Source: a bacterium (GTDB lineage Bacteria; Krumholzibacteriota; Krumholzibacteriia; JACNKJ01). From it: a DNA stretch of 64,000 nucleotides. The DNA lies in assembly GCA_024231955.1 (NCBI GenBank), contig JAAEPZ010000538.1, positions 435,340 to 499,339 of the forward strand, in the 5' to 3' direction. Made by a program: the position numbers and the translations under genes. The notes beneath the pieces are model-generated. The model was not told the DNA's origin, searched no databases, and was given only the letters and a program-made list of their open reading frames with translations. This document shows, piece by piece, positions 1-64,000 of this stretch (positions within the stretch are counted from its first letter, which is position 1; each line of letters opens with the position of its first letter).

Positions 1-1591
1 CGTTCCGCTTTTTCGTCCCCTCGTCGAGTAGCGCGGCGGTGAGGGAGGCCGTGCCCGGCTTGTCGTCCGCGGCCCAGCCGCTCATGATCACGAGGTTGAT
101 GTCCACAAGCGGCAGATTGTGCTTCTCGACCAGGTAGAGTTCGAGGCCGTTGTCGAGTCGAGCCCTCTGGATCGAGGGGACGTTGAAATCCGACAGGGGG
201 CCATCCCCCGGCTTGACGCTACGGTCGAATTCCATCTCGGCGGCGCTGAGCGTGCCCTGGGGCAGCACGTGGATGATGACGCGCTGGTCCAGATGGAGAT
301 ACTCCCGCGCGTATCCCTGGATACCCTTGGTCGTGGCGTCACGGAAACGGGCCATGTCCCCGGCCAGATAGCCGGGATCGCCGGTCAGGGTGTTGTAGTT
401 GTTGAGGCGGTCGGCCTTGCCGCCGAAACCTCCGACCCGCTGCAGACTGCGGATGAAGTTCGCCTCAATCGTCGTCTTGGCCAGCTTCAGCTCACCCTTG
501 TTGATCCCCTTGTCGAAGATCTTCCGCAGCTCGGCATCGATCAGCTCCTCCAGCTCCTCGAGAGTGTGCCCCTCGGTGGGCGACGCCTCGATGATGTAGT
601 CGCCGGCCACCTCGCGCGACTCCTGGTAGGCATCCACATCCTGGGCGACCTGGAGATCGTAGACGAGAGTCTTGTAGAGGCGCGAGGTCTTGCCGCCGAC
701 CAGGATCTCGCTGAGGAGATCGAACTCGGCGTCACCGGGCTGATACCAGCCGGGCGTGTGCCAGGCCATGAACAGGCGGGGGACCTCGACGTTGTCCTCG
801 GCCACCATCCGCCGCACCTGGGTCAGACGGGGAACCCAGATCTCGGTGCGGTCGATCTTGCGGCCGGGGGGGAGCGTCGCGAAGTACTTGTCGATCCAGG
901 CCTTGACCTGCACGGGATCGAAGTCGCCCGCGACACAGAGCGATGCGTTGTTGGGCGCGTAGTAGAGACGGAAGAATTCCGACACATCCTCTTTGGACGC
1001 GGCGCCCAGATCCTCCATGCTGCCGAGCACCGTCCACGAATAGGGATGCTCGTTGGGGTAGAGCATGCCGGGGATCAGATCGTAGGCGACGTTGTAGGGG
1101 TTGTTCATCCCCTCGCGCTTTTCGTTGCGCACGACGTCCTTCTGGTTGGCCAGCTTCTCCTCGGTCATCGCGTCGAGCAGGAAGCCCATGCGATCGGCCT
1201 CCAGCCAGAGGGCCGTCTCCAGCTGATCGCTGGGCACGTTCTCCCAGTAGTTGGTGCGGTCCTCGGTCGTGGAGCCGTTGACTACGCCGCCCATCCGCTC
1301 GATCGGGTTGAAGTAGTCGTCGTCGTTGTTCTTGGAGCCCTGGAACATCATGTGTTCGAAGAGGTGGGCGAAACCCGTGCGGCCGGGCTTCTCGTTCTTG
1401 GAGCCCACGTGATACCAGATGTTCACCGAAGCCATCGGGATGCTGTGGTCCTCGTGCAGGATCACCTGGAGTCCGTTGTCCAGCGTGTATTTCTCATATT
1501 CGATCGTGAGTTCGTCCTGGGCCTGCGTCGCCGGGACGAAGATGCCCATACATACGAGCATCAGGATTACGGTTTTAGTGAATCGGATCAC
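1..1591 (-). CDS. M16 family (pitrilysin/insulinase-like) zinc peptidase, N-terminal ~530 aa; the C-terminus runs off the window start
   Basis: Reverse-strand translation from GTG at 1589-1591 (GGAGG 6 nt upstream) gives MIRFTKTVILMLVCMGIFVPATQA (signal peptide), then ...GRTGFAHLFEHMMFQGS..., the inverted zinc motif HxxEH of M16 peptidases. The frame stays open to position 1. It is absent from the ORF track because the ORF is open at the window edge. Track ORF 119..1621 + is its antisense shadow. Confidence 0.8.
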   Translation of the reverse strand, partial: MIRFTKTVILMLVCMGIFVPATQAQDELTIEYEKYTLDNGLQVILHEDHSIPMASVNIWYHVGSKNEKPGRTGFAHLFEHMMFQGSKNNDDDYFNPIERMGGVVNGSTTEDRTNYWENVPSDQLETALWLEADRMGFLLDAMTEEKLANQKDVVRNEKREGMNNPYNVAYDLIPGMLYPNEHPYSWTVLGSMEDLGAASKEDVSEFFRLYYAPNNASLCVAGDFDPVQVKAWIDKYFATLPPGRKIDRTEIWVPRLTQVRRMVAEDNVEVPRLFMAWHTPGWYQPGDAEFDLLSEILVGGKTSRLYKTLVYDLQVAQDVDAYQESREVAGDYIIEASPTEGHTLEELEELIDAELRKIFDKGINKGELKLAKTTIEANFIRSLQRVGGFGGKADRLNNYNTLTGDPGYLAGDMARFRDATTKGIQGYAREYLHLDQRVIIHVLPQGTLSAAEMEFDRSVKPGDGPLSDFNVPSIQRARLDNGLELYLVEKHNLPLVDINLVIMSGWAADDKPGTASLTAALLDEGTKKRN

Positions 1592-2049
1592 AACGTGCCT
1601 CCGGGCTGGGGGTTTTATTGAATGGATGAGGAACATACGGAGATAGGGTACTCCGGTTTCTATCCATCAGCTGGAGAGGGTGTTTTGGAGAGGGTGTGTC
1701 GATGGTCGAGGGCCTTGATGGGCATTCGACCTCCGCGGCGCCGGGCGATGCGCTCGCGGGAGTGCAGGGTCGCGGTGGGCGACCATGAGCGGATCATAGA
1801 GATTCTCGGAGCGGAGTGCAAAAGAAATCGGATGGGAGTCTGCGATTCGACAAGGGGCACCCTCATCCTGCTCCCGTCACGCCGCATTGGCAGGGCCCCC
1901 CGCTCGATCCCCTTGACCTCGTTGCGGCTCCCGATGTCGGCTATAGCGGGCTGCTTTCCCGAGATCCGAGCCCCCTTGAACAGCGATCCCGATTCTGTTA
2001 TTGTTGCTGCGTCAACATGGCAAGCCCTGACCAGAATCCGGGAGCACAA

Positions 2050-4293
2050 ATGTCATCTGATGCCGAATCCCCCAGGATCCGAAGATGGGAGACCCCGATC
2101 GTCTTCCATGACGAGCCGCTCCGTCATGCCGATGAAGCCTACTTCCGTTTCGACGAATACGCCACGACGCTGGCCCGTCTGATCGCGCGCAAGGACGCCC
2201 GCACGCCGATGGTGATTTGTATCGATGGTTCCTGGGGTTCCGGTAAAACCACACTGCTCCGTCGCCTCGAAAAGCAGCTTGGCACCGCGGCCGACTCCAA
2301 CGTTGCGGGCGATGTGCTGTTCCTTGATCCGGACGAACGGAATGGGAGCTTCTATCTCAACGAGTGGCGCCGTGTGCGCACCGTCCGGTTCGACGCCTGG
2401 AAATACTCCGGCGAGGATCAGTTGCTGGCGGCGCTGCTCCGGGTGATCCTGATGGAGATGAGTCGGACGGGGTCTTTTTGGGAGAAGGTCAAAGCCCGTC
2501 TCTCCGACGAGGGCAACAGGGGGATCGATCTCTTCGGCGGGATGCTCCACTGCGCATCGCAGGTCATCGGCAGGGTATTGCCCGATCTCGATCTCGAGAA
2601 GTTCGCGAAGGAGACGCCGCTGCAGGGGGCCACTGCCTTCTTCGATTACTTCCAAGTGGCCTTCAATCGTCTGATCGCCGGTTGGATCAAGGGGGAGATC
2701 GCCGATGAGGGGGGGATCGATGAGACCGCGGGGGTCATGGTGATCCTCGTGGATGATCTCGATCGATGCCTCCCCGCCAAGACGGTGCAGGTGCTTGAGG
2801 CGATCAAGCTCTTCCTGGATCAACCGGGCTGCGTCTTCGTCTTGGGCGCCGACACCGACATCGTGCAGCAGGCCGTCGAAAGCCACTACCGCAACACCGG
2901 CATCATGGAGAGGGCGGCCGGGGATTATCTCGACAAGATCATCCAGCTCCGCTTCCCGCTCCCGGCCATCGACGATCCTCAGATGCAGAGGTTCCTGGCC
3001 GACGAGGAGTTCGCCAGGATCGTCGGCGGGGGGCTGCTGGAGGACTGGGAGATTTTGATCGCCGGGGCGGACAACAATCCGCGCAAGGTCAAGGGGATCA
3101 TCAACGATCTCAACCTGCAGTGGGCCATGCTCGCCAACGCAGGGCAGGCCGACGGGGTGGAGCGCACCGATTTCCTCCGGCTGCAGATGCTGTTGCGGGC
3201 CGCGCCGACCGATTTCAGGAAGGATCTGCGTCGGTGGGGCGGCGAGAGACGGATGAACTACCTGAAGACGGTTTTCCAGGTCGTCAGGGGGAGGGCCTCG
3301 GATGCCGACCGGAAGAGCGTGGAGAAGCACCTGGAGGACTGGCGCTTTCGGAAGGTGTTCGAGACGCTCGCCACAGCTGGTTTCGAGGGCAGGATGGATG
3401 CGGCGCTCATCGAGACCTGCCTTTCGATGAGGAGCGTGGACAGCGCCGAGTCTCCGTCTGGCGATAAGCCGAAAACCCGACCCGGCGGTTGGATCAAGGG
3501 CCCGGATGGATCTGCTCCCCGGAGCGTCGAGACCGGAGCCGACAGCCGGTTTGTCGGCGACCTCGAGCTCCTCAGGGTGCCCGCCGGCGACTTCATCATG
3601 GGGAGCGAGACATCGAACGCAATGGCCGACAGCAATGAGCATCCTCAACATACGGTGACCTGCCTGGACAGAGACTACTGGTTGGCGCGCCATCCGGTGA
3701 CGAACCGGCAGTTCAACATCTACCTGGCGGCGGAGGGGCCGGAGGTTCTGAACCCCGTCTCCGACGACGACCTGCTGGATCACCCGGTTACAAACGTCTC
3801 CTGGCGGCAGGCCATGGCCTATTGCGAATGGCTGAACGGGATTGCGGCAAGCGCAGGTCTTGATTCCGGCAAAGAGCGGATCTCTCTGCCCAGCGAAGCG
3901 GAGTGGGAGAAGGCGGCGCGGGGCACACAGGCCAACGAGTGGCCCTGGGGCAACGAATTCGATGCCGGTAGAGCCAACTGTGCGGAGAATGGACCGAACC
4001 GGACAACACGGGTGGGAGCTTTCTCCCCGGACGGCGACGGGGTCTTCGGTCACGCTGATCTGAGCGGCAACGTTTGGGAGCTTACCCGGAGCTCCATGAG
4101 GGATTATCCCTATGACCCGGAGCCGGATCGTCCGGACAACCTGGACCTGGCCAAGGCCGACCAGTACGTTCTTCGCGGTGGCACGTTCTACGACATGGGT
4201 GAGAATGTGCGCTGCGCGCTCCGCGGCGGGAGCCTCGCTGGCAGTCGCACCAGGAACATAGGGTTTCGTGTTGTTTTGTCCCCGTTTCTCTGA
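2050..4293 (+). CDS. KAP family P-loop NTPase fused to a C-terminal FGE-sulfatase (SUMF1/formylglycine-generating-enzyme-like, FGS) domain
   Basis: Walker A MVICIDGSWGSGKTTLLRRL; KAP signature VMVILVDDLDRCLPAKTVQVLEAIKLFLD. A low-complexity linker is followed by FIMGSE...HPVTNVSWRQAMAYCEWLNG...LPSEAEWEKAARG...GNVWELT...YVLRGGTFYD...RCALRGG, typical of the FGE-sulfatase/DUF323 fold. Start chosen at ATG 2050 (GGGAG 8 nt upstream); the track ORF starts earlier at 1816 with no RBS. Confidence 0.75.
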   Translation: MSSDAESPRIRRWETPIVFHDEPLRHADEAYFRFDEYATTLARLIARKDARTPMVICIDGSWGSGKTTLLRRLEKQLGTAADSNVAGDVLFLDPDERNGSFYLNEWRRVRTVRFDAWKYSGEDQLLAALLRVILMEMSRTGSFWEKVKARLSDEGNRGIDLFGGMLHCASQVIGRVLPDLDLEKFAKETPLQGATAFFDYFQVAFNRLIAGWIKGEIADEGGIDETAGVMVILVDDLDRCLPAKTVQVLEAIKLFLDQPGCVFVLGADTDIVQQAVESHYRNTGIMERAAGDYLDKIIQLRFPLPAIDDPQMQRFLADEEFARIVGGGLLEDWEILIAGADNNPRKVKGIINDLNLQWAMLANAGQADGVERTDFLRLQMLLRAAPTDFRKDLRRWGGERRMNYLKTVFQVVRGRASDADRKSVEKHLEDWRFRKVFETLATAGFEGRMDAALIETCLSMRSVDSAESPSGDKPKTRPGGWIKGPDGSAPRSVETGADSRFVGDLELLRVPAGDFIMGSETSNAMADSNEHPQHTVTCLDRDYWLARHPVTNRQFNIYLAAEGPEVLNPVSDDDLLDHPVTNVSWRQAMAYCEWLNGIAASAGLDSGKERISLPSEAEWEKAARGTQANEWPWGNEFDAGRANCAENGPNRTTRVGAFSPDGDGVFGHADLSGNVWELTRSSMRDYPYDPEPDRPDNLDLAKADQYVLRGGTFYDMGENVRCALRGGSLAGSRTRNIGFRVVLSPFL

Positions 4294-4428
4294 GCTCCGG
4301 CAAGATCCCCGGGGCTCATCGCCACACCTGCACCCGCGACCCCTTTCGCCGGGCCTCCCGTTTGTGTAGATTGCCGCCGTCAACCGGCCGATCGGCCGAG
4401 CTCAGAGATCCAACAGAAAGGTCAGGCA

Positions 4429-5232
4429 ATGACGCTGGAAAAAGGGAAGGTTCAGAACATTCTGGTCATGGGCAAGAGCGGCGCGGGCAAGCAGCCCCGC
4501 ATCGACGTGCTGGTGGATGAGTTCGGCCTCGAGCAGCTTTCGACGGGGAATATCTTCCGCGACTATCTTGGTCAATACACCGCCATCGGATTCGAGGGCG
4601 ATATCGCGCAGTTCTTCGACGAGGCGCGGGACGCCTTCGTGGCCGACGACGAGATCAGGGCCGGCCTGGGCGACAAACTCACGGGCCACGACGCCGACGG
4701 CGTGCTGCTCGGCCTGAAGGCCAAGTACTTCATGGAGAGCGGCAAGTTCGTCCCCGACAGCATCACCAACGCGCTGTTCGAATCGTTCTTCGCCCGCTCC
4801 GGCTACAAGGGGATGGTCCTCGACGGCTACCCCCGCACACCGGACCAGTCCGCCTTCCTGCAGGGGCTCGTCGAGGGCAAGGGGACGAAGCTCGACGCCA
4901 TCGTGCTGGTGGATGGCGAGAACGACGCCATCGTCGCCCGCACCATCGGTCGCCGCATCTGCCCCGACTGCAAGAAGGTCTTCCACCTCGAATTCAAGCC
5001 CCCGCGGGACGGCAAGCTCTGCACCGAGTGCGGCGCAGAGGTCATCCTCCGCTCCGACGACTCCGAGGAGAAGATCAAATCGCGTCTGCAGGAGTTCCAG
5101 GACAAGGCCGTGCCCGCCATGGACGCGCTGACGGCCAAGGGGATCCCCGTGGCCACCGTGCCCGGCAACCTGCCCGTCTTCACCGATGAGGCCGTGCGCG
5201 CGAGCGTCATGGAGGCGCTGGAGAAACTGTAG
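4429..5232 (+). CDS. adk: Adenylate kinase family protein with a Cys4 zinc LID and a ~50-aa insertion
   Basis: ILVMGKSGAGKQ (P-loop), LSTGNIFRD, MVLDGYPRT, LID GRRICPDCKKVFH...KLCTECGAEVILRSDDSEEKIKSRLQEF. These align with the canonical ADK NMP-binding and LID segments. It is longer than the usual ~215 aa. Confidence 0.6.
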   Translation: MTLEKGKVQNILVMGKSGAGKQPRIDVLVDEFGLEQLSTGNIFRDYLGQYTAIGFEGDIAQFFDEARDAFVADDEIRAGLGDKLTGHDADGVLLGLKAKYFMESGKFVPDSITNALFESFFARSGYKGMVLDGYPRTPDQSAFLQGLVEGKGTKLDAIVLVDGENDAIVARTIGRRICPDCKKVFHLEFKPPRDGKLCTECGAEVILRSDDSEEKIKSRLQEFQDKAVPAMDALTAKGIPVATVPGNLPVFTDEAVRASVMEALEKL

Positions 5233-5266
5233 ATCCGCCAACTGACCAATGCCGACCAATCGATAC

Positions 5267-5299
5267 GCCCCCGCCGGTTCACGGCGGGGGCCTCTTTGT
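5267..5299 (+). terminator. Rho-independent terminator after the adk-like gene
   Basis: GCCCCCGCCGG-ttca-CCGGCGGGGGC stem-loop followed by CTCTTTGT. Confidence 0.5.
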
Positions 5300-5391
5300 A
5301 CCCGTTTCTCACGCACTCTCTTGGCAAGCCGCCGCCGTTCGGGCATACTGTCGGAAGCTCCACCACCGATAGCGTCCGCAAAGGAGAACTG

Positions 5392-6786
5392 ATGCATATC
5401 CGACAGAAATGGACATGTCTAGTGCTGATTCTGTTCATCCTGGTGATGTCCTGCATAAAGAGCGATCCGCCCACGGCGGTCACCCCCGTCGGCATCATCA
5501 CGGCATTCGCTTTCCTCAAGGCCTACAATCCGGAATTGCCTTTCGATGTGGTCGGACGCATCGACCAGGATACGGGGATCATCTACGCGGATCTGTCCAA
5601 CATGCCCCCCTGCCACAACTCGACGCTGGTCGCAACCTTCACCGCCTCGGTGGAGCGGGTCGAGAGCGGGGGGAAGATCGTAACCAGCGGCGAGACCCCC
5701 CTCCGTTATCTCCCCTGGCGCACGTTGATCGCCGTGGCCGGAGACAGGAGCGTCGAGTACGAGGTGCGTTTGCGGCAGCGTCTCGACGCCTATGTCTGCA
5801 ACCTCGACGTCAACAGGGTCTGGCTCAATACGATGCAGGGGCTGTTCGCGACGACATCGCAGGAGTTGGGGGATGTCCAGACTTTCAGCGCGGCCCTCGG
5901 TGATTTCGACGGGGACGGCGACCTTGATGTCCTGGCCAACAACTACACCGACGTCAAGAGTGTGTGGTTCAACAACGGGCAGGGCCTGTTCACCGACAGC
6001 GGCCAGAGTCTGGCCTCCTCAAACGGATACGATATAGCCCTCGGCGATCTCGATGACGATGGCGACCTGGATGCCTTCATCGCCAATCTGGAGAACTACG
6101 CCGACAACGTTCTGCTCAACGACGGCACCGGTCACTTCTCCGATAGCGGTCAAAATCTCGGCGTCACCTCCTCCTACGGTGTCGCCCTGGGTGATCTGGA
6201 TGATGACGGCGATCTCGACGCTTTCATCACCAACATGGATGTGGGCGATCTGGTGTGGCTCAACGACGGTCATGGCAATTTCACCGACAGCGGTCAGATT
6301 CTGGGCTTCTCAACCTCGTTCAAATCCGATCTGGGGGATCTGGACAATGATGGTGATCTCGACGCCTTCATCTGCGGCGAGAACGGTTGCACCGTCTGGC
6401 TGAACAGCGGGTCGGCCACTTTCAGCGATACGGGGCAAAGTCTGGGGGAGCGCGGCATCATGGATGTCGAACTCGCCGACCTCGACGGCGATGGTGATCT
6501 GGACGCCTTTTCCGTGCACAACGGAGAGGCGGCCCTGATCTGGCTGAATGACGGCTCCGGCGTCTTTACCGACAGCGGCCAGGCGCTGGGCGCATCCTGG
6601 TCGCTGGGAGTTGCTCTGGGAGATCTGGATATAGACGGCGACATCGACGCTTTCGTGGCCAACGGGGTCAATCAGTCGAACGTCGTCTGGCTCAACGACG
6701 GCAATGGTCTCTTCCAGGCCACCAGCCAGAATATCGGCGACAGCTCCTCCACCTCTGTCCTGCTGGGGGGGTTGATCGGTTACTGA
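5392..6786 (+). CDS. FG-GAP/VCBS-repeat lipoprotein (calcium-binding beta-propeller-like)
   Basis: Start ATG 5392 with AAAGGAGAA RBS. Signal peptide plus lipobox-like LVMSC. Seven repeats of the type ALGDLDDDGDLDAF...N(D)G.G.F.DSGQ.LG (FG-GAP / DxDxDG Ca-binding). Confidence 0.7.
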   Translation: MHIRQKWTCLVLILFILVMSCIKSDPPTAVTPVGIITAFAFLKAYNPELPFDVVGRIDQDTGIIYADLSNMPPCHNSTLVATFTASVERVESGGKIVTSGETPLRYLPWRTLIAVAGDRSVEYEVRLRQRLDAYVCNLDVNRVWLNTMQGLFATTSQELGDVQTFSAALGDFDGDGDLDVLANNYTDVKSVWFNNGQGLFTDSGQSLASSNGYDIALGDLDDDGDLDAFIANLENYADNVLLNDGTGHFSDSGQNLGVTSSYGVALGDLDDDGDLDAFITNMDVGDLVWLNDGHGNFTDSGQILGFSTSFKSDLGDLDNDGDLDAFICGENGCTVWLNSGSATFSDTGQSLGERGIMDVELADLDGDGDLDAFSVHNGEAALIWLNDGSGVFTDSGQALGASWSLGVALGDLDIDGDIDAFVANGVNQSNVVWLNDGNGLFQATSQNIGDSSSTSVLLGGLIGY

Positions 6787-7079
6787 ACCTCGGGTGATGT
6801 GCCGCCTTTACCTCCGACTGCGCAACAGATTGAGAACCTCCCGGAAAATATCGGGGAGACGGGCAGACCCCGAGGGCGACCTGCGGGGTTCCGCTTTGTC
6901 CGTTTCCATGAGCAGGCTGTCCGTAGTCGGACGTCTTCGTACCGCCCCCTTTACCTAACCCGTGTATCGACAACGGCAGTTGAGATGGTCGGTATTTTGC
7001 AATACGCTGCCGTTACGGTTACATCCCCTCGCAGACGTCCCGCAACCTGTCCATCCGGATGGACCCCAAGGAGAATGTA

Positions 7080-8909
7080 ATGAGACGGCATGTTCGAACC
7101 CCCTCCGTCAGGCTGATCCTGGTATCGCTGACGCTGATTCTGTTGACCGCCACCGCTTTCGCCCGCGTACCGGGCGAGCACTGGCGGATGTACGCCAATC
7201 CGGAAGACGCCGGCTTCTCGACCGCAAAACTGGCCGAGGCCAGGGCCTACTGGGAGTCCATCGATTCGGCGGCGGCCTTTCTGGTTTACGACGGCGCCGT
7301 CGTTGTCGCGTGGGGCGATTATGAGCGCCGCTTCCTGCTCCACTCCGCCCGCAAGAGCGTGATGAGCGGCGTCTACGGCATCCATGTGGATGCCGGGAAC
7401 ATCGACACCGAAAAGACACTGGCCGAGCTGGGTATCGATGACGAGAACTTCTCGCTCAACGACACCGAGAAGGGGGCGCGGATCATCGACCTGCTGCGCG
7501 CCCGCTCGGGGGTCTATCACTTCGCTGCGGCCGAACCCCGGCAGAATCCCAAACCCGAGCGGGGCGCCTACCCGCCGGGGGAGCACTGGTGCTACAACAA
7601 CTGGGATTTCAACGCGCTCTGCACGATCATCGAACAGGAGCTGGGGATCAGGTTCTTCGACGAGGTCGACAAGCGTTTCGCCAAGCCGCTGCGGATGGAG
7701 GATTACCATCCGCGCCACGGCATCTATCAGTTCGAGCCGGACATGTCGATTCACCCCGCCTATCACATCCGGATGTCCGCCCGCGATATGGCGCGCTACG
7801 GGTTGCTCTACCTGGAGGAGGGCAAGTGGGGCGGAAAACGGATTCTGTCCAAACAGTGGGTTGCGGACAGCTCCTACCCCTTCTCCGACGACGCCTGGGG
7901 CGACGGCTACGGTTACATGTGGTGGGTCTCTTTTCGGGAGGGGCTCAGGGAACTGGGAATGTATTCGGCGTTGGGCGTCGGCAATCAGTCCATAGACGTG
8001 ATTCCCGGCGCGGACATGGTGTTCATCAATCGCACCAATACCTTCATCGGCAACCGCGTCACCAATGATGAGCGCTGTCGGTTGATAGAGCTTCTGGTCG
8101 ACGCCCGCACCGGCAAGGCGAAGCGGCGACCCAGGCTGATCGATCTGCCCGTGATCGAGCGCGAACGGGAGGTGGTGGAGCTTTCTCTGGAGAGGAAGCG
8201 GGACATCCTCGAAGCCGACACCGGGACGGATCGCTGGAGCATCGTCCTGCAGGGGGAGGATCTCGTCTACCGCAACGGCGAGGAGACCATGGATCTGATC
8301 GCCCTGGCCGACAACGGATTGCTGATCGACGATACATTCGAGATGCTGTACATCGAGAACAGCGACGATGGCGCCGGGCTGAACATCATCAGCGAGGATC
8401 TCCTCAACGGACGCGGTTACGGGCTACTCGAAGAGGGGCATCCCGACGAGGCCATCGCCATGTTCAGGAGGGCGCTGGCCTACTACCCCGAGGCGACCAA
8501 CGTCTGGGACAGCCTGGCCGACGCCTACCTGGCCAAACAGGAATACGACAGGGCAATCGGATGCTTCGAGAAGATCCTGACCATCGATCCGGGCGATCGT
8601 CGCGCCGCCAGTCGGATAGCGGAGGTCGAACTCTGGCGCAACCCGGTCATTGTCGATGAGTCCGTGCTCGCAACCTACGTCGGCGAGTACGAGGATCTGC
8701 GGATCGATCTGGAGGATGACGGGCTGCATGCGACCCATATCCCAAGCGGTCAAAGTTTCGGGACGATGGCGCGGTCGGAGATCGAGTTCATCATCGTCGG
8801 AGTGGGCTTCTCCGCCCGTTTCGAAAAGGGTGACGACGGCATCGTGCGGAATATCACCCTTGTCTTTCCCGACGGTCGGGAACAGGTGCAGCAGAGGACG
8901 GCCGATTGA
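7080..8909 (+). CDS. Serine hydrolase of the beta-lactamase/transpeptidase-like family with C-terminal TPR repeats
   Basis: AAGGAGAA RBS before ATG 7080. Signal/TM segment LILVSLTLILLTATAFA. SxxK motif (HSARKSV). C-terminal TPR-like helices (AIAMFRRALAYYPEATNVWDSLADAYLAKQEYDRAIGCFEKILTIDPGD). Confidence 0.7.
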   Translation: MRRHVRTPSVRLILVSLTLILLTATAFARVPGEHWRMYANPEDAGFSTAKLAEARAYWESIDSAAAFLVYDGAVVVAWGDYERRFLLHSARKSVMSGVYGIHVDAGNIDTEKTLAELGIDDENFSLNDTEKGARIIDLLRARSGVYHFAAAEPRQNPKPERGAYPPGEHWCYNNWDFNALCTIIEQELGIRFFDEVDKRFAKPLRMEDYHPRHGIYQFEPDMSIHPAYHIRMSARDMARYGLLYLEEGKWGGKRILSKQWVADSSYPFSDDAWGDGYGYMWWVSFREGLRELGMYSALGVGNQSIDVIPGADMVFINRTNTFIGNRVTNDERCRLIELLVDARTGKAKRRPRLIDLPVIEREREVVELSLERKRDILEADTGTDRWSIVLQGEDLVYRNGEETMDLIALADNGLLIDDTFEMLYIENSDDGAGLNIISEDLLNGRGYGLLEEGHPDEAIAMFRRALAYYPEATNVWDSLADAYLAKQEYDRAIGCFEKILTIDPGDRRAASRIAEVELWRNPVIVDESVLATYVGEYEDLRIDLEDDGLHATHIPSGQSFGTMARSEIEFIIVGVGFSARFEKGDDGIVRNITLVFPDGREQVQQRTAD

Positions 8910-8935
8910 GCGCCGGATCAGTCCAGTGATTGCAG

Positions 8936-8972
8936 GCGTCCCGGAGAGCTCTTCGGGACGCTTTATTTATTG
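8936..8972. terminator. Bidirectional intrinsic terminator between convergent genes
   Basis: GCGTCCCGGAGAGCTCTTCGGGACGC near-perfect palindrome followed by TTTATTTATT. An A-rich run on the other side is weaker. It sits between the 3' ends of the 7080..8909 (+) and 9016..9849 (-) genes. Confidence 0.6.
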
Positions 8973-9015
8973 CGGGGAAGAGTCATGTTCGATCCCCCGG
9001 CGGCCATCCGGAGAT

Positions 9016-9849
9016 CTAATCCTCAAACAGCCGCGCGGCGATCTCCTTGATGAGTTTGGCGCAGACCGCGGCGGTCATCCCGTTCAGATCGCGGGTGGGG
9101 TTGTACTCGACGATGTCAGCGCCGATGAAGCCGGGGGCTTTGATCCCCTGGATCATTTCGATCGCTTCGCCCGTGGAGAATCCACCCGGCTCGAAGTGCG
9201 ATACGCCGGGCGCATGGGCGGGATCGAGAGCGTCGAGATCGAAGGAGATATACAACGGGCCGGTGAAGCACAGCTCTATCCCCGGTTGCCAGTCCTTCAT
9301 CTCGATCATCTCAACGCCAAAACGCTCCGCCTGCTCCCGCTGATGCCCGTTGGCCGTACGGATGCCGACCTGAACCAGACGCTCGACCAGACCCTCCTCC
9401 ATGATGCGGGCAAAGGGGCAGGCGTGCGAATCCTGCTTCCCCTCCAGATTGTCGTAGAGGTCCGGATGGGCATCGAAGTGGAGGATGTTCAGATTCTGAT
9501 GCTCCTTCCGCAACGCCCTGACTATCGGCCAGGTGATCGAATGATCGCCCCCCAGCCCGAGGGGGATGAATTGCCGACTCAGCAACAGGCCCATGGCCTG
9601 CTCGATCTTCGCCAGCGGATCATCAACCCCCACCAGGGGCAGGTCGCCCAGGTCGTGCAGGTCGGCAGCCCCGATGTCCAGTCCCGATTCCGTCCAGAGG
9701 TTCGTGGCGCTGCTATGGAGCGCCTTTCTGATCAGGGGCGGCGCGGTTGCGGCGCCCGTCAGGAAGGATGAATTGAGGTCGAGAGGGAATCCGATCAGAC
9801 CAACGCCTGTTCCCGTCACCTCATTCAATCTGGTTTCTAGAGTTTTCAT
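9016..9849 (-). CDS. Arginase/agmatinase (ureohydrolase) family protein, agmatinase-like
   Basis: Manganese-binding motifs GGDHSIT, DAHPD, SFDLDALDP. Confidence 0.8.
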   Translation of the reverse strand: MKTLETRLNEVTGTGVGLIGFPLDLNSSFLTGAATAPPLIRKALHSSATNLWTESGLDIGAADLHDLGDLPLVGVDDPLAKIEQAMGLLLSRQFIPLGLGGDHSITWPIVRALRKEHQNLNILHFDAHPDLYDNLEGKQDSHACPFARIMEEGLVERLVQVGIRTANGHQREQAERFGVEMIEMKDWQPGIELCFTGPLYISFDLDALDPAHAPGVSHFEPGGFSTGEAIEMIQGIKAPGFIGADIVEYNPTRDLNGMTAAVCAKLIKEIAARLFED

Positions 9850-10088
9850 ACCTACAGGATACCCCGCTTTTCCGTAATGGCAAAGGGGGAATGCCTCCGA
9901 TCATTTGCCGGCGCCGGTTGGCGGGATTTGCCGTCCCGATGGTTGCGGTCGGCCATTAGTTCGTCACATTCTCTCTCCGTTCGTAGATTTGTAGTGATAA
10001 TGCCGGAGCATTTATTTACAGTGTTCCTGCAATATTACGGTAAGGGACCCATCGTGTATCTGCCTGGATCGGCTGCAGGGGGACTGTT

Positions 10089-10619
10089 GTGAGCAGAGTT
10101 AATCAGGTGACTTGGGACTGGAGATCCGCAAGCGTCGGCGGGAGCCGGAGCGTTGATCGGATCGGCGTAATGCGGCGCGCCGCACTGATTCAGGTTGTGG
10201 TCATGGGATTGGTCGGCGTGGTGCTCCACCTCCTGTTGCACCATATCCTCTTCGCCCGGATCATCTGGGGGCTGGCTGCGGTGATCCTGATTCTGGGATT
10301 GACTGCGCCGCGGCTCTACCGCCCGATATATCGGTTCGGTCACTGGCTGGGGCAACTGGTCGGCAAGCTCATGCTCTATGTTCTCCTGGTGCCGTTCTAC
10401 TTTGTCCTTTTCGTTCCGGTCAGTCTCTACCTCAAATTGCGCGGGCGGGATCCGCTGCAGCGCACTCGCCGCGAACCAGGCCTGACCTACTGGATTCCCC
10501 GGCGACCCAAGGCGCGGGACGCCAACATCGCGGATCAGTTCCTCCGCGAAGACAAAGCCGCCCGCAATCTGAACCGCCCCGAGGGCGCATCCGGCTTCGG
10601 CGAGGGTGGTGCATCATGA
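10089..10619 (+). CDS. SxtJ-like small integral membrane protein (carbamoyltransferase-associated)
   Basis: Three to four predicted TM helices. The stop overlaps the carbamoyltransferase start (ATGA). The start is uncertain: GTG 10089 (GGGGGA 6 nt upstream) or ATG 10170. Family assignment is by context and size only. Confidence 0.5.
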   Translation: MSRVNQVTWDWRSASVGGSRSVDRIGVMRRAALIQVVVMGLVGVVLHLLLHHILFARIIWGLAAVILILGLTAPRLYRPIYRFGHWLGQLVGKLMLYVLLVPFYFVLFVPVSLYLKLRGRDPLQRTRREPGLTYWIPRRPKARDANIADQFLREDKAARNLNRPEGASGFGEGGAS

Positions 10620-12445
10620 ACATACTCGGGATCTCCGCCTACTATCACGACTCCGCCGCCTGTCTGGTGCAGGACGGCAGCATCACCGCCGCCGCTCAGG
10701 AGGAGCGGTTCACCCGCCGCAAACACGATTCCGGCTTCCCCCTGAATGCCGTGCGCTATTGCCTGGCCGCAGGGGATGTCGGTGAGGGCCAGGTGGATGT
10801 CGTCGTGTTCTACGACAAGCCGCTCACCAAATTCAGCCGCATCCTGAAAACCAGTTTCGCCGTCGCACCCCGCGGGCTCGATGCCTATCTGATGGCCATC
10901 CCCCTCTGGTTGCGTGAGAAACTCTGGATTCCGGCCGACATCGAACAGGCCCTCGCCACGGCGGGCGCCGGCAAGCCGGGCAAACTCTGCTTCACGGAGC
11001 ATCACGAATCGCACGCCGCCGGAGCCTTCTTCCCCGGACCCTTCGAGAGCGCTGCCGTACTCACGCTGGACGGTGTGGGTGAATGGGCCACCAGTTCGCT
11101 CAGTCGGGGCGAGGGCAACCGACTGACCATGCTGGAGGAGCTGCACTTTCCCCATTCACTCGGACTGCTCTATTCGGCCTTCACCTATCACACCGGCTTC
11201 CGGGTGAACTCGGGCGAGTACAAGCTGATGGGGCTGGCGCCCTATGGACGGCCCGTCTACGCGGAGCGGATCCGCGAGCACCTCGTCGATATCCGCTCCG
11301 ACGGCTCCTTCCGTCTCAATATGGATTACTTCGGTTTTGCCGATAGCCTGACCATGACCAACGACCGCTTCTCCACAATGTTCGATGGTCCGCCGCGCGC
11401 GCCCGAATCGGATCTGACCCAGCGCGAGATGGATCTTGCCCGCTCCGTGCAGGTGGTCGTCGAGGAGATCGTCCTGTTGCAGGCTCAATACGCCGCCAGG
11501 GTGACCGGCGAGAAACGGCTCTGTCTGGCGGGCGGCGTGGCGCTCAATTGCGTCGCCAATGGTCGACTGCTGCGCGAGAGCCCTTTCGAGGAGATCTGGA
11601 TCCAACCCGCGGCCGGTGACGCCGGCGGCGCTCTGGGTGCGGCGCTGTACCACTGGCACCAGGTGCAGGATCAGCCGCGTGCGCTTCAAAACGGCGGCGA
11701 TGCGATGTCCGGCGCCTACCTGGGTCCGGCCTACGACGACGATGAGATCACGGCCTGGCTGGATGCTCAAAAACTGCCCTACCGCCGTTTGCCGGATGGC
11801 GATCTGGAGTGCGAAGTGGCGCGACTGATCGATGAGCAGAATGTCGTCGGCATGTTCCAGGGACGGATGGAGTTCGGCCCGCGGGCACTGGGCAACCGCT
11901 CGATTTTGGGCGATGCCCGTTCGCCGAAAATGCAGTCGGTGCTCAATCTCAAGATCAAGTACCGGGAATCGTTCCGCCCCTTCGCCCCCTCCTGCCTGGA
12001 GGAGCGGATCGGCGATTTCTTCGATATCGATCGGCCGTCACCCTACATGCTGCTGGTGGCCCAGGTGCGGCCGGAGCGCTGCCTGCGGCCCGAAGCGGGC
12101 GAGCGGGGGATTCATGAGATGGTGAACCAGGTGCGGTCGGACGTGCCGGCGATTACCCACGTGGACCACTCGGCGCGGATCCAGTCGGTGTCGCGGGAGA
12201 CCAATCCCCGCTACCACCGCATCATCAAGGAGTTCGAGAAGCGCACCGGTTTCGGGATCATCATCAACACCTCCTTCAATGTGCGCGGGGAGCCGATAGT
12301 CTGCACGCCGGAGGATGCCTACCGCTGTTTCCGCCGCACGGAGATGGACTACCTGGTGCTGGGCAATCAGATACTGGACAAAAGCGATCAACCGCAGTGG
12401 GCGGAGCGGGGCGAGGCCTGGCAGGAGGAGTTTCCACTCGATTAG
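10616..12445 (+). CDS. Carbamoyltransferase (NodU/CmcH/TobZ/SxtI family)
   Basis: N-terminus MNILGISAYYHDSAACLVQDGSITAAAQEERFTRRKHDSGFP is the family hallmark. Length 609 aa. Confidence 0.85.
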   Translation: MNILGISAYYHDSAACLVQDGSITAAAQEERFTRRKHDSGFPLNAVRYCLAAGDVGEGQVDVVVFYDKPLTKFSRILKTSFAVAPRGLDAYLMAIPLWLREKLWIPADIEQALATAGAGKPGKLCFTEHHESHAAGAFFPGPFESAAVLTLDGVGEWATSSLSRGEGNRLTMLEELHFPHSLGLLYSAFTYHTGFRVNSGEYKLMGLAPYGRPVYAERIREHLVDIRSDGSFRLNMDYFGFADSLTMTNDRFSTMFDGPPRAPESDLTQREMDLARSVQVVVEEIVLLQAQYAARVTGEKRLCLAGGVALNCVANGRLLRESPFEEIWIQPAAGDAGGALGAALYHWHQVQDQPRALQNGGDAMSGAYLGPAYDDDEITAWLDAQKLPYRRLPDGDLECEVARLIDEQNVVGMFQGRMEFGPRALGNRSILGDARSPKMQSVLNLKIKYRESFRPFAPSCLEERIGDFFDIDRPSPYMLLVAQVRPERCLRPEAGERGIHEMVNQVRSDVPAITHVDHSARIQSVSRETNPRYHRIIKEFEKRTGFGIIINTSFNVRGEPIVCTPEDAYRCFRRTEMDYLVLGNQILDKSDQPQWAERGEAWQEEFPLD

Positions 12446-12519
12446 TTGGGGACGTGAGACCCGATTGGTGATAACGTCAACGAATATCGTAGGACCGGAA
12501 TGCGAAGGAGGAGATCGGA

Positions 12520-12684
12520 GTGAAGAAATTCCACCATCTGGGCAACCTGCTGCGTGAGGTCTGGCGCTTCGCCAGACAGAACAAGGCCTGGTGGATCGTG
12601 CCGACGATTCTGGCATTGCTGATCCTGTGTCTGCTGATCATCTCGGGTCAGACCATCGCTCCCTTCATCTATACGCTGTTCTAG
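12520..12684 (+). CDS. DUF5989/SxtK-like 54-aa membrane mini-protein; not in the ORF track because it is under 60 aa
   Basis: GTG 12520 with GGAGGAG RBS. Product VKKFHHLGNLLREVWRFARQNKAWWIVPTILALLILCLLIISGQTIAPFIYTLF: a basic N-terminus plus one TM helix, the usual partner of carbamoyltransferase/SxtJ. Confidence 0.55.
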   Translation: MKKFHHLGNLLREVWRFARQNKAWWIVPTILALLILCLLIISGQTIAPFIYTLF

Positions 12685-12729
12685 CAGATCTGCCTTGCGG
12701 TCGCCCGCGCCGCAGTAAAGGGGATACCG

Positions 12730-13602
12730 ATGCCGCTAGCCTGGGTACGACTGATGCCGCTGCTGCTGTTGACGCTGCTCGGTTTGTTGCTGGCCGCCGC
12801 GCGACTGAGTCGCGGTCGATTCGTTCTGCCCGGCTACCTGGGCTACCTGTGGGCATTCCTCGTGGTATTCGCCATCGCGGATCACATCTCCTTCACGCCC
12901 GCCGTCTGGCTCATGGCCCTGATCTCCTTCCGCGCCCTGCGCGAATACTTCTCGCTGGTCGATCTCCGTCTCGAAGATCGCTGGGGGATGATCGGCGCCT
13001 ACCTCTCGATCCCCTTCATGATCCTGCTCATCCAGATCGACTGGTACGGCTTCTTCATCGTCTCCATCCCCGTCTACGCGTTCATCGTCATCCCCTTCCT
13101 CGTCGCTCTGGGTGACCGTGAGGGGCGCGGCAGCCTGCTGTCGATAGGCGCCATCGACTTCGGCCTCTTCTTCTTCGTCTACTGCCTGGGGCACATCGCC
13201 TATCTGGCCCTCTTCTCGACCTGGTTGACGCTGCTGCTGCTCCTGGGCGTCGTAGTGTGCAATGTCGCCATCTCACTGACTGCTCGCCTGGGCCGCATCC
13301 CCGGATTTCTGCTGGCGACCGCGGCCACGGTCGGGCTGTCTCTGCTCCTGCGCCCCTGGACCACGGTGCCCTTCGGCCCGAGTATCTTCGTCGGCGTATT
13401 GATCCCCGTGCTGGTGCACATGGGCGAGTATACGGTCGGCGTGCTGGAGCGGGACCTGGGGATCAGCTCGGATGACCTCGAGCCGGGGCGCGGGCATGTT
13501 CTCGATTCGATGAAGTCATATCTCTTCGCGGCGCCGATCGTTTTCCACTATCTGCGTTGGGTCATGAAATTCGGCGAATTGCTCCTCGGTCATGGCAACT
13601 AG
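12730..13602 (+). CDS. Phosphatidate cytidylyltransferase (CdsA/CTP_transf_1) family membrane protein
   Basis: Polytopic membrane protein whose C-terminal motif GRGHVLDSMKSYLFAAPIVFHYL matches the CdsA GHGGxLDRxDS..F segment. Confidence 0.7.
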   Translation: MPLAWVRLMPLLLLTLLGLLLAAARLSRGRFVLPGYLGYLWAFLVVFAIADHISFTPAVWLMALISFRALREYFSLVDLRLEDRWGMIGAYLSIPFMILLIQIDWYGFFIVSIPVYAFIVIPFLVALGDREGRGSLLSIGAIDFGLFFFVYCLGHIAYLALFSTWLTLLLLLGVVVCNVAISLTARLGRIPGFLLATAATVGLSLLLRPWTTVPFGPSIFVGVLIPVLVHMGEYTVGVLERDLGISSDDLEPGRGHVLDSMKSYLFAAPIVFHYLRWVMKFGELLLGHGN

Positions 13603-15031
13603 ACTCCGCAATCTCCCCCGGCTGCTGCTCCACCTTCTGGTGCTGCGGCCGCTGCTCCATCTGATCTTCGGACTCAGTGTGCGGGGGCAGGCAAACCTGC
13701 CCGAGCGGGGGCCGTTCATCCTGGCGGCCAACCACAACAGCCATCTGGATATCCTCATGCTCTGCGCCGCCCTGCCGGTGCGGTTGCTGGGGAGCACCCA
13801 TGTGGTTGCGGCTCGCGACTACTTCAGCCGTTTCCCCCGCCTTTTCGCGGTGATCGACTACCTGTTGCGGCCGGTCTGGGTGGACAGGGGGACCGGGGGC
13901 AAGGCGGCGCTGGAGAAGATGGGCGAACTCCTGGATCGGGGCGAGAATATCATCATTTTCCCGGAGGGCACCCGGGGCGAGGCGGGCAAGCTCGCACGGT
14001 TCCATTCGGGTGTGGGGCGGCTGGTCGTCACCCATCCGGAGGCGCAACTGGTGCCGGCCTTCCTGCTCGGCAGCGAGCGGGCGCTGCCCCGCAACACCGC
14101 CCTGCCGCTGCTGCTCTGGCACCATGTCAATATCGGTCCGCCGCAGTCGATCAGCGGCGATGGCGGGGATATCACGCAGGCGCTGCGCGAGAGCATCATC
14201 GACCTGGGCAGCTCCCGGACGGCCGCGCGGCACAGGAGGCGACCGGAGCGACGGAGAGGGCTAACCATAGCCGTATTGGGCATCGACGGCTCCGGCAAGA
14301 GCACCCTGTCGCGTCGTCTGTGCGCCGAGCTTTCGGTCGGAGGGGGTACCTGCCTGATCGGCGACAGCCTTGATCTTTACTCCGACGGCGAACCCCGCGC
14401 GGCGCAGCCTCTAGTGAAGGAGAAGCTGCGGCGCTGGATGAGCGCTCAGGCCAAGGATGCGAAATCGCTGGCTCGCTACAAGATTCCCAAGCTGGCCGAA
14501 CTGCTGCTTCGCGACGCGCTCCTCGGCGAGGCGAAACGGTGGTATGGTCCCGATCTGATATTCATGGACGGCTCGCCGCTGCTCAACATGACGGCCTGGT
14601 CCGTCCTCTACCGTCCCCAGCAGTTGAGCGTTGATTTCTGCGCCCGCGCCATGTCGATACTGGCCGGGCGGGGGAGTGTTCGCGATCCGCTCTACGCCGA
14701 GTTTCCCGAACTCCGTCACCTGCGGCGACTGGGGCTCACCCGTCTCAAGCTGCCCGACCTGATACTGTTCCTGGATGTCGATCCTGCGGTAGCCATCGAG
14801 CGGATCATGAGCAGGGGAGAGCGTGTGCAGGTGCATGAAACGGAGGAGAAGCTGGGCCGATTGCGCGAAGCCTACCTGCTGACGGTGCGGGCGGCCCGCG
14901 AGAAACTCGACCTGCCCGCCCATGTCATCGAGGGCGGCAGGGAGCCGGATGTCATAACCGCCGAGGCGCGTGGGCTGGTGACGGCTCTGCGCGCGGAGAG
15001 AGTGACCGCAAGCGAGGAGGTATCCAGGTGA
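13592..15031 (+). CDS. Fusion protein: PlsC-like lysophospholipid acyltransferase (N-terminal) plus thymidylate-kinase-like P-loop kinase domain (C-terminal)
   Basis: HX4D acyltransferase motif (ANHNSHLD) and FPEGTRG. Then AVLGIDGSGKSTLSRRL (Tmk-like Walker A). The start overlaps the CdsA-like gene by 11 nt. Confidence 0.65.
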   Translation: MATRLRNLPRLLLHLLVLRPLLHLIFGLSVRGQANLPERGPFILAANHNSHLDILMLCAALPVRLLGSTHVVAARDYFSRFPRLFAVIDYLLRPVWVDRGTGGKAALEKMGELLDRGENIIIFPEGTRGEAGKLARFHSGVGRLVVTHPEAQLVPAFLLGSERALPRNTALPLLLWHHVNIGPPQSISGDGGDITQALRESIIDLGSSRTAARHRRRPERRRGLTIAVLGIDGSGKSTLSRRLCAELSVGGGTCLIGDSLDLYSDGEPRAAQPLVKEKLRRWMSAQAKDAKSLARYKIPKLAELLLRDALLGEAKRWYGPDLIFMDGSPLLNMTAWSVLYRPQQLSVDFCARAMSILAGRGSVRDPLYAEFPELRHLRRLGLTRLKLPDLILFLDVDPAVAIERIMSRGERVQVHETEEKLGRLREAYLLTVRAAREKLDLPAHVIEGGREPDVITAEARGLVTALRAERVTASEEVSR

Positions 15032-16026
15032 GTAAGCCGATTGAGGTGATCGCGACTACGATCTCGGGATCGATAAGCGACTGGAGCAAAGTGGAGAGGG
15101 TGGAGCCTCTCTTCGCGGAGCATGGTTTCACCGACCTGCGTCTGCATGTCGTCGATACGCACCTGGCCGCGCGGGGCAAGGCGCTGGAGCTGCTGGGAGA
15201 GGGCAGCCGCCTGCTGATCTCCGCCGGCGGATCGGGCACGTTCAACGCCGTGCTGGAGGGGTGTTGCGATTCGGGGCTCCCGCTGGGCGACCTGCAGCTG
15301 GGCTTCCTCCGCAAGGGGTCGGCCGACCTGCTCGGGAAGGTGCTGGGGATGCCCGATGAAATCGAGGCGGCTGTGGCCGTTTTCGCCGAGGCGATTCGGG
15401 GGGGGCACGTCATGTCCTGCGATGTCCTGCAGGCCGTGAACGATGGCTCTCGCGGGTTGCCGCGTCATTTCGTCGGCTACGGCGGCGGTGAGATCTTCGG
15501 GCGGATTCCCCACTTCACGGAGAACCGGTTCATGAAGTGGTACAAGGGTGTGCTCAGTCAGGCCTTCGGCGATCTCGGCCCTTTCACCACCGGCATGACG
15601 CTGGCGCTGTGCGAGAAGATCCTGCGCGGACCGTTCGGGCGACGCGAGTGGCGGATCGAGATCGATGGGGCCGAGGCGACGCAGGGGCGCTACCAGGCGC
15701 TGATCATCGTCAACGGTTACCTGGGTCCCGACATGGGCTATTCGGACGACCCTCTCGGCTCCGGACGTTTCCATCTCTTCGCGCTGCGTGATCAGGGGAT
15801 CGGCCGTCTGCTCAAGCAGGCGGGCAAGGCGCGCAGCGGCGCGATCATGGAGAATCCCGAGCGGTGGGGTATGGAGCACTATGTCGTTGGCGACACGCTT
15901 CACCTGACCACCGCAAGTGAGCGGCCGTTTCCGCTCAACGTGGACGGCTCCACCCTCATCTGCGACCACGCGGCGACGATCCGCCTGGTGGACAGCATCA
16001 ACCTGATCGCCGCACCCGGCAGCTGA
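15028..16026 (+). CDS. Lipid kinase of the DAGK_cat (YegS/LCB5/diacylglycerol kinase catalytic domain) family
   Basis: GTG start with GGAGG RBS; 4-nt overlap with the upstream gene. Motif LLISAGGSGTFNAVLEG matches the GGDGT signature of DAGK_cat. Confidence 0.7.
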   Translation: MSKPIEVIATTISGSISDWSKVERVEPLFAEHGFTDLRLHVVDTHLAARGKALELLGEGSRLLISAGGSGTFNAVLEGCCDSGLPLGDLQLGFLRKGSADLLGKVLGMPDEIEAAVAVFAEAIRGGHVMSCDVLQAVNDGSRGLPRHFVGYGGGEIFGRIPHFTENRFMKWYKGVLSQAFGDLGPFTTGMTLALCEKILRGPFGRREWRIEIDGAEATQGRYQALIIVNGYLGPDMGYSDDPLGSGRFHLFALRDQGIGRLLKQAGKARSGAIMENPERWGMEHYVVGDTLHLTTASERPFPLNVDGSTLICDHAATIRLVDSINLIAAPGS

Positions 16027-16086
16027 CTTCAGGGCATGCCCGGAGATCAATCTGCTTACATTTTCGCTGTACCACGGCCAGGCGTG

Positions 16087-16095
16087 TGATATAAT
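16087..16095 (+). promoter_or_regulatory. Extended -10 promoter element TGaTATAAT upstream of the 16130 gene
   Basis: TGATATAAT at 16087-16095, 35 nt upstream of the start codon. No good -35 seen. Confidence 0.35.
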
Positions 16096-16129
16096 TATGA
16101 CATATTCTCAATCAATCCAGGAGGCCTCC

Positions 16130-17152
16130 ATGAACGAGCAGCACCCTGACGGTATTCGCCCCGTATTCACCGCTCTTCTGATCCTGATCCTTGGACTGGT
16201 TCTGTCGCCGCAGTTCGCCGCCGCCGAATGGCGCGAGGGGGATTACAGGATCATGTCGCTCTCGGAGCTGTTGCCCCATCTAGGCGCGACCGCTTCCAGC
16301 GATCTGCCCGTCGATACGCCCGTGCTGCTGGCGCGGGGAACCGTTCCCGATGATATCGTCGCCATCCAGGGTGGGCTCGTGCGCAGCGGTCTGGCGCTGA
16401 AACCGACAGCGAGGGGGCGCGAGGTCGTCAGACCCGCTGTCGATGAGGCCGCCCGTGCGGCGGCGCGGCTGCTGGCCGTCACCCCCCTCCTGGTCAACAC
16501 GCGCGCCGAGGGTGTCATCGCCACAGGCGGCGCGGTGCTCTACGGACAGATTGTCGAGCCGCCCTACCTCGTCGAAAACGACGGCGAGGAGGTGCTGGTC
16601 AACGGTGTGCTGGTGTTCCCCTCTCCGGGCGTCCCTGTTGCGGTGCCCGCTGCGGATGCCGAGAGCATCCGGGAGTTCGAACTGGTGAAGACTGCGCGAA
16701 TGAGCTATCGCCGGGATCTGGAATCCCTGGGCGGCGAGGAGGCGCGCAGCCGCTTTCGCGAGACGGTGCTGACGCTTACCCATTTCGTGGAGGCCGAGTG
16801 GCGGAGTGAAAACTCCCTGCATGTCCTGCTCGCCAATGGCCAGCGCAAATCGATCATCATGTCCAACGTGGGGCGGGAGCCCGAGGAACCGACCTCCGCT
16901 CAGCTGAACGGGTATGGCGCGATGATGGCGCGCAATCTGCGCGAGATGCTCAGGCTGGATATGACCATTGTCGCCGGAGCCACCTACCTGATCTGCGAGG
17001 ACAACGCCTCGGGCGCGCACATGCGCGATCGTCTGCGGGAGGTTCTCGATTCCGTCGAGCCGGAGGCGCTGATTCTCGCGCGTCTGCAGGCTCGCCTCGG
17101 CAACAGGGCAGCCGCCGCCGATCTCTACTACTCGCACAGGGGGGGGAGGTAG
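16130..17152 (+). CDS. Hypothetical secreted/membrane-anchored protein
   Basis: ATG 16130 with AGGAGG RBS. N-terminal hydrophobic segment VFTALLILILGLVLSPQFAAA. No recognisable motifs. Its stop lies 4 nt before the next gene. Confidence 0.5.
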   Translation: MNEQHPDGIRPVFTALLILILGLVLSPQFAAAEWREGDYRIMSLSELLPHLGATASSDLPVDTPVLLARGTVPDDIVAIQGGLVRSGLALKPTARGREVVRPAVDEAARAAARLLAVTPLLVNTRAEGVIATGGAVLYGQIVEPPYLVENDGEEVLVNGVLVFPSPGVPVAVPAADAESIREFELVKTARMSYRRDLESLGGEEARSRFRETVLTLTHFVEAEWRSENSLHVLLANGQRKSIIMSNVGREPEEPTSAQLNGYGAMMARNLREMLRLDMTIVAGATYLICEDNASGAHMRDRLREVLDSVEPEALILARLQARLGNRAAAADLYYSHRGGR

Positions 17153-17155
17153 ATC

Positions 17156-20100
17156 ATGCGCAATCTAATCGGGATCGGCCTTTTGGCCCTGCTCATCTCC
17201 GTCCAGTTCGCACAAACCGCACTTGCCGGAGCCAATGAAACCCCCGGCAAGAATTATCAGCCGCACCGGTTCGGCAGCTTCCACGGGAACCTGTTCGAGT
17301 TCGGCTACCAGGATCTGCAGCTTTTCAAAATCCATGTCGTCGAGGATCAGCACTATCGCGTTGGAGCCTGTTACGCCGATTCCAAACGGGACAACTCCCC
17401 CGGCGGCGCCGGTCTGTTCAATTTTCAGGATTTCATCAGCGACAATAAGTACGATGTCATGTTGTTCACCTCCCATGGTACCGCGGATTGGGAAACGGTG
17501 ATCGAATTCTATGAATTCACCGCGCCCGGCTTTCTGATCCGCGCTCAGCAACTGGCGCTATATCACCTAATCTACGATCCCGATGAGGTCATTGCCGTGG
17601 ATGGGGAGGACTGGTTGGGGATCGCCGTCACGGAGAGCTTCTATGACAGGTTCATGAGGACCCCCGACGCCCTGGCCTGGTGGGCCTCCTGCTACTCGAT
17701 CGATATCGAACTGGTCGATCCGGGGCAGGCCCGGGCCTATGTCGGTTATGACGACTATGTCGTGAACATGAAGGTCAACTGCGATGAGCGGTATGTGCTG
17801 GGCCGGATGGACGGCCAGATGGGGCAGCAGTGGCGACCCCTGAAAAAGGCGATCGAGGGGGTCAACTCGCAATGTCCGCCCAACGACGCCTCTCTGGAGG
17901 CCCTGGGGAAGTTGAATACGACTCTCTCCCCCTCCGTGATCGAGTGGGAGCCTACCGGCGTCGTCTGCGTGGTCACGCCGGGACACGTCAAATTAGATAC
18001 GAGTCTCGACGTGAGCATCGATCCCCGTTCGGTGGTCAAGGCCTACGGGGACGCCGACCTCATCAACCATTCCTGGTCCGGCGACGACCGGATCGATTTC
18101 ACGGTCGTCCCGACCAGGCCCTATCCGAATATCGAGTACAGGGTCAAGGAGGCGAAGGCGGTAAGCAAGGCCGATCATGCCCGTCTGGACGGCAACACCT
18201 GGCCGGGGCCGCAGAACGCCTATGGTCCCAACCGCGACGACTTCGTCTGGAACACCACCTGCCCCGGCGGTTCCACACCGCCGTCGACGCCATCGACGCC
18301 GACGCCCGTATCCCCGCCGTCGACACCGACCACTCCGGGCGGCACCACCCGCGTGCCCACACCTGTCACCAACGGCGGGACCACCGATCAGGTGATCACC
18401 ATCACGCTTTACGATGTCCTGACCTGGTGCAGCAATCCCGACACCACGTTCCTCTCCCGCGGCGGCGGCAGCGACATCCTGTTCTGGGATTTCGAGGTGC
18501 CGACGGATGCGCTGCCGGGTACGATCAACACCTTCACCATCACAATCGAGGGGGAGGGTGAACCCTTCGTCGCCCACGGCGAGATCGTCGTGCCGAGTCT
18601 GGTGGCGGCCGCATTGCTGGACAACCCGGCGGTTCTCACCGGCCAGATCCAGGAGAAGAGATTGATTGTGGAGAACAACCGTGAGGTGCCGGTCGATGTC
18701 GATAACCTGACGCTGCTGAGCAGTGAACCGATCATGATCACCCCCGACCTGCCCGGCTTCACGCTGGAGGCGGGGGGGGAGATCGAACTGCTCCTGATGG
18801 TTGACGTCCCCCCGGGGCCCGACAATATGGTCTTCCCAGTTCAGGTGACTGCCGACCTGACCGGTGAAACCTGCGAGATCGGCGGCTTCGATCTCGTCAG
18901 CGGATTGACGATCGTGCTGCCCGGCCAGGACCTTGAGGTGCCCACGGGCTCTCCCGGTACTCCCCGGCCGCTGCCGATCGAGAACACCAGCGGAGTGCCG
19001 TTCGATGTGCAGGTCCTGGCCGTGGATTCGCACGGCTGGCCCGTCTCCGTGCCGCCGGCCCTGCCGCTGGGGCCATTGGAGACGGCCGAGATACCTCTCG
19101 GTTTGAGTGTTCCGCCCGATCCCCTCTTGATCGGTCAGACCGGCAATATCACTCTGGAGCTGGAGGATCCGATCCTGGCCTTGTCATCCACCCATACGAT
19201 CCACTATACGATCGGGCCGGCTCTGGAGATTGTCCTGGGGAGCAGACAGATGGAGAATGTCTATACGGGCTGCGCCGGTTGCCCATTTATGTGGCACCTG
19301 GACCTTCAAAACTCCTCAATCGAGATGATCGAAGGTGAAATCGAGTTGCTCATCGACAGCGGTGGAGCGTTGCCCCTTCTGGCACCCATACCCATCATGA
19401 TGGGACCCGGCGAAATATACCCATTCGATTTCGCACTGCCCGAATTGCCGCCGGGTTTCGCGCCGGGGCTCTACCCGGTGACGATTGAGGCCACGACATC
19501 AAGCGGACTCGGCGATTTCTCGCTGAATACGGAGATGAAGATCACCACACCGGTAACGGCTACCATGATCCAGCGAGCTGTCGCGGGCTATCCGGGCGAG
19601 GAGGCCGTCGTCTCCGCCGTGATCGGGAATCAACGTTCCGACATGCCCATGAACGGCGAGTACGAGATAACGGACTCGATGGGTTGGCTGCCGGAACCGG
19701 TTCTAGGCATATACGATTTCGAGCCGGAGGGCTTGGAAACCCTGGATGTCTTTTTGAGTCCACCGCCCAGGGGGGCGCTGGATTCGACCGAGGTCACGTT
19801 GCGTATCACCATGCTGGATGATTTCGGCGGTCTGCTGGAGGATATGGCGTCAACCTGGCTGAAGGTTTTCGAGGAGCCTGTCGGTATTGAGGATGGTCCG
19901 CCGCCGGCCCACACGGATCTGATGGGCAACTATCCCAATCCGTTCAATCCGCGTACATCCGTCGAGTTCAACCTGGAGCGTGCCGGGGATATTCGGCTGA
20001 GTGTCCACGATGTGGCCGGACGGGTGGTCTCGGTGCTCCACGAGGGCTACGCCGGGGCCGGACGGCACAGTCATATCTGGGAGGGTATGACGGACGACGG

Positions 20101-20182
20101 GGTGGCATCCAGCGGCGTCTACTTCATCAGGTTGGAGACGGCCGACGGAATCTGGTCGAGCAAGGCGGTGCTGATCAGATAG
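17156..20182 (+). CDS. Large secreted protein (1008 aa) with a C-terminal type IX secretion (T9SS, Por_Secre_tail type A) sorting domain and a Pro/Thr/Ser-rich linker
   Basis: GGGAGG RBS; signal peptide LLALLISVQFAQTALA. Last ~80 aa: NYPNPFNPRTSVEFNLERAGDIRLSVHDVAGRVVSVLHEGYAGAGRHSHIWEGMTDDGVASSGVYFIRLETADG match the T9SS CTD consensus (NYPNPFNP...V.L.V.D..GR.V..L....AG.H...W.G.D..G..V.SGVYF.RL). PT-rich linker TPPSTPSTPTPVSPPSTPTTPGG. Confidence 0.8.
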   Translation: MRNLIGIGLLALLISVQFAQTALAGANETPGKNYQPHRFGSFHGNLFEFGYQDLQLFKIHVVEDQHYRVGACYADSKRDNSPGGAGLFNFQDFISDNKYDVMLFTSHGTADWETVIEFYEFTAPGFLIRAQQLALYHLIYDPDEVIAVDGEDWLGIAVTESFYDRFMRTPDALAWWASCYSIDIELVDPGQARAYVGYDDYVVNMKVNCDERYVLGRMDGQMGQQWRPLKKAIEGVNSQCPPNDASLEALGKLNTTLSPSVIEWEPTGVVCVVTPGHVKLDTSLDVSIDPRSVVKAYGDADLINHSWSGDDRIDFTVVPTRPYPNIEYRVKEAKAVSKADHARLDGNTWPGPQNAYGPNRDDFVWNTTCPGGSTPPSTPSTPTPVSPPSTPTTPGGTTRVPTPVTNGGTTDQVITITLYDVLTWCSNPDTTFLSRGGGSDILFWDFEVPTDALPGTINTFTITIEGEGEPFVAHGEIVVPSLVAAALLDNPAVLTGQIQEKRLIVENNREVPVDVDNLTLLSSEPIMITPDLPGFTLEAGGEIELLLMVDVPPGPDNMVFPVQVTADLTGETCEIGGFDLVSGLTIVLPGQDLEVPTGSPGTPRPLPIENTSGVPFDVQVLAVDSHGWPVSVPPALPLGPLETAEIPLGLSVPPDPLLIGQTGNITLELEDPILALSSTHTIHYTIGPALEIVLGSRQMENVYTGCAGCPFMWHLDLQNSSIEMIEGEIELLIDSGGALPLLAPIPIMMGPGEIYPFDFALPELPPGFAPGLYPVTIEATTSSGLGDFSLNTEMKITTPVTATMIQRAVAGYPGEEAVVSAVIGNQRSDMPMNGEYEITDSMGWLPEPVLGIYDFEPEGLETLDVFLSPPPRGALDSTEVTLRITMLDDFGGLLEDMASTWLKVFEEPVGIEDGPPPAHTDLMGNYPNPFNPRTSVEFNLERAGDIRLSVHDVAGRVVSVLHEGYAGAGRHSHIWEGMTDDGVASSGVYFIRLETADGIWSSKAVLIR

Positions 20183-20199
20183 GTCAGGAGAGGATCAGG

Positions 20200-23040
20200 T
20201 CAATCCGCAGCCGGCTCATCGGTTGAACTCGCCAGTCTGGCTCGCCATGCGGCGGCTTCGGCATCGTAACCGCCGTCCGGCTCCGCCGCATGCCGGGTGT
20301 CGTAGAGGTCGATGATGGCCCGTACGATGCCGATCGTGTGGCGATGGCTCTCTCCGACCAAGGCCACCACTCTATCATACGCCTCAAGCAACGCGGCAGA
20401 GGCCTCGTCGAACCGTTCGAGCTTCGACAGCGTTACTCCGTAGCTGGCCAGAAACGCCGCCGCATCCTGGTGTCTCTCCGGTTGAGTCTCTCTCGCCCAG
20501 TTGACGGCCTGGGCCCCACAAATTGCGGCCTCCTCGAATTGCCCCAGATCGCGCAGCAGTCGGCCCATGTTGTGGATCGAGGTGATGGTGCTGGGGTGGT
20601 CGTCTCCCAGCATGCGGCGGTTACCCTCCAGCGATTCGCGGAAGTAGGGTTCGGCCTCTTCCAGATTCCCCAATTTCTTGAGCAGAATACCCACATAGCT
20701 GATCGCAACCAGCGTGTTGGGATGGTCATCGCCAAGCGTTCGCCGCGACCCGGCCAGGACCTCCCGGAACATCTTGAGAGCCTCCTCGTATTTTCCCATC
20801 CCTATGAGCAGACTGGCCATGTTGCTGAACGAGACCAGGGTTTCGGGATGATCATCGCCGTTGATTCGGCGACGAATCTCCAGGACTTCACGAAAGTAGG
20901 ATTCAGCCTCGTCGAGCCGCCCTAGCGCATGATACAGGTCACCCAGATTGTTGATCACTACCAGCGTATTCGGGTGATTGTCGCCAAGCACCCGTCGGTT
21001 GCCGACCAGGGCCTCGTTGAAGTAGATCAGAGCCTCATCGTACTGCTCCATCGCTTTGAGCAGGCTGCCCATGTTGAGGACGGAGGTCAATGTCTCCACA
21101 TCATCATTGCCCAGAACACGTCGGTAACCCTCCAGCGCCTCCCGGTAGTAGACCTGTGCCTCCTCCAATCTTCCCATCTTGCTGACGATAAGACCCATGT
21201 TGTTGATCGCCGCTAACGTCTCGGGATGATCGTTGCCCAGAGTGCGGCGACGTCCCTCCAAACCCTCCTCGTAGTAGGTATGGGCCTCATCGAAACGCCC
21301 CATCGATTCGAGCAGATAACCCATGCGGTCAATCGATTTCAACGTATCCTGATGATCGTCGCCCAGCTCTGCGCGCCGGGTACTCAGGGCGGACTCCTGC
21401 AATGGCTTCGCCGGTTGGAAGCGTCCGATCCGACAGTACGTCTCCGCGACGGTTTGCTGAAGCGCCGCGCGGACCAGCGGCTGATCGATGAAATCCGAAC
21501 CTATCGCCCTCACCGCTCGGTCGAGCACCTGTTTGTCCATCAGATTCAACGCAACATCCGTTGCGTTCGCCTTGAGGAGCATCCGCTCAAACCCGGCTGC
21601 GGCGGATTCGCTCTCCTCGGGCGACAGCCCCTCCGCCTCCAGCGCTTCACGTATGCGGGAGCGGAGATCGCCGTACAGAGCCTGACCCATGGCCTCAACA
21701 TCGATATCGCTCAGCATCGACTGCTGGAACTCGGTGAGAATCTCCAGCTCATCAGCCCGCTCCTCGGCCAATGTCCGTTGCACCTCTTCGGCAATCTGCG
21801 CCGCCTCCGCCTCCCGGCGAGCACGGCTCTGGTTCTGGTACATGATCGACAGGGCGAATGTCGATCCGGTCAGGATGAGAATGAAGGCGGCGATCACACC
21901 GACGGCGAGACGATAACGCCGCAGCGATTTCCGGAGAACATACCAGGGGCTGTTCCGCTTGGCGTCGAGAGGTTCCCCGGCCAGATAGCGACCGACATCC
22001 CGGGAGAGGGCGTGCGCCGATTGGTAGCGACGCTCCTTCTCCTTCGCCAGGGTTTTGAGAACGATCGTCTCGATCTCGTTGTCGATCCGGGGATTGACCG
22101 ACGCTGGCCTCCTCGGTTCGACCTTGGCGATATTGCCGAGAACCTCGGCCACGTGGCCGACAACCCCGTAGGGGAAATCCCCCGTAAGCATTTCGTAGAG
22201 GATCATGCCCAGCGAATATACATCCGCGCGAGTATCGATCAATCGAGGGTCGCCGCAAGTGTGCTCCGGCGACGCATAGGCGAGTGTACCCATGAACTCG
22301 CCCAGGACCGTTACCGGCTGACCATCCTGTATGTCGGGCCCCGCCGCTTTCGCCAGGCCGAAATCCAGAACGTGCGGCTCGCCCTCCGCATTGACGCGAA
22401 TGTTGCCGGGTTTGAGATCACGGTGAATCACACCGCGCTGGTGGGCGGAGTTGACCGCGGAGCAGATCTTCCGGAACAGCCTCAACTTCGCCTTGGTGTC
22501 CAGCGTCGTGTTCTTCAGATACTCATCAAGGGAATGGCCATGGATGTACTCCATCGCGAAGTAATAGCGCCCCTGCGCCAGGCCGCTGTCGTAAACCGTA
22601 ACGATGTTGGGATGCTGAATACTGGCGATGAGGTCAATCTCGCGTTCGAAACGGTGTTGCTGTTTCGCCGAGGCGAATGGACCGTGCAGCAGTACTTTGA
22701 GGGCCACCGTCCGCTTCGTCGCCAGCTGCACGGCCTTGTACACGACACCCTGACCACCGCGATGAATCTCATGAAGGATATCGTAGCCTTCGATGTGATT
22801 TGCCGGTGCGGGATCTGCGCCCGAACCTGAATCACATGTCATGTCCGGATCGAAATCCACGGTCTTTCCGCAATCCTGCCGATTGCTCAGCCCGAATTGC
22901 GTAGTGAGTTTACGATTGGTGATGGTCTTGCGGCAACTCAGGCAGGAAGCAAGATGTGCCTCGAAGCGCTCCTTGTCCTCCGTCGACAGCTCCCCGGCAA
23001 TGAGCGCTTCAACCTCGTCAAACTTCAGACAGATATCCAT
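20200..23040 (-). CDS. Serine/threonine protein kinase with an N-terminal zinc-finger-like segment, a TM helix and C-terminal TPR (TPR_10/12-type) repeats
   Basis: Hanks kinase motifs: GGQGVVYKA...ALK (VAIK-like), HRDLKPGN, DFGLAKA, ASPEH. N-terminus CLSCRK. TM segment LAVGVIAAFILILTGSTFALSI. Then at least 8 repeats of the type LGDDHPNTLVAISYVGILLKKLGNLEEAEPYFRESLE. Confidence 0.85.
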   Translation of the reverse strand: MDICLKFDEVEALIAGELSTEDKERFEAHLASCLSCRKTITNRKLTTQFGLSNRQDCGKTVDFDPDMTCDSGSGADPAPANHIEGYDILHEIHRGGQGVVYKAVQLATKRTVALKVLLHGPFASAKQQHRFEREIDLIASIQHPNIVTVYDSGLAQGRYYFAMEYIHGHSLDEYLKNTTLDTKAKLRLFRKICSAVNSAHQRGVIHRDLKPGNIRVNAEGEPHVLDFGLAKAAGPDIQDGQPVTVLGEFMGTLAYASPEHTCGDPRLIDTRADVYSLGMILYEMLTGDFPYGVVGHVAEVLGNIAKVEPRRPASVNPRIDNEIETIVLKTLAKEKERRYQSAHALSRDVGRYLAGEPLDAKRNSPWYVLRKSLRRYRLAVGVIAAFILILTGSTFALSIMYQNQSRARREAEAAQIAEEVQRTLAEERADELEILTEFQQSMLSDIDVEAMGQALYGDLRSRIREALEAEGLSPEESESAAAGFERMLLKANATDVALNLMDKQVLDRAVRAIGSDFIDQPLVRAALQQTVAETYCRIGRFQPAKPLQESALSTRRAELGDDHQDTLKSIDRMGYLLESMGRFDEAHTYYEEGLEGRRRTLGNDHPETLAAINNMGLIVSKMGRLEEAQVYYREALEGYRRVLGNDDVETLTSVLNMGSLLKAMEQYDEALIYFNEALVGNRRVLGDNHPNTLVVINNLGDLYHALGRLDEAESYFREVLEIRRRINGDDHPETLVSFSNMASLLIGMGKYEEALKMFREVLAGSRRTLGDDHPNTLVAISYVGILLKKLGNLEEAEPYFRESLEGNRRMLGDDHPSTITSIHNMGRLLRDLGQFEEAAICGAQAVNWARETQPERHQDAAAFLASYGVTLSKLERFDEASAALLEAYDRVVALVGESHRHTIGIVRAIIDLYDTRHAAEPDGGYDAEAAAWRARLASSTDEPAAD

Positions 23041-23169
23041 GCGCCGCTCCCCGCCGCGAATGTGATCGGCAATAAAACCATCCAGGTGCGATATAGAGCT
23101 TACAGATATGCAACAGCGGGAGTCAAATCAAACATATATGTAACCGGGCAAACATGGACAATAAGCAGC

Positions 23170-24816
23170 CTACCCATTGATCATCCGAAGTCTGATCGTG
23201 AATGTCGCACCTTTGTCCGTATTGTTCTCCGCGCTGATCTTGCCGCCGTGACGTTCGACGATCTGCTTCACAAGCGCCAATCCGAGACCGGTTCCGTCTT
23301 TGGCGAACGCCACGGCATTGCTGGCTCGAAAGAACTCGTTGAAGACCTTGTCGATCTCGTCATGCGGTATCCCGATGCCGGTGTCCCGGATGGCGATAAC
23401 GATGTGATCGCTCTCCATCACTGCGCGGAGAGCAACACTCTCCCGCTCCGGCGTGTATTTGATCGCATTGAAGAGCAGGTTCGTCACGACCTCGGTTATG
23501 GAGAGTTCGTCCCCGACCATCGTGTCGATTTCAGGGGCGACATCCGCCTCGAGCGTGATGTGCTTGTCCACGGCTTGAGGTTCAACCGCCTCCAGGGATT
23601 TCGCGATCGACTCTTTGAGGGAGAAAGCCTGCACCTCCATCCGGCCGCTCAGACGGAGCTTCGTCAGGCGCAGCAACTCGGCGATGAATGCCGAGAGCCG
23701 GGCGGTGCGGAGGGAGGCCCGCTCCATGAACTCGGCCTTCTCTGCGGGCGATCCCACACCGGACTTCACATCGGCTATCGAGAGGCAACTGGTGATGGCC
23801 GCCAAGTGCCCTTTGATATCGTGGGTGACCCGGAACACATATTCATCCTTGATGCGGTCCTTCTCCTCGAGCTCCCTGTTTGCCTCTCGCAGAGCCTGCC
23901 CCTTTTTCTCCAGCTCCATGAAGAAGAGACTCTTCTGAATGAAATTGATCTGCCGAGATACCGCCTCAATGAAGTCGAACATACCATCCACCATGTTCGC
24001 CGCCGGCAGATCGACGTAGAGCAGATCAATGTCGTCGCCGATTTTGTTCACTTGAGCTGCGAAGACCACGCGGGGGGTATCGGCATCGATGATGGTCAGG
24101 TTTATGGTCTGATCGGTCAAAGGGTGGCTATGGACCATGACCGGCCCCTCCCCGGAGACGGCGGCATTCAGCACACGCCGGGAGAATTGCGTGGAGGGGA
24201 CGCTTATGAAACCGGCGTCTCCCACCACAACCCGGTAGGCGAGTACTTCGGGTTGGTCGGGGAATTTCCCGGCTTGAGCGGAGAGCCGCAGGATGCCGAC
24301 GAACCCCTGAATCGATTCGGCAAGATGATGACAGGCCTGGGCGTAGAGATCCGCCGAACTCGACAGTTTCAACAGTTTTTCGGTGAAGGTGTTGAAGGTG
24401 GGCAACAGCGCCGGTCCCAGCAGCGCGACCGGTTCCGCTCGATAGGGGATCACCTCTTCGCCGGGGCCTTGATCGATTACGGAAAAGGTCCGACAGGGCG
24501 GGCAGCCCGCGCCGCGCCCCTCCGATTCATCATCCAGGATCAGGGTGAAGCCGGAGATCGTGACTTTGAGTCCGGTGATCATCGCCTGTGATTTGACGCG
24601 CCGGCCATTGATGACGACACCGTTGTGGCTGTCGAGGTCCTCGATGATCCAACTGCCGAAGGTATTGCGATAGATCCGTGCATGCTGCCGCGATACGCTC
24701 CCATGGTTGAGCAGGATGTCACACTGCGGATCCCGTCCCAGAATGTTGCCCTTGGGATCAAGGGCAACCACGGCCTTCCCATCGGGACCGGCAATGTTCA
24801 GGAATACATCCGGCAT
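23170..24816 (-). CDS. Cytoplasmic sensor histidine kinase with an N-terminal FHA domain (FHA - GAF-like - HisKA - HATPase_c)
   Basis: FHA core GRDPQCDILLNHGSVSRQHARIYRNTFGSWIIEDLDSHNGVVINGRRV. H-box RVTHDIKGHLAAI. N/G boxes LLFNAIKYT, DTGIGIP, GTGLGLALVKQIVERHGG. GGAGAGG RBS. Confidence 0.85.
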   Translation of the reverse strand: MPDVFLNIAGPDGKAVVALDPKGNILGRDPQCDILLNHGSVSRQHARIYRNTFGSWIIEDLDSHNGVVINGRRVKSQAMITGLKVTISGFTLILDDESEGRGAGCPPCRTFSVIDQGPGEEVIPYRAEPVALLGPALLPTFNTFTEKLLKLSSSADLYAQACHHLAESIQGFVGILRLSAQAGKFPDQPEVLAYRVVVGDAGFISVPSTQFSRRVLNAAVSGEGPVMVHSHPLTDQTINLTIIDADTPRVVFAAQVNKIGDDIDLLYVDLPAANMVDGMFDFIEAVSRQINFIQKSLFFMELEKKGQALREANRELEEKDRIKDEYVFRVTHDIKGHLAAITSCLSIADVKSGVGSPAEKAEFMERASLRTARLSAFIAELLRLTKLRLSGRMEVQAFSLKESIAKSLEAVEPQAVDKHITLEADVAPEIDTMVGDELSITEVVTNLLFNAIKYTPERESVALRAVMESDHIVIAIRDTGIGIPHDEIDKVFNEFFRASNAVAFAKDGTGLGLALVKQIVERHGGKISAENNTDKGATFTIRLRMING

Positions 24817-25056
24817 GGCTCGCCTCTCCGTTCGGTCTTGTCAGACAGATGGTTGCATCGTCGCCCGATTCAGCATACCCGCCTGCAAACGAACAGACAA
24901 GGGCCAAACAACGGCGATGAGCAGCCTTCAGGCGAGATACTGATCAGTCGCATCATGGAGCTGTTTGAGACCTGAATGGAGCGGAGGCGGCATTGGGAGA
25001 TATAGAGCGACCGGGAGTGTTAAGTGCTCACCCGTTTTGATTCCGGAGTAGGCGTC

Positions 25057-25461
25057 CTAGTCATTGATGAGGTTGGCCAGGGTCGTCTGGGCGAAGTGCT
25101 TCCGGGTTTCCTCGATCATGCGGGTGACCAGATTGCCGAGAACGCAGTTCTGCAACTGACATACCGGGTTGCTCATAAGGCAATCGTGATCCGTCAGGGG
25201 GCCATCGATAGCCTCGTATATTTCGAGGAGAGTGATCTCCGCCGGGTCTTTCGCCAGACGGAATCCTCCGCCGGGTCCGCGAGTCGATTTCACGAAGCCC
25301 TGCTTCTTTAGCCTTTGCAGCACCTTGTTGAGATGGTCCCTGGATATCTGGAACGCATCTGTGATCTCGGCAACCGAGATCAGACCATCCTGGCTATGAC
25401 CGGCCAGATAGGTCATGGCGTGCATCGCCAGGTTCGCTGCTTCCGAAATATTGAGAATCAC
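25057..25461 (-). CDS. Rrf2 family transcriptional regulator (NsrR/IscR-like, 3-Cys cluster ligands)
   Basis: Start reassigned to GTG 25459-25461 (GGAGG 7 nt upstream), giving (M)ILNISEAANLAMHAMTYLAGH..., the canonical Rrf2 N-terminus. wHTH ISRDHLNKVLQRLKKQGFVKSTRGPGGGFRLAK. Cys triad CLMSNPVCQLQNC. The track ORF 25057..25533 extends 24 codons upstream without an RBS. Confidence 0.75.
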   Translation of the reverse strand: MILNISEAANLAMHAMTYLAGHSQDGLISVAEITDAFQISRDHLNKVLQRLKKQGFVKSTRGPGGGFRLAKDPAEITLLEIYEAIDGPLTDHDCLMSNPVCQLQNCVLGNLVTRMIEETRKHFAQTTLANLIND

Positions 25462-25548
25462 ATTCCGACCTCCGTGAGAATGCACAGAATTCCCCCATCG
25501 GAAGGAAGTTACTTTTTTCAGTGTCGGCAACACCTGACACCATATTTC

Positions 25549-26307
25549 TTACAAAGATCTGCTATCCAGGATGTCTCCCCGTATCCCGGCCACGATCAGT
25601 GTCGCAGGCACCTTGCGTGAAGCCTGAGCCAAAGCTTGCTGGGCCAACTGGGCGAGTCCGCCGCAGCAGGGGACCTCCATGATCATTACCGTGAGACTCT
25701 TGATATTCCCCTGGTCGATCATGGCGATGAGTTTGTCAAGATAGACATCCATACCCTGATCCAGTTTGGGGCAGGCAATGGCCAGCGCCTTGTTCTTGAG
25801 GTGAGTACCGTGGAAATCACCTAGGGAGTAGGCGGTGCAATCGGCGGCCAGCAGCAGATCGGCATCATTGAAGTAGGGGGCCGTCGGGGGCACCAGATGC
25901 AACTGGACGGGCCACTGCTGAAGCGTCGAGGGCGCGGGGGCATGGTCACCCGCTGTTGGTGCTTTCTCCTCAGTGAAGTTCAGCGTGCGGGAACCGGGAC
26001 ATCCCTGGAACATCGGTTCGGCGGCCGGGGTCGGTTTGGCCCGACCCCGGTCCTGAGATTCATCTATTGCTGTCAGGTGTTTGGCGACCGCATCCTCGTC
26101 AAATTCGTCGGCCTCCCTCTCCTCGATGGTGATCGCGTCCACCGGGCAGTTGCCCAGACAATCACCCAGACCATCGCACAGGTTTTCCCCAACCAGACGC
26201 GCCTTGCCGTCGATAATCTGAATGGCGCCTTCGTGGCAGGAGGGTACACATTCACCGCAACCGTCGCAAAGCTCCTCATCGATTTTGACAATCTTCCTGA
26301 CAGCCAT
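25549..26307 (-). CDS. Two-[4Fe-4S] ferredoxin-domain protein (Hcp-associated)
   Basis: Two CxxCxxCxxxCP motifs (CDGCGECVPSC, CDGLGDCLGNCP) plus a C-terminal Cys-rich domain (CCGG). The start codon is 3 nt after the hcp stop. Confidence 0.75.
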   Translation of the reverse strand: MAVRKIVKIDEELCDGCGECVPSCHEGAIQIIDGKARLVGENLCDGLGDCLGNCPVDAITIEEREADEFDEDAVAKHLTAIDESQDRGRAKPTPAAEPMFQGCPGSRTLNFTEEKAPTAGDHAPAPSTLQQWPVQLHLVPPTAPYFNDADLLLAADCTAYSLGDFHGTHLKNKALAIACPKLDQGMDVYLDKLIAMIDQGNIKSLTVMIMEVPCCGGLAQLAQQALAQASRKVPATLIVAGIRGDILDSRSL

Positions 26308-26310
26308 GAC

Positions 26311-27960
26311 TTACTTTCCCTCCATCATTGCGGCAATGTCCGACTCCGCGTCCGTGATCCCCTTGATGTCGAAATTCTCGACCAGGACCTTGGCGACGTT
26401 CGGAGAGAGGAATGCAGGCAGGGTCGGTCCCAACCTGATACCCTTTACGCCAAGGTGGAGCAGGGCCAGCAACACGGCAACGGCTTTCTGCTCATACCAG
26501 GCGATATCGAAAGAGAGCGGCAGATCGTTGATGTCATCCAGAGCGAAGACCTCTTTGAGCTTCAGTGCGATTACGGCCAGCGAGTAGCTGTCGTTGCACT
26601 GACCCGCATCGAGCACGCGGGGGATGCCTCCGATGTCGCCCAGCTCCAGTTTATTATAGCGGTACTTGGCGCAGCCTGCGGTGAGGATGACGGTGCCCTC
26701 GGGCAGCTTCTCGGCAACCTCGGTGAAGTAGCTGCGTGTCTTCTGGCGACCGTCACAGCCGGCCATGACGACGAAGCGCTTGATCGCGCCGGTCTTGACG
26801 GCGTCCACCACCTTGTCGGCCAGAGCCAGCACCTGATTATGGGCGAAGCCGCCGACGATCTTGCCGGACTCCAGCTCGGAGGGAGCCTGGCAGCCTTTGG
26901 CCCGCTTGATGATGGCCGAGAAATCTTTCCGTTGCCCTTTTACCGCATCGGCGATGTGGGGGACATCGGGATAGGCAACCATGCCGGTCGTGAAGATACG
27001 ATCGGCGTAGGCGGCGGTGATCGGAACCATGCAGTTGGTGGTCATCAGGATCGGCCCGTTGAAGGAGGCGAACTCTTTCTTCTGGTCATACCAGGCGCCG
27101 CCGTAGTTGCCGACGAGATGATCGTACTTCTTGAAGGTGGGATAGTAGTGGGCGGGGAGCATTTCGCTGTGGGTGTAGACGTCGATACCAGTGCCCCTCG
27201 TCTGCTCGAGCAGATCCTCCAGATCCTTCAGGTCATGACCGGAGATCAGAATGCCGGGCTTGTCGCCGACACCGATGTTGACCTCGGTGATCTCGGGGTT
27301 GCCGTAGGTGGAGGTGTTGGCCGTGTCGAGCAAAGCCATGGTGGTGACGGCCACCTCACCGGCGCGGAGGTTGAGTCCGACGAGTTCATCGGCGGTGTGC
27401 TCGGCCGTCGTGGCCGCCAGCGCTTCGGACAGGAAGCTGTAGATTGTTTCGTCCTCGTGTCCCAGGGCCGCAGCGTGGTGGGAGTAGGCGGCGATGCCCT
27501 TGAGACCGTAGATCAGCAGTTCGCGGAGGGAGCGAACATCCTCGTGAGAGGTGGACAGGACGCCGATGGTCAGCGCCTTCCCGGCATACTCGTCCCTGTT
27601 TCCGGTCCAGGTGGCGGCTTCAGTGAGATTGTCCACGGCATCATCGCCCAGTTTGGCCATGATCAGGGATTTGAGTTCATCACGAATCGCGAAGGCCTGC
27701 TCAATCAGACTCACCAGCGATTCGTCGCTGAAATTGGCGTTGGTGATGGTCGTGAAGAGAGCGTCGGTGATGAAGCGGCCGGTGCCCTCTCTTGTGATAT
27801 CGTTTTCTCCGGCCAGTTTCTCGATCACCGAGATCCCTTTAAGGGCGAAGATCAGGAGATCCTGCAGGTTGGATGTGGTGTCAGCTTTGCCGCAAACACC
27901 CTTGATTTTGCAGCCGGTGTTGCCGGCGGCCTCCTGGCACTGGAAGCAAAACATGCTCAT
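26311..27960 (-). CDS. hcp: Hybrid cluster protein / hydroxylamine reductase (prismane protein)
   Basis: N-terminus [17 protein letters not shown]...GVCGK (Hcp cubane-cluster Cys motif). Length 549 aa. Conserved blocks throughout. Confidence 0.9.
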
Positions 27961-28012
27961 ATTTGGAAACCCCTATTAGATGGCTTGTAAGGTTCGTTTA
28001 ACCGGATGCTTG

Positions 28013-28036
28013 ATTGTGGCATCCGAATACCACAAT
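28013..28036. promoter_or_regulatory. 24-bp palindrome ATTGTGG-N10-CCACAAT in the AT-rich hcp promoter region; candidate operator
   Basis: Perfect 7-bp inverted repeat centred ~65 bp upstream of the hcp start, inside the most AT-rich stretch of the window (28000-28140). Confidence 0.3.
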
Positions 28037-28390
28037 AGCAAGGATCAGGGAATATTCAATAGTCTGCAGGTGGTTTTTTTAATAATTTTCATGTAAAGTA
28101 TGGATGGTTGTTCCCAATAATCCCACGAAATGAATCAAGTCGGAATAATTGCGATAGCCCGGTGCGATTTGGGTTCCGTGGGGCTGAGGGTTCGATTAAG
28201 ATAACGGCAAAAAAGGGGGCTCCCAGGGGGATCGCTTGCTTCAGGCGTCGAAACGGGGGCACCTGCCGGTGAAATGCGGACCCGCGATCGCATCTCTTGC
28301 ATCTTGACCGGTCCTGGGATTGCATTGTGGAGGAGGAGCCCCCAGGAGGATGGGGGCTCGTAGTATTAAAGAATGATGCAGGCGTCAAAG

Positions 28391-28552
28391 ATTACTCTGC
28401 CGGTGAGAAATCATCTTTCCCGACGGCGCAGAGGGGACATTCAAAGTCGTCCGGGAGATCTTCGAAGGCTGTTCCCGGTGCGATCCCCTGCTCAGGCGCG
28501 CCGATCTCCGGATCGTAAACCCAGTCGCAAACGTCGCAAATGTATTTCTTCA
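28391..28552 (-). CDS. Rubredoxin (53 aa); not in the ORF track
   Basis: Reverse translation gives [53 protein letters not shown], with the two CxxC knuckles and WVYDP/GxxF motifs of rubredoxin. Confidence 0.85.
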
Positions 28553-28596
28553 TAATGACTCTCTTTCGAACAGATTGATAGTTGCGTCGGATCTCG

Positions 28597-29094
28597 TTAC
28601 CGCTTCACCGTGTCGGCCAGACTGGCCAGATAGCGTACATGGCTCATCTCCTCGGCAATAATCTCCTTAACATGCTCCCGTCCTTGACCCTCGGGTACTA
28701 TCTCCAGCAACGCCTGGTAGAAAATCACGGAATCCTTCTCCCGTTCGATCGCCGCGTGGATGATCTCTGCGGCATCCTCAACCATTACCGAGAAGTCCTC
28801 CGCCACCTCATCGATCTTGAAGATCTTGCCGTCGGCAATTGCCTGCAAATAGAGTGCGGCCTCTCCGTTGGGGTCGAATTGGGTCCCCTCCGCCAGTGCG
28901 CCGGTCAGGCTCTCCTTCAGATTCGTGAAGTGGTTGATATGACTGATCTCCCAATCCGCGAGTTGGAAAAAGAGCTTCTTTGCTTCCTGGTCATGAACGG
29001 TGTCCGCGGCTTTCAGATAGAAAGCCCGTGCGTTCTCTTCAAGTCGAACAGCGATTTGCAGTACTTCCTGTGCGTTAAACATTGTCATCTCCAA
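28597..29094 (-). CDS. Ferritin-like diiron protein of the rubrerythrin family (no rubredoxin domain)
   Basis: Four-helix-bundle-type ExxH motifs (EISH, EEMSH) and E-rich helices. Overlaps the 3' end of fprA by 20 nt. Confidence 0.6.
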
Positions 29095-30319
29095 CCTGGT
29101 TCGTGGACTCCGTTGCTGAATATCCCTTGCTCATAAGTGTGGCTCTGCGCGCCAGATCCATTCCGGCCAGTCGGCACCGCTCCAGGATCTCCGGAGTGGG
29201 GCGGAACTGAGCCTTGACGGGCTCATGTGTTATCTCCCAACGCATCTGCTCCAGCACATCGTTGATGGCCTCCGGTCCGCCTCGACTCCAACCGTAGGAC
29301 CCGAACGAGAAACCAGCCTTGTTGGACGGACGCAAGCCCTTCAGATAGGTCAGTGCGGCGGCGGCCATGGGCATCATCCCCGTGTTCAGGGTCGGGGAGC
29401 CGAAGGCGATTGCCGCGGCATCGAGCACCTCGGTCACCAGCCTGGTCAAGCTGGTGTGGCGGATGTGGAGCAGGTGCGTCTCGACCCCGGGTTGAGTCGC
29501 ACCCTCCAGGATCGCCTTGGCCATCTCCCCGGTACTGTTCCACATCGTGTCGTAGATGATCAGCACCTTGGGTTTCGGCTTGTAGGATGCCCAGTCGTGA
29601 TAGGCGGCGATGATCTTATCGATATGGCTGCGCCAGATGATGCCGTGACTGGGTGCGATCATCTCGATATCCAACCCTGCCGCCGCGGTCAGGACCTTCT
29701 TGACCCGCTGCCCGTAGGGCATGACGATGTTCGCGTAGTAGGCACGGGCCTCCTCCATTACCGTGGGCAGATCGACCTCATCGTCGAAACGTTGGGAGGA
29801 GGCGTAGTGCTGCCCGAAGGCATCCATTGAGAAAAGGATCTTCTCCTCGGGAACATAGGTGAACATGGATTCCGGCCAGTGCACCATCGGCGTGTTGATG
29901 AATTGAAGAGAGCGTTTGCCCAGAGGGAGGCGATCCCCGGTTGTCACCTCGTGAAACCGCCAGTCGCTCGTATCGAAATGTCTCCCGAGCGCCAGGCGAC
30001 ATTTGCTGTTGCAGACAACGGTGGCGTTGGGGAGAGCGGCCATGATCACGGGCATCGCGCTGGCGTGATCCGGCTCGGCGTGATTGCAGATGACATAGTC
30101 TATTTTGTCCGGGGTGGTCAGTGCGGCTATGTGCGCCAGCAGATCTTCGGCAAAGGGTGCCTTGACCGTGTCTATCAGGGCGACCTTTTCATCCCGTATC
30201 AGATAGGCATTGTAGGTGGCCCCCAGCTCGGTGTCGTAACCGTGAAAATCACGGACGATCCAGTCGACATGGCCTACCCAGTCAATTCCGTCACATAGCG
30301 TTGCTTTCATCGGCTCCAA
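29075..30319 (-). CDS. Flavodiiron protein (FprA / rubredoxin:oxygen oxidoreductase-like; metallo-beta-lactamase plus flavodoxin domains)
   Basis: Diiron site HAEPDH (HxExDH) in an MBL fold. C-terminal flavodoxin-like domain (KVLIIYDTMWNSTGEMAKAI...). Length 414 aa. Confidence 0.85.
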   Translation of the reverse strand: MEPMKATLCDGIDWVGHVDWIVRDFHGYDTELGATYNAYLIRDEKVALIDTVKAPFAEDLLAHIAALTTPDKIDYVICNHAEPDHASAMPVIMAALPNATVVCNSKCRLALGRHFDTSDWRFHEVTTGDRLPLGKRSLQFINTPMVHWPESMFTYVPEEKILFSMDAFGQHYASSQRFDDEVDLPTVMEEARAYYANIVMPYGQRVKKVLTAAAGLDIEMIAPSHGIIWRSHIDKIIAAYHDWASYKPKPKVLIIYDTMWNSTGEMAKAILEGATQPGVETHLLHIRHTSLTRLVTEVLDAAAIAFGSPTLNTGMMPMAAAALTYLKGLRPSNKAGFSFGSYGWSRGGPEAINDVLEQMRWEITHEPVKAQFRPTPEILERCRLAGMDLARRATLMSKGYSATESTNQVGDDNV

Positions 30320-30343
30320 CTCCTTGACCGTTGCCGTGGTTCA

Positions 30344-30799
30344 TCAATTTTCAGAGAGGATGTAGTCGTCGTATTCGATCTCGAAGCGCAGCTTATGCTT
30401 GGCCTCCTCCTGGGCAAGGGCCTGCAGCAGTTTCCTGAGTTTGGGATCATCGGCTTTGCCGGCCAGCCTGGTATAGAGGGCGAAAGCCGCCTTCTCCCGC
30501 TTCATGGCCAGGATCAGCACCTTCCTGTAGTTAAGGTCCTCCGTCGGGTCAACCTCGACCAGATAGTCGACAATTTTCAGGTCGACTATCTCCTCATCGG
30601 AGGGAACCGCCATGTTCGATTCCCTGATGCTCTCCAGAATCGCTTTGTGCCCATCCTCCTCGACCGCAAACTCCTCCAGAGCCGCTGCCATGTCCGCGTT
30701 GTCCGATTTTGCGGCCAGATCGCGGTAAAACGCGGCCGCATTCTCTTCACTGTTGATGGCAAAGGTGAGGATATCTTCGAATGAGTTCCACTGTTTCAT
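30344..30799 (-). CDS. Ferritin-like diiron domain protein (rubrerythrin-like)
   Basis: ExxH motifs EEDGHKAI and QEEAKHKL. Length 151 aa. Confidence 0.55.
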   Translation of the reverse strand: MKQWNSFEDILTFAINSEENAAAFYRDLAAKSDNADMAAALEEFAVEEDGHKAILESIRESNMAVPSDEEIVDLKIVDYLVEVDPTEDLNYRKVLILAMKREKAAFALYTRLAGKADDPKLRKLLQALAQEEAKHKLRFEIEYDDYILSEN

Positions 30800-30851
30800 G
30801 GAGGTCCTTTCCTGCGCCGGGCGCCAGGCGCCCGGCGGTCAAAAATAGTAT

Positions 30852-31427
30852 CTACCAGTTTTCCGCAAGTAATTCGAAGTGGGCTCGAGCATGCGCGCAA
30901 GCCGGGCAGACAGCAGGGGCTTCAGACCCGTCGTGAACATAACCGCAGTTGCGGCAGATCCAACGGCCGCCGTCGTCACTGCTGAACACCTTGTCGGCGC
31001 GGACATTGGTCAACAGCGCCTTGAAGCGCTTCTCATGCTGTTTCTCGGCAACGGCAATCGCTCTGAAGACATCGGCGATGGCTCCGTAGCCCTCCTCATC
31101 GGCGACCTGGGCGAACTCGGGGTACATGCTTTCCCACTCATGCAGTTCACCGGCGGCCGAGGCCTCCAGATTCTCGGCGGTATCGCCGATAGTACCGGCC
31201 GGGAATGATGCGGTTATCGCCAGTTCGCCCCCCTCCAGGAACTTGAACAACCGCTTGGCGTGTTCCCGCTCCTGGTTCGCCGTCTCCTCGAAAATCGCCG
31301 CGATCTGAATGAAACCCTCTTTACGCGCCTTGCCGGCAAAGTAGGTGTAGCGATTCCGCGCCTGGGATTCACCCGCAAAGGCTGTCAGCAGGTTGGATTC
31401 GGTACGACTGCCTTTGATACTTTTCAT
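30852..31427 (-). CDS. rbr: Rubrerythrin (diiron ferritin-like domain plus C-terminal rubredoxin-like domain)
   Basis: ESQARNRYTYFA...EREHAKRLF...EGYGAIADVFRAIAVAEKQHEKRF. C-terminal CRNCGYVHDG...CPACAHA. Confidence 0.9.
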   Translation of the reverse strand: MKSIKGSRTESNLLTAFAGESQARNRYTYFAGKARKEGFIQIAAIFEETANQEREHAKRLFKFLEGGELAITASFPAGTIGDTAENLEASAAGELHEWESMYPEFAQVADEEGYGAIADVFRAIAVAEKQHEKRFKALLTNVRADKVFSSDDGGRWICRNCGYVHDGSEAPAVCPACAHARAHFELLAENW

Positions 31428-31445
31428 GGTTGCCCTCCGAACGGT

Positions 31446-31829
31446 TTACATCTCGGCTTGCCACAGACCGTGCAGGTTGCAGTAGGCCAGAACAGTTATC
31501 TTGTCGCCATCGATTGCGAAGAATGCTTCGGGCGTGCCGGTAGGCTTGAGGAACTCCCGGTAGGCCTTCCCGTCCACGATGACCTCAATCCACTCGATGA
31601 AGTGATCGAATCCCATGGGGTGCACAACCGAACCGACGGTGACCTTGACGCCCCCTTCGACCTTTTCGATTACCGGGATATGCTTTTCGGTGGCGGCCTC
31701 GGTGACATTGCCCTCAACGTGCGTCATCGGTTTGCCGCAGCATATCAGAGCTCCGTTGCCCTCCCGAACGACCTCCGTCATCATACCGCAAATCTCGCAA
31801 CGGTAAACCTGTAATTTCTCGACAGCCAT
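31446..31829 (-). CDS. dfx: Desulfoferrodoxin (2Fe superoxide reductase: desulforedoxin plus neelaredoxin domains)
   Basis: Start reassigned to ATG 31827-31829 (GGAGGT 8 nt upstream), giving MAVEKLQVYRCEICGMMTEVVREGNGALICCGKPM...KHIPVIEKVEGGVKVTVGSVVHPM...HFIEWIEV...AYCNLHGLWQ. Confidence 0.85.
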   Translation of the reverse strand: MAVEKLQVYRCEICGMMTEVVREGNGALICCGKPMTHVEGNVTEAATEKHIPVIEKVEGGVKVTVGSVVHPMGFDHFIEWIEVIVDGKAYREFLKPTGTPEAFFAIDGDKITVLAYCNLHGLWQAEM

Positions 31830-31903
31830 CTTAATTACCTCCATTACTTGCTGGGTTTGATTCCATGCGGCCCCCGCCTGGATGACGGGGGCCGGCAACT
31901 GGT

Positions 31904-32497
31904 TTACTCTTTGTGCGTGGCCAGGTATTCGGCGACACCCTCGGCGGTCGGCTTCATGGCATCATCACCTTCACGCCAGTTGGCGGGGCAGACTTCGCCG
32001 TGCTTTTCGGTGAACTGCAGGGCGTCAAGCATGCGCAGGGCTTCGTCCACGTTCCGGCCCAGAGGCAGATCATTGATTACCGCGTGACGCACGACCCCCT
32101 CTTTGTCGATCAGGAACAGTCCGCGCAGGGCCACGGAGTCGCCGAAGAGTACGCCGTAATCGCGCGAGATCTGCTTGGACAGATCGGCGACCAGAGGGAA
32201 GCGGATTTGTCCGATGCCCCCCTCTTCGACGGGTGTGTTCTTCCAGGCGTAGTGGGAGAACTGGGAGTCGACGGATACGCCCACCAGTTCGCAATTCTTG
32301 CCCTGGAACTTCTCGTATGCTCGATCAAAGGCGATTATCTCACTGGGGCAGACGAAGGTGAAATCCAGTGGGTAGAAGAACAGAACAGTGTACTTGCCGC
32401 GCAGGTCGCTCAGCTTGTACTCCTCATTGAAACTGTTATCGCCCATGACGGTCACGGCCGTGAAATCGGGTGCTTCCTTCGTAACGAGAGTGCTCAT
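31904..32497 (-). CDS. Typical 2-Cys peroxiredoxin (AhpC/Prx1 family)
   Basis: Start ATG 32495-32497 (AGGAG 6 nt upstream), giving [12 protein letters not shown]. Peroxidatic FTFVCPSEI and resolving EVCPANW motifs. Confidence 0.85.
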
Positions 32498-32537
32498 TTT
32501 CAACTCCTTTGGGGCCAGTGGCCCTGATTGTTATTTA

Positions 32538-33059
32538 CTACTGATTATCCGCAATGTTGGCGATACTGACAGTCTGGCGTTCCCCCAGCTCCTTGTCCAG
32601 CATGTAGAGAAAGCCGGGGTGCTCCTGTCCCAGTTCGAACTTGTCCACGATCTCCTTGAATGTGGACTCCTCCTCGACCTGCTCATTGATGAACCACTGT
32701 AGGAAGGTCGAGGCTGCGTGGTCACGCTCTTCGAGAGCGATATCGACCAGATCGTTGATCATGGACGTGACCTTGTACTCGTGCTCAAGTGCATCCTTGA
32801 AAACGTTTATCGGGGAATCCCAATCGGTGGGTGGCGCGTCGATGGTGTCGAGCAGAACGCGGCCGCCCCGTTCGTTCAGGTAGTTGACGAAACGGATGGC
32901 GTGTCCGGCCTCCTCCTCGTAGTGAGCAAGTAACCAGCGGGCCATGCCGGAGAGCCCTTTGGACTCCATCCAGGCGGACATCGACAGATACAGGTAGTTG
33001 GAGTAGAACTCCGCGTTGATCTGGCGATTGATCGCTTCCTGAATCCTCGGCTTAATCAT
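32538..33059 (-). CDS. Non-heme ferritin (Ftn)
   Basis: Start at second ATG (AGGGAG 6 nt upstream): MIKPRIQEAINRQINAEFYSNYLYLSMSAW...EEAGHAIRF...LEHEYKVT.. (ferroxidase-centre residues). Confidence 0.8.
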   Translation of the reverse strand: MIKPRIQEAINRQINAEFYSNYLYLSMSAWMESKGLSGMARWLLAHYEEEAGHAIRFVNYLNERGGRVLLDTIDAPPTDWDSPINVFKDALEHEYKVTSMINDLVDIALEERDHAASTFLQWFINEQVEEESTFKEIVDKFELGQEHPGFLYMLDKELGERQTVSIANIADNQ

Positions 33060-33107
33060 CATTGACTCCCTTTCATCGAGTTTGGTTTGTCTGATGTGAT
33101 TCACTAA

Positions 33108-33506
33108 CTAGTGCTTCCGTAAGCAGTTGTGGCAGGTGCCCGTGTATTCCAGCCGCCATGAGTCGATTTCAAATCCGTCCAGCTCCTCAACATGACGGTC
33201 GAGCAACTCCTGCGCGGGAGCTGGAGCGTCGTAGACACTGCCGCATTTGGTGCACTCAAGGTGGCAGTGAGGGACAGTGTTACCGTCGAAACGGCTCTGG
33301 CCCGAGTTGCTGTCCAGCTTAAGAATCAGCCCCTGCCGCGCCATGACCTCCAGGTTGCGATACACCGTGCTCAGGCTGATTTTTGGCATCTCGGACCGAA
33401 CCATATCCAGGAGCTCTTGAGCGGTGGGGTGTGTAGTCACGCTACACAACTCCTTTAGAATCAGTGATCTCTGCTTGGTGTTTCTCTGGAAAGTATCATT
33501 ACTCAT
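33108..33506 (-). CDS. perR: Fur family regulator, PerR-like
   Basis: QRSLILKEL...HPTAQEL (DNA-binding), HCHLEC, TGTCHNC (structural Zn Cys4). The PerR assignment rests on its position heading a peroxide-stress gene run. Confidence 0.65.
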   Translation of the reverse strand: MSNDTFQRNTKQRSLILKELCSVTTHPTAQELLDMVRSEMPKISLSTVYRNLEVMARQGLILKLDSNSGQSRFDGNTVPHCHLECTKCGSVYDAPAPAQELLDRHVEELDGFEIDSWRLEYTGTCHNCLRKH

Positions 33507-33514
33507 GTTATCCC

Positions 33515-33545
33515 CTTATCGCTAATGAATATTATTAGCAATAAG
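33515..33545. promoter_or_regulatory. Fur/PerR-box-like inverted repeat in the divergent perR / hao promoter region
   Basis: CTTATCGCTAAT-gaatatt-ATTAGCAATAAG (11 of 12 arm matches), AT-rich, 9 bp upstream of the perR start codon. Confidence 0.4.
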
Positions 33546-33725
33546 GATCAGTTTGTCAACCATGTTTTTGGGATTATCTCCATTTTGAGACCCCGTATTA
33601 CGAAACCGGGAGATAATAGTGGTAATGTGGTACGGAAAAGGCTAAGGTCGATTCTGGCCAAGATCTCTCTCTTATATTCAACAGGCGTAGTCCTGATCAA
33701 TTATGCTCAGAAAAGGAGTCCTTCC

Positions 33726-35057
33726 ATGCGTAGAGCCTTAGTTGTCATGGTTCTGTTCATGTTTGTGTTGCCCGTCATAGCAATGGCGGCGACGGATGAG
33801 TCTGCCGTCGCCGGGGAATGTATGACCTGCCATAAAGAGAAAACACCCGGTTTGTACAAGCAGTGGTTCCAGTCGAATCATGCGCAGAACAACGTCTCTT
33901 GCCTGGATTGCCACGAGGCGAAACGTAATGAAAGTGATGCCTTCGAACATGAAGGTGCCTGGATCGCTACTTTGGTGACCCCAAAGGACTGCGGCTCCTG
34001 TCATGAAAAAGAGGCTGATCAGGTCGGCAACTCCTATCACGCCCATGCAGGTGAGATCCTGGAGTCGAAGGACGCTTACCTGGCCCACGCTGCCGGCGGT
34101 GATCCCGCTGCAATTGCCGGGTGTGCCAGCTGTCACGGCGCCAAGGTTGAGATTGATGAGAACTCACCCAACAAGCTGAGCCTGAAATCGTGGCCCAACT
34201 CGGGTATCGGACGGATCAATCCCGATGGCAGCAAGGGCTCCTGCACCGCGTGCCATACCCGCCATGCTTTCAGCAAAGCGCAGGCTCGTAAGCCCGAATC
34301 CTGCAGCAAGTGTCACCTCGGTCCCGATCATCCGCAAAAGGAGATCTACGAGGAGTCCAAGCACGGCAACGCTTACTACACGCATCTTGATGAAATGAAC
34401 ATCGATGCCGACCGCTGGGTTGTCGGACAGGACTACTGGGAGGCGCCCACCTGCGCCACCTGCCATATGTCCGCCACCATGAAGCAGGAGCTGACTCACG
34501 ATGTCGGCGAGCGGATCAGTTGGACACTTCGTCCTCCGGTATCGAAGATGAAGGACAACTGGGAGCAGAAGCGGGAGAATCTCAAGGATGTCTGTCACGC
34601 CTGCCATACGGTCTACTTTGTCGATGGCCATTACGCCCAGTTCGACGGTCTGGTGAACCTGTATAATGAAAAATTCGCCAAACCCGCCGGTGCGATCATC
34701 GCCAAGATCAAGGAGAAGAAGCTGCTGGAGAACCAAGCGGCCTTCAGTAATGAGATCGAGTGGGAGTACTGGGAGCTGTGGCACCATGAAGGTCGCAGGG
34801 CCCGTCACGGCGCAGCCATGATGGCCCCGGACTACACCTGGTGGCATGGCATCTACGATGTCGCTCACACCTTCTACTTCAAGTTCATACCGTCCGCGCT
34901 CGAGCTGGATGATCCGGAGGTCAATGCGATGATCGAGGAGATCATGCAGAGCCCGATGCACAATTGGGCGAAGAGGCCGACGGGTGAAATCAAGGCCGAT
35001 ATCAAATCGGGCAAGATGCAGAAGATGTATGAGGACTTCTACGGCGTGCATAAGTAG
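33726..35057 (+). CDS. HAO-family (hydroxylamine oxidoreductase-like) octaheme cytochrome c
   Basis: ATG 33726 with AAAGGAG RBS; signal peptide. Eight CXXCH: CMTCH, CLDCH, CGSCH, CASCH, CTACH, CSKCH, CATCH, CHACH. The size and spacing are typical of the HAO/epsilon-Hao family. Confidence 0.75.
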   Translation: MRRALVVMVLFMFVLPVIAMAATDESAVAGECMTCHKEKTPGLYKQWFQSNHAQNNVSCLDCHEAKRNESDAFEHEGAWIATLVTPKDCGSCHEKEADQVGNSYHAHAGEILESKDAYLAHAAGGDPAAIAGCASCHGAKVEIDENSPNKLSLKSWPNSGIGRINPDGSKGSCTACHTRHAFSKAQARKPESCSKCHLGPDHPQKEIYEESKHGNAYYTHLDEMNIDADRWVVGQDYWEAPTCATCHMSATMKQELTHDVGERISWTLRPPVSKMKDNWEQKRENLKDVCHACHTVYFVDGHYAQFDGLVNLYNEKFAKPAGAIIAKIKEKKLLENQAAFSNEIEWEYWELWHHEGRRARHGAAMMAPDYTWWHGIYDVAHTFYFKFIPSALELDDPEVNAMIEEIMQSPMHNWAKRPTGEIKADIKSGKMQKMYEDFYGVHK

Positions 35058-35068
35058 GGGGCGCGGAC

Positions 35069-36532
35069 ATGACGCGTTTCTACAACTTCTTGCGCGGTGT
35101 AATGGTGAACGGATTGGGCAGGACGGGGGTGCGGCTGTGCACCTCCGTCATCGCCCTGTATCTGATTTTTGAATTTACCCGCCTCACGGGCATCCTGGTT
35201 CACGCCGGTGTTGAGATGCTCACCTTCATGCTGTTGATTCCGCTCTTCCTGCTGGGAATTCTGCTGATCATCCTCGGCTGGCTGCGCTACGTCAAGAGGT
35301 CGGACAAAAGCAGTGAGGTGCTTCTGCGCGGGCGCTTCGGCGCTGATGCCCTGAAGTCGGGATTGACCGGCAGTGCGGTCTCCCTGGGCTTCCTGGGTGT
35401 GGTCGTCATCGGTCTGCTCTTCCTCGGGACGAGCACCGGCAGCATGCTGCACTTCATGGAGTCGCCCCGCTTCTGCGGCACCGCCTGTCACAGCACGATG
35501 CACCCGGAGTGGGCAGCCTACCAGAATTCACCCCACGCACACGTCGATTGCGTCGAGTGCCACGTGGGCGAGGGTGTGGGCAACCTGGTGCAATCGAAGC
35601 TGGATGGCCTGCGGCAGATGGTTGCGCTGGCGACCAGGAGCTACGAGAAGCCGATTCCGACGCCGATCCACAATCTGCGTCCGGCGCGGGAAACCTGCGA
35701 GGAGTGCCACTGGCCGGACAAGTTCTACGCCACCCGCCTCAAGGTCATCCCGCACTTCGGCATGGATGAGGCTTCAACGCCGACCTACAATGCGCTCAGT
35801 ATCAAGATAGGCTCCGGTCTCGATGACGAGGGGGCGATCCACTGGCATGTGGGTGAGGAGAATGAGGTGCGTTACGCCTCGGAGGGCAACGCCAGGGAGA
35901 AGATGTTGTGGGTGGAGTGGCGTCAACCGGATGGGAGCTTCAAGCGCTTCAATCGCATGACTCCGCCGATCGGTGAGCTCGAGCACACGGAGATCCGCAC
36001 CATGGATTGTGTGGATTGCCACAACCGGGCGACCCATATCTACCAGGAGCCGGAGCAGGTCGTTGACCGGCTGCTGGCTTCCGGCGATCTGGACATCGAG
36101 TTGCCGTTCATCAAACAGCATGCCTATGGCGCGCTGATCGACAACTACAAATCCAGCGAGGCGGCGAACGTCGGCATCGAACGGCGGCTGCTGAATTACT
36201 ATTCGCGCAACTACCCCACGATTTTCACCGCCAAACAGGTCGAACTCGATCGCGCAGTCGATCTGCTGCAGGAGGCGTGGGCCAGGAATGTCCATCTCGG
36301 TATGGAGGTCACCTGGGGCACATATCCCGACTTCGCGAACCACCATGGTGATGGCGGTTGTTTCCGTTGCCACAACGAAAACTTTGTGGATGACCAGGGT
36401 GAAACCATCTCTTATCAATGCTCGCTGTGCCACGATCTGTTGACCCAGGACAGCCCCGAACCCTTCAGTTTCAAGGCCACACCTGACGCCGAAGCCGAAG
36501 GCGAGGAGGTCGATGAGGTGGCGGAGGGCTAG
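35069..36532 (+). CDS. Membrane-anchored multiheme cytochrome c (six CXXCH; NapC/NrfH-like quinol-interacting partner)
   Basis: Two or three N-terminal TM helices, then CGTACH, CVECH, CEECH, CVDCH, CFRCH, CSLCH. Starts 12 nt after hao. Confidence 0.7.
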   Translation: MTRFYNFLRGVMVNGLGRTGVRLCTSVIALYLIFEFTRLTGILVHAGVEMLTFMLLIPLFLLGILLIILGWLRYVKRSDKSSEVLLRGRFGADALKSGLTGSAVSLGFLGVVVIGLLFLGTSTGSMLHFMESPRFCGTACHSTMHPEWAAYQNSPHAHVDCVECHVGEGVGNLVQSKLDGLRQMVALATRSYEKPIPTPIHNLRPARETCEECHWPDKFYATRLKVIPHFGMDEASTPTYNALSIKIGSGLDDEGAIHWHVGEENEVRYASEGNAREKMLWVEWRQPDGSFKRFNRMTPPIGELEHTEIRTMDCVDCHNRATHIYQEPEQVVDRLLASGDLDIELPFIKQHAYGALIDNYKSSEAANVGIERRLLNYYSRNYPTIFTAKQVELDRAVDLLQEAWARNVHLGMEVTWGTYPDFANHHGDGGCFRCHNENFVDDQGETISYQCSLCHDLLTQDSPEPFSFKATPDAEAEGEEVDEVAEG

Positions 36533-36567
36533 CCGACAAGTATCTGAATTGGTCTGCAATCGTTTCG

Positions 36568-36598
36568 GGGCTCGGTTATAACCGGGCCCTTGTTGTTT
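36568..36598 (+). terminator. Rho-independent terminator after the cytochrome pair
   Basis: GGGCTCGG-ttataa-CCGGGCCC followed by TTGTTGTTT. Confidence 0.5.
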
Positions 36599-36705
36599 AC
36601 AGCTATTGGCGATTGGCCCATATTCAAACCCCACAGGAGGTGACTGCGATTCTGTCCAACGGTGATGATATCCGTCTCCCCTTTCTGGGGGCGTTCGGCC
36701 GCCGC

Positions 36706-38457
36706 ATGTTTCTGTCGCTGGCCCTGGTCAGTCTGCTGCTCGTGGCCGCAGTCGGCGGCATGGGTTATCGGCAAACGCGCCAGGCTTTGATGAAGGAGGC
36801 GCGTGAGCATCTGGGTGAGGTGGCGCGTGCCCGTCGAGTCCGGCTGGAGATCTGGTTTGATGAACGACGAGAGGACATGGTTCTGCTCTCGGCGCACATA
36901 GACAAGACCCTGAGCGATGATCTGGAGACTGCCGCCGTGATCGAGGAGTTGCTGGACATGCAACTGGAGGCGCAGCCGGCCTATCGTCATTTCGCCGTAT
37001 TCGATACTGAGGGTTCGCTGATTGCGTCCGCCGGAGAACCTGTGCACGAAGAGTGCATGAACTCGGAATGCCCCGAGGTCAGAAACGCCATGACGTCCGG
37101 GGAGATCGTACTGGGGCGTTTCATCCTGGACGCCGATGACGAACCCACCATGCGGCTCAGCGCCCCCCTCAGCCTGGGTGACGAATTCACCGGAGCTCTG
37201 CTCGCCGTATTGCGCCCGGCCGCATCTATCAATCCCATACTTGCCGATACATCAGGTCTGGGACGCAGTGGCGAGACCTACCTCGTGGGTGCCGACATGA
37301 CCATGTTGACCCCGTCCCGCCATATGAATCACCCGCCTGCCCTGACCCACAAGATGCCGACGCCCGGCGTATTGGCCTGCCTCGAAAGCGGCAGCGGCAT
37401 CAGTCTGTATACGAGTTACATGGGTGAGGAGGTTCTGGGCGCCTACGAATGGCTGCCTGCGCAGCGTTGGGCGTTGATCGCCGAGATCCGGACCGCCGAA
37501 GCGTTCGCGCCGCTGCGGGGAATCGCACACAACACGGTACTGATCGCCTGCGTGGCTCTGCTCCTGGCGCTGCTGATCAGCATCACGTTGTCGCGGCGTC
37601 TATCCAGTCCGATCGGTCGTTTGGCGGTGGCCAGTGATCGTGTGGCTGCCGGTGACTGGTCCCCGCTCCCCGTCATCAGGGGGCCGGGCGAGATAGGCAT
37701 CCTGGCGCGCCATTTCGCAATCATGGTGGCATCGCTCTCCCGCTCGCGAACGGAACTTGAGCAATCGAGCCGGCAATTGGCCCAGGCCGAAAAGCTGGCG
37801 GAGATAGGCCGCCTGGCCGCGGGTCTGGTGCATGAGATGCGCAATCCCCTGGCCGCGATCAAGATGAATCTGAGTAACCTCACCCGCAGCCGCTCCCTGA
37901 CCGCCATCGAGGAGGAGCAGCTGCAGATCGCCTGCGAGGAGGGGGAGCGTCTCGAGCTGATGCTGGCCGAATTCCTCGCCTTCAGCCGCCCTGTCGAATT
38001 GAAGCGGGCACTGGTGAGCCTGGAATATCTGCTCGGTAAAGTCGAGCAGTTGACCGAGGCGGAGCGGGCTCCCCGCGGCATCCTCCTGAAGTTTGAGCGC
38101 CAGACGACGGATCGTGAGATCCTGGTCGATTCCGAGATGCTGCTCAGGGCGATCATCAACCTGGTGTACAATGCCGCCCAGGCGTTGCCGGAGAACGGGA
38201 TCGTCCGTCTGGTTGCGGGTGAGGATGAGGGCGCCCTGGTTATCGACATTGAGGATGAGGGGCGCGGCATGCCGCAGCCGGAACTCGACAGGATCTTTGA
38301 TCCTTTCTTCACGACGCGTGAGGGGGGAGTCGGTCTGGGAATCTGCAACGCGCGCAAGTATGTCGAACTGCATGAGGGGCGGCTGACGATCGCCAGCCGC
38401 GAGGGCGAGGGGACGCGAGCTCGCATCACACTGCCTGCGGGGGAGAGCAATGCTTGA
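36706..38457 (+). CDS. Sensor histidine kinase (periplasmic Cache-like sensor, HAMP, HisKA, HATPase_c)
   Basis: Two TM helices flank a ~280-aa periplasmic domain. H-box LVHEMRNPLAAI. N/G boxes LVYNAAQAL, DEGRGMP, GVGLGICNARKYVELHEG. Start is uncertain: ATG 36706 or TTG 36613. Confidence 0.8.
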   Translation: MFLSLALVSLLLVAAVGGMGYRQTRQALMKEAREHLGEVARARRVRLEIWFDERREDMVLLSAHIDKTLSDDLETAAVIEELLDMQLEAQPAYRHFAVFDTEGSLIASAGEPVHEECMNSECPEVRNAMTSGEIVLGRFILDADDEPTMRLSAPLSLGDEFTGALLAVLRPAASINPILADTSGLGRSGETYLVGADMTMLTPSRHMNHPPALTHKMPTPGVLACLESGSGISLYTSYMGEEVLGAYEWLPAQRWALIAEIRTAEAFAPLRGIAHNTVLIACVALLLALLISITLSRRLSSPIGRLAVASDRVAAGDWSPLPVIRGPGEIGILARHFAIMVASLSRSRTELEQSSRQLAQAEKLAEIGRLAAGLVHEMRNPLAAIKMNLSNLTRSRSLTAIEEEQLQIACEEGERLELMLAEFLAFSRPVELKRALVSLEYLLGKVEQLTEAERAPRGILLKFERQTTDREILVDSEMLLRAIINLVYNAAQALPENGIVRLVAGEDEGALVIDIEDEGRGMPQPELDRIFDPFFTTREGGVGLGICNARKYVELHEGRLTIASREGEGTRARITLPAGESNA

Positions 38458-39793
38458 ACTTCTGATTATCGACGATGATCGCGCCTTTCGACGCAGCCTA
38501 GAACTGCACATGCAGGGTCGCGGATTTTCGGTGCGTTGCGCATCCAATCTCGCCGAGGGCGAGTCCGCCTGGCGAGAGAAGTTGCCGAATCTGGTATTCC
38601 TGGATCTGATGCTGCCCGACGGCGAGGGGACCTGGTTGCTGGAGCGGATGACCGAGGAGGGACTCGGCACCAAGGTGATCATCATCACCGGGCATCACGA
38701 GATGGAACGTGCGGTAACGGGTATGCGCGCCGGCGCCTTCGATTTCGTGCACAAGCCGCTATCCGCCGACGAACTCGACAAGGTGGTCGACCAGGCGATC
38801 GGGCAGTTGCAGGTCGAGGAGAGTATGGGGCTGGAGGCCGGCAGCGCGGCCGAGCTCTCGCCGATGGGCTCCATCATCGGTCGCAGCAGGTCCATTCTCG
38901 CGTTGCATAAAACCATTGGTCTCGCCAGTCGTGGCCGGGCCAATGTTCTCATCCTGGGGGAATCCGGCACGGGCAAGGAGCTGGTGGCCAGAGCCATTCA
39001 CCGACTGGTTACGCCGCGTGAACCTTTCCTGGCCGTCAACTGCAGCGCCTTGGTGCCGTCGCTTCTGGAGAGCGAGCTGTTTGGTCACGAGCGGGGTGCA
39101 TTCACCGGGGCGGCGCAGCAGCGGCGGGGGCGCATGGAGCTGGTCGGCGAGGGTGTTCTGTTTCTCGATGAGATCGGCGACCTGCCGCTCGATCTCCAGG
39201 CCAAACTTCTGCGGGTCATCCAGGAGCGGGAGTTCGAGCGGGTAGGCGGGACTCAATCGCTGCCGTTCAAGGCGATGCTGATCTCCGCCACACACAGGGA
39301 TCTGTCGGCCATGGTGGCAGCGGGCGATTTTCGCGAGGATCTCTTCTACCGCCTCAAGGTTGTGGAGATCGAGGTCGAACCGCTGCGGGATCGCGTCGAG
39401 GATATCCCTCTACTCGTCGAGCATTTCCTCACATTGTATAACGGCGAGTTCCACCGCAATGTCACCCGCGTGCCGCAACAGGTGCTGGCCGATCTGCAGG
39501 CGTACCACTGGCCCGGCAATGTGCGGGAGCTGGAGAACAGGATCCAGGCCGGCATCATGGCCAGTCCAGGGGATGTGCTGACCGTGGAGATCCCCAGTAC
39601 CGTTACCGCGACCGGGGATGGCGGCAGTTGGCGCCGCCCGCTGCGCGATGTCGAGTGCGCGCATATCGCCCGGGTTCTCGAGCACTGCAACTGGGTGCAG
39701 GGTGAAGCGTGCAGTATCCTGGGTGTCAGTCGACCTACTCTGCGCAAGAAGATTCAGGACTTTGGACTCAAGCGGCCGGGTAAGGAATCGTAG
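38450..39793 (+). CDS. Sigma-54-dependent response regulator (NtrC family: REC, AAA+ sigma54-interaction, Fis-type HTH)
   Basis: REC LIIDDD...DLMLPDG. Walker A GESGTGKELVARAIH. GAFTGA motif (HERGAFTGAAQ). ELENRIQ. C-terminal HTH. Confidence 0.85.
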   Translation: MLELLIIDDDRAFRRSLELHMQGRGFSVRCASNLAEGESAWREKLPNLVFLDLMLPDGEGTWLLERMTEEGLGTKVIIITGHHEMERAVTGMRAGAFDFVHKPLSADELDKVVDQAIGQLQVEESMGLEAGSAAELSPMGSIIGRSRSILALHKTIGLASRGRANVLILGESGTGKELVARAIHRLVTPREPFLAVNCSALVPSLLESELFGHERGAFTGAAQQRRGRMELVGEGVLFLDEIGDLPLDLQAKLLRVIQEREFERVGGTQSLPFKAMLISATHRDLSAMVAAGDFREDLFYRLKVVEIEVEPLRDRVEDIPLLVEHFLTLYNGEFHRNVTRVPQQVLADLQAYHWPGNVRELENRIQAGIMASPGDVLTVEIPSTVTATGDGGSWRRPLRDVECAHIARVLEHCNWVQGEACSILGVSRPTLRKKIQDFGLKRPGKES

Positions 39794-40038
39794 CGGGATC
39801 CTTTCGGCGATTTGACCCTGTTCAGTTATCTCCACACCTGGTTATCGAAACGCCCCCCCTCTGCCGGGGGAGCGTCGCCCGGTGATGCCCATTCCTCACT
39901 ATTTACATCGGATGCCAACCTGAAAGCCCTTTTCAACCATTGAAAGGAGCTTTCCCGTATTCGTGGGTAAGGCTGAAAGTGGTAGTCGCTAACCGCTTGT
40001 TATTACATGCATTACGGGCTTGGCTCTGCGCGAGGTCA

Positions 40039-40053
40039 TGGCACGGCTGTTGC
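40039..40053 (+). promoter_or_regulatory. Sigma-54 (-24/-12) promoter: TGGCAC-ggctg-TTGC
   Basis: Perfect match to TGGCAC-N5-TTGC, ~80 nt upstream of the efflux-operon lipoprotein gene and directly downstream of the NtrC-family regulator. Confidence 0.6.
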
Positions 40054-40131
40054 GCTGAAGGGGTCAGCCCGGAGATCATGTCGGACGGAAAATCAAAAGG
40101 GATCCCCGGATAACCCGAGAATACCAAGAGG

Positions 40132-40680
40132 TTGATCATGATGAAAATCACCCGCAATTTGATCCTGTTGATTCTGGTGGCAGGCGTAAGCGCACTCCTC
40201 GCAGGCTGTGGCGACGCAAATGGTGAGGATAGTGTTTCGGCTATGGCGACCGCCGCCGATGTCTCCTGCTCCACGGTTGCCCCGGCCTGCGCCGGAGGCA
40301 CGAGCTGCAGCGAAGATGCGGACATCGCCGACGTCTCCTGCTCGGCAGGTGAGTCGATCAGCAGTGGCGGTTCATCATGTTGCCCAAGTAAGGGTGGCAT
40401 GAGCGCCAAAATCACGGAGTCCGCGACCATGGGTAAGGTCTACACCAGTGAGAAACTGTACACCTGCCCCGGACACCCCGCCCTTGTCGACACCGATCCC
40501 GATGACAAGTGCCCGCTGCACAAAGCTCCCCTGCGCGAGATGACGGCTGCCGATGTCACGGAGCTGCGCAGCGAGGAGTTGCTCGGCTGCACGATGTGTC
40601 CCGTCGTCAAACCGGCGACGGCCGAGAAACCGGATTGCATTCTCTGCGGCATGAAGCTGATCGAAATCAAAAAGGGGTAG
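40132..40680 (+). CDS. Cys-rich putative heavy-metal-binding lipoprotein (YHCP/CPxHP-type metal-binding motifs)
   Basis: Lipobox LLAGC. 17 Cys. YTCPGHPALV...DKCPLH and GCTMCPVV...CILCGM resemble the metal-binding domain found at the N-termini of CusB-like adaptors. Confidence 0.55.
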   Translation: MIMMKITRNLILLILVAGVSALLAGCGDANGEDSVSAMATAADVSCSTVAPACAGGTSCSEDADIADVSCSAGESISSGGSSCCPSKGGMSAKITESATMGKVYTSEKLYTCPGHPALVDTDPDDKCPLHKAPLREMTAADVTELRSEELLGCTMCPVVKPATAEKPDCILCGMKLIEIKKG

Positions 40681-40686
40681 GACGCA

Positions 40687-42072
40687 ATGAGGTCCAGCAT
40701 CAACGGTCACTCACCGGACGGAATCTCGGGGTCGGCAAATCCGGGGAGGTATCTCCTCGGATTTCGCCCCCTGGTTCTGGTCGCCCTGTTTCTCGGTCTG
40801 TGTTCGCCGCCGGCATTCGCCGATCCCGATGCCCGAGCGATAGGCGGTCAACAGACATCGACCTCACTGTCCCCCTTGGCAGCGATCGCCGACTACCAGG
40901 CTTTCGCGCTGGCCAACAACCCCGGGCTCCTGTCCGCCGGAGAATCCTGGCACGCTGCGCGGAGCGGAGCGGACCATGCGGGCGCCTGGCCCGATCCGAA
41001 ACTGAGTTTCGGCTATCTGGCCGAGGGGGTAGAGACGAGAGTCGGTGCCCAGCGCTGGAAAGTGGGTGTGAATCAGAGCATCCCCTGGTTCGGCAAGCGG
41101 GCTCTGAAAAGGGGCATGGCGGAGGCGCAGGCGACGGCACGTGAGCATCTATGGGGGCAGAAGAGAAGGCAATTGAGCTTTGATGTCTACAGGGCCTGCG
41201 TGGAATATGCCTATCTCGGCGAGGCTATCGCCAGCAAGAGGCGCGGCCTCGAACTGCTGACCTCACTTGAGGAGGTGGCGGTTATCCGCTATCGCAACGG
41301 CGGCTTGTCCTGGACAAACATGCTCCGATTGCTGAATCGGAAAGCGTTGCTCGGCGAGGATGTCAACCGCCTGACTGATCGACGGCATGCGCAGGTGCTC
41401 GTCATCAACTCCCTGCTGGGGCGTGATCTCTCCGCAGCGATAAGCACACCCTTGACGATTCCCGATGCTGATCCGTCATTCAGGATTGCGACCCACGCCG
41501 ATCTTCTCGCCGACAATCCCACCATGCGCGCCCAGGCGGCGCGGGTCGACGGTGGGCGTCGCGGCGTCGCGCTTGCCCGGAAACGGGCGCGTCCCGATCT
41601 CAATCTCGGTGTCGAGTATATAGCCACCGATGAAGCCTCCATGCCCGGCGTCGTGGACTCCGGCAAGGATCCGATCATCTTCAAGTTGGGGATCAGCGTG
41701 CCTCTTTGGCGCGGGAGCTACTCGGCCGCGGAGCAGGAGGCCGCCGCCCGGCTGCGGTCGATCGAGGCCGCCGGGCTGGACCTGACCAACCGGCTGCTGT
41801 CACGTCTGGACAGGGTGATCCTGGAGCGCAGGGAGGCCGCCAGACGGGTGAAGCTGTACGAGGTCGAATTGATCCCCCGTACCCACGAAGCGTTGGTCGC
41901 GCTTGCAGCCGACTTCCGCACCGGCGGCGCTGACTTCAGCGAACTGCTCCAGACAGAGGAATACCTGCTCGAATTCCAGTTGAAAGAACTCCGTGCCCGG
42001 GCCGATCTGGCCCTGGGGCGGGCGGAGATCGAACTACTTGTCGGCTCCCGACGAGGGGGGGATCAGCAATGA
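40687..42072 (+). CDS. TolC-family outer membrane efflux protein (CusC/CzcC-like)
   Basis: Signal peptide; two-repeat OEP architecture; length 461 aa; contiguous with the adaptor and RND genes. Confidence 0.75.
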   Translation: MRSSINGHSPDGISGSANPGRYLLGFRPLVLVALFLGLCSPPAFADPDARAIGGQQTSTSLSPLAAIADYQAFALANNPGLLSAGESWHAARSGADHAGAWPDPKLSFGYLAEGVETRVGAQRWKVGVNQSIPWFGKRALKRGMAEAQATAREHLWGQKRRQLSFDVYRACVEYAYLGEAIASKRRGLELLTSLEEVAVIRYRNGGLSWTNMLRLLNRKALLGEDVNRLTDRRHAQVLVINSLLGRDLSAAISTPLTIPDADPSFRIATHADLLADNPTMRAQAARVDGGRRGVALARKRARPDLNLGVEYIATDEASMPGVVDSGKDPIIFKLGISVPLWRGSYSAAEQEAAARLRSIEAAGLDLTNRLLSRLDRVILERREAARRVKLYEVELIPRTHEALVALAADFRTGGADFSELLQTEEYLLEFQLKELRARADLALGRAEIELLVGSRRGGDQQ

Positions 42073-43899
42073 CCGAATCCAGACGTCCCCGATTTTTCCA
42101 TTCCCGCAACCAGGCCATAGCGACCCTCCTGATTCTGGTTGCGGTCTTCGTGCTTGGTTTTCTGACTCGCGGAGGCGGAGCGGGTGGAGACCGGCAACAG
42201 GCAGCGGCGATCGCCTCCGAGTGGACCTGCTCCATGCACCCGCAGGTGCGGCAACCGGAATTCGGTCTGTGCCCGCTCTGCGCCATGGATCTGATCCCCG
42301 TGGGTGAGGATACTGGCGGCGATCTGGGGCGCAGGGAGCTGCGACTGTCGGCGCATGCCCGTAAACTGGCTTCTCTGGAGACGGCGCTGGTCGAGCGGCG
42401 GCATGTCGATGTGGAGTTGCGGTTGCCCGGTACGGTGGAATTCGACGAGACGCACGTGAAGCGGATCACCGCCTGGGTCGCCGGCCGCCTGGAGGAGGTG
42501 CATGTGAACTCCACCTACGAAACGGTCGCTGCGGGGCAGGCGCTGGTGGATGTCTACAGTCCCGGTTTGATCGCCGCCCAGGAGGAGTTGCTGCAGGCGC
42601 TCCGTGCCGTGGAGCGGACCGGTGGGCAAGGCGCTTCGGTTCTGGCGCAGCGCACGTTGGCCGCCACGCGGGAGAAACTGTCGCTGCTGGGTTTGACCTC
42701 CGAACAGATCCTGACGCTGGAGCGGACACGGACGACGAACGATCGGGTCAGTATCCCGGCGCCGCTGGGTGGGGTAGTTCTGGAGATGAACGCGATCGAG
42801 GGGCGCTTTGTAGATCGGGGTACGCCGCTCTACACCATTGCCGACCTGTCGCAGGTCTGGGTGCAGTTGGCTGCATACGAATCGGACCTGAGCCTGATCG
42901 CTACGGGGCAGACGGTCACTTTCGAGTCCCGCGCCTGGCCCGGGGAGATCTTCGCCGGGCAGGTGGACTTCATCGATCCGGTGCTTGATGAACAGACGCG
43001 GACGACCCGATTGCGGGTTGTGGCGGACAACAGCGACGGGCGTCTGAAACCGGGGATGTTCGTGCACGCCACGTTGCTCGCCGGTGTCGATCCCACGGAT
43101 TCCGACGACGAGCCGCCGCTGGTGATTCCGGCTTCGGCACCGCTGATCACGGGGCGACGGGCCGTGGTCTACGTGGCGCATCCACGGGAGGAGGGGCGTT
43201 ACGAGGGGCGAGAGGTTGTGCTTGGAGCCCGGCGGGGCGACTTCTATGAAGTACAATCCGGGCTGTTTGCCGACGAACGGGTCGTGACCCGGGGCAACTT
43301 CAAACTCGACAGCGCCCTGCAGATTCTGGCCAGGCCGAGCATGATGAATCCCCCTGCGGTTCAGGATGCCGCAAGGGTCGAACTGATTGCGCTGGCGCAA
43401 AGCGGCGTCCGCCTGCCGATCAGTGACCCGTCCCTGGCCGAACTTGAAAATATCTATGTCGCCTATTTCGCGCTGCAGTTCGCCCTGAGTCATGATGACT
43501 ATCCCGGCGCGCTGTCCGCCGGTTCGCAGCTCAAGGCTGCCCTCTCGCTGGTTGATCCGCAACGGTTCGTCGTCGAGTCCAAGCCGGTCTGGCAACTCGT
43601 GCATCGGACACTTGTCGGGGAGACCGGGATGCTGGCCGACAGCGGAGACATGGCGACCGCCCGCGCCGGATTCGAGATGATCTCCTTTGCCGTCACCGCA
43701 CTTGCACGCAGTTTCGGCCGCCAGGCGGATCGACCTCTGCTCACCTACTTCTGCCCAATGGCCTTCGATTACGAGGGGGCATCCTGGTTGCAGGAAAAAG
43801 AGGGGACGGAGAATCCCTACTACGGTTCGCAGATGTTCAAGTGCGGTTCGCAGCTGGAGACGCTGAGTACGCCGGAGAGCAAAGCCGGAGGCGAGGATC

Positions 43900-43907
<8 letters not shown>
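42069..43907 (+). CDS. Efflux RND periplasmic adaptor subunit (CusB/CzcB family) with an N-terminal metal-binding motif and a C-terminal DUF3347-like extension
   Basis: WTCSMHPQV...CPLCAMDL metal-binding domain. Membrane-fusion-protein core. 4-nt overlaps with both neighbours. Confidence 0.8.
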
Positions 43908-47673
<3,766 letters not shown>

Positions 47674-47746
47674 AGGTATTCGGACTTGCAAAATATCCGG
47701 GTCGTTTCTATGATCGGGGAATCCACCAAACACAAGGAGACGGGAT

Positions 47747-48502
47747 ATGGTTGATCTTTCAGGAAAGACTGCGCTGGTGACTGGCGGCTCGCGCGGCATC
47801 GGCAGGGCCATCTGCCTGCAACTGGCCGAAGCTGGTGCCAATGTGGCCATCAATTACTGGCGCAATCGCAAGGCGGCGGAGGAGGTTGCCGAGGGGATTC
47901 GGGCACACGGTTGCCAGGCGGCTGTCTACAAGGCCAATGTCGCCAATGAGGGGCAGCTTCATGACATGTTCGAGTCCCTTAAAGGCGATTTCGGCAAGCT
48001 GGACATCCTGGTCTCCAATGCCGCATCCGGCGTCCTCAAACCTGCGATCGAGCTCACGAGGAAGCACTGGCAGTGGACGCTCGACATCAATGCGGCCACT
48101 CTGCTGCATCTGGTGCAGCACGCATTGCCCCTGATGGGTGATGATGGCGGCAAGGTGGTGGCCATCTCCTCGATCGGTTCCGTGCGGGCGATACCGAACT
48201 ACTCGGCTGTCGGGGCCTCCAAGGCGGCGCTGGAATCCCTGGTGCGTCACCTGGCGGTGGAGCTGGCGCCGCAGGGGATCAACGTGAACATCGTCTCTGC
48301 GGGTGTGGTGGATACCGACGCGCTTAAACACTTCCCCAACCGTGACGATCTCCTGGGCAACAGCCGGATCAAAACTCCGGCCGGCCGTCTCACCTCACCG
48401 GAGGATGTGGCCGACGTGACCCTGTTCATGGTCAGCCCCCAAGCGAAGATGATTCATGGACAAACCGTGGTCGTCGACGGGGGATACTCAATAGTTGCCT
48501 GA
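47747..48502 (+). CDS. SDR family NAD(P)-dependent oxidoreductase (FabG/FabL-like)
   Basis: TGGSRGIGRAI (cofactor motif), NAAS, YSAVGASKAAL (YxxxK). AAGGAGA RBS. Confidence 0.85.
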   Translation: MVDLSGKTALVTGGSRGIGRAICLQLAEAGANVAINYWRNRKAAEEVAEGIRAHGCQAAVYKANVANEGQLHDMFESLKGDFGKLDILVSNAASGVLKPAIELTRKHWQWTLDINAATLLHLVQHALPLMGDDGGKVVAISSIGSVRAIPNYSAVGASKAALESLVRHLAVELAPQGINVNIVSAGVVDTDALKHFPNRDDLLGNSRIKTPAGRLTSPEDVADVTLFMVSPQAKMIHGQTVVVDGGYSIVA

Positions 48503-48583
48503 GGACGGTTGCTGGGATCCCGCTCCGGTCGATCGGCACGAGGGTGCGGGCCGGCGCGGGTGACAATTCAGGGCACAAAAAAA

Positions 48584-48620
48584 AGCAACCGTGCCAGTCA
48601 GTGCATCGGTTGCTCTTTTA
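48584..48620 (+). terminator. Intrinsic terminator after the SDR gene
   Basis: AGCAACCG-15 nt loop-CGGTTGCT followed by CTTTTAC. Confidence 0.4.
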
Positions 48621-48848
48621 CTACCCCTGCTTGCTCCCATACGTAGCAGGGTGGATGCCAGCCTTCAATATCCTCCGAACTCTTTGCGGGAAATCTCTAA
48701 CTGGCTTCTTGTCAATGAGATGGGTGGTGGGTGAATTGCCCCGCCGGGAGTGGGAGCACGGAATCCCCCCTGGATGTTCAACGTGTCGTCTTCTGACGGG
48801 GACAGTGTCCTCTTTAAAAAAGGACACTGCCGGGTCCCCTTCGGGGGG

Positions 48849-48877
48849 AACAACAAGGCCCGCCTGCGGGGCGGGCC
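48849..48877 (-). terminator. Intrinsic terminator after the 48907..49368 gene (minus strand)
   Basis: On the minus strand GGCCCGCC-ccgca-GGCGGGCC followed by TTGTTGTT. Confidence 0.45.
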
Positions 48878-48906
48878 GATAGATAAACGGTTCGATGTTG
48901 ATCCGG

Positions 48907-49368
48907 TCAGTAGAGGGCCTTGAGTGTGCTCCAGACGATGCTCTCCTCGGAACCCTCCGGAATCCCCGTGACCCATCCGCCGCAATCGCTCTGCGCCACG
49001 GTGATGAGAGGGCGGAAGTCGATGACCTCATCGATAGTGAACTGGAACTCGGCGATCGGCACTCCAACCAGATCGAACAAGACCAGCGTGTAGTCTCCCG
49101 CCTCGGGGACGTCGAACTCGAATTCCAGATCGAACCTGCATATACAATACGCTGCCCACTCAGCCAGATCGATCTCGTAGGCGGCGATCGCCGTGCAGAA
49201 GAACTGGACCTCAAGATCAACCTCGGCGGCGCAGTGATATTGGGCGTTACTGTGATGCAGGGTGACTGTGTTGCCGGTTATATCCAGCCAGATCTCATCA
49301 GCCAGTCCGTTGCCTGCACCGAGGAGCGAAAGAGTCAGGATGAGAGTGATCAGGAGCAATCTGTTCAT
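48907..49368 (-). CDS. Small secreted protein (153 aa) ending in the conserved tail ...VWSTLKALY
   Basis: ATG 49366-49368 with GGAGG RBS. SPase-I-type signal peptide MNRLLLITLILTLSLLGAGNGLA. Acidic, beta-strand-patterned body with 5 Cys. The C-terminal octapeptide is shared with three other proteins in this window. Confidence 0.6.
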   Translation of the reverse strand: MNRLLLITLILTLSLLGAGNGLADEIWLDITGNTVTLHHSNAQYHCAAEVDLEVQFFCTAIAAYEIDLAEWAAYCICRFDLEFEFDVPEAGDYTLVLFDLVGVPIAEFQFTIDEVIDFRPLITVAQSDCGGWVTGIPEGSEESIVWSTLKALY

Positions 49369-49508
49369 GGGTTTACCTCCCTTTTCCGTTGAAGTCGAAT
49401 AGGTTGGTTCGCTGATGATACGATATTCAGTTTCATGAATGCAACATCTTGTGTCGGAAATTGGGCCGCCGGTAATTGCGACGGTGGGAGTGCACACTCA
49501 GTTGCCGC

Positions 49509-50310
49509 TTGAATATAATTCAGTACAGGCTCCTGATGCCGCTCCAGGTATTGCTCTCGGTGGGAACGATTATGACGGTGTTCAGGGTCACATTGCATCC
49601 AACCACTTCAAAGGCTTCGTACTCATCATCCACAAGTTGGAGCATACCGGAGTCTTGAGCTTCCTGGACGGCAATACACAGATTGTCAAAGAGATACCCG
49701 CCGAAATCCGTCAGGTCGACCGTGCCCAGCAGCACGACGGGTCCCGGTTGAACCGATGACCAGGCGAGTGTAATACCGGAATTGATATCACCTATAAACA
49801 AGTCGGTTGTCCACGTTACGTTCATTGAGCCGAGAGGAGCTCCCCCCAGGTCTACAGGCATATCGGGAATGCTGAATTCCGCTGCGGTTATGGCATCGAG
49901 ATCGTAATTATCCAGCCACGCTAAAATGAAAAGCTGGCGCGGTTGATTAAGAACAACTTCGACTATATGCGGGGGAGTGCAGTCACCATCGGTAGCAACC
50001 GGAATCATATCACCAGATATCCCGATGAAACTGGTGGATTGGGCCTGCACAGCTCCGCAGGCAGCGAACAGCAGGAGTGCGGCGATAACAAATACTAATT
50101 TTCGCATAGGGAGCTCCTTATGTCGTCAAGATAGTGTCCGGCGGCAGATCTCGTCATGTCGGTCAAAATAGATGATCTCCCGCCAGGTGGTACGGGCGGT
50201 TATATGAAATCCAATTGTATGAGTGTTCATCCATAAGATGAACATTGTAATTATAATTGGGGAAGGTATGAATGTCGAGTGAAATAGAGCTTATTAGGGA
50301 AAGTCCCCAT
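49509..50310. repeat. Copy 1 of a ~0.8-kb duplicated unit (gene A plus ~200 bp of 5' region)
   Basis: Long near-identical stretches shared with 52938..53720. Examples: ttgaatataattcagtacaggctc, ttgtcaaagagatacccgccgaaatccgtcag, and the upstream block catagggagctccttatgtcgtcaagatagtgtccggcggcagatctcgtcatgtcggtcaaaatagatgatctcccg. Confidence 0.6.
49520..50107 (-). CDS. Secreted (possibly lipo-)protein paralog A (195 aa) ending ...TWSGIRSLY
   Basis: AAGGAG RBS. Signal peptide MRKLVFVIAALLLFAACGAVQA. Paralog of 52949..53521 (conserved blocks AEFSIPDMP.DLGGAPLGSM.VTW, QPGPVVLLGTV.LTDFGGYLFDNL, SNTWSGI(K/R)SLY). More AT-rich than its surroundings. Confidence 0.65.
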   Translation of the reverse strand: MRKLVFVIAALLLFAACGAVQAQSTSFIGISGDMIPVATDGDCTPPHIVEVVLNQPRQLFILAWLDNYDLDAITAAEFSIPDMPVDLGGAPLGSMNVTWTTDLFIGDINSGITLAWSSVQPGPVVLLGTVDLTDFGGYLFDNLCIAVQEAQDSGMLQLVDDEYEAFEVVGCNVTLNTVIIVPTESNTWSGIRSLY

Positions 50311-50324
50311 CCAACAGAGGGTTC

Positions 50325-51551
50325 CTACAGCAACTCCGTTATCTCGTCGCTCGTATCGGAGTCGATCCGAATCGGTTTCCCCGCCTCTATCTCAACCGTC
50401 TCCACACCCTCGACGCAGGCATTGATCAGATGTTCCCATTCGAAACGGGACTCGTACTCGTCGCACTTCTCGGGTCTGGGGGCCGTGGCGGGGCTCTTGG
50501 GTACGAAGATCGTGCAGCAATCCTCGTAGGGACGGATCGAGATGTCGTGCGTCCCTATCCGGCGCGCTATATCGATGATCTCGGTCTTGTCCATGCAGGC
50601 GACCGGACGGATCACCGGCATGGTGGTGACGCAGTTGATCGACAGCATGCTCATCGGCGTTTGCGACGCCACCTGGCCGAGGCTTTCGCCGTTGGCCAGA
50701 AGCGCGCAGCCGATCCTCTCCGCGACCCTGGCGGTCACGCGGTACATCATGCGCCGCATCACCGTCATCCCGTAGCTCTCCGGAACCTGTTCGAAGATCG
50801 CCCTCTGCAGATCCGTGAAGGGGACGATGTGCACCGCAAACTTTCCCGAGGGCAGGTAGTGGGCCAGCTTCTCCGCCAGGTCGAACACCTTCTGCCGGGC
50901 GCGCGGCGACGTGTAGGGGGGGGAATCGAAGTGCAGACCGTCCACCGCCAGACCCCGCTTCATCATCAGGTAGCCCGCCACCGGAGAATCGAGCCCGCCC
51001 GAGAGCATCAGCAGCGAGGTGCCGTTGACTCCGATGGGCAGCCCCCCCTGCCCCGGAATCACCCGGGAGACGATGCGGGTTCTCCCCCTCTGGATATGGA
51101 GCGTGATCTTCAGATCGGGATTTTCGAGATCGACCGCGACGGCGGAGTGCTCGGCCACGTAGCGCCCGACGATGTTGGCCACCTCAGGGGAGCTTGGGCG
51201 GAACCCCTTGTCCGACCTCTTGGCGACCACCTTGATGCTCCGGCCACACCCCTCCAGCTCCCGGGCCACCTCGAGCGTAGCGCTCTTGATCGCCTCGATC
51301 TCGCTTGCGCAGGCGGAATAGAACCGATAGCTCTGAATGCCGAAGACGAAATCGAGCTGCTCGATCACCAGCGTGGGATCGGTGTCGTGCAGTTCGATGT
51401 CGATATTGGCGGGGCCCTTGACGAAGGTCAACCGATCCAGCCCCGCGAGTCTCCGTTTCACCGCGTGGAGGATCGAGTTGGTGAAGCGGTGCCTGTTTCT
51501 CCCCTTGAGGAAGGCCTCGCCGAAGGTCGCGATTATGCCGTCGTATTTCAT
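50325..51551 (-). CDS. thiI: tRNA 4-thiouridine(8) synthase / tRNA sulfurtransferase ThiI
   Basis: THUMP domain N-terminus and PP-loop SGGLDSPVAGYL. Length 408 aa. Confidence 0.85.
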   Translation of the reverse strand: MKYDGIIATFGEAFLKGRNRHRFTNSILHAVKRRLAGLDRLTFVKGPANIDIELHDTDPTLVIEQLDFVFGIQSYRFYSACASEIEAIKSATLEVARELEGCGRSIKVVAKRSDKGFRPSSPEVANIVGRYVAEHSAVAVDLENPDLKITLHIQRGRTRIVSRVIPGQGGLPIGVNGTSLLMLSGGLDSPVAGYLMMKRGLAVDGLHFDSPPYTSPRARQKVFDLAEKLAHYLPSGKFAVHIVPFTDLQRAIFEQVPESYGMTVMRRMMYRVTARVAERIGCALLANGESLGQVASQTPMSMLSINCVTTMPVIRPVACMDKTEIIDIARRIGTHDISIRPYEDCCTIFVPKSPATAPRPEKCDEYESRFEWEHLINACVEGVETVEIEAGKPIRIDSDTSDEITELL

Positions 51552-51559
51552 TCCATGTC

Positions 51560-52684
51560 CTATCGGAGCTTGCTGATCGTCGCGTTGAAAATATCCAGGA
51601 AACGTCGAATCTCCTCGCTCGTGGTCCGATGCGAGAGTGAGATCCTGATAGTCTGACCCGCCCGCTCCCGGTCACCGGTGAGGGCCAGGATCGCCGGCGA
51701 GATCATGGCCTTTCTGGATGAGCAGGCGGACACGGTGGCGATGTAAACCTCCTCGGCCGAGAGCCCCTGCAGCATGGTCTCCGGTTTGATGCCGACAAGC
51801 GAGTAGTTCAGGATAAACGGGGAGGCCGACTCCGGCGAGTTGCAGACGATGTCGGGGATGTCGCCAATTCCCGTCCGGAGCATTCGGTTGAGGGTCTTTG
51901 CCCGCTCCAGCTTGCTCTCCAGATCCTCCGTGGCCAGACGCAGCGCTTTGGCGAAGGCCGCCGCCCGCGGCACATCGGCCGTGCCCGAACGCAGTTCGAA
52001 CTCCTGCCCCCCGCCGTGAAGTTGCGGCGAGAGTTGCTGCCGTTCCCGCAGGAGAAGCGCACCACTGCCCTTCAGGCCGAAGAACTTGTGCGCCGACAGG
52101 GAGAGAAGATCCACCGGCGTTTCCGCCAGGGAGAACGGCAGCTTGCCTACGCCCTGCACTCCGTCGACATGGAAGAGGGCCCGGTGATTCGCGAGTCGCC
52201 GGGAGATCTCGCCGATGGGATTGACGGCGCCCGATTCGTTGTTCACGAACATGATGGACACCAGAATCGTGTCGGCGGTCAGGGCTTCCTCCACCTGATC
52301 GGGCGTGACCGCTCCGTCGGGACCGACCGGCAATCGGGTCACCACGAAACCCTGCGCCTCCAGCCACACCATCACCTGCTCCACCGACGGATGCTCGCTG
52401 TTGGTGGTCAGGATATGGTTCCCGCGAGCTTTGTAGAATTCGGGGATCCCCTTCAGGGCCAGGTTGTTGCTCTCGGTGGCGCCGGAGGTGAACAGGGTCC
52501 GGTATCCGCTCCCGCCCAGCACCTCCGCCACCTGGGCGCGAGCTTGCGCCAACAGCTGCTCCGCCCGCTCCCCGGGACGATGCAGCGAGTGCGGATTGGC
52601 CCAGAAGGTCGCGTAGACGTCGTTGAAGGTCTCGAGCACCAGCGGGTCGGGCGGCGTGGTGGCGGCGTTGTCCAGATAGATCAT
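51560..52684 (-). CDS. Cysteine desulfurase (NifS/IscS-like class V aminotransferase)
   Basis: MIYLDNAATTPP start, PLP-lysine motif SLSAHKFFGLKGSGAL, and active-site loop ...SACSS. The alternative upstream start at 52744 adds 20 aa. Its stop lies 8 nt before the thiI start. Confidence 0.8.
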   Translation of the reverse strand: MIYLDNAATTPPDPLVLETFNDVYATFWANPHSLHRPGERAEQLLAQARAQVAEVLGGSGYRTLFTSGATESNNLALKGIPEFYKARGNHILTTNSEHPSVEQVMVWLEAQGFVVTRLPVGPDGAVTPDQVEEALTADTILVSIMFVNNESGAVNPIGEISRRLANHRALFHVDGVQGVGKLPFSLAETPVDLLSLSAHKFFGLKGSGALLLRERQQLSPQLHGGGQEFELRSGTADVPRAAAFAKALRLATEDLESKLERAKTLNRMLRTGIGDIPDIVCNSPESASPFILNYSLVGIKPETMLQGLSAEEVYIATVSACSSRKAMISPAILALTGDRERAGQTIRISLSHRTTSEEIRRFLDIFNATISKLR

Positions 52685-52937
52685 GAGCGGTTCCAGGTTC
52701 GACCTGCTTGAATGAAGGTTCGGTTCGGCGAGCCGGGAAACCATCCGGATCCTGCTCCCCGAATCGATCCCAGTGTAGCACAGCTCAGTAATTGATGACG
52801 CTTGAACTTCACTGCTTTGACCGAATCGTCTTGAGCTATCCGGCCTCTACCAGGGTACCTCCGGGTGATCCGTCCCCTGCTCGATTGGGCACAAGAATGG
52901 GGAACCCATCGGCTCCCCATTTTCAACTCATATAAGT

Positions 52938-53720
52938 TTGAATATAATTCAGTACAGGCTCTTGATGCCGCTCCAGGTATTGCTCTCGGACGGAACGAAT
53001 ATGACGGTGTTCAGGATCACATCGAAGCCGTACGCATCATGGTATTCGTACTCATCATCTACAATGCCAAGGTTACCGGTTATTGGATGGGGCTGGAAGG
53101 TGATAAGCAGATTGTCAAAGAGATACCCGCCGAAATCCGTCAGTTCGACCGTGCCCAGCAGCACGACGGGTCCCGGTTGTGGCGACTGCCAGGCTAGTGA
53201 AATACTGAAACCGGTCTCAACTATTACCAGGTCGGTTGCCCACGTTACGCTCATTGAGCCGAGAGGAGCTCCCCCCAGGTCTTCAGGCATATCGGGAATG
53301 CTGAATTCAGCACCTGTCAAGGCATCGATCGCATACATGTCCAGAATCGCCAAGATATATATCTGACGCGGTTGATTGAGATCAACTTCGACGATATTCG
53401 GGTAGTGCCATTCGGGGATGGGGTCACCAAACATACCGATATAATTCTCGTACTGGGCTTGCACAGCTCCGCAGGAAGCGAACAGCAGCAGTGCAGCGAT
53501 AACAATTACCAGTTTACGCATAGGGAGCTCCTTATGTCGTCAAGATAGTGTCCGGCGGCAGATCTCGTCATGTCGGTCAAAATAGATGATCTCCCGACAG
53601 ATGGTACGGGCGGTTATGCAAAATCCAATTACATGAGTGTTCATCATAAGGTGAACAATATAATTATGACATAGGGGGGTGGGGATGTCGAGTGAAACAA
53701 TGCTTATTGGGACTTGAAAC
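52938..53720. repeat. Copy 2 of the ~0.8-kb duplicated unit (gene B plus ~200 bp of 5' region)
   Basis: See copy 1. The upstream blocks of the two copies match over ~80 consecutive nt with only a few substitutions. Confidence 0.6.
52949..53521 (-). CDS. Secreted (possibly lipo-)protein paralog B (190 aa) ending ...TWSGIKSLY
   Basis: Signal peptide MRKLVIVIAALLLFASCGAVQA, with the same RBS context as paralog A. Second copy of the duplicated unit. Confidence 0.65.
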   Translation of the reverse strand: MRKLVIVIAALLLFASCGAVQAQYENYIGMFGDPIPEWHYPNIVEVDLNQPRQIYILAILDMYAIDALTGAEFSIPDMPEDLGGAPLGSMSVTWATDLVIVETGFSISLAWQSPQPGPVVLLGTVELTDFGGYLFDNLLITFQPHPITGNLGIVDDEYEYHDAYGFDVILNTVIFVPSESNTWSGIKSLY

Positions 53721-54171
53721 CGTCTGGTGGATTCCCTCCATCATACAGAATCTCAGGAGGCCAATTCCGTAGCAATGGAATCGCAGCAACCTGCCGCCGT
53801 CCCGCATACGGCGGCGAGTGTCTCCCGGATCGCAATCATTTGTCTGGGGTGAGATGTACTCGAATGAGTGAAAACGGCTGCCGGCCAATAGCGTAGGTCG
53901 GGCTGGATACAAAAAGAGCGGGGAGCTCCGCGCAACAGCGGATTGAAGGAAAGCAGACCCAGAGCCAAGTGACCCATCCCTGAGGAACCAAAGTCTCGGA
54001 ACCTTTCGATTCCCATCCCATGTCCGGAGTCACTCAGGCCTTCCTCTTACCGCCTGTGTTGTGCTCGACTCCCCGCTTGGAGAGCGGGACCTTCCCGCTT
54101 AAATGATACTCATCTTACCTGCAAGTGGAGTATAGACCCATTTCCGGGACAGTCAATTTTGCCGGCGGGAT

Positions 54172-54198
54172 ATAAAAAACCCCGGTCCGGGACCGGGG
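54172..54198 (-). terminator. Rho-independent terminator of the fad operon (minus strand)
   Basis: On the minus strand CCCCGGTCC-g-GGACCGGGG followed by TTTTTTAT, 40 nt after the acyl-CoA dehydrogenase stop. Confidence 0.6.
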
Positions 54199-54238
54199 TG
54201 CAGTGTCGAATCGAGCGGACGAATAGGGACCTGATCGC

Positions 54239-56047
54239 CTAAAGTGGCCAGATTTCCCTGTCGACAAGCATGTCCGCCACCTTGCGCCGCAGCGCCACCG
54301 TGTTGATCGGCGTATGCTTGACGACTCGCCTCAAACCGGCCAGCGATGTGGTCAGCATGTCACCTTCACAAACGGCCGCCAGTGTTTCGCGCCCTCTGAT
54401 TTCGAGTCTGTTCATCGCGTCGTTGCAGTAGATGCGCGTCAGGTCTCCGGCCATCTCGGCCGCGACGGCATCATCGCGCTGCTGCAGTTTCAACGCACGC
54501 AGCACGGAGGACTCCATGGCGTAGACATCCATGATCATGTCCGAGAGCAGCGCGATCACCTCTTCATGATCCATGGGCGCCTTCAACTTTTCACCCATCT
54601 CCTGGGCGACCGTCCCGAGCGCCAGAAGCACGGTCTTCTTGGCCTGCGCGATGAACTTCTGCTCCGGCGCCAGGAAGCCGTCTCCGGCTTCACCGGTGTC
54701 CAGCGCAGGTGGGCTGGTCAGTTCATCCACAACCTCCTTGGCCCTGGCAAAGATCGGCAACTGGTTCTTGGCGGCCTTCTTGAGGACATCACCCGAGATG
54801 ATGAACCGGTTGATCTCGTTGGTGCCCTCGAAAATGCGGTTGATGCGGCTGTCGCGGTAGAAACGCTCGGCCGGATATTCCTGCGTGTAGCCGTAACCAC
54901 CGTGGATCTGCACACATTCGTCGGCGCAGTAATCCAGGGCTTCCGAGCAGAACACCTTCATCATGGAGCATTCGGTCATGTATTCGCGGATACCCACATC
55001 GATCATCTTGTTGTCGTAGGCCTCATCGCTCTTGTCGAGGCGGCCGATGTTCCGATCGATATAGCCTGCGGTGCGATAGACCATGCTCCTGCCGGCATAC
55101 ACTCTTGCCGCCCCCTCGGCGATCTTGTGTTTGATCATGCCGAAGTCGGTGATGGGACGCTTGAACTGCTGCCGGCCCTTCCCGTATTTCACGGATTCCA
55201 TCACGCACAACTCGGCGGCGCCGACAGCCCCCGCGCCCAGCTTGAAGCGGCCGACGTTGAGAATGTTGAACGCGATGGCCGCGCCGCGGCCGATCCTGCC
55301 CAGCAGATTCTCGACCGGCACCTTGACGTCCTCCATGATCAGCGTGCGGGTCGAGGAGCCCTTGATCCCCAGCTTCTTCTCTTCGGGACCGACGCTGAGT
55401 CCCTCCATATCCTTGTCCATGATGAAGGTGGTGAACTTGTCGCCGTCCACCTGCGCGAAGACGATGAAGATGTCGGCAAAGCCGGCGTTGGTGATGAACA
55501 TCTTCTCGCCGTTGAGCACGTAGTGGGTGCCATCCTCGCTGAGGATCGCCTTGGCTCGAGCCGCGACGGCATCGCTGCCGCTGCCGGCTTCGGTCAATGC
55601 GTAGGCGCCGAGCCATTCACCCATCGCCAGCTTGGGCAGATATTTCTCTTTTTGCTCAGGTGTGCCGAAATACACGATCGGCAACGTGCCGATACCGGTG
55701 TGGGCGCCATGCCCCACCTGGAAAGAGCCGCTTGCGCCCAGCTTCTCGGCGACCAGCATGCCCACCGCTTTGGAGAGAGCCATGCCGCCGTACTGCTCGG
55801 GGACATCGACGGCCAACAGCCCCTGCATGCCCGCCTCTTTGAGGAGGCCGGGCATGACGCCATCCTCCAGAGCCTCCAGGCCGTCCAGCTTCGGGAGTAC
55901 GGAACCCTCGACGAATTTCAGAACCAGGTCGCCGATCATCTTCTCTTCCTGGGAGAACTCTTCGGGGATGAACACCATATCCAGCGGATGCTCCTCCACC
56001 AGGAAGCTGCACCCACGGATCAAATCGCTGTTGTTGCCCTCTGCCAT
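54239..56047 (-). CDS. fadE: Acyl-CoA dehydrogenase (long FadE-type, ~600 aa)
   Basis: ACAD N, middle and C domains (GSGSDAVAARAKA, YGGYGYTQEYPAERFYRDSRINRIFEGTNEI) plus a C-terminal extension. AAGGAAAA RBS. Confidence 0.8.
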   Translation of the reverse strand: MAEGNNSDLIRGCSFLVEEHPLDMVFIPEEFSQEEKMIGDLVLKFVEGSVLPKLDGLEALEDGVMPGLLKEAGMQGLLAVDVPEQYGGMALSKAVGMLVAEKLGASGSFQVGHGAHTGIGTLPIVYFGTPEQKEKYLPKLAMGEWLGAYALTEAGSGSDAVAARAKAILSEDGTHYVLNGEKMFITNAGFADIFIVFAQVDGDKFTTFIMDKDMEGLSVGPEEKKLGIKGSSTRTLIMEDVKVPVENLLGRIGRGAAIAFNILNVGRFKLGAGAVGAAELCVMESVKYGKGRQQFKRPITDFGMIKHKIAEGAARVYAGRSMVYRTAGYIDRNIGRLDKSDEAYDNKMIDVGIREYMTECSMMKVFCSEALDYCADECVQIHGGYGYTQEYPAERFYRDSRINRIFEGTNEINRFIISGDVLKKAAKNQLPIFARAKEVVDELTSPPALDTGEAGDGFLAPEQKFIAQAKKTVLLALGTVAQEMGEKLKAPMDHEEVIALLSDMIMDVYAMESSVLRALKLQQRDDAVAAEMAGDLTRIYCNDAMNRLEIRGRETLAAVCEGDMLTTSLAGLRRVVKHTPINTVALRRKVADMLVDREIWPL

Positions 56048-56059
56048 TTCTTTTCCTTT

Positions 56060-57247
56060 CTAGGATTCTGCTCTTGTGAAAATCCCTGCGGCACCCATGC
56101 CGCCACCGATACACATGGTAACCATGGCGTTTTTCCCTTTGCGCCGGTTCAATTCGTGAATAACCTGCACCGTCAATTTGGCGCCTGTACAACCCAGGGG
56201 ATGTCCCAGCGCGATTGCGCCACCGTTGACGTTGACCTTTTCGGTATCCAGACCCAGCGTACGGATAACCGCAAGGCTCTGGGATGCGAAAGCCTCATTC
56301 AGTTCGACAAGATCAATGTCGTCCAGATGCAAACCGGCTCGGTTCAGCGCAAGCGGCACGGATTTGATCGGACCCAGCCCCATCAGTTCCGGTGCGACGC
56401 CCATCGTTGCATATGTCACGTAGCGAGCCAAGGGCTTTAACCCGTGTTTCCTGGCAAAATCCGCCGAAGTGACGATCACTCCCGCCGCGCCGTCACTCAT
56501 CTGACTGGTGTTCCCCGCCGTCACCGAACCGCCCGTTTTGAATGCGGGCCTCAATTTGGCCAATGCCGCCGGTGTTGTTTCCGGGCGCGGGCCCTCGTCC
56601 TGCTCGAAGAGTATCTCCCGGCTGTTCGTCCGGGTCAGTTTCCCCGCCGGCGACACCTGCCGCACCTGCAGGGGCGTGATCTCCTCAGCGAACAGTCCGT
56701 TCGCCTGCGCCGTCAACGCCCGGCTATGACTGGTGCAGGCGAAGAGGTCCTGATCCTCACGGCTGATCCCCTCCTGCTCGGCCACCCGCTCCGCGGTCAG
56801 TCCCATGTTCATGTAGATCTCGGGGTACTCCGCCGTCAGTGTGGGGTTGGGCATGATCTTGCCGCCCCCCATGGGGATCAGACTCATGGATTCCACACCC
56901 CCGGCAATCACGCAATCGGCGGCACCGCATGCTATCTTCAGCGCGGCGATGTGAATCGCCTCCAGCCCGCTGGCACAGAATCGGTTGAGGGTCATGGCCG
57001 ACACCGCTTCAGGCAGACCAGCCAGCAGTACGACCTGTCGCGCCATGTTCATACCCTGCTCCCCCTCGGGGAAAGCGCAACCCAACACGAGATCGTCGAT
57101 GAGATCGGGCGTCAACCCGGGCGCCCGTTTCAGCAAGCCCCGCACGACTGTAGCCGCCATGTCGTCGGGACGCGTATCCGCCAGAGTCCCCTTGAGCGCC
57201 CGCCCGACCGCCGTGCGTGTCGCCGCAATGATCACTGCTTCCTGCAT
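56060..57247 (-). CDS. fadA: Acetyl-CoA C-acyltransferase (3-ketoacyl-CoA thiolase)
   Basis: [15 protein letters not shown]. Active-site Cys in NRFCASGL. C-terminal [20 protein letters not shown]. Confidence 0.9.
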
Positions 57248-57284
57248 CGTCTCATCTCCCTGTTGGTGAGTCGGTTGATCGGCG

Positions 57285-59675
57285 TCAGTTACGCAACGGT
57301 TTGCCCGTTTTCAGCATATGCTGCATCCGTTCGAGCGTTTTCCGCTCGCCCAACAGCGAGAGGAAGGCCTCACGCTCCAGGTCCAGCAGGTACTGCTCGC
57401 TCACATTCTGCGTGCCGCTGAGGTCGCCGCCGCACAACACATGGGCCAGCTTGAGGCCTATCAGGCGATCGTGTGCGCTGATGAAGTTGCCCTCCAGCAT
57501 ATTGAAGAGCCCGGCCTCAAGCACCGCTCTCCCCGCACGACCCGCAACCGGGATATCCATACGTGGACTGCCGGGGTCGAACCCCGCATTGGCCAGACCC
57601 AGGACAGTCGCTTTGGCATCGCTGATCTGGCGGTCCCGGTTCATGGTGACATCATCGGTAGCGCGGAGAAAGTTGAGATTGCGCGCATCGACCGCACTTG
57701 TAGCCACCTTCGCCATGCCTATGGTCTCGAATGTCTTGCGCAGGGGCGGGATCAGGTTATCGCCCCCGTCCCAATGCTCCAGATTGCGCAGGTAGAGCTC
57801 TTTGCTCCCTCCGGCGGCGGGGATCACGCCAACGCCCACCTCCACCAGACCGATGTAGGTTTCGGCATGGGGGCGGGCACGAGTGCCGTGAAGCGTGAAC
57901 TCGGCGCCACCGCCCAGTGTCAAACCGAAGGGGGCGACGACAACCGGCTTGCGCGAGTACTTGATCGCCTGCGTGGTGTTCTGAAAAGCGGCGATCATCA
58001 GATTCAGATCCTCCCAGTTCCCCTCCAACGCCTCGAGCAGGACCAGCATCAGGTTGGCGCCGACCGAGAAGTTCTCCCCCTGGTTGCCGATGACCAGACC
58101 CGCCCAGTCACCCTCCTCCATCTTCTTCAGAGACTGGTTCGTCAAGCCCATGATGTCGCCGGCGATGGTGTTCATCTTGGAGTGGAACTCCAGATTGAGC
58201 ACACCCTCACCCAGATCGATGAGACTGGCGCCGGCATTGCCTTGCAACTCGGCGCCCGCCTGCTTGAGATATGTGAGCCGAATCTTGCCCGGCTCCACCG
58301 GCGGGGTTTCGTATTCGCCGCGCCCGGGATGCCAGACACCGCGACTGCCATCCTGCAGGCGATAGAAACTCTCGCCGCCCGCGGCCAGCATCGCGTCGAC
58401 CCAGGGTGGAGGCGTCAGGCCGTCGCTCTTCATCCGCTTGAGCACCTGCCCGACACCCATGGCGTCCCAGAGCTCGAAGGGGCCGACCTCCCAGCCGAAG
58501 CCCCACGTCAGGCCATCGTCGATTGGGACCGGTGTGGCGCAAATCTCTCCGACGCGGTTGGCGCAGTAGATGAACAGGCGGCTCAGGGTCCGCCAGGTGA
58601 ACTCGGCGGCGCGTCCGCGTCCCAGGGCGAGGGCAGCCGTTCGCTTCTTGACGTCCTGGATCAACTTGAACGATTCCAGTTCCGGGAATTTCGGTTTCAG
58701 TCGATCGCGGTATTTCAGCGTGGCGAGATCCAGCGTCAGGATCTTGCGTTTGCCCCGTTCGTCGCGACTCTTCTTGTAGAAGCCGCCGCCCGATTTGTCG
58801 CCGAGGAGATTCGCCTCAATCATCTTCTGCAGAAGAGGATGTGTGCGGAACAGATCGCGTGCTTCATCATCGGGACACCCGTGATAGACATTGCCCGCCA
58901 CGGCCATGAATGTGTCGAGGCCGACGAGGTCGGCGGTGCGGAAGCTGGCGCTCCGGGGGCGCCCGACCAGCGGGCCGGTGAGTCGATCCACCTCTTCGGG
59001 CGTGAGATCCAGTTCGATCATGGCGGTTATCGCATCCAGCAGCCCGAAAACACCAACGCGGTTGGCCACGAAATTAGGCGTGTCGGCGGCCAGAACCACC
59101 CCTTTGCCCAGCCGGCGGTCGACAAAGTCGTGCAGTAATTCGGTTACGGCCGGATCGGTGTCCGGCGTTGCGATGATTTCAAGCAGCTTGAGATAGCGGG
59201 GCGGATTGAAGAAGTGGGTGCCCAGGAAGCAGCGGCGGAAATCAGCGTCCAGCCCCTCGGCCATGGCCGCGATGGAGAGCCCCGACGTGTTGCTGCTGAC
59301 GATGCTGCCCGGGCGTCGCCGCCTGGCGACCTCCGTCAGAATCTGACGCTTGATCTCGGGATCCTCCTTCACGACCTCGATGATCCAGTCGACCTCGCCG
59401 ATCCGGTGGAGGTCGTCATCGAAGTTGCCGACCTCGATCATCTCCGCCAACGCGTTGTCGAAGAGGGGGGCGGGTTTTGCCCGCAGACATCGATTCAGAG
59501 CTTCACGCGCCAGGCGGTTGCGCGCCGCCGGCTGGCTCTTTTGCTCCTCCGGCAGATCGGGCGGCAGAATATCAAGCATGATTGAGGGGACACCGGCATT
59601 GGCGAGATGGGAGGCGATCGCACTGCCCATCACTCCGCTTCCAAGAACCGCCGCTCTCTTGATTGTGGTCACCAT
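57285..59675 (-). CDS. fadN: Bifunctional 3-hydroxyacyl-CoA dehydrogenase / enoyl-CoA hydratase (FadN-type order: HCDH N-terminal, ECH C-terminal)
   Basis: Start ATG 59673-59675 (GGAGG 5 nt upstream), giving MVTTIKRAAVLGSGVMGSAIASHLA (Rossmann GxGxxG). C-terminal crotonase fold (VVVAPFGLTLGGGAEF). Confidence 0.85.
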   Translation of the reverse strand: MVTTIKRAAVLGSGVMGSAIASHLANAGVPSIMLDILPPDLPEEQKSQPAARNRLAREALNRCLRAKPAPLFDNALAEMIEVGNFDDDLHRIGEVDWIIEVVKEDPEIKRQILTEVARRRRPGSIVSSNTSGLSIAAMAEGLDADFRRCFLGTHFFNPPRYLKLLEIIATPDTDPAVTELLHDFVDRRLGKGVVLAADTPNFVANRVGVFGLLDAITAMIELDLTPEEVDRLTGPLVGRPRSASFRTADLVGLDTFMAVAGNVYHGCPDDEARDLFRTHPLLQKMIEANLLGDKSGGGFYKKSRDERGKRKILTLDLATLKYRDRLKPKFPELESFKLIQDVKKRTAALALGRGRAAEFTWRTLSRLFIYCANRVGEICATPVPIDDGLTWGFGWEVGPFELWDAMGVGQVLKRMKSDGLTPPPWVDAMLAAGGESFYRLQDGSRGVWHPGRGEYETPPVEPGKIRLTYLKQAGAELQGNAGASLIDLGEGVLNLEFHSKMNTIAGDIMGLTNQSLKKMEEGDWAGLVIGNQGENFSVGANLMLVLLEALEGNWEDLNLMIAAFQNTTQAIKYSRKPVVVAPFGLTLGGGAEFTLHGTRARPHAETYIGLVEVGVGVIPAAGGSKELYLRNLEHWDGGDNLIPPLRKTFETIGMAKVATSAVDARNLNFLRATDDVTMNRDRQISDAKATVLGLANAGFDPGSPRMDIPVAGRAGRAVLEAGLFNMLEGNFISAHDRLIGLKLAHVLCGGDLSGTQNVSEQYLLDLEREAFLSLLGERKTLERMQHMLKTGKPLRN

Positions 59676-59811
59676 CTGAACCTCCACTCGGGATATTACG
59701 TATTTGATATTCTGCTGTCAGGTCGGGGTGTTCGTCAATGGCTCATTCAATTTGCGATACATGTTGCTGCGCCTGGACTCTATCTGGCCTTGTGTGGGGC
59801 CTCCATCCTGA

Positions 59812-59843
59812 AATGAAAAAGGTCCGGGATGAACTCCCGGACC
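59812..59843 (-). terminator. Rho-independent terminator after the 59878..61071 gene (minus strand)
   Basis: On the minus strand GGTCCGGGAG-ttcat-CCCGGACC followed by TTTTTCATTTC. Confidence 0.6.
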
Positions 59844-59877
59844 CGTCCTGTACCTGATGTCTGTTAGCGGTGAACCG

Positions 59878-61071
59878 TCAGTACAGACTTTTGATCGTGC
59901 TCCAGTTCTGCTTCTGGGCGGCGATTTCGCCGCAATCGACAATGCGTGAACCCATCAGTTCGCCGCAAGCGCCGGATGCTCTGCATGGGGAATTGCTCTG
60001 CAGGTAGTAATTGCCGCTGCTGTTTGTGCCGCAGAATCGGGGATTGAGGCAGAGATTGCTGTTGGTGTCCTTTTGCGCGACAATTGCCGGAACCCAGTTA
60101 TAGGTGTCCGTCTCGTTGACGTTGCCGAAGATGTCGGTGCAGGTGATCGTCGCCGTTCCCGAACCGAGGTATAGACCCTCAACCAATGTGTTGTAGGCAA
60201 TGATGCATTTCGTGATCTCCACTGCGGACGCACCGGTGATCGACAGACCGGATCCAGGATTGGATGATCCGTTTTCGACGATCGTGCAACTGGTGATCGT
60301 GGGTGACGATGACTCGCATCTGATGCCGCCGCCAAAACCGCCGCCGTAGTTGCCGTAGATAGTCAGCAACGTCATCTGGGCATCGCTGTCGCTGTTGAGG
60401 TAGAACGCCGCGCCGTCACCGGTGGATGTGTTCTCGTTGATGTTGCTGTGATTGAACGTGAACGGGGAGTTGTCGGCATAGATGCCGCCACCGGCGCTGC
60501 TGGTGGTGTTGTTCTCGATGATGCAGTCCTGGATTGACGGTGTCGAACCTTCAATCAGTATGCCGCCGCCATTGCCGGCTCCGGTTGTCGTGTTCGTGGT
60601 GATGGTCGTCAGAGACAGTGTGGGAGTCGAACCGTTGATGCAGGCCATCCCGCCACCACCACCCGCGGATGTGTTGTTGCGAATGATGCAGTTTTCGATG
60701 CTCGGTGAGCTGTTGTCCAGCAGGATGCCGGCACCCTTGTCGGCACCTGTGGTCACACCGCCTTTGATGGTGAAGCCGACGATGCTGGCGGTATTGTCGA
60801 CTGCAGTACAGATGATGGCTCGCCCCGCGCCGTTGGCGTCAATGGTCGCACAGTAAGCGCCGCCCGTGTTGCTGGTCAGCGTGACGCCGGATTTCATCAC
60901 AAGGTCATTTTCCAGGTAGACGCCGCAAGCTACGAGGACAATGTCACCCGAGGTTGCGGCTGCCAGAGCCGCAGCGATTGTGCCGTAGGTACCGGGAACA
61001 TCGAGGGTAGCTGCAGAACCTGCAGTCGCCAGGCAGAGAAGCAATAGAGTCATGATAGCTTTGAAGCGCAT
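59878..61071 (-). CDS. Secreted right-handed parallel beta-helix (PbH1/pectate-lyase-like) repeat protein ending ...NWSTIKSLY
   Basis: GGAGG RBS. Signal peptide MRFKAIMTLLLLCLATAGSAA. Repeated I..C.I.NN.....GGG units (CIIRNNTSAGGGGG, CIIENNTTSSAGGG, CTIVENGSS). C-terminal tail shared with three other proteins. Confidence 0.65.
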   Translation of the reverse strand: MRFKAIMTLLLLCLATAGSAATLDVPGTYGTIAAALAAATSGDIVLVACGVYLENDLVMKSGVTLTSNTGGAYCATIDANGAGRAIICTAVDNTASIVGFTIKGGVTTGADKGAGILLDNSSPSIENCIIRNNTSAGGGGGMACINGSTPTLSLTTITTNTTTGAGNGGGILIEGSTPSIQDCIIENNTTSSAGGGIYADNSPFTFNHSNINENTSTGDGAAFYLNSDSDAQMTLLTIYGNYGGGFGGGIRCESSSPTITSCTIVENGSSNPGSGLSITGASAVEITKCIIAYNTLVEGLYLGSGTATITCTDIFGNVNETDTYNWVPAIVAQKDTNSNLCLNPRFCGTNSSGNYYLQSNSPCRASGACGELMGSRIVDCGEIAAQKQNWSTIKSLY

Positions 61072-61256
61072 TTCAGCCTCCAGGGTGATCAGTTACAGGA
61101 CCGGCCACACTCAGGCAAACGCCATGAATCGAAGTACCGGCTTTTGTGAAATCGGCACTTATTCAGAACGGGTTGAGCGCTTTGTTGGCAAATAGAGTGG
61201 CTGAAACAGAGATTCTATGACCGGCGGAAACGATAAGGAAGAATGGGGAAGGGGGA

Positions 61257-63065
61257 TCAGGGCTTGCGGGGAATTTCGCCATGTACTTCCGGTTTGACGA
61301 AAACCGTTTTCTCCCGAGTACACTGCGCCAGACCCGGAACGGCCTTGCGGGGTTTGCGCACATAGCGCTTCTCCGTGTAGATGACCGGCACCAGATCCGA
61401 GTGCCGAGCCCGGCTGTGGAAGGCTGCAATTGCTGCAGTAGCCTCGATTATGGCTGCGGGCGGACCGCTTTTGTGCCCTCCGGTTCTCAGGATCACGTGA
61501 CTTCCCGGTACGCCCGCCGCGTGAAACCACAGGTCGTGCTGTGCGGCGTGCTTGTGGGTGAGAGTATCGTTCTCCTTGTTGTTCCGTCCAACGAGAACCA
61601 CCCAGTCGCCGCGCAACGTGTAGCGACGGAATGGCGTCGGGACGGGTGCCGCGGCCGGCTTAGAACGGGGACTGGGTGCATCGAGCAGAGAGGTTCTGGC
61701 CCCCAGGTCGAGCAGGGCGTCCCGCAGGGCGGCGATATCGTCGGTTTCCAGACTCCGGCTGGCGGCCAGTGCGGGCAACTCCTGATGCAGGCACTCCTCA
61801 TCCTCGGCGATGCGTGTGCGGACCTCCTCCAGCCTGAGCTCGATTGTCTGCAACCCTCGCTCGCCCTTGGCCGCCTGTTTGTATAGACGGTCGAGATTGT
61901 CCTGGGGGCTCTTGGCCGGATTGAGTTTGATCTCCAGCAGTTTGTCGCCGCCATGGATGTCCTCCAGTCGAACTGCCGATTCTCCCCTGGGGATATTCAT
62001 CAGATGAGCGGCGAGAGTGTCCGCCTTGCGCCGCATGTCGCCGGCGTCGGCGGCCTTCTCCCAATCCAGTTCCATATTGGCCTGCAGCCGCTTGTTGCGC
62101 GCCAGGCGCTGATGAAGCGCCTTTTCGATTGTGAGCAGCAGTTCATTCATCTGCAGGCGCGCCAGACAATTCCGTCCCATGAAGTTGATCGCCTCGACGA
62201 AATCGGGGAAACAGGCGTTGTCAATCGCCTGCTCAATCAGATTTTTGGAAAGGTACTTGTCGATGTTGAAGGGGTAGACCTGGCAGCTGCGATTGACTCC
62301 GGGTGCGTAGGAGAGAATATGAACCGGCAGTCGGCCCTGGCGGCTTTTGTCGATCCAGCGGGCCAGGCGTCGAGCCAGCACACCCTCCGGTTCCCGGTTG
62401 AGATGTGAGCGCTCTCTCTGCGCCAGAAAACGGACGGAGTCGGATTTGAAACCGCGGATGCCGCGGCAGACATCATCCGCCAACGGCTTGTCGCCACCGA
62501 TGCGGACCCGATCCAGCACCTCATGAGGCCATTCGGAGAAGTATGAGGCGGGAAGAGGCAATTCTTGCCCGAATTCAGTCAAATCGGTCGCACCACTCAA
62601 GTACTGGGCACCCGGTTTGTAGTGCTTGCCCCCCTTCCGGCTGGCCCTGATTACGGTGTGGTCACTATCGGTGAGGATGATGCGGCCGCCGGCGAAGAAT
62701 TCGACGAAAAGGTGTAAGGGGCTGTCGTCTTTGAAGTTGCCGCCTCCGGCAAAGTCAAGGCGCAGCAAGCTTTGTCCAACAGGCACTCCTGCGCCCAGAA
62801 AGATTGAACCCTCGAGATGGGGCGGGAGAAAGGAGAAGTCGTGGCGAGTGTCTTGGAATTGAATATGCTCAAATTCCTGTTTGAGCGTCGTATCAAGATG
62901 AAATCCCTGCACGCTTTGATGCAGGTGGATCACCAGATTTTCAGATTCTCGATGTGTATTGAAGACAATGACTGCGACGGGTCCATTCCATGTCACCCTG
63001 TCTACCCGCATGCCCTGCAGACGGTCGAACAATGGGGAGGCCATTAAAAGGCTTGGGAAGTCCAT
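61257..63065 (-). CDS. NFACT-family RNA-binding protein (RqcH/FbpA homolog; ribosome quality control)
   Basis: Start ATG 63063-63065 (GGAGA 8 nt upstream). N-terminal NFACT-N, central coiled coil, C-terminal DUF814/NFACT-R (LWFHAAGVPGSHVIL). Length ~600 aa. Confidence 0.7.
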   Translation of the reverse strand: MDFPSLLMASPLFDRLQGMRVDRVTWNGPVAVIVFNTHRESENLVIHLHQSVQGFHLDTTLKQEFEHIQFQDTRHDFSFLPPHLEGSIFLGAGVPVGQSLLRLDFAGGGNFKDDSPLHLFVEFFAGGRIILTDSDHTVIRASRKGGKHYKPGAQYLSGATDLTEFGQELPLPASYFSEWPHEVLDRVRIGGDKPLADDVCRGIRGFKSDSVRFLAQRERSHLNREPEGVLARRLARWIDKSRQGRLPVHILSYAPGVNRSCQVYPFNIDKYLSKNLIEQAIDNACFPDFVEAINFMGRNCLARLQMNELLLTIEKALHQRLARNKRLQANMELDWEKAADAGDMRRKADTLAAHLMNIPRGESAVRLEDIHGGDKLLEIKLNPAKSPQDNLDRLYKQAAKGERGLQTIELRLEEVRTRIAEDEECLHQELPALAASRSLETDDIAALRDALLDLGARTSLLDAPSPRSKPAAAPVPTPFRRYTLRGDWVVLVGRNNKENDTLTHKHAAQHDLWFHAAGVPGSHVILRTGGHKSGPPAAIIEATAAIAAFHSRARHSDLVPVIYTEKRYVRKPRKAVPGLAQCTREKTVFVKPEVHGEIPRKP

Positions 63066-63197
63066 GGAATCATTCTCCACGCTTCAGCCGGACGAGAAAC
63101 CGGCCGAAACAATAAACAGGACGGTTTGCACTTCGGAGCACCCGAAGATGCGCACCTGGCCTGATCCGATGTTAGAGACAGGAGAAGCTAGCACGCA

Positions 63198-64000
63198 ATG
63201 AAATTGATCGCAAGCGAACGTCGTCGGTTTACTTTGCTGAACTCGGCATTATTCGGATGTCTCTTTCTCATTCTTCTGGTAGCGGTTTCGCCGGCGCTGG
63301 GCCAGGAAGATGATGATGGCGACGGGCTGACCGATATCGAAGAGGCTGCCGTGGGTACCGATTCACTGGATGTCGATTCCGATGACGACGGTGTTTTCGA
63401 CGGCGATGAGATTCAATGGAGCACCGATACCGATCTTGACGGACTAGTGAATGCCCTGGACCCGGACAGCGATAACGACGGGCTGACCGACGGCGAGGAG
63501 GTCAACGGCCTCGGCACGAATATGGTGCAGAGCGACAGCGATTCCGACGGACTCGACGATTACTTCGAGGTTCATGTCTCGGGTACGAATCCCGCCAGCA
63601 ATGACAGCGATGGCGATGGCATGGACGATGCCGAGGAGATTATCGCAGGCACCGATGGACTCGTGACCAACCCCTGGCTAGCCGACACCGATGGGGACGG
63701 TCTCACGGACTTCGATGAAAGACCCGTAGCTATCGGGACGAACGCGACGCTCTGGGATACCGACGCCGATGGACTCAGCGATTACGAGGAGATCTATACT
63801 GCGGCCGATGGCTATGTCACCAATCCGCTGATCAGCGATAGCGATGCCGACGGCCTGTCCGATGGCCGGGAATTCAATTACGGCACCGATCCCATGTCGG
63901 CCGATACGGACACAGACGGACTCAATGACCTCCAGGAGATCTCCACTTACGGTACTAGTCCTCTGCTTGTCGATACCGATGGCGATGGTCTGGATGACCG
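63198..64000 (+). CDS. Thrombospondin type 3 (TSP3) repeat calcium-binding secreted protein, N-terminal part; runs off the window end
   Basis: Signal peptide LFGCLFLILLVAVSPALG followed by at least 14 D.D.DGL.D..E repeats (DSDDDGVFDGDE, DSDNDGLTDGEE, DTDGDGLTDFDE...). The ORF is open at position 64000. Confidence 0.7.
   Translation, partial: MKLIASERRRFTLLNSALFGCLFLILLVAVSPALGQEDDDGDGLTDIEEAAVGTDSLDVDSDDDGVFDGDEIQWSTDTDLDGLVNALDPDSDNDGLTDGEEVNGLGTNMVQSDSDSDGLDDYFEVHVSGTNPASNDSDGDGMDDAEEIIAGTDGLVTNPWLADTDGDGLTDFDERPVAIGTNATLWDTDADGLSDYEEIYTAADGYVTNPLISDSDADGLSDGREFNYGTDPMSADTDTDGLNDLQEISTYGTSPLLVDTDGDGLDD

Follow-up and report, generated by a model that had tools for sequence, protein, structure and literature searches.

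Why do four exported proteins, only two of which are visibly related, close on nearly the same eight residues? A sequence-only reading of this stretch of DNA (64 kb, hereafter the window) had proposed that the shared ending, W-S-[GT]-[IL]-[KR]-[AS]-L-Y followed by the stop codon, is a candidate undescribed sorting or anchoring tag. The four open reading frames (ORFs) and their tails are present on the minus strand where that reading had placed them, and, as it had also claimed, the N-termini are signal-peptide-like in all four. The features discussed below are as follows.

17156..20182, plus strand: context, an exported protein of 1008 aa bearing a T9SS C-terminal domain (CTD) of the FlgD_ig type, ending SGVYFIRLETADGIWSSKAVLIR
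48857..48877, minus strand: terminator-like hairpin directly 3' of p153
48907..49368, minus strand: p153, a 153-aa exported acidic protein, ending ESIVWSTLKALY / EGSEESIVWSTLKALY
48910..48957, minus strand: 16-residue tag module of p153 (core WSTLKALY, 48910-48933; stop codon, 48907-48909)
49300..49368, minus strand: putative signal peptide of p153, MNRLLLITLILTLSLLGAGNGLA then DE after cleavage (hydrophobic h-region; cleavage site inferred by eye)
49520..50107, minus strand: p195, a 195-aa exported protein, paralog of p190, ending ESNTWSGIRSLY / IVPTESNTWSGIRSLY
49523..49570, minus strand: 16-residue tag module of p195 (core 49523-49546)
50042..50107, minus strand: putative signal peptide of p195, MRKLVFVIAALLLFAACGAVQA then Q (h-region)
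50250..50278, minus strand: sigma-70-like promoter match (11/12) upstream of p195
52949..53521, minus strand: p190, a 190-aa exported protein, paralog of p195, ending ESNTWSGIKSLY / FVPSESNTWSGIKSLY
52952..52999, minus strand: 16-residue tag module of p190 (core 52952-52975)
53456..53521, minus strand: putative signal peptide of p190, MRKLVIVIAALLLFASCGAVQA then Q (h-region)
53663-53691: paralogous promoter-like site upstream of p190
59820..59844, minus strand: terminator-like hairpin directly 3' of p397
59878..61071, minus strand: p397, a 397-aa exported right-handed beta-helix protein, ending QKQNWSTIKSLY / EIAAQKQNWSTIKSLY
59881..59928, minus strand: 16-residue tag module of p397 (core 59881-59904)
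61009..61071, minus strand: putative signal peptide of p397, MRFKAIMTLLLLCLATAGSAA then T (AF2 helix 2-13, h-region)

A six-frame regular-expression search of the 64 kb returned these four tails and no fifth, and a degenerate DNA pattern for the tail recovered the same four sites and no others, in agreement with the claim that no other protein in the window ends this way. Dinucleotide-preserving shuffles of the window (n=100) gave 0 matches, as against the 4 real sites. Synonymous codons differ among the tails (CTC/ATC, AAG/AGG/AAA, GCC/AGC/AGT, CTC/CTG), and the DNA 3' of the tagged genes is unrelated, except between the paralogs p195 and p190. The shared tail is therefore under selection as protein and is not a DNA repeat.

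As had been noted, p195 and p190 are paralogs, and judging by their similarity recent ones: they share 69% amino-acid identity and 82-88% DNA identity across the gene and its 5' region, and the copies lie 3.4 kb apart. The only relatives of p195 that we found are distant (L013 and L019, in MAG binchicken_co97_412), and both are tagged too. A lipobox-like FAAC makes it ambiguous whether signal peptidase I or II would act on p195. A Shine-Dalgarno-like AGGGAGG precedes the p153 start (ATG at 49368). The tagged genes seem to be transcribed independently of one another.

Passengers and distribution

The sequence-only reading had spoken of three unrelated folds. Once the tails were removed, BLAST, jackhmmer and hhalign found no kinship among the bodies of p153, p195/p190 and p397, beyond a faint N-terminal p153/p195 alignment by hhalign (4% probability), so that by these searches the four do not all descend from one ancestor. 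The bodies are thus unrelated in sequence, while a fold was obtained for p397 alone. This protein matches Pfam Beta_helix (E=1.5e-13), and its AF2 model (mean pLDDT 93.6), with pectate lyase Pel9A (1ru4) as the closest Foldseek match, is predicted to be of the Pel9A / AlgE4 / rhombotarget-A-like type. The p195 model (pLDDT 32) gave no fold; p153 matched no family in Pfam or NCBIfam, and jackhmmer found no relatives of its tail-stripped body among the tagged bodies.

To place the tail in other genomes, we used a codon-level DNA scan of 185,579 species genomes (596 Gb). It yielded 50 exact matches, against about 26 expected by chance under equal base frequencies by our own calculation. About 38 of the 50 close further signal-peptide ORFs, every one of them in a MAG of a candidate phylum (the labels are Krumholzibacteriota, Eisenbacteria, Fibrobacteraceae, Poribacteria, Coatesbacteria, Fermentibacteraceae and "uncultured bacterium"); the remaining 12, from unrelated taxa, fall in ORFs of at most 22 aa or without a signal peptide. 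Some individual MAGs hold 4-5 strict matches, a Latescibacterota homolog is also tagged, and additional tagged ORFs were found in the flanks of scan matches and in metagenomes. Tagged genes occur in tandem arrays; one contig of 22.9 kb carries at least 13 of them. By a hydrophobicity heuristic, an h-region like that of a signal peptide is present in 48 of 55 tagged proteins; the other seven are ORFs truncated at the edge of the locus, broken ORFs and, in P0007, one called from a start upstream of the signal peptide. The tail is not confined to the four proteins of the window, and no cytoplasmic protein was seen among the tagged proteins found. It looks lineage-restricted, mostly to uncultivated phyla, including Krumholzibacteriota, Eisenbacteria, Latescibacterota and MAGs labelled Fibrobacteraceae.

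At least 25 bodies without a BLAST link to one another carry the tail across these genomes. Pfam and NCBIfam domains recognized on them include Big_5 (7 members), Beta_helix (6), CBM9, CBM96, Laminin_G_3, DNRLRE, choice-of-anchor F, PepA-like and the DVUA0089 family. Elsewhere, choice-of-anchor F, DNRLRE and PepA-like domains bear PEP-CTERM or other anchors. Among homologs of p397 on other contigs, the tail lies at most 2 residues from the C-terminus in 15 of the 119 listed; in that position, some of the remaining members carry FlgD_ig/Por_Secre_tail CTDs or dockerin-like ends, and a T9SS CTD was never seen together with the tail in one protein. Comparison of these C-termini showed that the tail swaps with T9SS CTDs and with dockerin-like modules.

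Architecture of the tail

The octapeptide is real, but the conserved unit is longer and extends over some 16 residues, [VTI]-A-[VT]-E-x-x-[TS]-W-[GS]-x-[IV]-K-[SA]-L-Y, in which A stands at -6, E at -4 and T/S at -1; in some proteins, R or a few further residues come after it. The W-S start holds for the four window proteins, whereas most relatives have W-G; likewise, an identical length with a terminal tyrosine is a trait of this lineage, with YR, F-AD, Y-AE or longer ends elsewhere. Extensions after the motif include R, AD, AE, GGKAEEN and KDD. Among the retrieved loci, counting ORFs of 110 aa or more, all 65 occurrences lie at most 2 residues from the stop and none is internal. Tandem tags, four copies in P0123 and two in L060, were seen in these two proteins of one lipoprotein family only.

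In the p397 model, the body (pLDDT >90) is followed by a linker at residues 381-390 (pLDDT 54) and a helix at 390-396 (pLDDT ~68), which fits, as a prediction of moderate confidence, a disordered linker and then a short helix. Given the predicted disorder of the linker, the tail would not be part of the passenger fold. Per-column conservation is most periodic at 100 degrees (8.45, versus 2-3 at 160-180 degrees), although this test is partly circular, as the collecting regular expression itself fixes the constrained positions. This helical periodicity agrees with the earlier remark that the tail is unlike the BAM beta-signal. The T/S at -1 and frequent E/Q at +2 are consistent with a helix N-cap, and the hydrophobic moment of the core is ordinary (reached by 11% of shuffles). 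No Pfam, NCBIfam or PDB model matched the tail, and we found no precedent for it in the literature.

Alternative readings and known C-terminal signals

The tail could be a minimal outer-membrane translocation signal, read by the T9SS or another translocon and possibly then removed, which we consider unlikely but worth serious attention. The window's genome had been said to use the T9SS, and the 1008-aa protein bears this out as T9SS-type cargo, its FlgD_ig match (E=1.8e-5, 25.1 bits) falling just below the gathering score of 27; classical T9SS cargo and tagged proteins thus appear to coexist in this genome. T9SS cargo also adjoins in tag-bearing genomes, the tail occupies the CTD position in the beta-helix homologs, and several passengers (CBM9, CBM96, the pectate-lyase-like beta-helix, Big_5) are normally extracellular. 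In truncation studies of P. gingivalis RgpB and HBP35, export reportedly depends critically on the extreme C-terminus of the T9SS CTD, which would suit such a signal. Like the tag, T9SS CTDs (type A, TIGR04183 / PF18962; FlgD_ig-like, PF13860) are C-terminal and modular, follow Sec-exported passengers of the same kinds (beta-helix, Ig-like, CBM), and share its genomes, neighbourhoods and position in homologs. However, they are folded, Ig-like and about 70-100 residues long, whereas the tag is a linker and helix of 8-16 aa, too short for a CTD as had been argued; CTD models in Pfam and NCBIfam miss the tagged proteins, and CTDs end in K-h-x-L-h-[KR], to which the motif is unrelated. That both forms share a genome, and even a neighbourhood, suggests different fates, and tandem or extended tags would be odd for a cleaved signal. 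Near tagged genes, the neighbourhoods examined held ordinary genes, T9SS-CTD cargo and TPR kinases, and no receptor, peptidase, translocon or sortase-like candidate, which speaks against a linked translocon.

The missing partner gene would suit an interfacial amphipathic helix that binds lipid or LPS directly, without a protein receptor, like the anchors of PBP5/6 or MinD, a reading we find distinctly doubtful. Those anchors are likewise short C-terminal helices on flexible linkers, with aromatic or aliphatic residues and Lys/Arg; in the tag, W and Y at the ends and I/V and L in the middle could be joined by a snorkelling Lys and frequent terminal Arg, and avidity may rise with tandem copies. 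Known membrane-targeting helices, though, conserve amphipathicity, not sequence, and are longer (10-20 aa in PBP5/6 and MinD). The tag keeps five near-invariant positions across phyla, with W, K, L and Y holding across passenger families as well, and its upstream A-x-E-x-x-[TS] has no obvious lipid-binding role. Eight residues of ordinary hydrophobic moment are, moreover, very short for stable membrane binding.

Recognition by a periplasmic PDZ protease or sensor (Prc/Tsp-, CtpA- or DegS-like), for which the tail would mark proteins for degradation or processing or report envelope stress, is highly improbable. Outer-membrane protein C-termini ending in Y-x-F activate DegS through its PDZ domain, and the tail is strictly C-terminal with an aromatic end; yet PDZ domains need the final 3-4 residues and the carboxylate at their end, while here the residue with the free carboxylate varies (Y, R, D, E, N and others), tandem copies are internal, and the most conserved W (-8) and K (-4) lie outside that stretch. 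A common degron on dozens of unrelated surface-type proteins would also have no obvious rationale.

It is scarcely tenable that the tail has no tag function and that the similarity comes from chance, from paralogy alone or from an end-piece in the structure of a single divergent superfamily: p195 and p190 are paralogs, many tagged proteins are of about 200 aa without a family match, p153 and p195 lack a fold and align faintly at their N-termini, but the empty shuffles, the distinct and well-defined folds that are tagged (beta-helix, Big_5 Ig-like, CBM9, Laminin_G), the swapping of C-terminal modules within one family, the failure of iterative searches to merge tail-stripped bodies, and a tail apparently outside the passenger fold largely refute it.

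Among known systems, PEP-CTERM/exosortase, GlyGly-CTERM/rhombosortase, LPXTG/sortase, MYXO-CTERM and IPTL-CTERM also place a short terminal signature on many unrelated exported proteins per genome. They share with the tag substrates in tandem arrays and choice-of-anchor, DNRLRE and PepA-like passengers, and the rhombosortase substrate rhombotarget A resembles p397 in fold. In all five, however, a transmembrane helix and a basic cluster come after the signature, and a dedicated membrane transpeptidase does the processing, whereas the tag has no hydrophobic span and no NCBIfam model of these signals matched the tagged proteins, in line with the initial view that the tail is not LPXTG-, PEP-CTERM- or GlyGly-CTERM-like. 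The BAM beta-signal shares the extreme C-terminus and an aromatic last or penultimate residue; it alternates, whereas the tag is helical in periodicity, and its substrates are barrels, whereas tagged passengers are soluble folds with the motif beyond a disordered linker. The secretin S-domain and its pilotin (PulD-PulS, MxiD-MxiM) offer a mechanistic analogy only. There, a disordered C-terminal peptide becomes a helix in a lipoprotein groove and sets outer-membrane targeting, and the tag too combines a disordered linker with a helix conserved on one side. S-domains, however, belong to one family, the secretins, whereas the tag sits on dozens of unrelated passengers; the two have no sequence similarity, and no pilotin-like partner of the tag was identified.

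A putative docking tag of the cell envelope

By analogy, we infer a sorting or localisation function for the tail. The original proposal of a new tag is supported by the many unrelated exported bodies, by the exchange with CTDs and dockerin-like ends, and by the lack of any model covering the tail. We lean, with modest confidence, towards a new modular C-terminal localisation tag for Sec-exported proteins, in the form of a docking helix for an envelope receptor. That extensions and tandem copies are tolerated argues, at the level of sequence, for docking over cleavage or recognition of a free carboxylate. After Sec export, the passenger would fold, and a flexible linker of 8-10 residues would present the eight-residue helix, whose conserved face (W, I/V, K, L, Y) may dock non-covalently in a conserved envelope receptor, possibly an outer-membrane protein or lipoprotein encoded away from its substrates. 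Tandem copies would add avidity, and docking would retain or position the passenger at the envelope or the cell surface.

Four window genes with a common C-terminal tail

Four genes of the window encode exported proteins, named p153, p195, p190 and p397 after their lengths, that share a C-terminal tail (or tag) with the eight-residue core W-S-[GT]-[IL]-[KR]-[AS]-L-Y.

Tailed genes and the p195/p190 duplication (window positions)
48907-49368, minus strand: p153, 153 aa, ends EGSEESIVWSTLKALY
49520-50107, minus strand: p195, 195 aa, ends IVPTESNTWSGIRSLY
52949-53521, minus strand: p190, 190 aa, ends FVPSESNTWSGIKSLY
59878-61071, minus strand: p397, 397 aa, ends EIAAQKQNWSTIKSLY
49509-50298 and 52938-53711: duplicated stretches of p195 and p190, including a strong sigma-70-like promoter match
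50325-51551: thiI, flanked by the duplicate pair
51560-52744: cysteine desulfurase gene, flanked by the duplicate pair

The sequence-only reading had reported these four ORFs, a signal peptide on each, and no other window protein with such an end. All four were indeed present on the minus strand with these tails, each began with a signal-peptide-like N-terminus, and a six-frame regular-expression search returned these four only. A degenerate DNA pattern fitting all four tails matched the same four sites only in the 64-kb window; in 100 dinucleotide-preserving shuffles it found 0 matches. Synonymous codons differ among the four tails, and the 3′ flanks of the genes are dissimilar, save between the paralogs p195 and p190. 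We thus rejected an origin of the tails as a DNA repeat and regard the tail as shared at the level of protein. The tagged genes are separated by housekeeping genes (thiI, the cysteine desulfurase gene and a fatty-acid beta-oxidation operon) and come with promoter-like and terminator-like sites of their own, so that they appear to be independent units.

The genes for p195 and p190 are recent paralogs whose copies lie 3.4 kb apart, the duplication taking in the gene and ~190 nt of its 5′ region at a DNA identity of 82-88%, or 75-88% for the duplicated stretches listed above. Once stripped of their tails, p153, the p195/p190 pair and p397 showed no relationship by BLAST, jackhmmer or hhalign (probabilities 3-4%). 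The earlier claim of three unrelated folds is therefore borne out for the sequences of the bodies only, p397 being the one protein of the four with a family match and a usable model. p397 is a right-handed beta-helix (Pfam Beta_helix; AF2 mean pLDDT 93.6), closest among solved structures to pectate lyase Pel9A, AlgE4 epimerase and rhombotarget A; the AF2 model of p195, with its paralog as sole alignment partner, was unusable (pLDDT 31.7).

Distribution of the tail and the proteins that carry it

Protein searches differed greatly between the families: among 5.8 billion proteins, p195 had no relative beyond its own paralog, while p397 had hundreds. A related tail closes 15 of the 119 listed p397 homologs that lie on other contigs, with no more than two residues after it, and in one more it lies 12 residues before the end. 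These tails take the form [ST]-W-[GS]-x-[ILVM]-K-[AS]-[LMYF]-[YF], in some with an added R, AD or E; one of the homologs comes from a Latescibacterota chromosome. Other p397 homologs have at the same position a C-terminal sorting domain (CTD) of the T9SS (FlgD_ig/Por_Secre_tail, ...RMxLIK) or a dockerin-like end (...GNWGPCP). One marine metagenome contig (L048; JGI 3300009008, Ga0115649_1000972) is syntenic with window 57285-63080: an NFACT-family gene is followed by a tagged beta-helix gene, whose product (P0005) is 45% identical to p397, and further on by a 3-hydroxyacyl-CoA dehydrogenase/enoyl-CoA hydratase gene. The P0005 gene is followed there by an insertion of two beta-helix genes, both with FlgD_ig T9SS CTDs, and of three further genes, namely two hypothetical ORFs and a TetR-family regulator.

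An exact-match DNA pattern capturing all four window tails was then run against 185,579 species, one genome each, a set outside which the window's own MAG falls (NCBI "bacterium"; GY835_14795, GY835_14810, GY835_14830). The scan gave 50 matches in 47 loci, with a pattern limited to GC-rich codons and Y-TGA and thus no evidence of absence from cultured or low-GC taxa; by our calculation, assuming equal base frequencies, ~26 matches are expected by chance. Twelve of the 50 look like chance: the ORFs that they close either have at most 22 aa or lack a signal peptide, and belong to unrelated taxa (among them Pseudoalteromonas, Desulfopila, flavobacteria and a streptomycete). The remaining ~38 close ORFs mostly of ~100-430 aa (a few run off the edge of the locus), with a signal peptide wherever the ORF is complete. 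By the labels of the public records, these come only from MAGs of Krumholzibacteriota, Eisenbacteria/Eiseniibacteriota, Fibrobacteraceae, Poribacteria, Coatesbacteria, Fermentibacteraceae or "uncultured bacterium", with up to five strict matches within single MAGs.

Rescanning the loci at the protein level added further tagged genes, many in tandem arrays. One array comprises at least 13 tagged genes of ~220 aa in a row on the 22.9-kb contig CAZTWK010000053.1 of a Fibrobacteraceae-labelled MAG (loci L003 and L038). Arrays of tagged genes with Big_5 domains were seen in three other MAGs (loci L037, L040 and L014), with five tagged genes in L037 and four in L040. The core motif occurred 65 times in ORFs of 110 aa or more, counting every frame of the fetched loci; all 65 occurrences lay within two residues of the stop, and 0 were internal. 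Profile searches were less productive: a padded tail alignment against the protein database drew 18 candidates from the word index, none of which scored, and when tail alignment A5 was searched exhaustively with HMMER against 1.84 billion representatives, only P0002 and P0123 passed, since that profile retained 26 p190-specific columns; P0123 was informative all the same, for its four tandem tags.

The carriers are diverse, their tail-stripped bodies falling into at least 25 clusters unlinked by BLAST. Pfam matches among 63 tagged proteins were to Big_5 (7), Beta_helix (6), CBM9 (2), Chlam_PMP, DUF5123, Laminin_G_3, CBM96, DUF7901 and a polysaccharide-lyase-like core, and NCBIfam matches were to DNRLRE, choice-of-anchor F, the DVUA0089 family and the body of PEP-CTERM protein PepA. 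In other lineages, such passenger types bear PEP-CTERM, LPXTG or T9SS anchors. A hydrophobicity heuristic picked out a signal-peptide h-region in 48 of 55 tagged proteins; the other 7 are edge-cut or fragmented ORFs or have a called start upstream of the signal peptide.

Anatomy of the tag

An alignment of 78 distinct tails revealed a conserved unit of ~16 residues around the core.

Conserved positions of the tag, numbered from the tryptophan (counts out of 78 tails)
-10: Cys, frequent, 23/78
-7: V/T/I
-6: A, 38/78
-5: V/T
-4: E, 38/78
-1: T/S, 66/78
0: W, 77/78
+1: G/S, 78/78
+2: variable
+3: I/V, 65/78
+4: K, 76/78
+5: S/A
+6: L, 68/78
+7: Y, 74/78

The fixed W-S...Y-COOH ending described by the sequence-only reading stands for the window's lineage, but relatives elsewhere carry extensions: YR is the usual ending in soil and rhizosphere relatives, and the Latescibacterota chromosome has the endings ...AMFAD, ...AMYAE, ...SRYGGKAEEN and ...GKYKDD. 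At least eight passenger families with no other relationship share a Cys 9-11 residues before the tag W (C-x3-A-x-E-x-x-T-W-G...; for example in loci L003, L009, L016, L019, L039 and L043 and in the p397 family), which may mark the disulfide-locked end of a folded passenger or belong to the tag.

AF2 models the beta-helix of p397 with confidence to about residue 380; confidence then drops over residues 381-390 (pLDDT 54), and tag residues 390-396 form a short helix in the model (pLDDT ~68). Conservation across the columns of the core peaks at a periodicity of 100 degrees (8.45, versus 2-3 at 160-180 degrees), in a test that is partly circular in that the collecting regular expression set the constrained positions. 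This periodicity would place W, I/V, K, L and Y on one helical face, and T/S at -1, together with E/Q, which is frequent at +2, would suit a helix N-cap. The hydrophobic moment is unexceptional (muH at 100 degrees 0.26-0.46, with 11% of shuffles reaching the observed value) and, not being significant, was dropped as evidence of amphipathicity.

Tandem tags, separated by linkers of 8-12 residues, were found in two proteins of one lipoprotein family (N-termini ...LMSGCGDD and ...LISGCSNT).

Tandem-tagged proteins
L051:10001-10819 (NCBI GCA_964596775.1, CAZQVN010000020.1): P0123, four copies, TTWGRIKALYR, TTWSTIKGVYS, GTWGRIKALIA and VTWGGIKAQVL
L060 (JGI Ga0180429_10008587), ORF end near 5774: two copies, STWGSIKALYW and STWGSIKALYL

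A metagenome scan for two-tag DNA gave 16 matches, of which L060 alone is a true tandem; the others are mostly a single terminal tag with a downstream chance half-match, plus a few short or untagged ORFs. The tandem copies indicate that the tag unit can work, or is at least tolerated, away from a free carboxylate.

Relation to known signals and candidate function

By the operational definition of a C-terminal protein-sorting tag, as used for choice-of-anchor families, the tail is such a tag: its carriers are unrelated signal-peptide proteins, it is restricted in lineage, and it interchanges with other anchors among homologs. It also behaves like sorting tags in being short and terminal and in occurring on arrays of substrates. 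At the same time, it lacks defining features of each described class of sorting signal. PEP-CTERM, GlyGly-CTERM, LPXTG, MYXO-CTERM and IPTL-CTERM consist of a signature followed by a transmembrane segment and a basic cluster, with a dedicated, co-distributed enzyme, whereas the tag has at most seven residues after the motif, no hydrophobic span and no match to the NCBIfam models, in agreement with the earlier judgement that it is unlike LPXTG, PEP-CTERM and GlyGly-CTERM. The BAM beta-signal is the last strand of a barrel, with alternating hydrophobics and a terminal aromatic; the tag has the aromatic only, and the poor fit noticed from sequence was upheld by the 100-degree rather than 160-180-degree periodicity and by p397, whose body is soluble and whose tail is detached. 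No Pfam or NCBIfam model matches the tail, searching the PDB for the motif brought up a designed coiled coil (GEIKAL) and nothing else, and in the literature on the motif, choice-of-anchor proteins, T9SS in candidate phyla and amphipathic C-terminal helices we found no description of it. The architecture of a flexible linker and an eight-residue helix has no described counterpart.

A partner was sought in the 8-21-kb flanks of ~50 loci and in the 64-kb window, where no sorting enzyme (exosortase, rhombosortase or sortase) was seen. ORF clustering of 47 loci and the window yielded only T9SS-CTD proteins and TPR Ser/Thr kinases as recurrent untagged neighbours. A GT2 glycosyltransferase, a polysaccharide deacetylase and a sulfatase-like protein were considered and set aside, being confined to two related MAGs, and no credible candidate emerged. 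Their position hints at a link between the Big_5 arrays and exopolysaccharide synthesis, recalling PEP-CTERM/exosortase loci, in two MAGs that are too narrow a base to generalise. Large proteins that join zf-HC2, a Ser/Thr kinase domain and TPR repeats are encoded near tagged genes in three genomes, a recurrence that probably reflects no more than the abundance of this family in these phyla. The window itself is ordinary chromosome, with genes for lipid and nucleotide metabolism, a hybrid-cluster protein, multihaem cytochromes, two-component regulators, RND/OEP efflux and beta-oxidation; it also includes an unusual domain fusion and an anaerobe-typical cluster.

Neighbouring genes and other features
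L037:320-1324, minus strand: polysaccharide deacetylase locus, adjoins Big_5 array
L040:3285-4619 (minus), 4538-5515 (plus) and 5597-7522 (minus): polysaccharide deacetylase, GT2 glycosyltransferase and sulfatase-family protein, adjoin Big_5 array
Window 20200-23040 (minus), L003:3654-6626 and L042: zf-HC2/kinase/TPR proteins
Window 1816-4293, plus strand: 825-aa fusion of a KAP-family P-loop NTPase and a formylglycine-generating enzyme (FGE-sulfatase)
Window 25549-36532: hybrid-cluster (prismane) protein, 4Fe-4S ferredoxin-domain protein, flavodiiron-like (ODP + flavodoxin) protein, rubrerythrin-like and peroxiredoxin-like ORFs, and two multihaem cytochrome c genes (33525-36532)

Taken together, the analysis somewhat favours a modular localisation tag: the helix of the tail would dock non-covalently onto a conserved envelope receptor and so hold or position the protein at the envelope or surface. 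Docking is favoured over cleavage or carboxylate recognition because C-terminal extensions are tolerated and rare tandem copies exist. We consider it unlikely that the tail is instead a minimal outer-membrane translocation signal, of the T9SS or another system. In keeping with the earlier claim that this genome uses the T9SS, a classical cargo with a FlgD_ig-type CTD is encoded at 17156-20182 (ending ...SGVYFIRLETADGIWSSKAVLIR), and in other genomes CTD-bearing enzymes (M14 carboxypeptidase, PAD, arylsulfotransferase and M6 peptidase) adjoin tagged genes. The relation of the tag to the T9SS seen here is one of coexistence with CTD cargo, and no tagged protein has both tag and CTD. A T9SS CTD is a folded, Ig-like domain of ~70-100 aa that matches PF18962, PF13860 or TIGR04183, depends on SprA, PorV and PorU for export and is cleaved by PorU. 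The tag, at 8-16 aa, is too short for one, as the sequence-only reading had held; CTD models had no match in the four window proteins at E<=1, and CTD families are absent from those matched by the 63 tagged proteins.

Direct binding of lipid or LPS by an interfacial helix seems quite improbable: the tag is a predicted helix, like C-terminal amphipathic membrane-targeting helices, but these bind by themselves with a high hydrophobic moment, and that of the tag is ordinary. It is very doubtful that the tail is a ligand of a PDZ protease or sensor; such ligands (DegS/Prc-type) are read by their free carboxylate and last 3-4 residues, whereas the tag ends in various residues (Y, R, D, E, N, L) and also occurs as internal tandem copies. 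A tail without function, due to paralogy or chance, is scarcely credible given its many unrelated carriers, p195 and p190 being paralogs notwithstanding.

Beyond modular localisation, we tentatively raise the possibility that the tail marks a previously unrecognised sorting or surface-anchoring pathway of FCB-related candidate phyla, parallel to the T9SS, in which a dedicated envelope receptor or translocon would read the linker-borne eight-residue helix and dozens of substrates per genome would be displayed. Candidate substrates are adhesin-like beta-helices, CBM and Ig-like proteins, and lipoproteins with tandem tags. Sortases, exosortases, rhombosortase and the T9SS are all envelope machineries reached via C-terminal sorting signals; since the tag has 8-16 residues and no transmembrane segment, its mechanism would be unlike that of any characterised sorting system. 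Carriers of the tag form a sizeable set of exported, surface-type proteins, nearly all currently annotated as "hypothetical", in phyla known almost solely from metagenomes (Krumholzibacteriota, Eisenbacteria, Latescibacterota, Fibrobacteraceae-labelled MAGs and others). If functional, the tag could find use as a compact device for display or anchoring. An HMM of the tail would group these proteins as a regulon-like set, making the cell-surface proteome predictable, and would give a concrete way into the search for the reader protein.

Follow-up and report, generated by a model that had tools for sequence, protein, structure and literature searches.

Two paralogous secreted-protein genes lie on either side of a thiI locus in a bacterial DNA stretch of 64,000 nucleotides (hereafter the window), and their similarity is distributed in patches. 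On balance, and with modest confidence, we attribute this patchwork to recombination between fast-evolving paralogs in duplicated expression units, not to a specially conserved operator. The upstream similarity of the units would then reflect ordinary promoter and RBS constraint together with recombination, and a new operator is not supported. In the course of events that we propose, the whole unit would have been duplicated, placing copies on either side of a resident operon of cysteine desulfurase and thiI. Afterwards they would diverge as a mosaic, in which the protein body changes fast and the ends (RBS-proximal leader; C-terminal tail plus 11 nt) are retained, or re-homogenised through gene conversion or recombination. 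The appearance of non-coding sequence being better conserved than coding sequence would then come mainly from a CDS interior that is hypervariable, together with a single short stretch of identity at the RBS.

Duplicated units around a desulfurase-thiI pair

The two minus-strand paralogs, A and B (GY835_14795 and GY835_14810), bracket thiI and a class-V cysteine desulfurase, which bears out the claim of the first-pass annotation that duplicated gene-plus-promoter units surround this pair (Table 1). Homology between the units spans about -193 to 11 nt beyond the stop codon, and each copy is a complete secreted-protein expression unit with a sigma-70-like promoter, a leader of ~137 nt and the gene. 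The encoded proteins are 69% identical. The string said to be shared 3' of both genes consists largely of the final codons and the stop, and its non-coding part is just 11 nt. The perfect inverted repeat 3' of gene B is, from its sequence, a likely terminator of that gene. Gene C has only the tail in common with A and B; it is otherwise unrelated and has neither the leader nor the palindrome.

Within the enclosed pair, the desulfurase is upstream and ends 8 nt before thiI, and relatives of the desulfurase have 374-375 aa and equally close spacing to thiI. GC3 was 0.83-0.86 for the desulfurase and thiI, 0.69-0.82 for neighbouring genes and 0.56-0.60 for A and B. On the idea that thiI-nifS was inserted into a tandem array, the observations point in different directions. 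Elsewhere, in related loci, tandem arrays are the usual arrangement of the A/B family, but here the desulfurase-thiI pair is compositionally native, and it is A and B that stand out in composition. A transposon or MITE was rejected as a description of the unit, as its ends lack both terminal inverted repeats and target duplications and no further copies were seen. A blastn search of the entire unit against plasmids gave no match.

Table 1. Positions of the duplicated units and associated features in the window
Feature	Position	Strand	Description and basis
Gene C	48907..49368	-	153-aa secreted protein; tail WSTLKALY
Duplicated unit, copy A	49509..50300	-	Promoter, leader, CDS and 11 nt of 3' flank; local alignment, repeat families D1, D3, D5, D8
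Gene A	49520..50107	-	195 aa; signal peptide, cohesin-fold body, C-terminal tail NTWSGIRSLY
Difference-free block, copy A	50103..50182	-	80 nt, -75 to +5, around the RBS
Predicted leader hairpin hp2	50138..50186	-	CUGGCGGGAGAUC...GAUCUGCCGCCGG; dG -21.9 in A, -15.7 in B
Palindrome hp1, copy A	50224..50244	-	TGTTCATC-cataa-GATGAACA; 8-bp arms, 5-nt loop (9 bp with a G-U pair), RNA dG -9.5
Predicted promoter of A, sigma-70 type	50250..50278	-	TCGACA-17-TATAAT; 11/12 consensus matches, consensus scan
thiI (tRNA 4-thiouridine synthase)	50325..51551	-	TIGR00342 (E=2.9e-100), PF02568
Class-V cysteine desulfurase (NifS/IscS-like)	51560..52684	-	PF00266, TIGR03402; 374 aa from an internal ATG
Hairpin 3' of gene B	52896..52921	-	AATGGGGAGCCGATGGGTTCCCCATT then CTTGT; perfect 8-bp inverted repeat
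Duplicated unit, copy B	52938..53712	-	Local alignment and repeat families
Gene B	52949..53521	-	190 aa; tail NTWSGIKSLY
Difference-free block, copy B	53517..53596	-	Counterpart of 50103-50182
Palindrome hp1, copy B	53638..53657	-	TGTTCA-tcataagg-TGAACA; 6-bp arms, C.A mismatch, loop 1 nt shorter, dG -5.2
Predicted promoter of B	53663..53691	-	TCGACA-17-CATAAT; 10/12 consensus matches

Mosaic divergence between the copies

Pairwise alignment of the two units showed the 5' regions to be 88% identical and the coding sequences 79%, and divergence proved uneven, not uniform, across coding and upstream parts. The earlier description of the 5' region as far better conserved than the coding sequence holds only locally, for a difference-free block from -75 to +5, to which the surplus 5' identity is confined; the promoter (74%), the segment from the -10 box to the palindrome (85%) and the distal leader (83%) resemble the 3' two-thirds of the CDS (codons 76-195, 83%). 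Codons 1-75 are 71% identical, and the CDS too holds runs of 57-72 nt with one difference each. Within the block lie the loop of hp2 with its 3' arm, the Shine-Dalgarno sequence AAGGAG, a hairpin (hp3) that takes in the Shine-Dalgarno and the AUG, and a direct repeat, CTATYTTGAC(C)GACAT. The block adjoins a signal-peptide region with 39% silent change.

Silent sites differ sharply along the gene. Among codons for identical amino acids, silent changes were found at 18 of 46 in codons 1-75 versus 8 of 79 in codons 76-195 (Fisher p=2e-4), with pS of ~0.5 and ~0.16, respectively, an about 4-fold gap. Such inequality goes beyond what selection at the protein level can produce and points to mosaic ancestry. 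Together with the long identical tracts, the mosaic silent divergence indicates gene conversion or recombination between the paralogs. Even at the lower silent rate, the absence of any difference over 75 nt is improbable (P about 3e-4 to 3e-6).

How far conversion and how far selection would have shaped the 80-nt block is judged here from two copies in one genome. Under pure conversion, a block edge so near the start codon (within 5 nt) would be a coincidence, which favours functional constraint. However, identity at all 75 positions exceeds the conservation that is usual for functional RNAs. The DNA comes from a metagenome-assembled genome and the identical tracts, at 80 nt or less, are below common k-mer or read lengths, so that crossed-over or collapsed paralogs in the MAG might be suspected of having produced them. 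We consider such an assembly artefact extremely improbable, because a cross-over swaps flanks without creating identity, differences between the copies border each identical tract on either side, the copies have unique flanks, and other family members show the same mosaic behaviour in separate JGI and ENA assemblies.

Those other members were found in metagenome contigs, where the family forms tandem arrays beside a C25 peptidase in Krumholzibacteria-type genomes. Between the orthologous arrays of two contigs (L001 and L008), leaders are 75-80% identical (alignment scores 69-198; shuffles 19 or less), with proteins at 42-70% identity and silent sites near saturation (pS 0.5-0.65). Contig L001 differs from a third contig, L006, at 4 of 6000 nt, and three of their family paralogs are identical; the fourth family gene has 59% amino acid identity and a pS of 0.45, with breakpoints at the leader/signal peptide and at the tail motif. 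The fourth gene has thus undergone allelic cassette replacement anchored on the same conserved ends. The metagenome relatives behave like A and B: leaders are conserved, bodies evolve fast, and allelic cassettes are replaced between leader and tail.

The palindrome and the leader RNA

The inverted repeats reported by the first-pass annotation are present in both copies, but they do not overlap a -10 box as had been claimed. Instead, each starts 6 nt 3' of the predicted -10 box (TATAAT in A, CATAAT in B), at the predicted transcription start and about 117-137 nt before the ATG. Between A and B, the hexamers of the promoter are conserved; the spacer has diverged yet is 17 long in both, and the alignment has differences at 8 of 31 columns (substitutions and offsetting indels).

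According to one reading, TGTTCA-N8/9-TGAACA is a dimeric-repressor operator on the transcription start that co-regulates both paralogs, the 5' region being kept for this control. We consider this unlikely. In both copies the repeat does fall on the predicted promoter and start, its distance from the -10 box is the classic position for a repressor, and the outer 6+6 nt are identical inside a segment otherwise 14-26% diverged. The pattern occurs at two sites in 64 kb versus 0.03 expected by chance; as the sites are homologous copies, they count as one independent event. Random leaders of the same size contained a perfect 8-bp arm in 2.4% of cases (p=0.024), so the arm of copy A is marginally non-random, and a 6-bp arm like that of copy B in 26% (p=0.26). 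However, the shared operator centred on this pattern does not hold up in comparison of the copies: half-site spacing is 1 bp different (N9 in A, N8 in B), an inner arm position is broken in B by a C.A mismatch, and the palindrome segment is conserved no more than the 3' two-thirds of the CDS. What is conserved is the RBS-proximal leader, not the palindrome. Nor does the palindrome recur elsewhere, being absent upstream of the tail-motif genes C and D, from the rest of the 64-kb window and from the nine family loci fetched. No transcription-factor gene adjoins units A and B, and a literature search on TGTTCA/TGAACA operators gave no specific match to a known motif. The LexA-type site, TGTTC-N4-GAACA, has a spacing that differs from that of the A/B palindrome. 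A role of the palindrome as a thiI terminator was also rejected: its stem is AT-rich, there is no U-run, and the upstream gene is absent in copy B. The earlier proposal of a shared operator kept by selection or gene conversion therefore loses its operator part; given an 80-nt block without differences and uneven exchange or retention, the idea of conversion and/or 5' selection was right in outline.

Alongside recombination between paralogs, our preferred reading, a functional 5' UTR would be plausible. The leader would open with the palindrome as a stem-loop and close with the hairpin over the Shine-Dalgarno and AUG. If functional, the palindrome would more likely act as an mRNA 5'-terminal stem-loop, a stabiliser of the ompA type, than as a repressor site; its position relative to the predicted start fits such a stem-loop, with a dG of -9.5 in A and -5.2 in B.

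A rival reading takes the invariant 75 nt, with hp2 and the Shine-Dalgarno/AUG hairpin, for a new cis-regulatory RNA under strong purifying selection that controls translation, be it a riboswitch-like element, a thermosensor or a protein- or sRNA-binding leader. We give it a minor chance. It would account for 0 differences over 75 nt right beside the region of high silent change, in a block that stops at the start codon. Folding predicts a paired AUG (P unpaired 0.01-0.06) and a half-sequestered Shine-Dalgarno, copy A folds better than shuffled sequences (z=-2.4), and in other genomes the leaders of orthologous genes of the family are under clear constraint. Against this, copy B folds no better than shuffles (z=-0.54), and among 30 predicted leader pairs none is changed on both sides between the two copies; both stem differences break pairs in B, including the single change in hp2 (G to U), so that no covariation is seen. 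The leaders had no Rfam 15 match at E<=10, and none relevant appeared across the window at the gathering threshold. A covariance model of the leader, run on the window plus 10 loci (148 kb), returned just the two input copies, as did low-stringency blastn against the window and loci, and an exact 22-mer of the invariant block had 0 matches in genome contigs and metagenome contigs. Recent conversion fits the total identity at least as well.

The leader also holds an upstream reading frame, MNTH[T/V]IGF[H/C]ITART[T/I][W/C]REIIYFDRHDEICRRTLS, whose stop lies 20 nt 5' of the main ATG. Neither copy interrupts this frame, and the identical block covers its final 22 codons, but its AUG has no Shine-Dalgarno, all four codon differences are non-synonymous with none silent, and no homologs were found; we regard a conserved leader peptide as very improbable. 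Decidedly speculative, and in our view improbable, is a combination in which the 75-nt leader is a new translation-controlling RNA element and also provides, jointly with the conserved 3' flank and C-terminal tail, anchoring homology for a cassette exchange that diversifies undescribed cohesin-fold surface proteins in uncultured bacteria.

An unannotated protein family and its likeness to known systems

Scans of A, B and C with Pfam and NCBIfam assigned no family (no Pfam match at E<=1 for A and B), and a word-indexed protein search with A returned only A and B. A search for relatives with five sequences found none in genome contigs and, in metagenome contigs, one 39% relative (L009) that is uninformative on the leader. 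The family to which A and B belong comprises 124 clusters at 50% identity, unannotated and without a Pfam model. Its members are secreted, with a cohesin-like fold and a conserved C-terminal tail, W-x-x-[ILV]-K-x-L-[YF], which in A and B reads W-S-G-I-[RK]-S-L-Y. Large relatives with repeats of the domain end in FlgD_ig/Por_Secre_tail; A, B and C themselves have an 8-residue tail without a Pfam match, not a C-terminal sorting domain of ~80 aa as in T9SS cargo. This family context is more useful than the operator question, for which little changes; if followed up, the family could bring to light a system for surface diversification or protein docking in lineages about which little is known.

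The nine-stranded jelly-roll fold of A and B matches solved cohesins. Unlike scaffoldin cohesin modules, A and B have no match to the Pfam Cohesin profile, and share 5-15% sequence identity with cohesins. In related loci, a Pfam scan of the genes next to family members found no dockerin partner, and the family context is one of T9SS-type surface proteins, in contrast to cellulosomes. With operators of the LexA, ArsR/SmtB and Rrf2 types, the units share an inverted repeat with 6-8 bp arms just past the -10 box; they differ from them in variable spacing and in the lack of regulon-wide recurrence, an adjoining regulator and a match to a described motif.

In long 5' UTRs of the ompA type, a 5'-terminal stem-loop stabilises the mRNA. 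The A/B leader is similar in its length of about 135 nt, its position before a gene of the abundant-envelope-protein type and its layout, with a hairpin a few nt from the predicted 5' end, a second hairpin and then the RBS, although it has no sequence similarity to ompA and the 5' hairpin of copy B is weak (-5.2 kcal/mol).

The Borrelia 'upstream homology box' families and Mycoplasma vsp/vlp consist of paralogous surface or lipoprotein genes with a conserved 5' expression region and a variable body. Unlike these, A and B are only two copies, both with intact promoters, in an uncultured lineage and from an unrelated protein family, and nothing about them points to silent cassettes, invertible promoters or site-specific recombinases. 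As in the Borrelia and Mycoplasma families, however, multi-copy genes for secreted or surface proteins keep the promoter/leader and signal region alike while the mature part diverges fast, with recombination between copies or alleles, and A and B additionally keep the C-terminal tail alike.

Layout of the duplicated units

The first-pass annotation had described two duplicated gene-plus-promoter units on either side of a thiI/cysteine desulfurase pair, each with a TGTTCA-N8/9-TGAACA inverted repeat. The duplication is real, as are the palindromes: the flanking arrangement is borne out by the coordinates and by local DNA alignment, and the inverted repeats lie where they had been placed. Genes A and B (GY835_14795 and GY835_14810 in the NCBI MAG) encode secreted cohesin-fold proteins that are 69% identical, and the homologous unit extends from ~193 nt 5' of the ATG to 11 nt beyond the stop codon.

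Features in and around the duplicated units (window positions)
Feature	Position	Strand	Details
Gene C	48907-49368	minus	
Gene A	49520-50107	minus	195 aa
Duplicated unit, A	49509-50300	minus	local DNA alignment
Predicted promoter of A	50278..50250	minus	TCGACA-17-TATAAT; consensus scan, 11/12 matches
thiI	50325-51551	minus	TIGR00342, E=2.9e-100
Class-V cysteine desulfurase	51560-52684	minus	PF00266; NifS/IscS models
Gene B	52949-53521	minus	190 aa
Duplicated unit, B	52938-53712	minus	local DNA alignment
Predicted promoter of B	53691..53663	minus	TCGACA-17-CATAAT; consensus scan
Gene D	59878-61071	minus	397-aa beta-helix protein
Tail-coding sites (C, A, B, D)	48907-48933, 49520-49546, 52949-52975, 59878-59904	minus	
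TATAAT/weak -35 sites	49491-49519, 52920-52948	plus	
Terminator-like hairpin and U-run	53929..53915	minus	
Promoter-like element	54156..54129	minus	TTGACT-16-TATACT

The desulfurase-thiI pair could have split a tandem array of A/B units, or copies of a unit could have been placed on either side of an operon already present. Copying is slightly favoured, because the pair is native in composition (GC3 0.83-0.86; neighbouring genes 0.69-0.86) and A and B are outliers (0.56-0.60). Their low GC3 may reflect foreign origin or a different mutation/selection regime. The closest thiI relatives (65-68% identical; labelled Lentisphaerae or Verrucomicrobia) keep the desulfurase-thiI pair, with an 8-10-nt gap as in the window, in three different neighbourhoods, and no family genes were found near their pairs.

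Upstream of B, ~500 nt of the minus strand (53720-54240) lack a convincing ORF. With the promoter-like element at 54156..54129 and the terminator-like hairpin and U-run at 53929..53915, this stretch holds a candidate ~210-nt small RNA, at about 54122 to 53908 on the minus strand; it had no Rfam match, and the 426-nt region holding it (53700-54125) folded no better than shuffles (z=-0.86). Elsewhere, 26-31-nt repeat units encoding Asp-rich D-x-D-G-style motifs occupy 63315-63997 near the window end (families D4 and D6) and four ~115-nt repeats lie at 5967-6657 (family D2); all probably represent repeated protein domains.

Mosaic divergence and the invariant block

Pairwise alignment showed that divergence between the copies is non-uniform. 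Identity is 82% upstream of the -35 box, 74% in the promoter, 85% from the -10 box to the palindrome end, 83% in the distal leader and 100% (75/75) in the proximal leader (50108-50182), followed by 71% over codons 1-75, 83% over codons 76-195 and 100% over the stop codon plus 11 nt. The claim that the 5' region is more conserved than the coding sequence holds overall (88% vs 79%), but the excess traces to one block around the ribosome-binding site, an 80-nt identical run from -75 to +5 (50103-50182 = 53517-53596); conservation of the promoter and palindrome does not exceed that of the gene's 3' two-thirds.

Over codons 1-75 the NG86 pS between A and B is ~0.4-0.8, and over codons 76-195 it is 0-0.33; among codons with identical amino acids 18 of 46 carry silent changes in the first part vs 8 of 79 in the second (Fisher p=2e-4). 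As this contrast is outside the reach of protein-level selection, it indicates that the pair is of mosaic ancestry, through recombination or gene conversion. Codons of the signal peptide that adjoin the invariant block keep their amino acids with 39% silent change, so either selection would act on the block at the nucleotide level or the block would be a recent conversion tract of its own. Taking the lower per-codon silent-change rate, the probability of no differences in 75 nt is ~3e-4; taking the lower NG86 pS of ~0.16, it is ~3e-6. Judged from two copies only, the end of the block at the start codon favours constraint, and identity at every position favours recent conversion.

Also within the block are a direct repeat (CTATTTTGACCGACATGA and CTATCTTGAC-GACATAA, 37 nt apart) and a near-palindrome, CGACATAAGGAGCTCCCTATGCG, over the SD and ATG. 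A 33-codon uORF without an SD is open in both leaders and ends 20 nt 5' of the ATG. At the other end of the unit, the stop codon and the following 11 nt form an opposite-strand TATAAT with a weak -35 box (10/12 matches in both copies), which may be an antisense promoter directed back into A/B but could equally be the mere edge of the duplicated unit.

Promoter, leader hairpins and palindrome

The hexamers of the predicted promoters are conserved, and the spacers have diverged in sequence with offsetting indels that leave 17 nt in both copies; kept hexamers and constant spacing are good indirect evidence that the promoters are real. The palindrome starts 6 nt 3' of the -10 box, at the predicted transcription start. 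Read as RNA, it has a folding energy of -9.5 kcal/mol in A, against -5.2 kcal/mol in B; the corresponding values are -21.9 and -15.7 for a second leader hairpin and -5.6 in both copies for a third, whose stem takes in the AUG and some of the SD. Two stem differences separate the copies, both weakening the B hairpins and neither compensatory. Relative to shuffled sequence, the fold of leader A is more stable (z=-2.4) and that of leader B is not (z=-0.54). Among random leaders of the same size, a perfect 8-bp arm arises by chance in 2.4% and a 6-bp arm in 26%.

The evidence does not support an operator maintained by selection, as had been proposed: the palindrome segment is no better conserved than the 3' part of the gene, and the arm spacing differs by 1 bp between A and B, a shift poorly tolerated by a rigid dimeric operator and easily by a hairpin loop. 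In the 64-kb window, TGTTCA-N4-14-TGAACA occurs only at the two A/B sites (0.03 expected by chance), which are homologous copies and thus one independent event. The expectation that it would precede other tail-motif genes was not borne out, as C and D, which share the C-terminal tail, have neither leader nor palindrome; the pattern is also absent from the related loci. Low-stringency blastn of the leader against the window and loci, and a leader covariance model, returned only the two known copies; an Rfam search and a plasmid search gave no match, and an exact 22-mer scan of genome and metagenome contig collections, which do not include the source MAG, gave 0 matches. As for the palindrome, a 5' stem-loop in the mRNA is more plausible than a repressor site, and it may lack any function.

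The A/B family in related contigs

A full HMMER scan placed the A/B family in 124 clusters at 50% identity; Pfam and NCBIfam scans gave no model matching the A/B proteins. The AlphaFold model has a pLDDT of 84.8. Most members are ~190 aa long, with a signal peptide and a C-terminal tail [WF]-x-x-[ILV]-K-x-L-[YF]; others, of 700-1750 aa, have 2-4 domain copies between HYDIN/ASH Ig-like domains and FlgD_ig/Por_Secre_tail at the end. A W-S-x-[IL]-[KR]-x-L-Y C-terminus is found in four otherwise unrelated secreted proteins of the window (C, A, B and D), and the same tail closes most ~190-aa members inspected in metagenomes. It matches no library model and looks like a short sorting or anchoring signal.

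Three Krumholzibacteria-labelled and marine JGI contigs (L001, L006 and L008) carry the family as tandem arrays, 3-4 paralogs long and next to a C25 peptidase, each gene with a terminator and an upstream region of its own, which lack similarity among paralogs. Between L001 and L008, orthologous leaders are 75-80% identical (alignment scores 69-198; shuffled or non-orthologous pairs <=19); a pS of 0.5-0.65 puts silent sites close to saturation, and protein identity is just 42-70%. A conserved leader ahead of a fast-evolving protein is thus the rule in this family, and it is so with no intragenomic conversion involved. Just 5' of the first array gene, a stretch conserved between both loci (L001 44-110, L008 3262-3330; …GGTTCGAGCCCTGTTTCGCCCA) resembles the 3' portion of a tRNA gene.

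Only 4 of 6000 nt separate L001 from L006 (99.9% identity over 6 kb), and three of their family paralogs are identical; the fourth (L001 5960-6576, L006 5960-6585) has 59% amino-acid identity and pS 0.45, with breakpoints in the leader/signal peptide and the last 15 codons, in the C-terminal tail. Both alleles were found in sample 3300009128 (L005 and L007). The pattern amounts to strain-level allelic cassette replacement, anchored on the same ends as those conserved between A and B. Overall, the best reading is an ordinary promoter and 5' UTR in each copy, rapidly diversifying surface-protein paralogs that recombine or undergo gene conversion with each other, and one 80-nt invariant block at the ribosome-binding site that would owe its identity to constraint or recent conversion.
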